Source: an uncultured Actinomycetota bacterium | GTDB taxonomy: Bacteria > Actinomycetota > Actinomycetes > Mycobacteriales > Jatrophihabitantaceae | Direction of reading: 5' to 3' | Assembly: GCA_963799045.1 (NCBI GenBank) | Contig: CAWCVN010000004.1 | Coordinates: forward strand, 552,645 to 576,644 | Length of the DNA: 24,000 bases | The notes under the pieces: model-generated | What the model was told of the DNA's origin: nothing | Seen by the model: the letters and a program-made list of their open reading frames with translations, nothing else | Database searches by the model: none | In this document: one piece after another, positions 1 through 24,000 of the stretch | Position numbering within the stretch: position 1 is the stretch's first letter | How the letters are laid out: each line of letters starts with the position of its first letter | Position numbers and translations under genes: made by a program

Positions 1-236
1 GTGTGCCGCGGCCCGGCCGGCGGGTGCCCGCTCGGCCTCGCCTCCCCCGGGTTCCGGCGCGGCGGTTGCTTGCGCATCGCCGTGCGCACCAGGCCCAACA
101 GCACGCCGGCGACCGGCACCGCGATGAGGAACCGGATCACGGCGACGTCCACGCCCACGGTCTGGTCGACCAACGCCCGCCAGAGCGTCGGTGCCGAGAA
201 CACCAGCGCACACAGCAGCACGGAACCGCGGAACAT
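1..236 (-). CDS. hypothetical small membrane protein, N-terminal part only (runs off the left edge)
   Basis: Absent from the ORF track because it leaves the window. The reverse complement from ATG at 236 reads MFRGSVLLCALVFSAPTLWRALVDQTVGVDVAVIRFLIAVPVAGVLLGLVRTAMRKQPPRRNPGE... It has two hydrophobic stretches and GC3-rich codons. Its ATG shares one base with the TGA of the upstream flhF-like gene (TGATG, 234-238). No family recognised, and it is not MinD/FlhG-like. Confidence 0.45.
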   Translation of the reverse strand, partial: MFRGSVLLCALVFSAPTLWRALVDQTVGVDVAVIRFLIAVPVAGVLLGLVRTAMRKQPPRRNPGEARPSGHPPAGPRH

Positions 237-1021
237 CACGCAGCCGACTCCTCGAGCCTGGTCAGCAGCAGCAGGGCCCAGTTCGTGCGGGTTGCCGGGC
301 GGCCGTCGAGAAGCGCAACCGGGACGTCCAGCTCCCAGACGCTTGCCGGGCTGGCCGTGCGCGCGGCGCCGGTGACGACGAGCGCAGTTGGAGTGCCCAG
401 TTCGTCCACGCTGCGCGCGGTGTCGCACGACTTGCGGGTGGCGTCCACGTGCAGCCAGAACGTGTCCGCGCCCAGCGCCCGGATGATCGACGCCGGCGGC
501 GGGCCGTCGGGCTCCTCGCCGTCGGCGTAATCGATCTCGTCGGTGCCGATGACGACCAGCGTGCTCTGGTTCGGCAACCGCGCCGGCGAGTTGTCCACCT
601 GCCGGGCGCGGTCGGCGATCGCGGTCGCGTGGCCGACATCGCGGATCTCATGGTCGTCCAGCTCCGCCACGCCGGGGCAGCGGTAGGTCCACACGTGCTC
701 GGGCAGCAGCGCCATCCGCTTGATCACGAGCCGGGCGGTGCGCGCGACCTGGGTCGGCGGCCCGGCCAGCACGACGATCTGGTCGGCTCCCTCCGGCAGC
801 GGCGCTGCCTCGGGCAGCGCGTTCACCAGCTGCTCGACGGCGGCGTAACGGTGCGGCGCGTCGGTGGGGATACGCGCGATCGGCACCCCCAGTTCGGTGA
901 GGCGGCGGCGCAGCGTGAGGTGCTCGTCCGCCTCGTGCAGGCCGGCGATGCTCAGCCTCGCGCGCGCGGCCTGATGCGCCGCGACCTTCTGCTGCGCGGC
1001 CGCGGCCGGCTCCGGCACGGA

Positions 1022-1090
1022 GGTGGGCTCGGCGACGGCTGGCGGGGTGGGCTCGGCGGCGGTGGGCTCGGCGGAGGTGGGCTCGGCGGC
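1022..1090 (-). repeat. 15-bp tandem repeat GGTGGGCTCGGCGNN (4 copies, one separated by 9 bp), encoding AEPT-type repeats
   Basis: Units at 1022-1036, 1046-1060, 1061-1075 and 1076-1090. The protein reads TAAEPTSAEPTAAEPTPPAVAEPT. Confidence 0.8.
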
Positions 1091-1120
1091 GGTTGCCGGG
1101 GTCGGCTCGTGCGCCTCATC

Positions 1121-1237
1121 GGCACTGGCGGCACTGGCGGCACTGACGCCACTGACGGCACTGACGGCACTGACGGCACTGACGGCACTGGCGGCACTGA
1201 CGGCACTGACGGCACTGGCGGCACTGACGGCACTGTC
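1121..1237 (-). repeat. 13 tandem copies of a 9-bp unit (GGCACTGAC / GGCACTGGC) inside the flhF-like linker
   Basis: Counted directly from the sequence as 13 x 9 bp with 1-2 variable positions. It encodes (S-A-V/S-A-A)n in the frame joined to the C-terminal domain, and (V-P-S/V-P-P)n in the frame of ORF 952..2103. Confidence 0.9.
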
Positions 1238-1854
1238 GCGGTTGTTCGACCGGCTGCTGGCGGTCCGGGTACGGGGCCGGCGGACGCGCACGGCCTTGCG
1301 CTTGGTGCCGGCTCGCCCGTCGGCGGCCGGCTCGGGCTGCTGGGCCGGTTGGGCCGGCTCGTGGCGGCCGGCTCGGTGGCGGCCGGCTCGGGTGGGTTCC
1401 CGGTCACGGCCGGCTCGTCGGTGCTCTGGGGAGTTGCGTCGATCGCGCTGCCGGCCGGGGTCTCCGCCGGGGTGTCGATCGTCGCGTCGGCCGGGGTCTT
1501 GGCCGGGGTGTCATCCGCCGTGGTGGACGCGGTGCTGGTTTTGGTGCTGCGGCGCGAGCGGGTGCTCGTCCGCTTGGCCGTCGACCGCGTCGTCTTGCTC
1601 GCCTTGGTCGTCGGTTCGCCCGTCGTCGCGGCGGCCGACTCGTCGGCCGGTTCGCTCGTCGGGGCGGTGGCCGGCGCGCTGGTGCTGCTCACGTCCGGTA
1701 CCTGCGCCGTGGCGGTGTCCTCGGCCCCGGACCGGCCCCCTGCTGCCTGTCCGGTGGCCGGGCCGGCTGCCTCGGCGGAGCTGTTGGCCCGCGTGCGGCG
1801 CGCGCGCGTGGTCTTGGTGGCGGCGGGGGGCTGCTCGGGCTGAACCGGCGCCTG

Positions 1855-1926
1855 CGCCTTGGCCGCGCGCCCCGCCTTGGCCGCGGGCTTCGCCTTGGCC
1901 GCGGGCTTCGCCTTGGCCGCGGACTT
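1855..1926 (-). repeat. 18-bp tandem repeat CGCCTTGGCCGCGGGCTT x4, encoding K-P-A-A-K-A repeats
   Basis: Units at 1855-1872 (variant), 1873-1890, 1891-1908 and 1909-1926. The protein reads KSAAKAKPAAKAKPAAKAGRAAKA. Confidence 0.85.
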
Positions 1927-2387
1927 CGGCTCCGGCTCCTGCGCACCAGCCGGTGCCGTGGCCACCAGCTCGGGCAGGTCCGGGGAGCTCACCGAGGTGG
2001 CGGCGGGGAGCGGGACCCCGCGCTCGGCGGCCTTGCGCGCGGCGATGTCGAGGAGCATGCGGGCGAACTCGACGTTGCCCTGCTCGGCGGCCAGGGCAGG
2101 CACGGCGTCGCTGTCTGTCCGGTTTCCACCATCTCGGCGGCGGCGATGAGCGCATCCAGCGGATCGGTCGGCTCGGTGGCCGGTGCTGTGGGTGCGAGCC
2201 GGCGCTGTCCGGCGGAGGCGGGAACGGTGCTCATCTCATCCTCGATCGTGTAGCGGACGGCGACTCGCGGACGGGCGAAGAATCCGAATACGCCACCTTC
2301 GCGTGCTGTGGCTGACGTCGACGACGCGCACCTGGCCGGGGATACTCCGCATCCAACTCGGCGAGCAGCTCGTCGAGGTCGTAGCCT

Positions 2388-4444
2388 TCACGAAACAAGG
2401 TCGCGGACGTCATCGATCATCCCAATCGCGTTGACGGCTACCGAGCCGGTCGACAGCTCGGTGTAGGACATGACAGGCAGTGCCGGCACCGACAGCCGCA
2501 CCAGGCGGCGAAGCGGCAGCCGGATCTGCGCCGCGCAGACGAGCACCGGCTTGTGGCCGCGCGCGGTCTCGGTGTTGTAGCGCTCGGTGATCGAGTTGAT
2601 CAGCGACTCGGCCAGGCCCGGGTCCAGGACGAGCTGCGCACCGCCGTCGCCGGGGCGCACCGACTCGAGCATCGATTGCTGCAGCCGGGGCTCGATGGTG
2701 AGCACGTCCAGCGTCCCGTCGCTGGCACAGGCTGGCGGCGATGGCGGGAGCCAGCGCCGCGCGGGCGGCCTCGATCAGCCGGTCGGGCTCGGTGCTCGAC
2801 CTTGGCGGCGACGGACAGCGCCTCGTAGATGCGCACGAGGTCGCGGACCGAGACGCCCTCGTCGAGCAGCGCGTGCAGCACCCGCTGGATCTCGCCGAGG
2901 CTGAGCAGCGCCGGGGTGAGGTCCTCGACGACCACCGGGTGGGTGCGCTTGAGCACGCGGGTCGCGGCGGCGACATCCTCGCGGCCGAGCAGGCGGCTCG
3001 CGTACTGGCGGACGACCTCCGACAGATGGGTGATGATCAGCGAGGAGCGGTCGACGACGGTCGCGCCCAGCAACTCGGCCTGGCCGCGCAGCTCGACGCG
3101 GCAGCCAGCGTCCGGCCAGGCCGAACACCGGTTCGCGGGCCGCGCGGCCCGGGCAGGCCGTCGAGGCCGTCACCGATAGCGAGGACCATGCCGACGGGGG
3201 CCTCGCCGCGGGCCAGCTCGACGCCGTTGATGTTGACCGCGTAGGTGGCGTGCGGCAGCGTCACGCTGTCGCGCGTGCGCACCGCGGGCATGACCACGCC
3301 CAGCTCGCCGGCCAGCGAGCGCCGCAGCGCCCGGACGCGGTCGAGCAGGTCGGCGCCGGGGCCGTCCACGAGGGGCACCAGGTCGGGGGACAGGACCAGC
3401 TCCAGCGGGTCCACGACCAGCTCGCCGAGCAGCGTCTCCTCGGCGTCGGGAGCCGGGAGCGTCGGCGGCGACCGCCTGGCCGTCGGCGCCCGCCTCGTCG
3501 GCCTGGCCGGGCTTGGGCAGCCGGGAGGCGAAGAAGAACAGCATCCCGCCGACGACGATGAACGGCAGCTTGGGCAGGCCGGGTACCAGGCACAGCAGCA
3601 GCGCCGCGCCGGCGGCGATCGTCAGCGCCCGGCGCTGGCTGCCCAGCTGGCGGGAGACGAGCGTGCCCATGTCGTCGGCGTCGCTCGAGCGCGTCACGAT
3701 CAGGCCGGTCGACACCGAGAGCAGCAGCGCGGGGATCTGGCTGACCAGGCCGTCGCCGACGCTGAGCAGGCTGTACTTCGACAGCGCCTGGCCGAACGTC
3801 AGGTGGTGCTGCACCATCCCGATGACGAACCCGCCGATCAGGTTGATGAAGGTGATCATGATGGCGGCGATCGCGTCACCCTTGACGAAGCGGGTCGCTC
3901 CGTCCATCGCGCCGTAGAAGTCCGCCTCGGCGGCGATCTCCGACCGGCGCTTGCGGGCGGTCGACTCGTCGATCAGGCCGGCGTTGAGGTCGGCGTCGAT
4001 CGCCATCTGCTTGCCGGGCATCGCGTCGAGGGTGAAGCGCGCGCCGACCTCGGCGACGCGGCCGGCGCCGTTGGTGATGACGACGAACTGGATGACCAGC
4101 AGGATCGCGAAGATCACCAGTCCGATGACGAGCGAGCCGCCGATGACGAAGTGACCGAAGGCGCTGATCACGTGGCCGGCGAAGCCGTCGGTGAGCACCA
4201 GCCGGGTGGCGCTGATGTTCAGCGCCAGGCGGAACAGCGTGGCCACCAGTAGCAGGGACGGGAAGCTGGAGAAGTCGAGGGCGCGCTGGACGTACATCGA
4301 CACCAGCACGACCAGCACGGCGCCGGTGATGTTGCCCGCGATCAGGATGTCGAGCAGGGTGGCCGGCATGGGCACGACCAGCATGACGACGATGGCGACG
4401 ACCCCGATGGGTACTGCCAGCTGACTCAGCCTGCTCGTCTTCAC
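2388..4444 (-). pseudogene. flhA: flagellar type III export gate protein FlhA; five +1 frame breaks as sequenced
   Basis: GTG start at 4444 with AGAGGGG upstream. The N-terminal TM domain is unmistakable (MKTSRLSQLAVPIGVV..., FTLDAMPGKQMAIDADLNAGLIDE, FYGAMDGATRFVKGDAIA, LLSVGDGLVSQIPALLLS). The cytoplasmic domain continues through five other ORF-track frames: DPLELVLSPDLVPLVD, REPVFGLAGRWLP, LLGATVVDRSSLIITHLSEVV, TEPDRLIEAARAALAP, and DVLTIEPRLQQSMLE...VLVCAAQIRLPLRRL. The 2057-nt span equals 683 codons plus stop plus 5 extra bases. Confidence 0.9.
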
Positions 4445-4470
4445 GGCGCCCCTCTTGCCAGTACAGGTTT

Positions 4471-4504
4471 GTCGGATACCTGTGCAATCTGTGGGGTATC
4501 CGAC
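4471..4504. promoter_or_regulatory. perfect 10-bp inverted repeat in the divergent flhA / GT2 control region
   Basis: GTCGGATACC (4471-4480), a 14-nt spacer, then GGTATCCGAC (4495-4504). It sits in the least GC-rich stretch of the window, 27-60 nt upstream of the flhA GTG and 54-110 nt upstream of the GT2 start candidates. Confidence 0.4.
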
Positions 4505-4557
4505 CCCGTACTACGCGCCGTCCTGGCAATCGTTCCATCGGCAGCGCCCGCAGCGAC

Positions 4558-5820
4558 TTGAGGACCCGGTCCGGGCCGACTCAACACCGGCGCCGGCGCG
4601 CCGATTCATTAGGCGTGCTGCTTGCTGCCTGTTTGATCGTCAAGGACGCCGCGTCGACCCTGCCCCGGTGCCTGAAGTCGCTGCGCGGGCTGGTCGAGGA
4701 GGTCGTCGTCTACGACACCGGCTCGAGCGACGACAGCTGCGCGATCGCCCGCGATCACGGCGCCACGGTCGTGCAGGGCTACTGGGACGACGACTTCGCC
4801 CGGGCCCGCAACGACGCGCTTGCCGCGGTGCGGGCGGACTGGGTGCTGAGCATCGACGCCGACGAGCACGTGGAGGGCGACCCGGACCGGCTGCGGTCCT
4901 ACGTCGCGGACCTGGCCGCCGCGGGTGCCGACGGCCCGGCCCTGGTGGCCCTCGAGCGGTCCGACATCCTGCCCGACGCGTCCGGTTCCTACCGCTTCCG
5001 CACCCCGCGGCTGTTCCGGCGGTCCGGCGCGGTGTGGGAGGGGCGGGTCCACGAGACCGTCGAGGTCCGTGACACCCACGGCCGCGAGAGCGCCGTCACC
5101 GGCTGCGACCCGGCGGTGCTGCGCCTCGTGCACGACGGGTACGCCGACGCCGCGACCGCCCGCGCCAAGGCACGGCGCAACGCCGCGATCGGCCTGAGCG
5201 AGGTCGAGCAGCTGCGGGCCGACCCGGCGACGCCCCCGGCCCGGCTCGCGCGGGCCCTGGTCGACCTCGGCCGCAGCCTGGTTGCCGCCAACGACTCGGC
5301 GTCCGCGGTGTACGCCTTCGAGGCCGTCCGGATCCTGGTCTCGGGCGGGCCGATGTGGCTGCGGGCGACCGACCACCTCGCCCGGGCCCGGCTGCAGACC
5401 GGCGACTTCGACGTCGCCCGCGAGCTGGTTGCCGAGCTGCGCGAGCGGGGCGCCGACTCCCAGTACTGCGACTGGCTGCTGGCCCAGGCCCTGGCGCAGA
5501 GCGGCTCGCCGGAGCGGGCCGCCGAGCTGCTCGCGGCCATCACCGAGCTGGAGGACACCGGCGGGCACTGCTACGACCTCGGGCCGGTGGTCGAGTTCGA
5601 GGCGCTGGCGCACGCCCTGAACGGTGACGTGCGGGCGGCGGTGCGCGCCATGCTGACGGCGATGATCCGCTACGGGCGCATCGGGGACCGCGCCGAGCTG
5701 GTGCGCAGCTGGTGGGGAGACGGCGACACCGGCGGCCTGGTGGCCGAGGCCCGCGGCGTCGGGGGGCCTCACCTCGAGCAGGTGCTGGCCGTGCTGGTCT
5801 CCCAGCCCGTCGGCGCCTGA
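4558..5820 (+). CDS. family 2 glycosyltransferase with a C-terminal helical-repeat (TPR-like) domain; candidate flagellin glycosyltransferase
   Basis: Only credible plus-strand gene, and it is intact. GT2 signature: ACLIVKDAASTLPRCLKSLRGLVEEVVVYDTGSSDDSCAIARDHGATV, WDDDFARARNDAL, and the DXD-type WVLSIDADEHV. The C-terminal ~200 aa is alpha-helical and repeat-like (LARALVDLGRSLVAAND..., LLAQALAQSGSPERAAELL). The track start is TTG at 4558. GTG at 4615 (VLLAACLIVKD) is an equally plausible true start. Confidence 0.8.
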   Translation: MRTRSGPTQHRRRRADSLGVLLAACLIVKDAASTLPRCLKSLRGLVEEVVVYDTGSSDDSCAIARDHGATVVQGYWDDDFARARNDALAAVRADWVLSIDADEHVEGDPDRLRSYVADLAAAGADGPALVALERSDILPDASGSYRFRTPRLFRRSGAVWEGRVHETVEVRDTHGRESAVTGCDPAVLRLVHDGYADAATARAKARRNAAIGLSEVEQLRADPATPPARLARALVDLGRSLVAANDSASAVYAFEAVRILVSGGPMWLRATDHLARARLQTGDFDVARELVAELRERGADSQYCDWLLAQALAQSGSPERAAELLAAITELEDTGGHCYDLGPVVEFEALAHALNGDVRAAVRAMLTAMIRYGRIGDRAELVRSWWGDGDTGGLVAEARGVGGPHLEQVLAVLVSQPVGA

Positions 5821-5841
5821 GCCCGGGTTCAGGGGCTCAGG
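5816..5841. terminator. short hairpin spanning both stop codons of the convergent GT2 and flhB genes
   Basis: CCTGAGCCC (5816-5824) and GGGCTCAGG (5833-5841) form a perfect 9-bp inverted repeat with an 8-nt loop. The two TGA stops (5818-5820 on plus, 5837-5839 on minus) are inside the arms. The intergenic gap is only 16 bp. Confidence 0.35.
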
Positions 5842-6962
5842 TGGTGGGGGCGAGGGTGCGGACGGTGTGGGTGCCCATCACCGAGCCGCGCTTGCGCAGC
5901 GTCATGATGAACGCCAGCACGGTGGCGACCGCCTTGTACAGCTCGGGCGGGATCTCCTGGCCGATCTCGACGCTCTGGTAGAGCGTGCGGGCCAGCGCGA
6001 CGTCGCGCACCATCGGCACCCGGTGCTTGTCGGCCAGCTCGCGGATCTTCGCCGCCAGGTGGTCGCCGCCCTTGGCCACGACACGCGGCGCGCCGCGCTT
6101 GGGCTCGTACCGCAGCGCCACCGCCACGTGCGTCGGGTTCACGACCACGACGTCGGCGTGCCTGATGTCGGCCAGCATCCGGTTGCGGGCCATCGCCAGC
6201 GCCCGCGCCCGCCGCTGGCCCTTGATGTGCGGGTCGCCCTCGGCGTTCTTGAACTCGTCCTTGACCTCCTGCTTGGTCATCTTCAGCGGACTTGTTGTTG
6301 CGGCGGTGCACGACGATGAAGTCGGCCGATCGGCCATCGACGATGCCGGCCGCGGCCGCGTAGCGCAGGACGACGAGCGCGGTGCCGGCCGCCGCACCCA
6401 GCAGCGTCGCCAGCGACATCGAGCCCGGCGCCGTACAGCGTCGGGATCAGCTGGCGGACCGCCACGTAGACGACGAGCGGCAGCAGCGCGGTCTTCAGCA
6501 GCGCCTTGACCAGCTCCCACAGCGCGTGGGGGCCGAAGATCCGCTTGATGCCCGAGAGGGGGTTCAGGCGCTTGACCTGCGGCTTGAGCGCCTTCGGGGA
6601 GAACCAGATGCCTCCCTGCAGCGCCACCGAGACGATCGCGATGCCGGCGATCAGCAGCACCATGGGCAGCAGGGCGGCGAAGGCCGATGACGCCGCAACG
6701 TCGGGCGTCGATCAGCGCGGTGGCGACGTCCGGGGTGCGGATCACCGCCCCGCGCGAACCAGGGAGTCGGTGGCGTTGCTCAGCACGGTGCGGACGACGC
6801 GCGGCAGCACGAATGTCGCCGCCATCAGCCCAGCCAGGACCCCAGCTCGCGGGTGTTGCCGATCTGCCCGTCCCGCCGCGCCTTCTTGCGACGCTTCGGG
6901 GTGGGCTTCTCGGTCTTCTCCCCGCCGCCACCTCCTCCGCCGCTCACCGGGCGCCGCTGCAT
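5837..6962 (-). pseudogene. flhB: flagellar export switch protein FlhB; five frame breaks as sequenced
   Basis: The N-terminus (ATG 6962 or GTG 6947) reads ..GGGGGGGEKTEKPTPKRRKKARRDGQIGNTRELGSW. TM segments follow: LMAATFVLPRVVRTVL and SSAFAALLPMVLLIAGIAIVSVALQGGIWFSPKALKPQVKRLNPLSGIKRIFG. The C-terminal domain reads LKMTKQEVKDEFKNAEGDPHIKGQRRA...VVVNPTHVAVALRY, which contains the NPTH autocleavage motif. The pieces lie in frames of ORFs 5837..6931, 6283..6663 and 5829..6419, plus two unlisted stretches. Confidence 0.9.
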
Positions 6963-6981
6963 CGGGGTTGCATCCGGGTGT

Positions 6982-7748
6982 TCATCCGGTCACCGCCGAG
7001 ACGAGCTGGTTGGCCCGGTCGGCCAGCTGCACGACCGTCTCCGGCATCAGGGTCAGGCCCAGGTCCGACCAGCAGCAGGGTCAGGCCGATCTTGATCGGG
7101 AAGCTCATCGTGAAGGCGTTCAGCTGCGGCGCGATGCGGTTCAGGACGCCCAGCGCGAGGTCGGCGATGAACAGCACGACGAGCAGCGGTCCGGCGATCT
7201 GCAGCGCGGAGACGAACATCTCGGGCATCGTGGAGGTCAGGGCGCTGGTCCAGCTGGGACAGCGACAGCGTGGCGTCCAGCGGGATCGCGTCGAACGTGC
7301 GCAGGAAGCCCTGGAAGATCAACAGGTGCGCGTCCGTGGCGAAGATCAGCGTCGTGCACAGCAGCGCGTAGAAGCGGCCGAGCACCGAGGTCATCGTCGT
7401 CGTCAACGGGTCGTACGCGGCCGAGAGCGAGAAGCCGCCGAACAGGTCGAGCAGCCCGCCGGCGACCTCCACCGCGCTGAACAGCAGCCGGGTGAGGAAG
7501 CCCAGCGCGGCGCCGACGAGGACCTGCTCGATCAGCGTGCCGGCGAGCGGGGACGATCTGCGCCGCCGGCGCGTGCAGGCGCGCTGGGCGGGAACGAGGG
7601 CGAGCGCGAGCCCGACCGAGAGGACCGTCTTCACCGTGGCCGGGATGCCCCCGGTCGCGACCGGCGGGGCGAAGGTCATCCACGCCAGCACCCGCGCGCT
7701 GACCAGCAGCAGCGCGACGAGCGAGGAGGTGGGGACGGCGAACTGCAC
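6982..7748 (-). pseudogene. fliR: flagellar export gate protein FliR; two +1 frame breaks as sequenced
   Basis: Sits after fliQ and before flhB. The N-terminal two thirds come from ORF 7053..7748 (LVALLLVSARVLAWMTFAPP..., LIEQVLVGAALGFLTRLLFSAVEVAGGLLD). It continues in ORF 6944..7228 (FVSALQIAGPLLVVLFIADLALGVLNRIAPQLNAFTMSFPIKIGLTLLLVG). The tail LGLTLMPETVVQLADRANQLVSAVTG is in a third frame, with stop TGA at 6982-6984. Confidence 0.85.
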
Positions 7749-7751
7749 GGC

Positions 7752-8021
7752 TCAGCCCAGCAGGCTCGGGATGGAGTGGTAGAGCTGCTGGGTGAAGCTG
7801 ACGATCGTGTCGAGCATCCAGTGGCCGCACAGCAGCAGCGCGATGCCGACGCCGACCGCCTTGGGCACGAAGGCGAGGGTGAACTCCTGGATCTGGGTCG
7901 CCGACTGGAACAGCGAGACGGCGAAGCCGATCACCAGCGCGGTCACCAGCGCCGGCGCGGCCAGCTTGGCGGCGACCAGCATGACCTGGAAGCCGATGTG
8001 GATGATCTGGGTGTCGGTCAT
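7752..8021 (-). CDS. fliQ: flagellar export gate protein FliQ (89 aa)
   Basis: ATG at 8021. Sequence is MTDTQIIHIGFQVMLVAAKLAAPALVTALVIGFAVSLFQSATQIQEFTLAFVPK... Size, two TM helices and the position between fliP and fliR are typical. The upstream part of track ORF 7752..8390 is a spurious extension. Confidence 0.9.
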   Translation of the reverse strand: MTDTQIIHIGFQVMLVAAKLAAPALVTALVIGFAVSLFQSATQIQEFTLAFVPKAVGVGIALLLCGHWMLDTIVSFTQQLYHSIPSLLG

Positions 8022-8026
8022 GGGCG

Positions 8027-8977
8027 CTAACCCGATCCGTAGCTCTGGACGAGGGAGGTGATGATCAGGCCCCAGCCGTCGACGAGGACGAACAGCAGCA
8101 GCTTGAACGGAAGCGACACCGAGACCGGCGGGAGCATCATCATGCCGAGGCTCATCAGCGACGACGACACGACAAGATCGATGATCACGAACGGGATGTA
8201 GACCACGAAGCCGATGATCATCGCGGCGCGCAGCTCCGAGAGGACGAACGCCGGGATGAGCGTCGTCAGCTGAACCTGTGACTTGTCCGGCGGGTTGGGC
8301 AGCTTCCCGGCGCGGAGCATGAGCGCGATCTCCTGCGGACGGGTGTGCGCGAGCATGAAATCGCGCAGGGGCGCGACGCCGGCCTTCCACGCCACGTCCC
8401 GGGTCTTGGTCCCGTCCAGGTATGGATGGATGCCGTTGTCGTAGACCTTGCTCAGGACCGGACCCATAACGAACAGGCTCAGGAACAGCGACAGGCCCGC
8501 CAGCACCTGGTTGGGCGGCACGGACTGCAGCCCGAGCGCGTTTCGCGTCAGCGACAGGACGACGAAGATCTTGGTGAAGCTGGTGACCAGTAGCAGCAGC
8601 GACGGTGCGACAGCCAGCACGGTCACCAGCATCAGCAAGGTGATCGACTGGCTCGGCTTGCCGCCGACGTTGACCGTCACCGAGCCCGAGCCGCTGCTGC
8701 CGTCGGGGGCGGCCGGGCTGGACGGGGCCGTCGGGCCGGTCGGGGCGGTCGGCGCGGCGAGCGGCTGCGCGTAGGTGCCGGTGAGCGGCGCTGCTTGCGC
8801 GGCGAGCTGGGTGCCGGCGGCGGCGGGCGTGGCCGCGTGCGCTGAGCCGGATCCGTGACCGTAGATCAGTGCGGTGGCGGCCAGTAGCGCCAGCAGGAAC
8901 AGCGCCAGCCGTGATGCAGTTCGTCCTGTCGTGACCTCGAGGCGTCCGTGCCCTTCTGTGGCCCGACCGGGCCTCAC
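8027..8977 (-). CDS. fliP: flagellar export gate protein FliP
   Basis: Conserved core: FTKIFVVLSLTRNALGLQSVPPNQVLAGLSLFLSLFVMGPV, FVLSELRAAMIIGFVVYIPFVIIDLVVSSSLMSLGMMMLPPVSVSLPFKLLLFVLVDGW. I prefer GTG at 8977, which forms a GTGA overlap with the fliO stop. Codons between 8978 and 9025 have poor GC3 in this frame. The track start is ATG at 9025. Confidence 0.88.
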   Translation of the reverse strand: MRPGRATEGHGRLEVTTGRTASRLALFLLALLAATALIYGHGSGSAHAATPAAAGTQLAAQAAPLTGTYAQPLAAPTAPTGPTAPSSPAAPDGSSGSGSVTVNVGGKPSQSITLLMLVTVLAVAPSLLLLVTSFTKIFVVLSLTRNALGLQSVPPNQVLAGLSLFLSLFVMGPVLSKVYDNGIHPYLDGTKTRDVAWKAGVAPLRDFMLAHTRPQEIALMLRAGKLPNPPDKSQVQLTTLIPAFVLSELRAAMIIGFVVYIPFVIIDLVVSSSLMSLGMMMLPPVSVSLPFKLLLFVLVDGWGLIITSLVQSYGSG

Positions 8978-9449
8978 GTCCGCCGAGCGGTCAGGTCGCG
9001 CAGCGACTCGAGGGTTTGCCGCCACGTCGCCGGGGAGAGGGCCGAGCCGGTCAACGGCCCGCGGGGCGCGCCGGGCATCCCGGCCGCGGACAGCGCCGCG
9101 CCGCTGGGTGCGGGCGCCGGGCGGTCGGCCGCGGCGCGGGGGGCAGGCGCGGCGCGCGCGCCGGCTTCGCCGCCTCGGCCTGCAGTGCGTCCTCCACCGC
9201 GTCGAGGTCGGCGTCGCCGAGCACGCTGACCTGCCCGTCGGTGATGCCGACGATCAGGGCCTGGTCGAGCACGCGCACCACCGCGATCGAGGTCGAACGC
9301 GACAGCTGCTGGCGCGACAGCAGCTCGATCAGCTTGCCGTTCTTGCCGCGCGCACCGCTGCGCTTCATTCGCCGGGCGATCAGCCACATCAGGCCGAGGA
9401 CCGCGGAGAGCGAGATCAGCAAGCGCCCCACCAGCGCTACCGTGTTCAT
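8974..9449 (-). pseudogene. fliO: FliO-type flagellar export accessory protein; one frame break as sequenced
   Basis: ATG at 9449. A single TM helix (LVGRLLISLSAVLGLMWLIARRM) is followed by LIELLSRQQLSRSTSIAVVRVLDQALIVGITDGQVSVLG. It sits between fliN and fliP. The last ~17 codons in the other frame (WRQTLESLRDLTARRT, stop at 8974) have high GC3 and end in a GTGA overlap with fliP. This implies a -1 break somewhere in the Pro/Ala-rich stretch 9060-9165. The alternative is an intact 132-aa product ending at 9051. Confidence 0.65.
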
Positions 9450-9451
9450 GG

Positions 9452-10180
9452 CTACCGCGGTGAGTCGTCCGTGATGACCTGGGTGATCCGCAGGCCGTAG
9501 TTCTCGTCGACCACGACCACCTCGCCGCGCGCGATCAGCCGACCGTTGACGAACAGGTCGGCCGGCGCGCCGGCGACGCGGTCGAGCTCGATGACGGCGC
9601 CGGAGCGCAGCGTGAGCAGGTCGTTGACCGTCATCCGGGCCCGGCCGAGCTCGGCGGTGGCCTCCATCTCGACACCGCGCAGCAGGTCGAGCCGGTCGAC
9701 CTGGGGTGCCGCGGCGGCGGGTTGGTCGGCGGCCTCGGCGGGACCGGCGTCGATGCCGATCGCCAGCGCGGCGCGCACGGACTGGGCGCCCTGCAGCGGC
9801 ACCAGGGCCGCGTCGTCGCGGGCGAAGACCCGGCTCAGCGCCAGCCGCGGCTCCAGCTGCTGCAGCTGGCCGAGCGCGAGCGAGCCGACGGCGACCGACA
9901 CGGCCTCGAGCGTGGGCGCGAGCGCCGCGGCGAGCTCCAGCGGGCCGATGGTCGCCTCGCGCAGCGCCGCGGCCAGATCGTCGTCGATCAGCAGGGCCAG
10001 CTCGCCGGTCACCGCGCCGGTGAACGGGGCCACCAGCGCGTGGGCGAGGCTGTCCGCGACACCGTGCTCGGTGGTCGGCTGACCCACGGTCAGCGGCTCG
10101 CTGCTCGCGAGGTTCACCACCACGCTCGCGGCCGCCGTGGCGGCCAGTTCCGTGGCTGCGATCGGGATGACGGTGGTCAC
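9452..10180 (-). CDS. fliN: flagellar C-ring protein FliN with an extended N-terminal domain
   Basis: C-terminal SpoA/FliN domain: LDLLRGVEMEATAELGRARMTVNDLLTLRSGAVIELDRVAGAPADLFVNGRLIARGEVVVVDENYGLRITQVI. GTG start at 10180 forms a GTGA overlap with the fliM stop. Confidence 0.88.
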   Translation of the reverse strand: MTTVIPIAATELAATAAASVVVNLASSEPLTVGQPTTEHGVADSLAHALVAPFTGAVTGELALLIDDDLAAALREATIGPLELAAALAPTLEAVSVAVGSLALGQLQQLEPRLALSRVFARDDAALVPLQGAQSVRAALAIGIDAGPAEAADQPAAAAPQVDRLDLLRGVEMEATAELGRARMTVNDLLTLRSGAVIELDRVAGAPADLFVNGRLIARGEVVVVDENYGLRITQVITDDSPR

Positions 10181-11127
10181 GCGTGCTCCTGGGTTGTGTT
10201 GACGATCAGTGCGGCCAGCCGGTTGCCGGACCGGCCGGCGATGGCGGATCCGAAGGTGACGCCGCCGGCCTGGACCGTGAGCGGGGCGCCGGCGCGGTGG
10301 CTGAGGGTGATCAGGTCGCCTTCGGCGAGGGTGAGGATCCGGTCGGGACTCAGGCGGATGGGTGCGAAGTGGACGGCGACGTCCAGCGGGACGTCACCGA
10401 GGCGCTCGCGCAGCTTGCGGGCGCCGGCCTCGACCGTCGCGGGGTCGGACTGCTCGACCTCCTCGCGGGGCCGCTGCGCGATCAGCCGCGGCAGCAACGG
10501 CGCGAGCGGCAGGCACAGCGTCAGCCGGCAGCTCTCCGCTCCGATCGCCATCTCGAACGAGCCGACGACGACCGCGTCCGTGGCGCTCGCGGCCTGCACG
10601 AACTGGGGGTTGTATTCGATGGGGCCGAGCGAGGGCAGCACCGGGGCGATCGGCTCGAGCGAGTAGCGCAGCGTGGCGACCAGCTGGTCGAGCAGGCCAC
10701 GGATGAGCGTGGTCTCGATGTCGGTGAGCGTGCGCGGGCTCTGCTGGCCGCCCGGTCCGCCGAGCATGTGGTCGATCGCCGCCAGGGCGACCGGCAGCGA
10801 GAACTCGACCACGCCGGTGCCGGCCAGCGGCGGCAGGCTGAGCGGGCACATCAGGGTCTGGTTCTCCAGCCCGGTGATGTACTCGTCGTAGCTCTCCTGG
10901 CTGATGTCGGTGATCGTCACCTGGCAGACCTGGCGCAGGCTGCTCGTGAGCAGCGTGGTCATCCGCCGGGCGAACGTCTCGTAGGCCATCTGCAGCGCGC
11001 GGATGTGCTCACGGGACAGCTTCGACGGGCGCCGGAAGTCGTAGGCCACGATCTCGTCGTTGCGCCGCCGTCCGCGGGGGTCCAGGGATCCCACGGCCGC
11101 TGGTCCGTGCGCGGAGATGGTTGGCAC
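10177..11127 (-). CDS. fliM: flagellar C-ring switch protein FliM
   Basis: 316 aa. Matching segments: IVAYDFRRPSKLSREHIRALQMAYETFARRMTTLLTSSLRQ, and a C-terminal SpoA-like part (VHFAPIRLSPDRILTLAEGDLITLSH...GVTFGSAIAGRSGNRLAALI). It lies between fliL and fliN. Confidence 0.88.
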   Translation of the reverse strand: MPTISAHGPAAVGSLDPRGRRRNDEIVAYDFRRPSKLSREHIRALQMAYETFARRMTTLLTSSLRQVCQVTITDISQESYDEYITGLENQTLMCPLSLPPLAGTGVVEFSLPVALAAIDHMLGGPGGQQSPRTLTDIETTLIRGLLDQLVATLRYSLEPIAPVLPSLGPIEYNPQFVQAASATDAVVVGSFEMAIGAESCRLTLCLPLAPLLPRLIAQRPREEVEQSDPATVEAGARKLRERLGDVPLDVAVHFAPIRLSPDRILTLAEGDLITLSHRAGAPLTVQAGGVTFGSAIAGRSGNRLAALIVNTTQEHA

Positions 11128-11222
11128 GCCCGATCAATCGGCAGCGGGCACACGCACCTGAGCTTGATGTGAAGAAAGCGGCAACAACGGCCCCGGGTGG
11201 GGGAGCCGCCCCGGAATTGCGG

Positions 11223-11747
11223 TCACTGTGCAACGAATTGGGTCAGGAATGCGGCGTACACCTCCCCCGGGTAGGCCTTCTTCAGCTGGGTGAGCAGGTC
11301 CGCGGTCAGCTTCTTGCGCTCGGCGTTGGTGTCGATCAGGGTGATCTGCCGGTTGCTGAACTCGTCGATGACCAGCTCCGCGGCGTGGCTGGTGTCGAAG
11401 GAGGTCGCGCTGGCCTTGCCCTTCACCAGCTGCACCGCGACCGCCACCTTCAGGTAGTGCCCGGCCGCGAGGTTCACCGTCATGGCGTCGATCGGAACCA
11501 CGTCTCCGCCGGTCGGCGGGGCAGCCTTGTGCGGCATCAGGAACTTGTAGGCGCCGCCGCCGACGACGAGCACGCCCACGACCGCCAGGATGAACTTCTT
11601 CGACTTGAACAGCCCGCCCTTGCCCACGCGCTTGCCCTTTTTCTTGGCGCCGTTCTCGTCGCCATCGGGGGCGCCCTCGCCGGCCTTGCCGTTGGCCGAC
11701 GGCTTGCTGCCGGTCGTGCGGCTCTGGGGCGCAGTGGTGGTGCTCAT
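11223..11747 (-). CDS. fliL: flagellar basal-body-associated protein FliL
   Basis: 174 aa. A charged N-terminus is followed by one TM helix (FILAVVGVLVVGGGAY), then VNLAAGHYLKVAVAVQL...AELVIDEFSN...LLTQLKKAY. GGAGA RBS upstream. Position after motB matches the spirochete-type order. Confidence 0.8.
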   Translation of the reverse strand: MSTTTAPQSRTTGSKPSANGKAGEGAPDGDENGAKKKGKRVGKGGLFKSKKFILAVVGVLVVGGGAYKFLMPHKAAPPTGGDVVPIDAMTVNLAAGHYLKVAVAVQLVKGKASATSFDTSHAAELVIDEFSNRQITLIDTNAERKKLTADLLTQLKKAYPGEVYAAFLTQFVAQ

Positions 11748-11775
11748 TTCGATCTCCGATTCGGTGTAGCCGGGT

Positions 11776-12777
11776 TCACGGGGTCGAGGTGCCGGAGTTG
11801 CTGTTCGCGACCCGCTGGGCGGAGTGCTGGGCGGCTTGGATGGCCGATTCCAGGGCGTCGCCGGAGGTGTCCGGCAGCCCCGACATCACGACGATGTCCA
11901 CCCGGCGATTGCGGGTCACCGATCGCGGGTCGCTCGGCGACAGCAGCGGATCCAGGTCGTTGTAGCCGGTAGCCGACAGCCGCGACTCGGCGATGCGATG
12001 GGCGACCATGAACCGGACCACCGCCGACGCGCGAGCCGAGGACAGCTCCCAGCCGCTCGGGTAGGGGTAGGTGCTGGCCGGCAGCTGGTTGGTGTAGCCG
12101 TTGACCGCGATCTGGTTGGTCACCGTCGCGAGCTCGGGCGCGATCACCCCCAGGATCTCCTGACCACCCGGCTGGAGCACGGCGCTGTTGCCCTTGAAGA
12201 CCAGCGCGTTGGTCACGATGGTCATGATCAGGCCGCGGCGGTCCATCGAGAACTGCACGGCGCCGTGCAGGCCGTGCCGGTCGAGCGCGTGGTTGACCGC
12301 CTGCTCCAGCTTTCGGAAGTTCTGCACCTGCTGCTGGGCCATGGTGTCCAGGTTGGCGGGGACGGTGGTCTGACTGCCCTGGTTGCTCCGGTTCGCCGTA
12401 GCCTGCTGGCCCCCCTGCCCGGTCGAGTTCTGCAGCGGGTTCGCCGCCGTCCCCGGGATGATGGTGTCGGTGCCGCTCTGGGACGTGGTGTTGTCCAGCA
12501 GGCCCTGCCCGCCGTCGAGCACGCTCTTGGGGCCCTCCCCGAAGGCGGAGGCCAGTGACTGGCGCAGCTGAATGAACTTCGAGGTGTTCACGACCGAGAT
12601 CGAGAACAGCACGATGAACAGCACCAGCAGCAAGGTGAGCATGTCGGCGTAGGTCACCAGCCAGCGCTCCGCGCCGCCCGCCTCCTCCCCGCCGTGGTCG
12701 GCCCTGGTCCGCCTGCGGCGGCGGGCCTTGGACATCGCGGACGGGTGGCCGGACATGCGGGCAGGACGGGCAGCCAT
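11776..12777 (-). CDS. motB: stator protein MotB (OmpA-like peptidoglycan-binding C-terminus)
   Basis: I place the start at ATG 12777, sharing one base with the motA TGA (TGATG). The TM segment carries the conserved Asp: ERWLVTYADMLTLLLVLFIVLF. The OmpA-like end reads GYTNQLP...SGWELSSARASAVVRFM...ATGYNDLDPL...NRRVDIVV. Track ORF 11776..12981 over-extends into motA. Confidence 0.88.
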   Translation of the reverse strand: MAARPARMSGHPSAMSKARRRRRTRADHGGEEAGGAERWLVTYADMLTLLLVLFIVLFSISVVNTSKFIQLRQSLASAFGEGPKSVLDGGQGLLDNTTSQSGTDTIIPGTAANPLQNSTGQGGQQATANRSNQGSQTTVPANLDTMAQQQVQNFRKLEQAVNHALDRHGLHGAVQFSMDRRGLIMTIVTNALVFKGNSAVLQPGGQEILGVIAPELATVTNQIAVNGYTNQLPASTYPYPSGWELSSARASAVVRFMVAHRIAESRLSATGYNDLDPLLSPSDPRSVTRNRRVDIVVMSGLPDTSGDALESAIQAAQHSAQRVANSNSGTSTP

Positions 12778-13550
12778 CAGGCCACGTCCTTCTGCTGCTC
12801 CTGTGCCGGCGCGTGCAGCATGCTCTGCAGCTTCTGCGCGATCATGCGCGGGTTCGAGCCGGCCTGGATCGCCAGCACGCCCTCGATGGTCAGCTCCATC
12901 TGCTCGCACTCGAGCTCGCTGACCCGCTTGAGCCGGTTGGCCATCGGGAACCAGAAGATATTGGCCGACATGACGCCCCACAGGGTCGCGACGAACGCGC
13001 CGGCGATCTTCTCGCCCAGGGTGCTGGTGTCGCTGAGGCTGCCCAGCACGTGGACCAGGCCGATGACGGTACCGATGATGCCGATCGTGGGCGCGTAGCC
13101 GCCCATGTCGTGGAACAGCTTCGCGGCGGCGCCGTCGGCGGCGCGCTTGGCGTCGACCTCGGCGCCGAGCAACTCGGCGACCTCGTCGGCGTCGGTGCCG
13201 TCGATCGCGAGCTCCAGCGCCCGCTTGAGGAACGGGTCGTCGACCTTGGCGACGTCGCCCTCGAGCGCCAGCAGGCCTTCGCGGCGGGCCCGCTCGGCCA
13301 TCTTGACGATGACGCCGACGTTGTCGTGCGCCGCGGACGGCTTTGCCTTGATCGCCCGCATCAGCGACTTGGGCATGTTCTTGGCCTCGTGCATCAGCGT
13401 GCCGGCCATCGCCGCGCCGATCGTGCCGCCGAAGACGAGAATCATCGGCGGGATGAGGAACAGGGAGGCGGGATTGCCGCCTTCCATGATCATCGAGCCG
13501 AGGATCGCGACGAGCGCCAGGCCGATGCCGATGAGCGTCGACGGATCCAT
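12777..13550 (-). CDS. motA: stator protein MotA
   Basis: 257 aa. Matching segments: MDPSTLIGIGLALVAILGSMIMEGGNP..., GGYAPTIGIIGTVIGLVHVL, GAFVATLWGVMSANIFWFPMANRLK. Its ATG shares one base with the flbD stop. Confidence 0.9.
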   Translation of the reverse strand: MDPSTLIGIGLALVAILGSMIMEGGNPASLFLIPPMILVFGGTIGAAMAGTLMHEAKNMPKSLMRAIKAKPSAAHDNVGVIVKMAERARREGLLALEGDVAKVDDPFLKRALELAIDGTDADEVAELLGAEVDAKRAADGAAAKLFHDMGGYAPTIGIIGTVIGLVHVLGSLSDTSTLGEKIAGAFVATLWGVMSANIFWFPMANRLKRVSELECEQMELTIEGVLAIQAGSNPRMIAQKLQSMLHAPAQEQQKDVA

Positions 13551-13834
13551 CAGGGCTGCTCCCCCAGGCGGAATGCGACGACGGTGCCTCCGGGCTCCGA
13601 GTTGTTCACCTTGACCGGCTGCGGCCGTCGAGCTTCCGGGGGGACCTGCGCGGCCGCGATGATGTCCGCGCGGTAGTTCAAGATCAGTGAGGTGAGCTCG
13701 TCCAGCGACTCCCGGATGACGTACTTGCTGCCGTTGACCAGGGTCACGACCGTGTCCGGTGTCGCCTCCGCCCGCTCGATGAGGTCGGGGTTGAGCGCGA
13801 AGACCGGTCCGCTCAGTCTCGTCAGCTTCAACAC
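13550..13834 (-). CDS. flbD: FlbD family flagellar protein
   Basis: GTG at 13834 is preceded by AAGGA 8 nt upstream. Sequence VLKLTRLSGPVFALNPDLIERAEATPDTVVTLVNGSKYVIRESLDELTSLILNYR matches the FlbD pattern (LTRLNG..., PDT..., NG.KY.V.ES). It lies just before motA, as in spirochete and Firmicute clusters. The track ORF start at 13900 is probably an over-extension. Confidence 0.8.
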   Translation of the reverse strand: MLKLTRLSGPVFALNPDLIERAEATPDTVVTLVNGSKYVIRESLDELTSLILNYRADIIAAAQVPPEARRPQPVKVNNSEPGGTVVAFRLGEQP

Positions 13835-13883
13835 GGCATCCGTCCTTGGAAGTCGGGGGGCCGTCCGTGGCCCCACGTGGTAG

Positions 13884-13910
13884 TTATCGGCCGATTTCAC
13901 AGCGCCTTGA
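13884..13910 (-). promoter_or_regulatory. candidate sigma-28 (FliA/SigD/WhiG-type) promoter for flbD-motA-motB-fliL...
   Basis: The minus strand reads TCAA-N15-GCCGATAA, with the -35 at 13910-13907 and the -10 at 13891-13884. The -10 is an exact match to the classical GCCGATAA box, and the spacing matches TAAA-N15-GCCGATAA. It lies in the 159-bp gap between flgE and flbD, about 50 nt upstream of the flbD GTG. Confidence 0.55.
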
Positions 13911-13937
13911 GGCGGGCCACGACGGCCTACACAGGTG

Positions 13938-13965
13938 TATGAACGCCTCCCGGCCCCGTAATCGC
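13938..13965 (-). terminator. GC-rich hairpin downstream of flgE (candidate intrinsic terminator or mRNA-stabilising stem)
   Basis: Perfect inverted repeat TCCCGGCCCCG / CGGGGCCGGGA (13938-13948 with 13955-13965) and a 6-nt loop, 29 nt after the flgE stop. There is no clear U-tract (the following RNA is GGCGUUCAUACACC), which is common in high-GC actinobacteria. Confidence 0.45.
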
Positions 13966-13993
13966 GGGGCCGGGACGGACGTCAAAGATCAGC

Positions 13994-14851
13994 TCACGGG
14001 GACAGCTGGACCAGCGTCTGCAGCACCTGGTCGGAGGTGGTGATCACCTTGGAGTTCGCCTGGAAGCCGCGCTCGGAGATGATCAGGTTGGTCAGCTCCT
14101 TGGCCAGGTCGACGTTGCTCATCTCGACGTAGCCGGTGGTGATGGTGCCGACCCCGGTCGCGCTCGGTGTGCCCGAGGCCGCCGTCTGCACGTACTCCGA
14201 GTCGCCGGCCTTGAGCAGCCCGTCGGGGTTGGCGAAGGACTGCAGGTCGACCTTCAGCGTCGGGGAGGCAGCGGTGATCGGGGCGCCGGTGACGTCGACC
14301 GGGTTGCCGGTGGCGTCGACACCGGTGATCGTGCCGTCGGCCGCGATGTTGTAGTCCACCCACTTGTTGCTCGGGTTCACCGACGTGAGCGGCAGTTGGA
14401 TCACGCCGTAGGTCGGCGTCGTCGCCGGCGGGGTGATCGTGGCGCCCATCAGCTCGGCGCCGTCCGGGTTGACCAGGTGGCCCTGGTCGTCGACGGAGAA
14501 GTTGCCGGCCCGGGTGTACATGGTCTGGCCGTTCTTGGTGACGGTGAAGAAGCCGTCGCCGTTGATGAGCATGTTGCTGCGCACGCCGGTCGGCTGGTTC
14601 GAGCCCTGGGTGAAGTTCATGGTGGTGCCCGCGACCTGGACACCGAGCCCGATCTGCACGGGGTTGGTGCCGCCGTTGGTCCCCGTCGCGGCGCCGCCGC
14701 CGGAGATCGTCTGGCTGAGCGTGTCCTCGAACTGGACCGTGCTGGACTTGTAGCCGGTGGTGTTGACGTTGGCGATGTTGTTCGCGGTGACGTCCAGCAT
14801 CTGCTGGTGCGCGGAGAGCCCGGAGATTCCGGTGAACAGGGACCGCAGCAT
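13994..14851 (-). CDS. flgE: flagellar hook protein FlgE (compact, 285 aa)
   Basis: N-terminus MLRSLFTGISGLSAHQQMLDVTANNIANVNTTGYK. Central GDGFFTV...YTRAGNFSVDDQGHLVNPDG. C-terminus GYVEMSNVDLAKELTNLIISERGFQANSKVITTSDQVLQTL. AGGAG RBS upstream. Confidence 0.9.
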   Translation of the reverse strand: MLRSLFTGISGLSAHQQMLDVTANNIANVNTTGYKSSTVQFEDTLSQTISGGGAATGTNGGTNPVQIGLGVQVAGTTMNFTQGSNQPTGVRSNMLINGDGFFTVTKNGQTMYTRAGNFSVDDQGHLVNPDGAELMGATITPPATTPTYGVIQLPLTSVNPSNKWVDYNIAADGTITGVDATGNPVDVTGAPITAASPTLKVDLQSFANPDGLLKAGDSEYVQTAASGTPSATGVGTITTGYVEMSNVDLAKELTNLIISERGFQANSKVITTSDQVLQTLVQLSP

Positions 14852-14914
14852 GGTTACTCCTCGAGTTGTGTGCGGTGGATTGCGGTGGTGGGGTGCCGGT
14901 GGGCCGGCGCCGGT

Positions 14915-15403
14915 TCAAGCCGAGGCCGGTGCGTTGCTCACCTCCGTGATGCTCGACAGCGGAACGGAGGTGCCGCCGACCTGGACCGTGGCGCCGCCGG
15001 AGAACAGCGACGCCCCCGTGACCACGCCCTGCGTCTGGCTGCCGGACGCGTCTTTGTAGGTGATCTGTTTGCCGATCATCGAGGTGGCCGACTGGGCCTG
15101 CTGCGCGCCCAGCAGCGAGGTGAGCGTGTCGGACATGCTGGTCATCGACTGCACCTGGGTCAGCGTCGCCGTCTGGTTCAGGAACGACGACGTGTCGACC
15201 GGGTTGCTCGGGTCCTGGTACTGCAGCTGGGCGACGAGCAGCTGCAGGAACGCCTGCGGGTCGAGCATGCTCGCCGTGGACGCTGCGGCGCCCGCGCCGC
15301 TCTGCGTCGCGCCCGCCTGCGTGCCCGCCTGCGTCGCCGGGGCCGACGTCGAGCTCGTGCCGGTGGCGTAGGGCGAGAACACGCCGGTCACGGGAGTGGT
15401 CAT
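14915..15403 (-). CDS. flgD: hook capping/assembly protein FlgD
   Basis: 162 aa. It carries the FlgD signature LDPQAFLQLLVAQLQYQDPSNPVD and lies immediately upstream of flgE. GGAGA RBS. Confidence 0.88.
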   Translation of the reverse strand: MTTPVTGVFSPYATGTSSTSAPATQAGTQAGATQSGAGAAASTASMLDPQAFLQLLVAQLQYQDPSNPVDTSSFLNQTATLTQVQSMTSMSDTLTSLLGAQQAQSATSMIGKQITYKDASGSQTQGVVTGASLFSGGATVQVGGTSVPLSSITEVSNAPASA

Positions 15404-15465
15404 CTCGTCTCCTTATCTGTCGGCAGACGCTGTCTGCGGATCCAGCGGCTTCGGGGCCGGTGCGC

Positions 15466-17037
15466 TCACAGCCAGCGGTCCAGGCCCGCGTCGGGGCCGG
15501 GCCGGCGGCCCGGCCGCGGCGCCGCGTGCTCGGTCGTGGCCAGGGCGTCCGGGTTCGCCTCGCCCGAGCGGGCCGCGTAGGTGTCGGCGCCCGGCTGTGC
15601 CGTGCCCTGCCCCGAGTTGCCGGTCCCGCCGAGATTCACGTCGACCCCGCTGAACCCGGCGGTGCTGAGCTGGTGGTGCAGTGCCGGCAGGGCGGCCGTC
15701 ACGGCCGCCCGCGCGGCCTGGTCGGCACACGCGACGGTGAGGTTGAGGGTGCCGTTGTCGATGGTCGCGGTGACGTTGACCGCCCCGAGGTCGGCGGGGT
15801 GCAGCTGCACGGTGAGCTGTTGCGTGCCGTCCGGTCCGACCCGCAGGCGGGCGAGCGCGGCGGTCAGGGCGGGCTGCGGATCGGGCACGGCCACTGTGGT
15901 GTCCGCCGGCGCGGTCGCGGTGGCGGGGTTCGTCGTGGTGGTCGCCGCCGGCGGCTGGGTGCCACCGAGCGCGCCGGTGCTCGACGCGTCAGCGGCCGGT
16001 GTGCCGGTTCCGGTGCCGCCGGAGCCGTTGTTGCCCGCCGGCCCGGCGGTTCGGTCGTGTCCGGCGTGGGGCGCGGCGTGGACGCCGAGCGCGGCGGCCT
16101 GAACTCCCGCGGCCGGTGCAGCCGGGGCCGGGGTGCCGGAGTGCTGTGCCGTCTGCTGCCCGGCGGGGGCTGTTGGGCCGGTGGCGACGGCTCGGCCCGA
16201 CGGGGGTGTCTGCCCGGAGCCGGGCTGGTGCGTGCCGCTGCCGGTGCCCGGACCATTCGATGCCGCGGCCGCGGGTGCCACCGTCGGCTCCTGCGCGGCG
16301 GCAGCCAGGCTCGGGGCCGGTGCGCCGCCGGTGGCCGCCGACGCGGGGGACCGGTCGGCATCCGCGGGCGCATCGGGCCCGGCCGCCGCGGCGGCCGCTG
16401 CGGACGACGAGTTCGAGGAGGTGGTGCTGGCGACGGTGGTGCCGCCGGCGGTCGCGATGGTCGCGGTACCCGCGACGGGCGCGGTCCCGACGGCGGGCGA
16501 GGCCTGCGATGCGGTTGCGGCCGCGTCGACGCCGCCTACGGCGCCGGCGGACCCGGCGGAGCCGGCCTTCCCGCTCGTGGTGACGGTGCCCCCGGTCGCG
16601 GGCACCGTCACCACGAGCGCAGCGACGGTGGCCGCGGTCCCCGCCGGCGCGTGGTGGTGCTTGTGGCCGCCGTGCTCGTCGGCGGAGCCGGACGGGTGAG
16701 CTGGCGCGGCGTGGTGGCCGCGCTGAGCGGCCGCACCGTCGTCGGTGCCGGCCGGCGACGACGCCTTGGCCGCCGAGCCGGCCCCGTGGCCGCGCTCCTC
16801 GGCCGAGCGAGACGCGCCTGACTGGGTGCCCGACTGCTGGGTGCCCGACTGCTGGGTGCCCGACTGCTGGGTGCCGCTGCCAGCGCGGGCAAGCACGCCG
16901 GCGAAGTTCTGGTCCGCCGAGGATCCGGACGAGGTCGCCGAGGTCGCCGAGGTCGTCGGGGTCGTGGAGGCCGGCGCTGCCGACCGGGCGGGACTGCTCG
17001 CGAGCTGGATCAGGACTGCGGTCATCTGCTCACGCAC
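15466..17037 (-). CDS. fliK: hook-length control protein FliK
   Basis: Long Ala/Thr/Gly/Pro-rich ruler region. The C-terminal Flg_hook-type domain reads LTVQLHPADLGAVNVTATIDNGTLNLTVACADQAARAAVTAALPALHHQLSTAGF. It lies between fliJ and flgD. The start is GTG at 17037 (8-nt overlap with the upstream gene) or ATG at 17025. Confidence 0.8.
   Translation of the reverse strand: MREQMTAVLIQLASSPARSAAPASTTPTTSATSATSSGSSADQNFAGVLARAGSGTQQSGTQQSGTQQSGTQSGASRSAEERGHGAGSAAKASSPAGTDDGAAAQRGHHAAPAHPSGSADEHGGHKHHHAPAGTAATVAALVVTVPATGGTVTTSGKAGSAGSAGAVGGVDAAATASQASPAVGTAPVAGTATIATAGGTTVASTTSSNSSSAAAAAAAGPDAPADADRSPASAATGGAPAPSLAAAAQEPTVAPAAAASNGPGTGSGTHQPGSGQTPPSGRAVATGPTAPAGQQTAQHSGTPAPAAPAAGVQAAALGVHAAPHAGHDRTAGPAGNNGSGGTGTGTPAADASSTGALGGTQPPAATTTTNPATATAPADTTVAVPDPQPALTAALARLRVGPDGTQQLTVQLHPADLGAVNVTATIDNGTLNLTVACADQAARAAVTAALPALHHQLSTAGFSGVDVNLGGTGNSGQGTAQPGADTYAARSGEANPDALATTEHAAPRPGRRPGPDAGLDRWL
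16820..16876 (-). repeat. 15-bp tandem repeat GACTGCTGGGTGCCC (3 full copies plus one 12-bp copy) inside fliK
   Basis: Units at 16820-16831 (short), 16832-16846, 16847-16861 and 16862-16876. It encodes SGTQQSGTQQSGTQQSGTQSG in the FliK N-terminal ruler region. Confidence 0.85.
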
Positions 17038-18061
17038 CTGCCTTCATCATCGAGGTGATGCTGCGGACGTAGTTCTGGGTCTCGCTGAACGGGGGGATGC
17101 CGCCGTACCGGCGGACTGCTCCGGCGCCGGCGTTGTAGGCGGCGAGCGCGAGCGGTACCGAGTTGCCGAACTGGGTGAGGTCGGAGTGCAGGATCTTGGC
17201 GGCGGCCTCGATCGACTGCCCAGGGTCGAAGGCGTCGGCGTTCAGGCCCGCGGCCGTCGACGGCATGAGCTGCATCAGCCCCTCCGCGCCGGCGGAGCTG
17301 ACCGCGTGTGCGTTGCCGCCGGATTCCTGCTGCGCGACGGCGGCCAGCATGCCGGCCGGCAGGTGGTACTGCGCCTCCGCCGCCGCGAACTGGGGCGCGT
17401 ACGCCGCCACCGAGGAGTTCACGCCGGCCGTGCCGAGCTGCGCGCTGGTGAGGCTGTCCGCCGAGGCCGCGGGCACGATCCGCCGGATCGACGTGGGTGT
17501 CTGGTAGACGTCGGTGATGTGCACCGTCTTGCCGGGCTCGGGGGATTCGATGAGCTTGTTGTCGCCGAGGTAGATCGCGACGTGGTAGGCGGGCTGGCCG
17601 AAGAACAGCAGGTCGCCCGGCTGCGCGTCGGCCAGCGAGGCCACCGCGGTGCCCTGCCTCTGCTGGTCGGCCGCGACCCGGGGCAGGTTGATGCCCAGGT
17701 CCTTGTACGTCTGCTGCACCAGCCCCGAACAGTCCATGCCCGAGCTCGACTCGCCGCCCCAGACATACGGAATGCCGAGGTACTTCTTGGCGTCGGCGAC
17801 GACCTGCGCTCCGGAGACACCGGAACCGGAACCGACGCTGGCGCCGGAACCGATGCTGCCGCCGGACGCGACGGCGAACGCGCTCGCGGTGCCGCCGCCG
17901 GCCGTGGACGATGCGTCGCTCAGCGCGGACGCGAAGTCGGACCCGCTCACCGCGGGCGCGCCGATGTCGGCCTTGATCTGCGCGATGCGGGCCTGCACCG
18001 CGGCCATGTCCGTGCCGATCGCTGCGACGGCCGCCGCACCCGTTGCGGTGGGGGCGGTCAT
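17030..18061 (-). CDS. bifunctional cell-wall hydrolase: NlpC/P60 endopeptidase domain plus SLT lytic transglycosylase domain; presumed flagellar rod-penetration enzyme
   Basis: P60 domain: AKKYLGIPYVWGGESSSGMDCSGLVQQTY...GDLLFFGQPAYHVAIYLGDNKLIESP, with Cys in DCSGL and His in YHVAIY. SLT domain: LAAVAQQESGGNAHAVSSAGAEGLMQLMPSTA...ALAAYNAGAGAV, with the catalytic Glu in QQES. No Sec-type signal peptide is evident. An ATGA overlap joins it to the fliJ stop. Confidence 0.8.
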   Translation of the reverse strand: MTAPTATGAAAVAAIGTDMAAVQARIAQIKADIGAPAVSGSDFASALSDASSTAGGGTASAFAVASGGSIGSGASVGSGSGVSGAQVVADAKKYLGIPYVWGGESSSGMDCSGLVQQTYKDLGINLPRVAADQQRQGTAVASLADAQPGDLLFFGQPAYHVAIYLGDNKLIESPEPGKTVHITDVYQTPTSIRRIVPAASADSLTSAQLGTAGVNSSVAAYAPQFAAAEAQYHLPAGMLAAVAQQESGGNAHAVSSAGAEGLMQLMPSTAAGLNADAFDPGQSIEAAAKILHSDLTQFGNSVPLALAAYNAGAGAVRRYGGIPPFSETQNYVRSITSMMKAGA

Positions 18062-18504
18062 CGCACGCCGCCCCGGTGCTCGCCCGAGCTGTCGCGGTGC
18101 ATGCGCGCGGCGACCTCGTCCAGGTCGCGCTGGGCGTGGGCGGCGGCGCGGGCGAGCTCGGACGAGACGATGCGTTCCTGCAGCTCCTCGGCCCCCTTAC
18201 GGTGCCGCGCGGTGTCGCCGAGGCTCTCACGGTTGCGGCCGACCTCCGACTCGGCCCGCTCGGCCGCCGCCCGGGCGGCGGCGTGCGAGGCGGCGCTCGC
18301 CTGCAGGGCCGCGGCGGCGGCGATGAACGCCGGCAACGACTGCTCGGCATCGGCGTCGATCATCGTGTCGAGCCGCTCGTCGGCGTAGCGCACGCGGGCA
18401 TGCGCGCGCAGCGCCACGCGCTCGGCGGTCGCCAGCTGCTGCTTCGCGGCGTCCTCCTGCAGCTGGCGCGCGCGCACGAGGCTGTCCAGCCACTTCGGGC
18501 TCAC
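18058..18504 (-). CDS. fliJ: FliJ-like flagellar export chaperone/stalk protein
   Basis: 148 aa from GTG at 18504, which forms a GTGA overlap with the fliI stop. It is entirely helical and charged (LVRARQLQEDAAKQQLATAERVALRAHARV...ELQERIVSSELARAAAHAQRDLDE). It lies directly after fliI. The call rests mainly on position, size and composition. Track ORF 18058..19095 over-extends into fliI. Confidence 0.6.
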   Translation of the reverse strand: MSPKWLDSLVRARQLQEDAAKQQLATAERVALRAHARVRYADERLDTMIDADAEQSLPAFIAAAAALQASAASHAAARAAAERAESEVGRNRESLGDTARHRKGAEELQERIVSSELARAAAHAQRDLDEVAARMHRDSSGEHRGGVR

Positions 18505-19829
18505 TGACCGCCTCCGAGCACCTCGGTGAGCTGGGCCCACGCCGCCGTCGACGGACACACCTCGTGCAGGTCCTGCTGCAGGAAACCGGCGATATGCGGC
18601 CACAGGTGCAGCGCGACGTCCGCGTCGGGGTTGGTGCCCTGCACGTAGGCGCCGATCTCGACGAGCTCCTTCACGTCGCGGCGGGCGTCGATCAGCTTGC
18701 GGGCCGCGCGCATCAGCGCCTGCTGCTCGGGGGTCGTGACCGCGCCGGCGACGCGCGAGACCGACGACAGCACGTCGATGGACGGGAAGTGCCCGGAGTT
18801 GGCGAGCTTGCGGTCGAGGGTGATGTGCCCGTCGAGGACCGAACGGGCCGAGTCGGCGATCGGCTCGTTGTGGTCGTCGCCCTCGACGAGGACGGTGTAC
18901 AGGCCGGTGATCGATCCGCTCGCGGAGGCGCCGGCCCGCTCGAGCAGCCGCGGCAGCATCGCGAAGACCGACGGCGGGTAGCCGCGGGTGGTCGGCGGCT
19001 CGCCGACCGACAGCCCGATCTCGCGCTGGGCCATCGCCAGCCGGGTGAGGCTGTCCATCATCAGCAGCACCTCGCGGCCGGTCTCGCGGAACCACTCCGC
19101 GATCCGGGTCGCGACGAAAGCCGCGCGCAGGCGGACCATGGGCGGCTGGTCGGAGGTGGCGACGACGACGACCGCGTTGCGCAGCCCCTCCGGGCCGAGG
19201 TCGTCCTCGAGGAACTCGCGGACCTCGCGGCCGCGTTCGCCGATGAGGGCGAGCACGGTGACGTCGGCCTGGGTGCCTCGGGTGATCATCGACAGCAGGC
19301 TGGACTTGCCGACACCGCTGCCGGCGAAGATGCCCATCCGCTGGCCGCGGCCGATCGGGGTGAGCGTGTCGATCGCGCGCACGCCGAGGGACAGCGGCGT
19401 GTCGACGCGGCGGCGGGTCATCGCGTCCGGCGGGGTCGTGTCGATGCTGGCGCGGCTCATTCCGGCGGGCAGCCGGGTGCCGTCGAGCGGACGGCCCAGC
19501 CCGTCGAGCACACGGCCGAGCAGCTGCTCGCCCACGGCGACGGTCATCGCACGGCCGGTCGCGAGCACCCGGTCGCCGGCGCCGATGCCGGTCATGGCGC
19601 CCATCGGCAGGCAGGTGGCGACCTCCCCGTGCAGCGCGACGACCTCGGCCGGCGTGCGACCGCCGATCAGCACGATGTCACCCACGCGGGCCGGCACCCC
19701 GCGGACGGCGACGGACAGGCCGCGGACCTCGGCGACCTGGCCGGAGACGACGGGCGCCGCGGCGCCGACCGCGTCGTCAATGGTGTGGCGGAGCCGCGCG
19801 ATGCGCGCGTCCGGTGCGGCAGTGCTCAC
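18501..19829 (-). CDS. fliI: flagellum-specific ATPase FliI
   Basis: 442 aa. Walker A is GIFAGSGVGKSSLL and Walker B is VLLMMDSLTRLAMAQREIGL. It has the F1-beta-like layout. GTG start forms a GTGA overlap with the fliH stop. Confidence 0.93.
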   Translation of the reverse strand: MSTAAPDARIARLRHTIDDAVGAAAPVVSGQVAEVRGLSVAVRGVPARVGDIVLIGGRTPAEVVALHGEVATCLPMGAMTGIGAGDRVLATGRAMTVAVGEQLLGRVLDGLGRPLDGTRLPAGMSRASIDTTPPDAMTRRRVDTPLSLGVRAIDTLTPIGRGQRMGIFAGSGVGKSSLLSMITRGTQADVTVLALIGERGREVREFLEDDLGPEGLRNAVVVVATSDQPPMVRLRAAFVATRIAEWFRETGREVLLMMDSLTRLAMAQREIGLSVGEPPTTRGYPPSVFAMLPRLLERAGASASGSITGLYTVLVEGDDHNEPIADSARSVLDGHITLDRKLANSGHFPSIDVLSSVSRVAGAVTTPEQQALMRAARKLIDARRDVKELVEIGAYVQGTNPDADVALHLWPHIAGFLQQDLHEVCPSTAAWAQLTEVLGGGQ

Positions 19830-20635
19830 GCGAGTACCTCGCGCACCCGCGCCAGGCCGGCGCTGAGGCGCGCGTCGATCGCGGTGGCACCACAGGTCGC
19901 GGTGGCGTCACCGGGGGAGAGGCTCGGGTCGACGACGAGGGTGATCGTGCGGGTCAGGTCCAGTTCGGCCTTGCCGTCGAGGACCGCGAAGTCGTCGGGG
20001 CTGACCGCGACGACGACGTCCTCACCGGCAGGAGCCAGGGCGAGCGCCCGCATCAGCGCGGCACGCCCCCGCGTCTCGTCATCACGCAGCGAGGTGCCGA
20101 TGAGTGCCTCGGCGATGGTCAGCGCGGCGGAGACGATGAGGTCCTCGATCTCCTGCGCGGCGGGGACGCTGCGCAGCTCGAGCTCGCCGGCGGCGACGTC
20201 GAGGGCGCCGATCGCGCGGCGCACGTCGGCCGCCTGCTGGGCCGCCGCCTGCCGGCGGTGCGCCTCGGCGGCGTGGAACTCGGCGTCGGAGACCAGGCGG
20301 GCGGCCCGCGCGCCGTGCGACCAGCCGGCGGCGTAGCCGGCGGCCTGCGCGGCGGCACGCGCCGGGGCGAGCACCTCCTCGGGGATGCCGGAGTCGGCGG
20401 CGAGCTGGAACACCGGGGCGGGGGTCGTCTCGCTGTCGGCGGTCAGCGGCTGGAAGCGCGGCGCCGCCGGCGGCGCCTGGGTGCGGACGGTGTGGCTGCC
20501 GAGTGCGCCCAGGTCCGGCAGCTCTACCGCGACCGCAGCCGTAGGTGTGGCGCCGACTGTCGGTCCAGGCGCCCCAGGCTCGGCGACGACAGGAGCCGAG
20601 CCAATAAGCTCATGCGACGAAGGCATCCTCATCAC
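19826..20635 (-). CDS. fliH: flagellar export ATPase regulator FliH
   Basis: Lies between fliG and fliI. The central helical region reads AAQAAGYAAGWSHGARAA...AEAHRRQAAAQQAADVRRA. The C-terminal domain reads DLIVSAALTIAEALIG...VVVAVSPDDFAVL...LVVDPSLSPGDATATCGATAIDARL. The start is ambiguous: GTG 20635, ATG 20632 or ATG 20626. All three overlap the fliG 3' end. Confidence 0.8.
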   Translation of the reverse strand: MMRMPSSHELIGSAPVVAEPGAPGPTVGATPTAAVAVELPDLGALGSHTVRTQAPPAAPRFQPLTADSETTPAPVFQLAADSGIPEEVLAPARAAAQAAGYAAGWSHGARAARLVSDAEFHAAEAHRRQAAAQQAADVRRAIGALDVAAGELELRSVPAAQEIEDLIVSAALTIAEALIGTSLRDDETRGRAALMRALALAPAGEDVVVAVSPDDFAVLDGKAELDLTRTITLVVDPSLSPGDATATCGATAIDARLSAGLARVREVLA

Positions 20636-21713
20636 CCCTCCCGACGACGATCTGGCCCGACTCCTCGAGCTGGCGGATGATGCGGACGATTCCGGTCTGG
20701 GCCTCCTCGACGACGTGCACGCGCACCGGGCCGAGCACCTCGATCTCCTCGGTGAGGTTCTGGGCGGCGCGCTCGGACATGTTGGCGAGCACCCGCTCGC
20801 GCACGATGTCCGGCACGCCCTTGAGCGCGGTGGCCAGGTCGTTGACCTGCACCTGACGCAGCACGAGCTGGATCGCGCGGTCGTCGAGGCTGACGAGGTC
20901 CTCGAACATGAACATCTGGCTGCGGACCTCTTCGGCCAGCTCCGGATCGAGCTGGTCGAGGCCCTCGAGCAGCATCTTCTCGGTGCCGCGGTCGGCCTGG
21001 TTGATGATCTCGACCAGCGGGCGCACGCCGCCGACGGTCGACAGGTCGCTGGCCACGCCGAGCGAGGACAGCCGCCGTTCGAGCGAGGACTCGACCTGGC
21101 GGATCAGGTCGGGAGAGGTGCGGTCCATGACAGCGATGCGGTGGGCCACGCTCGCCTGCAGGTCACGGTTGAGGCCGGCCAGGACGTTGGAGGCGAGCCC
21201 GGCGGGCAGGTGGGCGAGCACGAGCGCGATCGTCTGCGGGTGCTCGTCGGCGAGGAAGGAGACGATCTGCCGGGCGTCGAGGTTCTGCATGAACGCGAAC
21301 GGCAGCTCGACGAAGGTCTTCGCCAGCCGCTCGAGGATCTCGGTGCCGCGCTGGTGGCCGACGGTGGCGAACAGCAGCTCCTTGGCCAGCTCCATGCCGC
21401 CGCGGGTGGTGGTGCCACTGTTGGCCAGCGTGCCGGCGAACTCGCTGATGACCGCGTTGGAGATCTCCGCGGACACGTTGCCCATGCGCGCGATCTCCGT
21501 CGACAGCTCCTCGAGCTCGATCTCGCTGAGGTTGCCCAGCACCCGGGCGGACTCCTCGCGGCCGAGCTGCAGCACGAGGACGGCGGCCTTCTGGCGTCCG
21601 GTCATCCCGCGCAGCGGATCGACGGCCGGGGGAGGTATGACCGGGCGGGGCGCCTCGATCGCCTCGCCCGGCGCCTTCTCGGTCGGCAGCGGGATGACGG
21701 TGGCCTGAGTCAT
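20610..21713 (-). CDS. fliG: flagellar rotor/switch protein FliG
   Basis: ATG at 21713 with AAGGAG upstream. 367 aa. Matching segments: LRGMTGRQKAAVLVLQLGREESARVL, IALVLAHLP, and the torque-helix region RSQMFMFEDLVSLDDRAIQLVLRQV...RAAQNLTEEIEVLGPVRV. Track ORF 20610..23261 (883 aa) is this gene plus a stop-free shadow frame across fliF. Confidence 0.92.
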   Translation of the reverse strand: MTQATVIPLPTEKAPGEAIEAPRPVIPPPAVDPLRGMTGRQKAAVLVLQLGREESARVLGNLSEIELEELSTEIARMGNVSAEISNAVISEFAGTLANSGTTTRGGMELAKELLFATVGHQRGTEILERLAKTFVELPFAFMQNLDARQIVSFLADEHPQTIALVLAHLPAGLASNVLAGLNRDLQASVAHRIAVMDRTSPDLIRQVESSLERRLSSLGVASDLSTVGGVRPLVEIINQADRGTEKMLLEGLDQLDPELAEEVRSQMFMFEDLVSLDDRAIQLVLRQVQVNDLATALKGVPDIVRERVLANMSERAAQNLTEEIEVLGPVRVHVVEEAQTGIVRIIRQLEESGQIVVGRGDEDAFVA

Positions 21714-21718
21714 GGTCC

Positions 21719-23296
21719 TCAGTTCTCCTTGTTCAGCCAGCCGGACAGGATGCGGGCGACGTCGTCGGGCTGCTCCTCGGCCAGGCTGACCAGGGCCCGC
21801 CGCCGCGCGGCGACCTCCTGGACCTCGGTGGCGGTGACCGTCTGCTGTGCCTCGTGCGCCGGCTCGTAGGTGTCGATCGGCTCGCGGAACAGGCCGAAGT
21901 CGTCGTTCGGTTCGGGGTCCGGGTTCTTCTTGCGTCGCCGGCCGGCCAGCCAGGTGCCGAGCACGACGGCCAGCACGAGCGCGATCAGCGCGCCCTGCTT
22001 GATCAGGGAGATCATCTTGGCGTGCGATGCGGCCGCGGCCGCGGCCTTGGCTGCCGCGGCCGCGGCCTTCTGGGCCTGCGACTGTGCCGAGTTGTTGAAC
22101 GGCATGGCCTGGACCGACATCGTGTCGCCGCGCGTGGAGCTGAAGCCGGCGGCGGACTTCACCAGCGACTGGATCGCCGGAACGTTCACGGTCTTCGTGG
22201 TGCCGTTGAGCAGGACCGCGATGGACAGCTGCTTGACCTGGCCCGGGGCGTTCTGCGTGGTCTGCTTCTGCGTGCCCAGCGCGTTGTCCTGGGTGTTGGT
22301 GACCTTCTTGTACTTGCTCGTGCTCTTGCTGCCGGTGGACCCGACTGCGGTGCCGGCGCCGAGCGTGGCGTTGTTGCTGCCGCCGGTGCCGGTGTAGGTC
22401 TCGGTGGTCTTCGACTGCGACAGCGGCGGTGCCTTCTGGCTGTACAGGTAGCTGTCGCTGGTGGTCGTGGTCTGGTTGAAGTCGAGCATCGCGTTGACGG
22501 TGACGACCGCGTTGCCGCTGCCGAGCGAGGCGTCCAGCAGCGCTTGCAGCTTGCTCTGCAGTTGGTTGTCGTAGGCCTGGGTCGCCTGGGACTGCGTGCT
22601 GGTCGCGGTGGCGCTGGTCAGCCCGCTGCCCGGCGCCGCGAGCACGTCGCCGGCCGAGTCGGTGACCGTCACGTCGTTCGAGGACATGTTCGGCACGCTG
22701 GAGCTGACCAGGTAGACGATCGACTGGACCTGCTGGGTGTTCAGCTGCGTGCCGCCGGTCAGCGTGAGCATGACGGCGGCCGTCGGGTTCTGGGTGCCGT
22801 CGTTGAAGACGTTCTGCTGCGGCAGGCCCAGGTGCACGATCGCCGTCTGCACCCCGGACATCGCGTCGATGGTCTTGGCGAGTTCGCCCTCCATCGCCCG
22901 CTGGTAGTCGACCTGCTGCTGGAACTGGGAGGTGGTGACACCCTCCTTGGACAGCAGCGAGTAGCCGGTCTGGTCGGAGTTCGGCAGCCCGGCGGAGCTC
23001 ATGGTGAGCCGGGTGGAGTAGACGTCCGACTGCGGTACGAGGATCTCGGTTCCGGCCTGCGCCAGCTGGTACGGGACCTTCTCGCTGTTGAGCTTGTCGA
23101 CGATCGCGCTGGCGTCGCTCGCGGCGAGGTTGGTGTACAGCGGTGCGTAGGTCGGCTTGGACTTCCAGGTGAAGAACATGACGCCGCCGATCACCAGCGC
23201 GAGCGCGGCGGCGATGGTCACCGCCTTCTGGCCGGCGGAGAAGCCCCGAAAGTCGTTCCACCCGCGCTTGGCGAGTGTCAGCAGCTGGTCTTTCAT
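21719..23296 (-). CDS. fliF: MS-ring protein FliF
   Basis: 525 aa. Matching segments: MKDQLLTLAKRGWNDFRGFSAGQKAVTIAAALALVIGGVMFF, YAPLYTNL...DASAIVDKLNSEKVPYQL, IAVLLNG, and a C-terminal TM helix plus FliG-binding tail (DDVARILSGWLNKEN). Confidence 0.92.
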   Translation of the reverse strand: MKDQLLTLAKRGWNDFRGFSAGQKAVTIAAALALVIGGVMFFTWKSKPTYAPLYTNLAASDASAIVDKLNSEKVPYQLAQAGTEILVPQSDVYSTRLTMSSAGLPNSDQTGYSLLSKEGVTTSQFQQQVDYQRAMEGELAKTIDAMSGVQTAIVHLGLPQQNVFNDGTQNPTAAVMLTLTGGTQLNTQQVQSIVYLVSSSVPNMSSNDVTVTDSAGDVLAAPGSGLTSATATSTQSQATQAYDNQLQSKLQALLDASLGSGNAVVTVNAMLDFNQTTTTSDSYLYSQKAPPLSQSKTTETYTGTGGSNNATLGAGTAVGSTGSKSTSKYKKVTNTQDNALGTQKQTTQNAPGQVKQLSIAVLLNGTTKTVNVPAIQSLVKSAAGFSSTRGDTMSVQAMPFNNSAQSQAQKAAAAAAKAAAAAASHAKMISLIKQGALIALVLAVVLGTWLAGRRRKKNPDPEPNDDFGLFREPIDTYEPAHEAQQTVTATEVQEVAARRRALVSLAEEQPDDVARILSGWLNKEN

Positions 23297-23631
23297 CAGG
23301 CCTGCAGCCCCATGATCGTGTTGAACGCGGTGAGGGCCCTGCTCTGCAGCGAGGTCGCGAGCTGGGTCATCAGCGTGGCCTGGGTGGTGGCGACCGTCAG
23401 CGCGGCCGGGTCAGTCAGCTGGCCGGTGGCCGCCTGCACCGCGAGGCTCTCCGCGTTGGATTGCGCGGCGGAGACCTGGTCGAGGCCCTTGCTCAGCACG
23501 CTGGCGAAGTCCGGCCCGCTGCTACTGCCGGTCACCGGCGTGCCGTCGACGCCGCCGGGGTTGACGATCGAGGTCGGTGCAACGGAGTTGAGCGGCGTGA
23601 TCGCGCCGATCGGCGGAATGGCGACGACCAT
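23296..23631 (-). CDS. fliE: hook-basal body protein FliE
   Basis: 111 aa. Matching segments: FASVLSKGLDQVSAAQSNAESLAVQAATG...TLMTQLATSLQSRALTAFNTIMGLQA. It lies between flgC and fliF, with 1-nt stop/start overlaps on both sides. Confidence 0.8.
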   Translation of the reverse strand: MVVAIPPIGAITPLNSVAPTSIVNPGGVDGTPVTGSSSGPDFASVLSKGLDQVSAAQSNAESLAVQAATGQLTDPAALTVATTQATLMTQLATSLQSRALTAFNTIMGLQA

Positions 23632-24000
23632 CAGATCCCCTTGCCGATGTTGATGGCGGCCTCGTAGGTGTCCTTCGACCGCGTGACGACCTGGGCGTTC
23701 GCCTGGAAGGCCCGCTGGGCCATGATCAGGTTGCCCATCTGGTCGCTCATGTTGATGTCCGGGCGCCGGACGAGGCCCTGCGCGTCGGCGATCGGGTTGC
23801 TGGGGTCGTAGCTGAGGACCCCTTGCGGGCTGGAGCCGAGGATCCCGGTGACCTCGACGCCGCTACCGACGCCGTCGGCGCCCGCGCCGCGCGGCTGGGC
23901 CTGGACGAACTCGGCCTGGAACGCAGTTCCCGAGGTCGGTGAGACGTCGTTGACGTTGGCGATGTTGTTGGCGAGTGCGTCCAGCCAGGTCTGGTAGGTG
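23631..24000 (-). CDS. flgC: proximal rod protein FlgC (C-terminal ~122 codons; start lies beyond the right edge)
   Basis: Not in the ORF track because it has no start in the window. The reverse complement reads ..TYQTWLDALANNIANVNDVS...GLVRRPDINMSDQMGNLIMAQRAFQANAQVVTRSKDTYEAAINIGKGI, with stop TGA at 23631-23633. The rod-family NNIANVN and QRAFQAN motifs, plus the position before fliE, support the call. Confidence 0.85.
   Translation of the reverse strand, partial: TYQTWLDALANNIANVNDVSPTSGTAFQAEFVQAQPRGAGADGVGSGVEVTGILGSSPQGVLSYDPSNPIADAQGLVRRPDINMSDQMGNLIMAQRAFQANAQVVTRSKDTYEAAINIGKGI

What the first reader, a model, noticed from the sequence alone, without database searches (positions are those of the whole stretch)
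236..9449. About 17 single-base frame breaks packed into flhF-like, flhA, flhB, fliR (plus fliO), while the embedded GT2 gene and ~16 kb of neighbouring flagellar genes are clean
Each of these genes can be followed only by hopping between ORF-track frames, and the protein segments themselves stay well conserved with no internal stops. Approximate break sites are as follows. flhA: 3449-3456, 3140-3155, 3095-3105, 2789-2803 and 2715-2740; all five require skipping one base. flhB: 6825-6832 and 6741-6756 (both -1), then 6700-6709, 6415-6426 and 6284-6293 (all +1). fliR: 7250-7262 and 7061-7070 (both +1). flhF-like: 2334-2344 and 2298-2306 (+1), 2100-2108 and 1358-1364 (-1). fliO: one -1 break somewhere in 9060-9165. 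Several sit in C or G runs, such as TATCCCCGG, GACGCCCGA and CCCGGGC. By contrast, fliQ, fliP, fliN, fliM, fliL, motAB, flbD, flgE, flgD, fliK, the hydrolase, fliJ, fliI, fliH, fliG, fliF and fliE all read end to end. So does the 1.26-kb plus-strand GT2 gene lying between flhA and flhB. Random sequencing error and uniform post-inactivation decay would both spread hits evenly, so the positional clustering needs explaining. One explanation is a locally poor assembly, with homopolymer indels in a low-coverage stretch. Another is very recent, repeated hits on the export gate of a lineage losing motility. A third is a localised mutational process. If the breaks are real, the cell keeps an intact rotor, stator, hook and ATPase but has no functional fT3SS gate.
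Basis: partly seen in the sequence, partly recalled or inferred. Interest (0 to 1): 0.75.

Follow-up and report, generated by a model that had tools for sequence, protein, structure and literature searches.

The report
Clustered frameshifts are probably assembly errors
The many single-base frame breaks in the flagellar export genes are really in the deposited sequence, but they look like uncorrected long-read assembly errors, so the genes are probably intact in the organism.

Summary
A frameshift-aware alignment to intact orthologues finds 19 breaks: 13 one-base insertions, 1 two-base insertion and 5 one-base deletions. They lie in flhF-like, flhA, flhB, fliR and fliO. There are none in GT2, fliQ, fliP or the ~14.5 kb from fliN to fliF. 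The clustering is far beyond chance.

The interpretation favours an artefact.
- The repaired proteins are as conserved as their intact neighbours, with no excess lineage-specific replacements.
- The broken half of FlhA has 1 change at 159 invariant columns.
- There are no nonsense codons and no larger deletions.
- There is no shared motif at the break sites.
- All six short-read-assembled relatives are intact.
- Five other unpolished "contig_N" records from ENA+NCBI metagenome assemblies show the same insertion-biased clustered breaks. The genes hit differ, and include housekeeping genes such as class II fructose-bisphosphate aldolase.
- A record whose "_np1212" name suffix points to short-read polishing is clean.

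The window's source is a 578-kb unannotated NCBI/ENA contig, which fits that class, though this link is inferred.

Real pseudogenisation of the export gate is not excluded without reads, but it is unlikely (about 0.1). Interest is low.

The parts
239..2413 (-). flhF-like gene. It has a conserved N-terminus, a long repeat-rich linker and a conserved C-terminal domain without a P-loop. Frame breaks at ~2341 (+1), ~2304 (+1) and ~2104 (-1), plus one more (-1) somewhere in 964-1990.
   Evidence: Frameshift-aware alignment and tblastn against the 546-aa L081 orthologue. No Pfam hit for the C-terminal ORF. Tandem repeats in the linker.
2388..4444 (-). flhA (FHIPEP). The N-terminal membrane part (3455-4444) is clean. 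There are five one-base insertions at ~3454, ~3143, ~3098, ~2797 and ~2727. The repaired protein is 90% identical to L081 FlhA.
4558..5820 (+). GT2 glycosyltransferase with C-terminal TPR, intact, on the opposite strand between flhA and flhB.
   Evidence: Pfam. No frame break against L081 GT2. The arrangement is conserved in relatives.
5837..6935 (-). flhB (Bac_export_2). Deletions at ~6829 and ~6753, insertions at ~6711, ~6429 and ~6289. The C-terminal domain with the NPTH motif (5837-6286) is clean.
6982..7748 (-). fliR (Bac_export_1). A +2 insertion at ~7586 and a +1 at ~7552 form a pair that scrambles 11 codons. Further +1 insertions at ~7248 and ~7064.
7752..9025 (-). fliQ (7752-8021) and fliP (8027 to ~8896/9025), both intact, lying between the break clusters.
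8974..9449 (-). fliO. One one-base deletion at ~9124, inside a Pro/Ala-rich stretch of variable length.
9452..23631 (-). fliN, fliM, fliL, motB, motA, flbD, flgE, flgD, fliK, NlpC/P60-SLT hydrolase, fliJ, fliI, fliH, fliG, fliF and fliE. No frame breaks were found in the genes checked against references (fliN to fliF). fliE was judged only from its intact ORF.

Best explanation
The frame breaks are errors left in the consensus of a long-read metagenome assembly. They are not mutations in the organism.

In some stretches of the 578-kb source contig the consensus kept error at about the level of raw reads (0.4-0.7% here). Nearly all of it is single-base indels, mostly insertions. Possible causes are few supporting reads or reads from differing co-existing strains piled together; I could not tell which. 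In this window two such stretches (about 1.4-3.5 kb and 6.3-7.6 kb) and one isolated site (9124) happen to fall on flhF-like, flhA, flhB, fliR and fliO. On this reading the cell has an intact flagellar export gate.

Shown: the breaks exist and are clustered; the repaired genes show no decay; the same signature occurs in other unpolished long contigs, in other genes.

Inferred: the window's source belongs to that class of assembly, and low depth or strain heterogeneity is the local cause.
For: 1. No relaxed constraint. With L082 as outgroup, window-specific versus L081-specific amino-acid changes are 69 vs 94 in the four broken genes tested (FlhA, FlhB, FliR, FliO; flhF-like was not included) and 104 vs 88 in six intact genes. 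In the FlhA half that carries all five breaks, the window differs at 1 of 159 columns invariant in six other actinobacterial FlhAs (a conservative I>V). The clean half differs at 4 of 174.

2. Lesion spectrum. There are 19 indels of 1-2 nt, no in-frame stops, and no larger frame-disrupting deletions. Several insertions are not homopolymer extensions, which is unlike polymerase slippage.

3. Relatives. All six short-read-assembled relatives (L081, L084-L088) have full-length flhB (366 aa), fliR (253), fliQ, fliP and fliO. flhA is full length (676 aa) in L081 and called at 686-701 aa in L084-L087, where it runs off the locus; L088 ends before these genes.

4. Same signature elsewhere. These are unpolished long 'contig_N' records of ENA(+NCBI) metagenome assemblies.
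- L082: flgE 7, flbD ~5, motA 7 breaks; about 18 kb otherwise nearly clean.
- L090: about 40 breaks from fliL to flhA, roughly 35 insertions to 6 deletions; flanking ORFs of 748 and 754 aa are intact.
- L089: one break each in fliQ, fliR and flhA.
- L093: 9 insertions in a PALP-family enzyme gene, 3 in class II fructose-bisphosphate aldolase.
- L091: one each in MFS, FBA, epimerase and AAA16.
Insertion bias and local clustering recur in all of them, and the genes hit differ.

5. L092 has a name ending in _np1212. That suffix appears on ONT assemblies polished with short reads by NextPolish (PMC11628659). L092 has no breaks in the same genes.

The 424-aa FlhA fragment is itself a called gene of that record. 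L089-L093 show the same record pattern.

7. Published precedent. In collapsed long-read assemblies 98% of assembly errors were indels or complex variants, and nearby allelic variants caused misaligned reads and INDEL errors that truncated ORFs (PMC8445201).
Against: - No reads, depth or quality values are available, so the errors are not directly shown.
- The source record could not be retrieved. Its sequencing platform and its membership in the error-prone series are therefore inferred.
- No same-species genome exists in the collections. All window proteins looked up except MotA are singleton 90% clusters, and the best FlhA C-terminal hit is 86% identical. The sites therefore cannot be compared with a sister strain.
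- A very recent real event would also leave no substitution signal.
- L089 and L090 were found through FlhA fragments, so they are a biased sample. L082, L091 and L093 were not.
Confidence: 0.85

Rival explanations
1. Real, very recent pseudogenisation. A lineage that is losing motility took many independent frameshift hits in the export-gate genes while the rotor, stator, hook and ATPase genes are still intact.
For: The breaks are in the deposited sequence and the source's own gene calls are fragments. They fall in a functionally coherent set of genes. Three related long-contig loci (L091-L093) lack a flagellar cluster beside RNase J, so motility loss may occur in this family.
Against: Five independent hits in one gene serve no purpose once the first has inactivated it, so the later ones must be neutral. 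Neutral time enough for 4 more indels per kb should also bring many substitutions, stop codons and larger deletions, and none are seen. The insertion bias and the non-homopolymer insertions are unlike bacterial spontaneous indels (own knowledge). The same pattern hits essential housekeeping genes in sibling assemblies. All short-read relatives are intact.
Confidence: 0.08
2. A real, localised, insertion-biased mutational process, such as error-prone repair synthesis over 1-2 kb tracts, acted on this region.
For: The clustering is strong and the lesions are indels only, without substitutions.
Against: No shared sequence motif occurs at the sites. I know of no process that produces mainly +1 non-homopolymer insertions in tracts (own knowledge). 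Identical tract-like clusters occur in unrelated genes of other unpolished long-read contigs and not in polished or short-read ones, which points to the method rather than the cell.
Confidence: 0.03
3. Programmed recoding, by ribosomal frameshifting or transcriptional slippage, restores the reading frames.
For: The repaired frames are perfectly conserved and contain no stops.
Against: Recoding would be needed at 19 sites in both directions. No slippery heptamer or common motif lies within +-8 nt of any site. No orthologue has a frameshift at any of these positions.
Confidence: 0.005

Closest known systems
Gene-fragmenting indel errors in long-read (Nanopore / PacBio CLR) assemblies, including collapsed-haplotype consensus errors
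   Same: The lesions are only small indels. ORFs are split while the conceptual protein stays fully conserved. The distribution along the contig is uneven. The breaks are absent from short-read or polished assemblies. PMC8445201 reports that 98% of assembly errors were indels or complex variants, and that nearby allelic variants caused INDEL errors that truncated ORFs.
   Different: The platform, depth and polishing history of the window's source are unknown here. The errors are not concentrated in long homopolymers, which is the textbook Nanopore pattern.
Flagellar gene decay in non-motile bacterial lineages (true pseudogenes)
   Same: Disrupted flagellar type III export genes sit next to intact-looking neighbours.
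   Different: There is no excess of amino-acid replacements, no nonsense codons and no larger deletions. Individual genes carry many single-base hits.
Actinobacterial flagellar gene cluster of Jatrophihabitantaceae (L081, L084-L088)
   Same: The gene order is the same from fliE to flhA and the flhF-like gene. A GT2 gene lies on the opposite strand between flhB and flhA. Protein identity is 68-92%.
   Different: The relatives carry a second opposite-strand gene (360-418 aa) next to GT2 that the window lacks. The window's flhF-like linker is about 200 codons longer.

Membership tests
True bacterial pseudogenes (gene decay) | Reading frame disrupted relative to intact orthologues | tested here: met
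   19 frame breaks in five genes.
True bacterial pseudogenes (gene decay) | Relaxed selective constraint on the disrupted lineage: excess replacements and changes at invariant sites | tested here: not met
   Window-specific versus L081-specific changes are 69 vs 94 in four broken genes and 104 vs 88 in intact genes. The broken FlhA half has 1 change at 159 invariant columns.
True bacterial pseudogenes (gene decay) | Mixed lesion spectrum (nonsense codons, deletions of various sizes) when many lesions have accumulated | tested here: not met
   Only 1-2 nt indels. No in-frame stops in the repaired frames.
True bacterial pseudogenes (gene decay) | Lesions supported by reads or shared with sister strains | not testable with these tools
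   No reads are available. No relative is closer than about 90% protein identity.
Long-read assembly consensus indel errors | Lesions are small indels in otherwise conserved coding sequence | tested here: met
Long-read assembly consensus indel errors | The same signature occurs in other contigs of the same assembly type, in unrelated genes including essential ones | tested here: met
   L082, L089 and L090, L091 and L093, including class II FBA.
Long-read assembly consensus indel errors | Absent from short-read or short-read-polished assemblies of relatives | tested here: met
   L081 and L084-L088 are intact. L092 (_np1212) is clean.
Long-read assembly consensus indel errors | The source assembly is long-read based and unpolished at these sites, with low depth or mixed reads there | tested here: inconclusive
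   Only indirect evidence: a 578-kb contig, an NCBI+ENA record without protein names, and the same pattern as L089-L093. The record itself was not retrievable.
Programmed frameshifting / transcriptional slippage | A slippery or shared motif at the site, and the shift conserved in orthologues | tested here: not met
   No motif and no XXXYYYZ heptamer. The orthologues are unshifted.
Flagellar type III export gate genes (FlhA, FlhB, FliR, FliO) | Pfam FHIPEP, Bac_export_2, Bac_export_1 and FliO domains above the curated cut-off | tested here: met
   The repaired FlhB retains the NPTH motif.

The most novel reading that the evidence does not exclude
The indels are real. A soil actinomycete of the Jatrophihabitantaceae family has just inactivated its flagellar export gate (flhA, flhB, fliR, fliO, flhF-like) through a burst of tract-like, insertion-biased single-base mutations. 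This would imply an undescribed localised frameshift-generating process.
Probability: 0.04. Interest if true: 0.6.

Novelty: not a real feature. Interest (0 to 1): 0.08.

Why it matters
If this is an artefact, as argued, the main value is as a warning. Unpolished long-read metagenome contigs in public archives carry kilobase-scale tracts of insertion-biased frameshifts. These tracts mimic coordinated pseudogenisation of a functional module, and they would mislead calls of motility loss, pseudogene counts and protein databases. The 424-aa FlhA fragment is already in the protein collection. If the breaks were real, they would point to a new localised mutational process and a very recent loss of flagellar export, but the evidence is against that.

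Tried and rejected
1. I tried to retrieve the source contig, or a sister strain, to compare the sites directly. Exact look-ups of FliQ, the FlhA fragment and MotA found no encoding contig. Cluster look-up showed the proteins exist on one 578-kb NCBI/ENA contig, but as singleton clusters. The best FlhA C-terminal hit was 86% identical.

2. I tested whether the breaks sit in variable neighbourhoods, as expected if strain SNPs are merged into insertions. The trend was weak (mean z 0.55, t 2.15, n=16) and is confounded by the aligner placing gaps at variable columns. This is inconclusive.

3. I tested whether the break clusters differ in nucleotide identity to L081, which would suggest cross-recruitment of reads from relatives. 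They do not.

4. Homopolymer association is only slight. There is no motif or slippery-site enrichment.

5. A crude multi-frame tblastn screen of all 88 loci was too insensitive, since it missed L082.

6. The last protein search, with RNase J, did not test fragmentation directly, because full-length hits dominate the list. It did lead to the unbiased loci L091-L093.

7. A first tblastn with all stop-free ORFs of relatives was swamped by spurious matches between high-GC ORFs.
Full report
WHAT IS THERE. The window is about 72% G+C. It carries an actinobacterial flagellar cluster on the minus strand, running from fliE to flhA and a flhF-like gene. One GT2/TPR glycosyltransferase gene lies on the plus strand between flhA and flhB.

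The closest relatives are metagenome contigs of Jatrophihabitantaceae with the same gene order: L081, L084, L085, L086, L087 and L088. Protein identity to them is 68-92%. In the Micromonosporaceae loci L003, L004 and L007, flhB is followed directly by flhA, with no GT2 between them.

CHECKING THE OBSERVATION. Pfam finds FlhA split over four ORFs in different frames. I wrote a protein-to-DNA dynamic-programming aligner that allows one- and two-base frame slips, and aligned the intact L081 proteins to the window.

- flhA has five one-base insertions.
- flhB has two one-base deletions and three insertions.
- fliR has two single insertions. Removing the pair turns "AQRACTRRRRRS" into "AARLHAPAAQIV", which matches the orthologues.
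- fliO has one deletion.
- The flhF-like gene has two insertions and two deletions. One of the deletions lies at an uncertain position inside a repeat-rich linker.

Nucleotide alignments to two to five relatives place the same window-specific indels. G+C third-position phase tracking reproduces the frame steps with no reference at all.

The same aligner finds nothing in GT2, FliQ, FliP, FliN, FliM, FliL, MotB, MotA, FlbD, FlgE, FlgD, FliK (80% G+C), the hydrolase, FliJ, FliI, FliG or FliF. The clustering is extreme. None of 20,000 random placements reaches the observed dispersion, and the probability of an empty 13.6 kb to the right of 9124 is 2e-8.

ARE THE GENES DECAYING? They are not.

- After repair, FlhA is 90% identical to L081, FlhB 76%, FliR 79% and FliO 67%. 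Intact neighbours fall in the same range: MotA 92%, FliP 82%, FliM 75%, FliL 70%.
- In a three-taxon comparison with L082 as outgroup, window-specific versus L081-specific replacements are 69 vs 94 in the four broken genes tested and 104 vs 88 in six intact genes.
- In the FlhA half that carries all five breaks, the window differs at only 1 of 159 columns that are invariant in six other actinobacterial FlhAs. In the clean half it differs at 4 of 174.
- The repaired frames contain no stop codons, and no frame-disrupting deletion longer than two bases was found.

Once the first frameshift has killed a gene, further hits are neutral. Four more indels per kilobase without any accompanying substitutions does not fit ordinary neutral decay. 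That last step rests on general knowledge of mutation spectra and was not computed here.

IS IT A PROPERTY OF THE SEQUENCE OR OF THE METHOD? No motif and no slippery heptamer is shared by the sites, and homopolymer association is slight. Several insertions are plainly not homopolymer extensions.

The decisive comparison is with other assemblies.

- The six short-read-assembled relatives have full-length export-gate genes wherever these fall within the contig.
- L082 was reached through the intact GT2 gene, so it was not chosen for being broken. It is an ENA record named contig_37028. It has 7 breaks in flgE, about 5 in flbD and 7 in motA within 1.8 kb, while its flhA, flhB, fliR, fliP and fliQ are clean.
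- L090 (contig_5812, 3.0 Mb) has about 40 breaks from fliL to flhA, roughly 35 insertions to 6 deletions. The ORFs of 748 and 754 aa next to that stretch are intact.
- L089 (contig_2828, 2.4 Mb) has one break each in fliQ, fliR and flhA.
- L091 and L093 were reached through intact RNase J and contain no flagellar genes. They carry the same one-base insertions in housekeeping genes. L093 has nine in a PALP-family enzyme gene within 1.2 kb and three in class II fructose-bisphosphate aldolase. L091 has one each in MFS, FBA, epimerase and AAA16.
- L092 has a name ending in _np1212. That suffix is seen on Nanopore assemblies polished with short reads by NextPolish (PMC11628659). L092 is clean in those same genes.

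Insertion-biased, tract-like frameshifts are therefore a recurring feature of these unpolished "contig_N" ENA+NCBI records, whatever gene lies under them.

The window's source fits that class. It is a single 578,006-bp contig held by NCBI and ENA, its proteins are unnamed, and the 424-aa FlhA fragment is one of its called genes. I could not retrieve the record itself, so this link is an inference.

MECHANISM. The most likely explanation is local failure of the long-read consensus. The local density of 0.4-0.7% indels is near raw-read level. The cause would be either thin read support or a pile-up of reads from differing co-existing strains. A published case shows collapsed long-read assemblies acquiring INDEL errors where nearby allelic variants shift read alignments, with 98% of assembly errors being indels or complex variants (PMC8445201). 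My test for enrichment of breaks at variable positions gave only a weak and possibly biased signal. The choice between low depth and strain heterogeneity therefore stays open.

RIVALS. Real recent multi-hit pseudogenisation (about 0.08) and a real localised insertion-biased mutational process (about 0.03) cannot be excluded without reads. Both are contradicted by the lack of any decay signal and by the same pattern in essential genes of sibling assemblies. Programmed recoding is effectively excluded.

VERDICT. The breaks are really in the sequence and really clustered, but they are most probably not a feature of the organism. Interest is low. The practical lesson is that error tracts in unpolished long-read MAG contigs can imitate module-specific gene loss.

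Noticed in passing
window 4558-5820 (+); L081 8372-10831; L084-L087: A GT2 glycosyltransferase with a TPR tail sits between flhA and flhB on the opposite strand. This arrangement is conserved in Jatrophihabitantaceae relatives, which also carry a second opposite-strand gene of 360-418 aa with no Pfam hit that the window lacks. In L082 the GT2 gene is co-directional. In the Micromonosporaceae loci L003, L004 and L007, flhB abuts flhA. It may be a flagellin glycosyltransferase; this was not tested.
   Followed up: partly
window 239-2413 (-): The flhF-like protein has no Pfam hit. Its N-terminus (about 55 aa) and C-terminal domain (about 240 aa, without a recognisable P-loop) are conserved with the 546-aa L081 protein. 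The Ala/Pro/Thr/Ser/Lys-rich linker between them is about 200 codons longer in the window. The linker is built of tandem repeats: 9 nt x 12.9 at 1120-1235, 18 nt x 4.1 at 1855-1928, and others.
   Followed up: partly
L093 1128-2309 and 4479-4707; L091 6014, 7363, 8330, 19510; L090 883-7949: Other public long contigs (ENA ERZ25039533, ERZ25039594, ERZ25039595 and ERZ25039483) contain kilobase tracts of single-base insertions. These fragment housekeeping genes (a PALP-family enzyme, class II FBA, MFS, epimerase) and flagellar genes. The fragments are present in protein databases as separate entries.
   Followed up: yes
L092 (ena:ERZ26871208:contig_61640_np1212): The record-name suffix _np1212 matches the naming seen on NextPolish short-read-polished assemblies. 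This locus is free of frame breaks and served as the clean reference for L091 and L093.
   Followed up: partly
L091, L092, L093: In three Jatrophihabitans-like long contigs, the RNase J / VTT-domain / epimerase neighbourhood has no flagellar cluster. In L081 and L082 that neighbourhood lies directly downstream of flhA and the flhF-like gene. Presence of the flagellar cluster therefore varies within the family.
   Followed up: no
window 17033-18061 (-): An NlpC/P60 + SLT double-domain hydrolase lies inside the flagellar cluster between fliJ and fliK. It is probably a FlgJ-like peptidoglycan hydrolase. It is conserved in L084-L086 and L088.
   Followed up: no
L093 17224-18489: A group II intron-type reverse transcriptase (RVT_1 + GIIM) lies close to the end of the 1.94-Mb contig.
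   Followed up: no

What the first reader, a model, noticed from the sequence alone, without database searches (positions are those of the whole stretch)
236..2413. FlhF homologue whose GTPase motifs are all degenerate (candidate pseudo-GTPase) and which lacks an adjacent FlhG
The gene after flhA has an FlhF-like N-terminus (LFREGYDLDELLAELDAEYPGQVRVVDVSHSREGGVFGFFARPRVAV). Its C-terminal domain aligns block by block with the SRP-type NG domain, but the catalytic residues are replaced. The P-loop GPTGvGKTT becomes GPPTQVARTA, with no Lys or Thr. DTAG becomes GTDE. TKLD becomes TGAA. The structural blocks around them are retained (IVVLAG, LVVIG, HVDATRK, LVVTG, PVALLDGRP). The next gene is a small membrane protein rather than the MinD-like FlhG that normally partners FlhF. 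This suggests a nucleotide-independent scaffold version of the flagellar placement and number regulator. I do not know of such a variant having been characterised.
Basis: inference. Interest (0 to 1): 0.6.

Follow-up and report, generated by a model that had tools for sequence, protein, structure and literature searches.

The report
FlhF relative without GTPase motifs
The gene after flhA encodes a conserved descendant of the flagellum-placing GTPase FlhF that keeps its FliG-binding-type head and its GTPase-shaped body but has lost every GTP-binding motif; this is the normal form, paired with a tiny membrane protein instead of FlhG, in flagellated actinomycetes that a 2023 survey scored as lacking FlhF.

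Summary
On the minus strand, 2413..236, directly after flhA, lies a roughly 725-codon gene read in four frame pieces. It has three parts: an N-terminal head, a long repetitive linker, and an intact 254-residue C-terminal domain.

The head matches the FlhF N-terminus (hhalign 96.5%, E 1e-9). The C-terminal domain gives a confident model (pLDDT 93.5) whose 50 best PDB fold matches are all SRP54/Ffh, FtsY or FlhF NG domains.

The motif loss is not local decay. None of the 150 best family representatives (438 clusters) has a Walker A motif. New invariant motifs (DATRKxxD, SPA, LDGRP) have replaced the old ones. dN/dS is about 0.35.

In 80 named loci (Jatrophihabitantaceae, Nakamurella, Actinoplanes, Planobispora and others) the gene follows flhA in 74. 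A 60-82 residue two-helix membrane protein follows it in 73. FlhG is never nearby, and I found no FlhG in this genome (81.5% complete).

The four frame breaks are most likely assembly indel errors, because clpX and hisD are broken in the same way.

The mechanism is inferred, not shown: a nucleotide-independent tether between FliG and a membrane partner. Both complex predictions were uninformative. This scan had already noted the same family on other genomes.

The parts
236..2413 (-). Whole FlhF-like gene, about 725 codons, read in four frame pieces. Its start lies 26 nt inside the end of flhA.
   Evidence: Intact orthologues of 395-619 aa occur in relatives.
2238..2413 (-). N-terminal head of about 58 residues, of the FlhF FliG-interaction-domain (FID) type. 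It holds two single-base insertions, at 2338-2341 and 2304-2307.
   Evidence: hhalign of head alignment A4 against canonical FlhF: 96.5%, E 1e-9, FlhF positions 6-55. The AF2 model of the G024 orthologue's head has beta-alpha-beta-beta topology. TIGR03499 N-terminal hits in P0101 and P0058.
1001..2237 (-). Low-complexity Ala/Pro/Thr/Lys/Ser linker with tandem repeats. It holds the two single-base deletions (2080-2120 and somewhere in 1000-1510).
   Evidence: Total protein length in the family varies from 395 to 936 aa.
239..1000 (-). Intact C-terminal NG-like domain of 254 residues: SRP-GTPase fold without GTPase motifs.
   Evidence: AF2 pLDDT 93.5, pTM 0.86. The Foldseek top 50 are all SRP54/Ffh/FtsY/FlhF. 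Profile against PDB puts SRP54 first, E 0.002. hhalign against FlhF 88.6%.
737..763 (-). P-loop (G1) remnant GPPTQVART in place of GPTGxGKTT.
   Evidence: one search gives the mapping; the Lys position is L/V/A and never K in 59 members.
536..547 (-). G3 remnant GTDE in place of DTAG.
   Evidence: the family consensus is A-T-D-x.
422..445 (-). Family signature DATRKxxD. It corresponds to the FlhF strand SATTKxxD and is nearly invariant.
   Evidence: D 57/59, A 58/59, K 57/59, D 59/59. One search gives the alignment.
362..373 (-). G4 remnant TGAA in place of TKLD.
1..236 (-). 5' part of the coupled small two-helix membrane protein (MFRGSVLLCALVF...). Its ATG shares one base with the FlhF-like stop codon, and the gene runs off the window start.
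   Evidence: It is conserved in 73 of 80 loci. It has no Pfam family.
2388..4444 (-). flhA, also read in four frame pieces (three breaks).

Best explanation
This is a true flagellar gene, a descendant of FlhF. It keeps the FlhF layout: an N-terminal head of the FliG-interaction-domain type, a disordered linker, and an SRP-type NG-shaped domain. It keeps the FlhF position after flhA. It has lost the G1, G3 and G4 motifs throughout its family, so it is very probably unable to bind or hydrolyse GTP the canonical way (shown: motifs absent; inferred: no binding).

FlhG's known action on FlhF is to stimulate its GTPase. Fittingly, no FlhG is found. A translationally coupled protein with two membrane helices takes the next slot.

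The most likely mode of action is inferred by analogy with Shewanella FlhF. The head would hold FliG, and so the nascent FliF/FliG ring. The conserved NG-shaped body would dock to a membrane or landmark partner, possibly the small membrane protein. That would make a constitutive tether for starting flagellar assembly, not a GTP-timed switch.

The four frame breaks in this copy are most likely assembly indel errors, so the organism probably makes the full protein.
For: Fold and homology:
- AF2 model with pLDDT 93.5.
- The Foldseek PDB top 50 are all SRP GTPases, E from 2e-7, and include FlhF 8r9r.
- A1 profile against PDB: SRP54 E 0.002, aligned across the G3-G4 region.
- hhalign A1 against canonical actinobacterial FlhF: 88.6%, E 2.7e-6.
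- hhalign of the head: 96.5%, E 1e-9.
- TIGR03499 N-terminal hits at 5.8e-8 and 8.5e-4.
- In a whole-genome search of G045, the only listed match of the A1 profile is that genome's canonical FlhF, E 7.9e-9.

Motif loss across the family.

Selection: new invariant motifs. dN/dS is about 0.35, against 0.14 for the FlhA C-terminus in the same Actinoplanes/Planobispora loci.

Synteny: flhA lies upstream in 74/80 loci, the small membrane ORF follows in 73/80, and FlhG-like genes occur in 0/80. The gene co-occurs with flhA: 10 of 12 FlhA-positive relatives and 0 of 29 FlhA-negative relatives.

No FlhG in this genome: the best MinD-like hits are Mrp/ApbC and a Wzc-type kinase, both far from the cluster. 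Basal actinobacteria keep the canonical order flhA-flhF-flhG.

Frame breaks as errors: 11 of 100 orthologue genes are broken genome-wide, including clpX (95.6% identical, 2 shifts) and hisD (4 shifts).

Published background: the first 44-60 residues of FlhF form the FliG-interaction domain, and the NG domain binds HubP (PMC11236974).
Against: - No nucleotide-binding test was possible, so cryptic binding by other residues is not excluded.
- Neither predicted complex gave any signal. The FlhF-like protein with the small membrane protein, and the head with FliG, both scored 0.00. The models were single-sequence with low pLDDT, so this is uninformative either way.
- The head model's match to the solved FID (9en1) is not significant: rank 15, E 1.4, TM 0.63 by target length.
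- The window protein itself hits no Pfam or NCBIfam model.
- The NG-like domain evolves about 2.4 times faster than FlhA. It is missing (G013) or truncated (G028) in two flagellated relatives, so it may be less essential than the head.
- The genome is only 81.5% complete, so the absence of FlhG is 'not found', not proven.
Confidence: 0.75

Rival explanations
1. This copy is a real pseudogene. The flagellar export genes of this organism (flhF-like, flhA, flhB, fliR) are decaying through true frameshift mutations, and the organism is losing motility.
For: Twelve frame changes are concentrated in window 236-7800, while genes beyond 10 kb are intact. That is about 12 times the genome average of 0.155 per kb. 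No reads were available to check them.
Against: The broken pieces keep 77-93% identity to the intact G024 orthologue, and no in-frame stops were seen within the aligned pieces. The same patchy frame breaks hit clpX and hisD elsewhere in the genome. Completeness is 81.5% with only 8 contigs, which is typical of uncorrected long-read indels. The net shift in the gene is zero.
Confidence: 0.12
2. The domain still binds a nucleotide or another small ligand through non-canonical residues, such as the invariant DATRKxxD, SPA and LDGRP motifs. On this reading it is a re-tuned switch, not a dead one.
For: Several new, nearly invariant charged motifs line the region that corresponds to the old nucleotide pocket. 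Purifying selection acts on the domain.
Against: In 59 diverse members the P-loop Lys position is never Lys, and the Thr/Ser next to it (kept in 7 of 59), the G3 Asp (7 of 59) and the G4 Lys/Asp (Asp in 3 of 59) are gone in most. No Walker A motif occurs anywhere in 150 proteins. FlhG, the GTPase activator, is absent.
Confidence: 0.12
3. The protein does not descend from FlhF. It would be an independent recruitment of an Ffh/FtsY-like or other SIMIBI domain fused to an unrelated head.
For: Foldseek ranks Ffh and FtsY above FlhF, with 8r9r at rank 33. The PDB sequence profile hits SRP54, not FlhF.
Against: The head aligns specifically with the FlhF N-terminus. The strand motif ATxKxxD is of the FlhF type. 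In G045, which also has Ffh- and FtsY-type TIGR03499 matches, the only listed match of the family profile is the canonical FlhF. The gene occupies the FlhF slot after flhA, as in basal actinobacteria.
Confidence: 0.04

Closest known systems
Canonical FlhF (third SRP-type GTPase; NCBIfam TIGR03499, Pfam PF00448; structures 8R9R for the NG domain and 9EN1 for the FID of Shewanella putrefaciens)
   Same: The three-part layout is the same: a head of about 55 residues, a disordered linker, and an NG fold. The gene lies directly after flhA. The head is homologous (hhalign 96.5%). The strand motif ATxKxxD is retained.
   Different: G1, G3 and G4 are all lost family-wide. The segment between the P-loop helix and the G3 strand is shorter, about 65 residues against about 80. 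The protein scores below every curated FlhF/SRP54 model. There is no FlhG partner. It is coupled to a two-helix membrane protein.
FlhF-FlhG switch (SRP-type GTPase plus MinD-type ATPase) as reviewed in PMC12826062
   Same: The role is presumably the same, at the start of flagellar assembly. The ancestral operon order flhA-flhF-flhG is still seen in basal actinobacterial lineages.
   Different: The switch logic cannot operate as described. That logic needs a GTP-dependent dimer and FlhG-stimulated hydrolysis that releases FliG to FliM/FliN. Here the GTPase site and FlhG are both missing.
FipA (DUF2802 membrane partner of FlhF in gamma-proteobacteria, PMC11620751)
   Same: It is a small membrane protein encoded with flhF. 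In those species it recruits FlhF to the membrane or pole, which offers a precedent for the coupled small membrane protein here.
   Different: There is no sequence relation. FipA has one membrane helix plus a cytoplasmic DUF2802 domain (163 aa). The protein here has 60-82 aa, two hydrophobic helices and no Pfam family. An interaction is not shown.
Published census of actinobacterial flagellar genes (PMC10746217)
   Same: Both see canonical FlhF only in basal classes: 11 of 201 sampled genomes exceeded the TIGR03499 cut-off here.
   Different: That paper scores the later classes as lacking FlhF. The present data show that they keep a divergent, motif-dead FlhF homologue, annotated everywhere as a hypothetical protein.

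Membership tests
FlhF (TIGR03499) | N-terminal structured head (FliG-interaction domain) homologous to FlhF residues about 1-55 | tested here: met
   hhalign A4 against A2: 96.5%, E 1e-9. TIGR03499 hits on the N-termini of P0101 and P0058. AF2 topology is beta-alpha-beta-beta, as described for the FID. Foldseek to 9en1 is not significant.
FlhF (TIGR03499) | SRP-type NG fold in the C-terminal half | tested here: met
   pLDDT 93.5. The Foldseek top 50 are all SRP GTPases. hhalign 88.6%.
FlhF (TIGR03499) | G1 P-loop GxxGxGK[ST] | tested here: not met
   The window has GPPTQVART. 0 of 59 members have Lys at that position. 0 of 150 have a Walker A motif.
FlhF (TIGR03499) | G3 DTAG and G4 TKxD | tested here: not met
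   The window has GTDE and TGAA. The family consensus is ATDx and [HT][GS]Ax.
FlhF (TIGR03499) | Score above the curated cut-offs of TIGR03499 or PF00448 | tested here: not met
   No hit at E up to 10 for the window protein. PF00448 and TIGR03499 genome scans find only Ffh, FtsY and weak others.
FlhF (TIGR03499) | Gene directly downstream of flhA in the flagellar cluster | tested here: met
   The window shows a 26-nt overlap with the flhA end. 74 of 80 loci.
FlhF-FlhG switch | MinD-type ATPase FlhG encoded with flhF or elsewhere in the genome | tested here: not met
   0 of 80 loci within 6 kb on either side. In this genome the best hits are Mrp/ApbC and a Wzc-like kinase, and none exceeds the MinD cut-offs. 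The genome is 81.5% complete.
FlhF-FlhG switch | GTP binding, GTP-dependent homodimer, stimulated hydrolysis | not testable with these tools
   This needs purified protein.
FlhF (function) | Head binds FliG | tested here: inconclusive
   Complex prediction of G024 FliG with head residues 1-70 scored 0.00 with low pLDDT.
FipA (DUF2802) | Single membrane helix plus cytoplasmic DUF2802 domain | tested here: not met
   The small neighbour has no Pfam hit at E up to 0.01 other than a sub-threshold DUF4153 hit (17 bits against a cut-off of 27). It has two hydrophobic helices and 60-82 aa.

The most novel reading that the evidence does not exclude
Flagellated later-branching Actinomycetota (Jatrophihabitantaceae, Nakamurella, Actinoplanes, Planobispora, Planomonospora and others) have replaced the FlhF/FlhG GTP switch. 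In its place they have a GTP-independent module: an FlhF-derived pseudo-GTPase plus a co-translated two-helix membrane protein. This module nucleates or places the flagellar basal body. The published statement that these classes lack FlhF would then need correcting. In some lineages (G013, G028) the reduction has gone further, to a head-plus-linker protein.
Probability: 0.5. Interest if true: 0.72.

Novelty: new variant of a known kind. Interest (0 to 1): 0.62.

Why it matters
FlhF is the textbook example of a GTPase that decides where and how many flagella a bacterium builds, and its GTP cycle and its activator FlhG are central to every current model.

This family is large: 438 clusters at 50% identity. 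It is under purifying selection, and it keeps the FlhF head and fold while dropping the nucleotide site and FlhG. It is therefore a natural experiment on which FlhF functions need GTP.

The finding also corrects a gene-content table for actinobacterial flagella. It gives a name and a testable role to a 'hypothetical protein' in Actinoplanes, where zoospore flagellation is being actively studied and the control of flagellar number and place is still open (PMC13083903).

Tried and rejected
- **Pfam and NCBIfam scans** of the window protein and close orthologues gave nothing. Only distant members touch TIGR03499.
- **A Pfam scan of all 59 domain sequences** gave only scattered noise.
- **Complex prediction** of the FlhF-like protein with the small membrane protein, and of FliG with the head, both scored 0.00. 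They are uninformative.
- **Foldseek of the 63-residue head model** gave no significant match. 9en1 appears only at rank 15.
- **The PDB sequence search with the head profile** gave nothing.
- **The look-up of sequencing runs** found only a 6% word match in a wetland metagenome. The frame breaks could not be checked against reads, and read laying was not used.
- **The search for related loci with the wide alignment A1** failed for lack of a conserved stretch. The narrower A3 worked.
- **Jang et al. 2016** on the Actinoplanes flagellar cluster is not held.
- **A suspected in-frame stop in fliF** was an artefact of a tblastn extension. fliF starts at 23296 and is intact.
- **No phylogeny of NG domains was attempted.** At 13-20% identity it would be dominated by long branches.
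Full report
**What is in the sequence**

The window is 68-80% G+C. Its minus strand carries a flagellar cluster: fliF, fliG, fliI, fliK, motA and fliM, and flhB, fliR and flhA.

Directly after flhA lies the gene in question. Its ATG is at 2413, 26 nt inside the end of flhA, and its stop is at 236-238. It cannot be read in one frame. The reading goes frame 0 to 1 at 2338-2341, where there is an extra C in a CCCC run. It goes 1 to 2 at 2304-2307, where four bases stand in place of one codon in orthologues. It goes 2 to 1 somewhere in 2080-2120. It goes 1 to 0 somewhere in 1000-1510, inside tandem repeats. The last 351 codons (ORF 236..1291) are intact.

**Are the frame breaks biology?**

Probably not. 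The assembly has 8 contigs but only 81.5% marker completeness.

I took 169 long ORFs from 20 regions spread around the complete genome G024, which belongs to the same family. Of these, 100 had a clear orthologue in this genome. Eleven of those orthologues show frame changes, 18 in 116 kb, and the changes occur in patches. The affected genes include clpX (95.6% identical, two shifts) and hisD (91.6% identical, four shifts).

Within the window, flhA (3), flhB (3) and fliR (2) are also broken, while everything beyond 10 kb is intact. The pieces keep 77-93% identity to G024. This is the signature of local indel errors, not of decay. I could not confirm it with reads, because only a 6% word match in a wetland metagenome was found.

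**Orthologues and family**

Intact orthologues follow flhA in relatives: 619 aa in G002, 546 aa in G001, 395 aa in G005 and 442 aa in the complete genome G024.

A full HMMER scan of 1.84 billion representatives found 438 clusters at E up to 1e-3, always with the domain at the C-terminus. Every named member looked up is called 'hypothetical protein'. The closest come from Jatrophihabitantaceae.

Eighty named loci include Jatrophihabitantaceae, Nakamurella, Pseudonocardiales and Frankiales MAGs, and many Actinoplanes, Paractinoplanes, Planobispora and Planomonospora species.

**Is it an SRP-type fold?**

Yes.
- The window protein itself hits no Pfam or NCBIfam model.
- A profile of 59 family domains (A1) puts SRP54 NG domains first in the PDB. 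E is 0.002, and the alignment crosses the G3-to-G4 region.
- AlphaFold2 with A1 gives pLDDT 93.5 and pTM 0.86.
- The 50 best Foldseek PDB matches are all SRP54/Ffh, FtsY or FlhF NG domains. E runs from 2.2e-7, TM is 0.5-0.6, and FlhF 8r9r is at rank 33.

**Is it FlhF and not Ffh or FtsY?**

Four lines point to FlhF.
1. The head alignment A4 (43 sequences) matches positions 6-55 of canonical actinobacterial FlhF at 96.5% probability, E 1e-9. The N-termini of distant members hit TIGR03499 at 5.8e-8 and 8.5e-4.
2. The head model folds as strand, helix, strand, strand. This is the topology reported for the FliG-interaction domain (PMC11236974). The Foldseek match to 9en1 is not significant.
3. hhalign of A1 against canonical FlhF gives 88.6%, E 2.7e-6 over 170 columns. 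In a six-frame search of genome G045, the only listed match of the A1 profile is that genome's canonical FlhF, at 7.9e-9; that genome also has Ffh- and FtsY-type matches to TIGR03499.
4. The gene sits in the FlhF slot. Basal actinobacterial lineages still have flhA-flhF-flhG, with a canonical GPTGxGKTT motif in FlhF and a Walker A motif in FlhG.

**Motif status**

| Canonical FlhF | This window |
|---|---|
| GPTGVGKT | GPPTQVAR |
| DTAG | GTDE |
| SATSK | DATRK |
| TKLD | TGAA |
| YLTNGQ | LLDGR |

Across 59 members the P-loop Lys position is L, V or A and never K. The G3 Asp position is mostly A. The G4 Lys position is G, S, N or A. None of 150 representatives has GxxGxGK[ST], or even GxxxxGK[ST].

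New near-invariant positions have appeared instead: W182, D186-A187-x-x-K190-x-x-D193, P218-A219, P227, D232-G233 and W241.

Crude pairwise dN/dS among 64 Actinoplanes/Planobispora-type loci is 0.35 for this domain. It is 0.14 for the FlhA C-terminus in the same pairs. The pairs are not independent and dS is near saturation. The domain is constrained but evolves faster than a core component.

**Context**

In the 80 named loci, flhA lies immediately upstream on the same strand in 74. A hydrophobic ORF of 60-82 residues with two helices starts within -19 to +15 nt of the stop in 73. No FlhG-like sequence lies within 6 kb in any locus. In the window this small gene starts at 236, sharing one base with the stop codon. 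Further downstream come a DedA-type membrane protein, RNase J and methionine aminopeptidase, so the flagellar cluster ends here.

FlhG queries from basal actinobacteria, and the MinD models, find only Mrp/ApbC, a Wzc-type kinase and other generic ParA-like ATPases in this genome. All lie far from the cluster.

Among 41 relatives, the protein was found in 10 of the 12 genomes that have FlhA and in none of the 29 without it. The two exceptions are instructive. G013 has a head-plus-linker protein with no NG-like domain, still followed by the small membrane protein. G028 has a head, a linker and a truncated remnant.

In the phylum sample, canonical FlhF (11 of 201 genomes) and the motif-dead form (G000, G136, G077) never occur in the same genome. 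These tallies include four unpublished genomes (G127, G088, G159, G041). None of them contributed a positive.

**Mechanism**

Shown:
- FlhF ancestry.
- A retained head and a retained fold.
- Loss of the G motifs.
- No FlhG detected.
- Tight coupling to a two-helix membrane protein.
- Co-occurrence with flagellar genes.

Inferred, from the Shewanella model in which the FID binds FliG and the NG domain binds a polar landmark (PMC11236974; review PMC12826062): the protein acts as a constitutive tether. It would link FliG, and through it FliF, to a membrane or landmark partner, with no GTP-timed release.

How FliG would be handed on to FliM/FliN without FlhG is open. Both complex predictions scored zero with poorly folded single-sequence models and say nothing either way.

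**Novelty**

The searchable literature holds no description of this form. The 2023 census states that the later actinobacterial classes lack FlhF (PMC10746217).

Earlier unreviewed notes of this same scan reported the same family on other genomes (e1-3340569, e1-3523948). My tests here agree with them, but they are not independent evidence.

I class this as a new variant of a known kind.

Noticed in passing
window 2388-7770, and genome C1:510-513 kb, C5:759-765 kb, C1:976-978 kb: The assembly carries patchy single-base indels. In the window, flhA (3), flhB (3) and fliR (2) are frame-broken. Genome-wide, 11 of 100 orthologue genes are broken, including clpX and hisD. Gene calls from this assembly will be fragmented.
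   Followed up: yes
L133 (G013:C33:10900-15000) 345-1622 +: A flagellated relative has, after flhA, a 426-aa open frame (stop to stop) with the FlhF-type head and linker but no NG-like domain at all. The small two-helix membrane protein still follows it.
   Followed up: partly
L134 (G028:C17:20000-24500) 3050-4186 -: Another relative has a head, a linker and only a truncated remnant of the NG-like domain of about 100 residues. On the other strand nearby lie fliW, csrA, a sigma-28-like factor and a signal peptidase.
   Followed up: partly
window 4558-5820 +: A family-2 glycosyltransferase with TPR repeats is encoded on the opposite strand between flhA and flhB, inside the flagellar cluster. It may be a flagellin glycosylation enzyme.
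   Followed up: no
window 1022-1928: The linker contains several tandem repeats: 9 nt x 12.9 copies at 1120-1235 (encoding Ala/Val/Ser repeats), 18 nt x 4.1 copies at 1855-1928 (encoding KPAAKA repeats), and 27-nt and 36-nt units. Linker length varies greatly between orthologues.
   Followed up: partly
L011, L015, L016 (G021:C9:180316-186386): One relative (G021) shows three matches to the C-terminal domain within 6 kb. This may be a tandem duplicate, one copy of it in two pieces.
   Followed up: no
window 1-236 and L005: The coupled small membrane protein (two hydrophobic helices, consensus MxRxSVLLxALLxSAP...IRFLIAVPVAA) has no Pfam family. It is as widely conserved as the FlhF-like gene itself.
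   Followed up: partly

What the first reader, a model, noticed from the sequence alone, without database searches (positions are those of the whole stretch)
4445..5841. GmaR-like GT2+TPR glycosyltransferase inserted antisense between flhB and flhA
In the Bacillus and spirochete-type operon order that this cluster otherwise follows exactly, flhB and flhA are adjacent and co-transcribed. Here a 420-aa plus-strand gene separates them. It is convergent with flhB across a 16-bp gap and divergent from flhA across a gap of ~113-170 bp. Its N-terminal half is a clear family 2 glycosyltransferase (DTGSSD, WDDDFARARN, IDADE). Its C-terminal half is helical-repeat and TPR-like. A GT2 domain fused to TPRs and encoded inside a flagellar locus is the architecture of Listeria GmaR. 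GmaR is a flagellin O-GlcNAc transferase that also acts as an anti-repressor. The Clostridioides difficile flagellin glycosyltransferase has the same architecture. The gene is therefore a candidate flagellin-modifying enzyme, and possibly a regulatory one. The insertion also means flhA and flhF-like must have their own promoter or be read through an antisense gene. It is the only ORF in the damaged left third of the window with an unbroken frame.
Basis: partly seen in the sequence, partly recalled or inferred. Interest (0 to 1): 0.6.

Follow-up and report, generated by a model that had tools for sequence, protein, structure and literature searches.

The report
GmaR-type flagellin glycosyltransferase beside flhA
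An intact gene lying backwards between two flagellar export genes of a soil actinobacterium encodes a sugar-adding enzyme related to Listeria GmaR that most likely decorates flagellin, which makes it an ordinary new member of a known enzyme kind sitting in an unusual place.

Summary
A plus-strand gene (4558/4615-5820) sits between minus-strand flhB and flhA, 16 bp from the flhB stop and 113-170 bp from the flhA start.

- **Homology:** its closest solved relative is the Listeria GmaR glycosyltransferase domain (profile E 1.9e-42), followed by SunS and ThuS.
- **Fold:** a confident AlphaFold2 model (pLDDT 94) shows a GT-A domain plus 12 helices. Their top 50 fold neighbours are all TPR proteins.
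- **No regulatory part:** the protein is about 401 aa and lacks GmaR's linker and antirepressor domains, so the regulatory idea is unsupported.
- **Flagellar linkage:** 53 of 84 actinobacterial homologue loci carry flagellar genes within 10 kb, and 31 have fliC as a nearest flagellar gene within 3.5 kb. In a sample of 301 genomes, 17 of 19 with the enzyme also have flagellin.
- **Position:** the flhB|flhA site is specific to a small Jatrophihabitantaceae clade. One relative carries the gene in the opposite orientation.
- **Promoters:** sigma-28-type motifs face both ways in the spacer. The one for the GT ends 7 nt before GTG 4615, which suggests a leaderless mRNA. flhA has such a motif in 9 of 12 loci across the phylum, so the junction is an operon boundary.
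- **Neighbours' frameshifts:** these are probably assembly errors.

This scan has found GmaR-like flagellin transferases before in other phyla. Verdict: new member of a known kind.

The parts
4615..5820 (+). GT2+TPR glycosyltransferase gene, most likely 401 aa from GTG 4615 (an alternative TTG at 4558 gives 420 aa); stop TGA at 5818-5820
   Evidence: codon-position GC; homologues at 60-67% identity, E to 1e-159; residues 1-19 disordered; promoter motif ends 7 nt before GTG
4615..5142 (+). GT-A (family 2) catalytic domain, P0001 residues 20-195. It holds DTGSSD (4714-4731), DAD (4855-4863), HE (5050-5055) and HDGY (5131-5142); the conserved K204..RN208 motif lies just downstream at 5167-5181, in the first helix
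   Evidence: Pfam PF00535; GmaR GT domain 22ao_A at E 1.9e-42 by profile and 1.4e-18 by single sequence; invariant columns; strands and helices in the model
5149..5799 (+). C-terminal TPR-like alpha-solenoid, 12 helices (P0001 residues 198-414)
   Evidence: AF2 models with pLDDT 94.2 and 96.1; top 50 Foldseek PDB neighbours of the isolated domain are all TPR proteins; profile hits to TPR and PPR proteins
4581..4607 (+). Sigma-28 (FliA/WhiG)-type promoter motif TCAA-N15-GCCGATTC for the GT gene; the -10 element ends 7 nt before GTG 4615, implying a leaderless or near-leaderless mRNA
   Evidence: the same arrangement lies 8-9 nt from the start in L004, L008 (TCAT), L010, L096, L020 and L050; the motif is validated upstream of both fliC genes and flbD
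4535..4561 (-). Sigma-28-type promoter motif TCAA-N15-GCCGATGG directed at flhA
   Evidence: conserved 102-121 nt upstream of flhA in 9 of 12 loci
4517..4527 (-). Invariant box GCCAGGACGGC at the start of the flhA leader (3-bp stem with an AGGAC loop)
   Evidence: Invariant in nine aligned flhA leaders; also upstream of flhA in L082 and L083, and at the contig end of L055, 15 nt after a sigma-28-type motif; a single exact match in the window
4471..4504 (.). 10-bp perfect inverted repeat (GTCGGATACC / GGTATCCGAC, 14-nt spacer) within the flhA leader; only a GGAT.CC core is kept in L004 and L008
5821..5836 (.). 16-bp gap between the convergent GT and flhB stop codons; no terminator-like hairpin
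5837..6931 (-). flhB, readable only across four frames
2391..4444 (-). flhA, N-terminal 319 residues intact and the rest spread over three further frame segments

Best explanation
The gene encodes a soluble cytoplasmic protein O-glycosyltransferase of the GmaR/SunS branch of family GT2. The N-terminal GT-A domain binds a nucleotide sugar through the DTGSxD and DxD motifs and a divalent cation, and it transfers a sugar to Ser/Thr residues in the Ser/Thr-rich central segment of flagellin before export. The C-terminal TPR-like solenoid is the acceptor-recognition module. The gene is its own transcription unit, driven by a sigma-28 (FliA)-type promoter that would yield a leaderless mRNA, so the enzyme would be made together with flagellin. 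It sits at the flhB|flhA junction because that junction is an operon boundary in Actinomycetota and tolerates a gene in either orientation. Shown here: homology, fold, conserved catalytic motifs, flagellar gene linkage and co-occurrence, and conserved promoter motifs. Inferred: the acceptor (flagellin), the donor sugar (unknown), the transcription start, and TPR-mediated substrate binding.
For: The best solved relative is the GmaR GT domain (22ao_A, E 1.9e-42), followed by SunS and ThuS; by single sequence the match is E 1.4e-18. The AF2 model has pLDDT 94.2 and pTM 0.90, with GT-A plus 12 helices. Full-length fold matches to SunS/ThuS reach E about 1e-14, and the isolated C-terminal domain matches only TPR proteins in its top 50. 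Catalytic motifs are invariant in 71 homologues. Of 84 homologue loci, 53 carry flagellar genes within 10 kb; 31 have fliC as a nearest flagellar gene within 3.5 kb, often 30-200 bp downstream of the GT. In 301 sampled Actinomycetes genomes, 17 of 19 with the enzyme also have flagellin, against 35 of 282 without it (the counts include unpublished genomes G006, G029, G035 and G042; without them the figures are 16 of 18 and 32 of 279). A sigma-28-type motif ends 7-9 nt before the start codon in the window and six relatives, including copies outside flagellar clusters, and the same motif precedes both fliC genes. The genome's flagellin has a Ser/Thr-rich centre, and further glycosyltransferase genes (GT4, WavE-like) follow fliS. 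GmaR is a proven flagellin O-GlcNAc transferase (PMC9638930), and GT2 plus TPR is already used as a marker for flagellin glycosyltransferases in Clostridium (PMC13317340).
Against: There is no biochemical or mass-spectrometric evidence for this organism or for any actinobacterium that I could find. A predicted GT-flagellin complex scored 0.15 against a mark of 0.34, which is neither support nor evidence against. Thirty-one of 84 homologue loci, mostly Micromonosporaceae and Cryptosporangium, show no flagellar gene within 10 kb, and close relatives at 57-61% identity sit elsewhere. Neighbouring flagellar genes are frame-broken in this assembly, so if the breaks are real the system may be defunct.
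Confidence: 0.75

Rival explanations
1. It is a FliA-regulated protein glycosyltransferase whose acceptor is not flagellin but another protein, such as the hook, cap or junction proteins, a pilin, or a surface protein.
For: The acceptor is inferred only from gene linkage. Several lineages place the gene next to flhA rather than fliC (L005, L051, L073). Micromonosporaceae copies are unlinked to flagellar genes.
Against: The commonest neighbour by far is fliC. The nearest characterised homologue, GmaR, acts on flagellin (PMC9638930). A GT-FlhA cytoplasmic-domain complex prediction scored 0.00, which is not evidence against but gives no support.
Confidence: 0.12
2. It is a relic in a decaying flagellar cluster: the flagellar export genes are true pseudogenes and the glycosyltransferase is retained for another role or is not yet degraded.
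For: About 16 frame breaks lie in flhF-like, flhA, flhB, fliR and fliO while the GT is intact (note e1-2490636).
Against: Frame breaks also occur in unrelated genes elsewhere: a large glutamate dehydrogenase on C4 in seven pieces, an M24 peptidase paralogue on C6, and the second fliC. The genome scores only 81.5% complete despite having 8 contigs. Broken segments keep up to 87-95% identity to relatives without internal stops. This pattern fits patchy indel errors of a long-read assembly. At the observed break density, an unbroken 1.2-kb gene is expected by chance about 13% of the time (my estimate).
Confidence: 0.06
3. It is a SunS-like glycocin S-glycosyltransferase that modifies a small secreted peptide.
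For: The best NCBIfam hit is TIGR04195 SunS, and the best full-length fold matches in the PDB library are SunS and ThuS.
Against: The TIGR04195 score is 39.8 against a cut-off of 350. GmaR is the closer sequence relative. None of the window ORFs scanned shows a peptidase-ABC exporter or thiol-disulfide oxidoreductase domain; those annotated are flagellar, and small precursor peptides were not searched for. The family co-occurs with flagellin.
Confidence: 0.02
4. It is a bifunctional enzyme and regulator like GmaR, sequestering a flagellar repressor.
For: Homology to the GmaR GT domain. The gene lies beside a divergent promoter region with an inverted repeat.
Against: It lacks the roughly 230-residue linker and antirepressor domains that bind MogR (PMC9638930). 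No MogR family match was found in the genome, although that search's control was silent.
Confidence: 0.03

Closest known systems
Listeria monocytogenes GmaR (flagellin beta-O-GlcNAc transferase and MogR anti-repressor; PDB 22ao GT domain, 7X9R residues 141-637)
   Same: Homologous N-terminal GT2 GT-A domain over its whole length, with the same DTGSxD, DxD, HE, HxGY and K..RN motifs. It is followed directly by a TPR-type helical domain, is encoded among flagellar genes, and is a soluble cytoplasmic protein.
   Different: It is about 401 aa against 637 aa and has no linker or antirepressor domains, hence no basis for MogR-type regulation. The TPR part shows only marginal sequence similarity to GmaR's (7x9r_A E 0.004), and GmaR is not among the top 50 fold neighbours of the isolated C-terminal domain. 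The donor sugar is unknown. It is actinobacterial, sigma-28-driven, and located at the flhB|flhA junction.
SunS / ThuS glycocin S-glycosyltransferases (PDB 7MSN, 7MSP, 7MSK)
   Same: Same two-domain architecture and size (about 420 aa): GT-A plus a C-terminal TPR-like helical domain. Foldseek gives E about 1e-14 and TM 0.57-0.70; the profile gives E 2.5e-27.
   Different: 15-20% identity, and the NCBIfam score is far below the cut-off. There is no glycocin gene context; the context here is flagellar.
GT2+TPR 'flagellin glycosyltransferases' predicted in Clostridium flagellar glycosylation islands (PMC13317340), and the TPR-bearing Maf-1 and FlmG enzymes
   Same: A TPR module coupled to a transferase and encoded with flagellin genes. 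TPR is taken to confer flagellin recognition.
   Different: Maf and FlmG have unrelated catalytic domains and transfer nonulosonic acids. The clostridial GT2+TPR proteins are predictions in Firmicutes and were not compared here.

Membership tests
GmaR-type flagellin glycosyltransferase (catalytic module) | N-terminal GT2 GT-A domain homologous to GmaR residues 1-200 | tested here: met
   22ao_A: E 1.9e-42, 149 bits, profile 4-194 against chain 9-201; single sequence E 1.4e-18
GmaR-type flagellin glycosyltransferase (catalytic module) | Conserved nucleotide-sugar and metal-binding motifs (DTGSxD, DxD) | tested here: met
   D53, T54, G55, S56, D58, D100 and D102 are invariant in 71 sequences and aligned with the same residues of GmaR
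GmaR-type flagellin glycosyltransferase (catalytic module) | TPR-type helical domain directly after the GT domain | tested here: met
   12 helices at pLDDT above 90; top 50 PDB fold neighbours are all TPR proteins; Pfam TPR hits are below the gathering threshold
GmaR-type flagellin glycosyltransferase (catalytic module) | Genetic linkage to flagellin and flagellar genes | tested here: met
   The window gene lies inside the flagellar cluster; 53 of 84 homologue loci are linked; 17 of 19 genomes co-occur with flagellin
GmaR-type flagellin glycosyltransferase (catalytic module) | O-glycosylation of flagellin Ser/Thr | not testable with these tools
   Needs mass spectrometry or an enzyme assay; the complex prediction was inconclusive
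GmaR as bifunctional anti-repressor | C-terminal linker and antirepressor domains (GmaR residues about 400-637) | tested here: not met
   The protein ends at residue 420 of P0001 after the TPR-like helices; the GmaR domain map is from PMC9638930
GmaR as bifunctional anti-repressor | A MogR repressor partner in the genome | tested here: inconclusive
   PF12181 found nothing, but the control genomes were also silent and the genome is 81.5% complete
SunS family glycocin S-glycosyltransferase (TIGR04195) | Score above the equivalog cut-off | tested here: not met
   39.8 bits against a cut-off of 350
SunS family glycocin S-glycosyltransferase (TIGR04195) | Neighbouring glycocin precursor, peptidase-ABC exporter and thiol-disulfide oxidoreductases | tested here: not met
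   The window ORFs scanned are flagellar genes and none shows an exporter or oxidoreductase domain; small precursor peptides were not searched for
SunS family glycocin S-glycosyltransferase (TIGR04195) | GT-A plus C-terminal helical domain fold | tested here: met
   Foldseek 7msn/7msk/7msp at E about 1e-14, TM 0.57-0.70

The most novel reading that the evidence does not exclude
The position is functional rather than merely tolerated. Back-to-back sigma-28-type promoters co-fire the glycosyltransferase and the flhA export-gate operon. In addition, unterminated GT transcription runs antisense into flhB across the 16-bp gap, so late-stage FliA activity would couple flagellin glycosylation to re-tuning of the export apparatus. 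The recurrent GT-flhA adjacency in three separate lineages (L005, L051, L073) would then reflect a working link between flagellin modification and the FlhA docking platform.
Probability: 0.07. Interest if true: 0.55.

Novelty: new member of a known kind. Interest (0 to 1): 0.3.

Why it matters
Flagellin glycosylation is well studied in Proteobacteria and Firmicutes, but I found no report for Actinomycetota. This family gives a clear candidate enzyme, present in about a third of the flagellated Actinomycetes genomes sampled (17 of 52). It can be tested in culturable motile genera such as Kineococcus, Motilibacter and Actinoplanes. The short form, which has the GmaR catalytic and TPR modules without the antirepressor, also suggests that Listeria's regulatory function is an add-on to a widespread simple enzyme. 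The side observations on a phylum-wide sigma-28-type promoter and an invariant leader box in front of flhA bear on how actinobacterial flagellar genes are organised. On its own, the gene is an expected kind of enzyme in an unusual slot.

Tried and rejected
- **GT-flagellin complex prediction:** score 0.15, below the 0.34 mark. No conclusion either way.
- **GT-FlhA cytoplasmic domain complex prediction (L004 proteins):** score 0.00. No conclusion either way.
- **Public reads:** only three soil metagenomes hold 5-8% of the sampled words. The laid contigs are short and mostly 90-95% identical, so they come from relatives. They carry single-base indels near some frame junctions (6827, 7062), but they cannot tell assembly error from mutation. 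Three X1 contigs match 4309-4789 exactly.
- **Long-ORF coverage per 8-kb bin:** this did not discriminate damaged from undamaged stretches.
- **Sigma-70 promoter and intrinsic terminator scans of 4200-6100:** nothing found.
- **Inverted repeats flanking the gene as an inversion scar:** only repeats typical of high-GC DNA. The best pair (4542-4569 / 4665-4692, 82% complementary) is unexplained.
- **Consensus fold of flhA leaders:** only a 3-bp invariant stem and no covariation.
- **MogR search:** no match, but uninformative because the control was silent.
- **Extra 418-aa gene next to the GT in L004 and L008:** no Pfam match, and the gene is absent from the window.
- **Literature:** searches for actinobacterial flagellin glycosylation and for a paper on PDB 22ao found nothing relevant.
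Full report
**1. What is in the sequence**

The window has about 72% G+C, so long ORFs occur on both strands. A 420-codon ORF runs 4558-5820 on the plus strand and a 387-codon ORF overlaps it on the minus strand. Codon-position G+C settles which one is real. From 4650 to 5700 the third position of the plus-strand frame is 95-98% G+C and the second position is lowest, while the flanks show the mirror pattern of minus-strand genes.

The flanking genes are flhA (N-terminal half, 3170-4444) and flhB (5837-6931). Upstream on the minus strand lie fliR, fliQ, fliP, fliO, fliN, fliM, fliL, motB, motA, flbD, flgE, flgD, fliK, a P60-SLT enzyme, fliI, fliH, fliG, fliF, fliE and flgC. The plus-strand gene is the only one on that strand. 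Its stop lies 16 bp from the flhB stop. Its start lies 113 bp (TTG 4558) or 170 bp (GTG 4615) from the flhA start.

**2. Start codon**

Residues 1-19 are not conserved, several homologues begin at the position equivalent to V20, and the model has pLDDT below 60 there. A promoter motif ends 7 nt before GTG 4615 (section 6). I take 4615 as the start, giving 401 aa.

**3. What the protein is**

- **Pfam and NCBIfam.** Pfam gives Glycos_transf_2 (E 1.1e-12) and sub-threshold TPR matches. The best NCBIfam hit is the SunS S-glycosyltransferase model, far below its cut-off at 39.8 against 350 bits.
- **Solved relatives by sequence.** A profile of 24 homologues searched against all PDB sequences finds the Listeria GmaR glycosyltransferase domain first (22ao_A, E 1.9e-42, covering the whole domain). 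SunS (E 2.5e-27) and ThuS follow. The window protein alone gives E 1.4e-18 to GmaR.
- **Conserved motifs.** DTGSxD, DxD, HE, HxGY and K..RN align between GmaR, SunS and this family, and are invariant or nearly so in 71 homologues.
- **Whole-protein model.** AlphaFold2 with that alignment gives pLDDT 94.2 and pTM 0.90: a GT-A domain (residues 20-195) followed by 12 helices (198-414). Foldseek against the PDB puts SunS and ThuS first over the full length (E about 1e-14, TM 0.57-0.70). The GmaR GT entry appears to be newer than that fold library.
- **C-terminal half.** Modelled alone it reaches pLDDT 96.1, and all of its top 50 fold neighbours are TPR proteins, including consensus TPR, kinesin light chain, LapB, MamA, NlpI and the OGT TPR domain. 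Its sequence profile also hits TPR and PPR repeat proteins.

**4. What it is not**

[quoted passage not shown] The window protein stops after the TPR-like helices, so it has no counterpart of the regulatory half.

A search for the MogR DNA-binding family found nothing, but the control genomes were silent too, so that result carries little weight.

Nothing in the window resembles a glycocin cluster.

**5. Is the family flagellar?**

- **Taxa.** Homologues at 60-67% identity come from Jatrophihabitantaceae metagenome bins. More distant ones come from Kineosporiaceae, Kineococcus, Motilibacter, Dermatophilaceae, Micromonosporaceae, Cryptosporangium and Acidimicrobiia.
- **Gene neighbourhood.** I fetched 84 distinct homologue loci with up to 10 kb on each side and searched them with 25 flagellar proteins.
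  - 53 loci carry flagellar genes.
  - 31 of these have fliC as a nearest flagellar gene within 3.5 kb, often 30-200 bp downstream of the transferase.
  - 12 sit next to fliS, fliD or fliE, mostly at the fliS-flgB/fliE junction.
  - 4, counting the window itself (which is not one of the 84), lie between flhB and flhA.
  - The unlinked copies are mostly from Micromonosporaceae and Cryptosporangium.
- **Co-occurrence.** In an even sample of 301 Actinomycetes genomes, 19 have the enzyme at E 1e-30 or better and 17 of those have flagellin. Flagellin occurs in 52 of 301 overall, that is 35 of 282 genomes without the enzyme. The two exceptions match only the GT domain. These counts include unpublished genomes G006 (both genes) and G029, G035, G042 (flagellin only). 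Without them the figures are 16 of 18 and 32 of 279. Related genomes are not independent, so I give no test statistic.
- **The likely acceptor.** The genome's own flagellin genes lie on another contig, in the order fliA, two fliC, fliD, fliS. A GT4 and a WavE-like gene follow at the contig end. The 297-residue flagellin has a Ser/Thr-rich centre.

**6. Position, orientation and transcription**

On a tree of 84 sequences the window groups with L004 and L008 (SH-aLRT 97). All three have the gene antisense between flhB and flhA. These three join L005, L010 and L096 in a clade with support of 100.

- In L005 the gene lies between flhB and flhA on the same strand as them, overlapping the flhB stop.
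- L010 and L096 are outside flagellar clusters.
- Sister groups have the gene at fliS/fliE or beside fliC.

The flhB|flhA site is therefore a local peculiarity of this clade, and the orientation has flipped within it. L004 and L008 carry an extra 418-aa gene of unknown family after the transferase, which the window lacks.

A first-stage note on an exact sigma-28-type promoter before flbD (e1-2490640) led me to search for TCAA-N14-16-GCCGAT.

- **In the genome.** The strict motif occurs 35 times on both strands of the 4.0-Mb genome. Two of these lie back to back in the 170-bp spacer: one on the plus strand at 4581-4607 and one on the minus strand at 4561-4535.
- **Validation.** The motif also precedes fliC2 exactly and fliC1 with two changes in the -10 element.
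- **For the GT.** The -10 element ends 7 nt before GTG 4615. The same arrangement holds in L004 and L008 (TCAT for TCAA), and in L010, L096 and two Dactylosporangium loci. In total, 10 of 86 loci have a relaxed motif within 250 nt upstream, against about 0.8 expected from its density (my estimate). This points to FliA-dependent, leaderless expression, including for copies that have left the flagellar cluster.
- **For flhA.** A motif lies 102-121 nt upstream of the start in 9 of 12 loci that hold an flhA 5' end, from Actinomycetes to Acidimicrobiia, whatever gene lies upstream.

flhA therefore heads its own transcription unit across the phylum. The junction is an operon boundary, which explains why a gene can sit there in either orientation. 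No terminator-like hairpin separates the transferase from flhB, so convergent read-through is possible but untested.

**7. The damaged neighbours**

Against intact proteins of L004, flhA reads in four frame segments, flhB in four, fliR in three, fliO in two and the flhF-like gene in four. The transferase, fliQ, fliP and everything from fliN onward are unbroken.

The same kind of break is found elsewhere:

- a large glutamate dehydrogenase on C4, in seven pieces;
- an M24 peptidase paralogue on C6;
- the second flagellin gene.

The genome is 81.5% complete by marker genes although it has only 8 contigs. The broken segments remain up to 87-95% identical to relatives.

I read this as patchy indel error of a long-read assembly (about 0.7) rather than decay of the flagellar system. 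Public reads could not settle the question.

**8. Mechanism and verdict**

The most likely reading (0.75) is a cytoplasmic flagellin O-glycosyltransferase. The GT-A domain carries the chemistry, the TPR-like domain recognises flagellin, and the enzyme is made under FliA control together with its substrate. The donor sugar cannot be told from sequence.

Complex predictions with flagellin (0.15) and with the FlhA cytoplasmic domain (0.00) fell below the mark of 0.34. They are neither support nor evidence against.

This is a new member of a known kind. GmaR-like GT2+TPR flagellin transferases are established in Listeria, are used as annotation markers in Clostridium (PMC13317340), and earlier reports of this scan describe them in several other phyla. 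What is new is modest: the actinobacterial short form, its clade-specific slot at the flhB|flhA boundary with flipped orientation, and its leaderless sigma-28-type promoter.

Noticed in passing
window 4517-4561 (minus strand); L004 8287-8331, L005 11282-11326, L008 9868-9912, L048 7679-7729, L068 17979-18029, L073 5053-5113, L076 19583-19634, L080 19450-19501: flhA is preceded in 9 of 12 actinobacterial loci by a sigma-28-type motif 102-121 nt upstream. 7-22 nt after the -10 element sits an invariant 11-nt box GCCAGGA(C/G)GGC, a 3-bp stem with an AGGAC loop that resembles a CsrA GGA-hairpin site. The box alone also precedes flhA in L082 and L083, and lies at the contig end of L055.
   Followed up: partly
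G000 C3:66454-67045 (L097, L098); fliC leaders at L091 10080-10160 and 11065-11185: The genome has fliW and csrA directly after flgL. Both flagellin leaders contain GGA-loop hairpins (GCC-ACGGAC-GGC and CCGGTCC-ACGGAA-GGACCGG), as in the Bacillus CsrA-FliW-flagellin circuit. Together with the flhA box, this suggests that CsrA control may extend to flhA.
   Followed up: partly
window 236-9449; G000 C4:355462-360256; C6:130664-131412; L091 11188-12156: Single-base frame breaks are not confined to the flagellar genes. A 1588-aa-type glutamate dehydrogenase, an M24 peptidase paralogue and the second fliC copy are also split across frames, which points to patchy assembly error.
   Followed up: partly
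G000 C3:75600-81201 (L091 14418-19995): After fliS the contig ends in a likely flagellar glycosylation island: a GT4-type glycosyltransferase, a WavE-like protein and several ORFs without a Pfam match. C3 probably joins the end of C4 just beyond flgB/flgC.
   Followed up: no
G000 C7:147543-148343 (L092 9543-10343): A paralogue of the transferase (about 47-52% identity to family members) matches only the GT domain. It has no TPR part in any frame and lies next to an ECF sigma factor and a TetR gene, not flagellar genes.
   Followed up: partly
L004 9575-10831; L008 11420-12655: The closest relatives carry an extra 418-aa gene with no Pfam match between the transferase and flhB. The window lacks it, but the window's genome has relatives of it on C7 (53% identity), C3 and C8.
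   Followed up: no
L057, L058, L075 (flhB then fliS-fliD-fliC reversed, then GT); L048, L058, L061, L069, L072, L075, L076, L083: In Acidimicrobiia-type loci the homologue is the N-terminal module of proteins of 1,200-1,360 aa, and the reversed fliC-fliD-fliS block plus this giant transferase follow directly after flhB. The flhB end is therefore a recurrent docking point for filament and glycosylation genes.
   Followed up: no
window 4542-4569 and 4665-4692: A 28-nt inverted repeat (82% complementary) brackets the GT promoter, with one arm over the flhA promoter motif and the other inside the GT coding region. Its significance is unknown and it may be chance in high-GC DNA.
   Followed up: no
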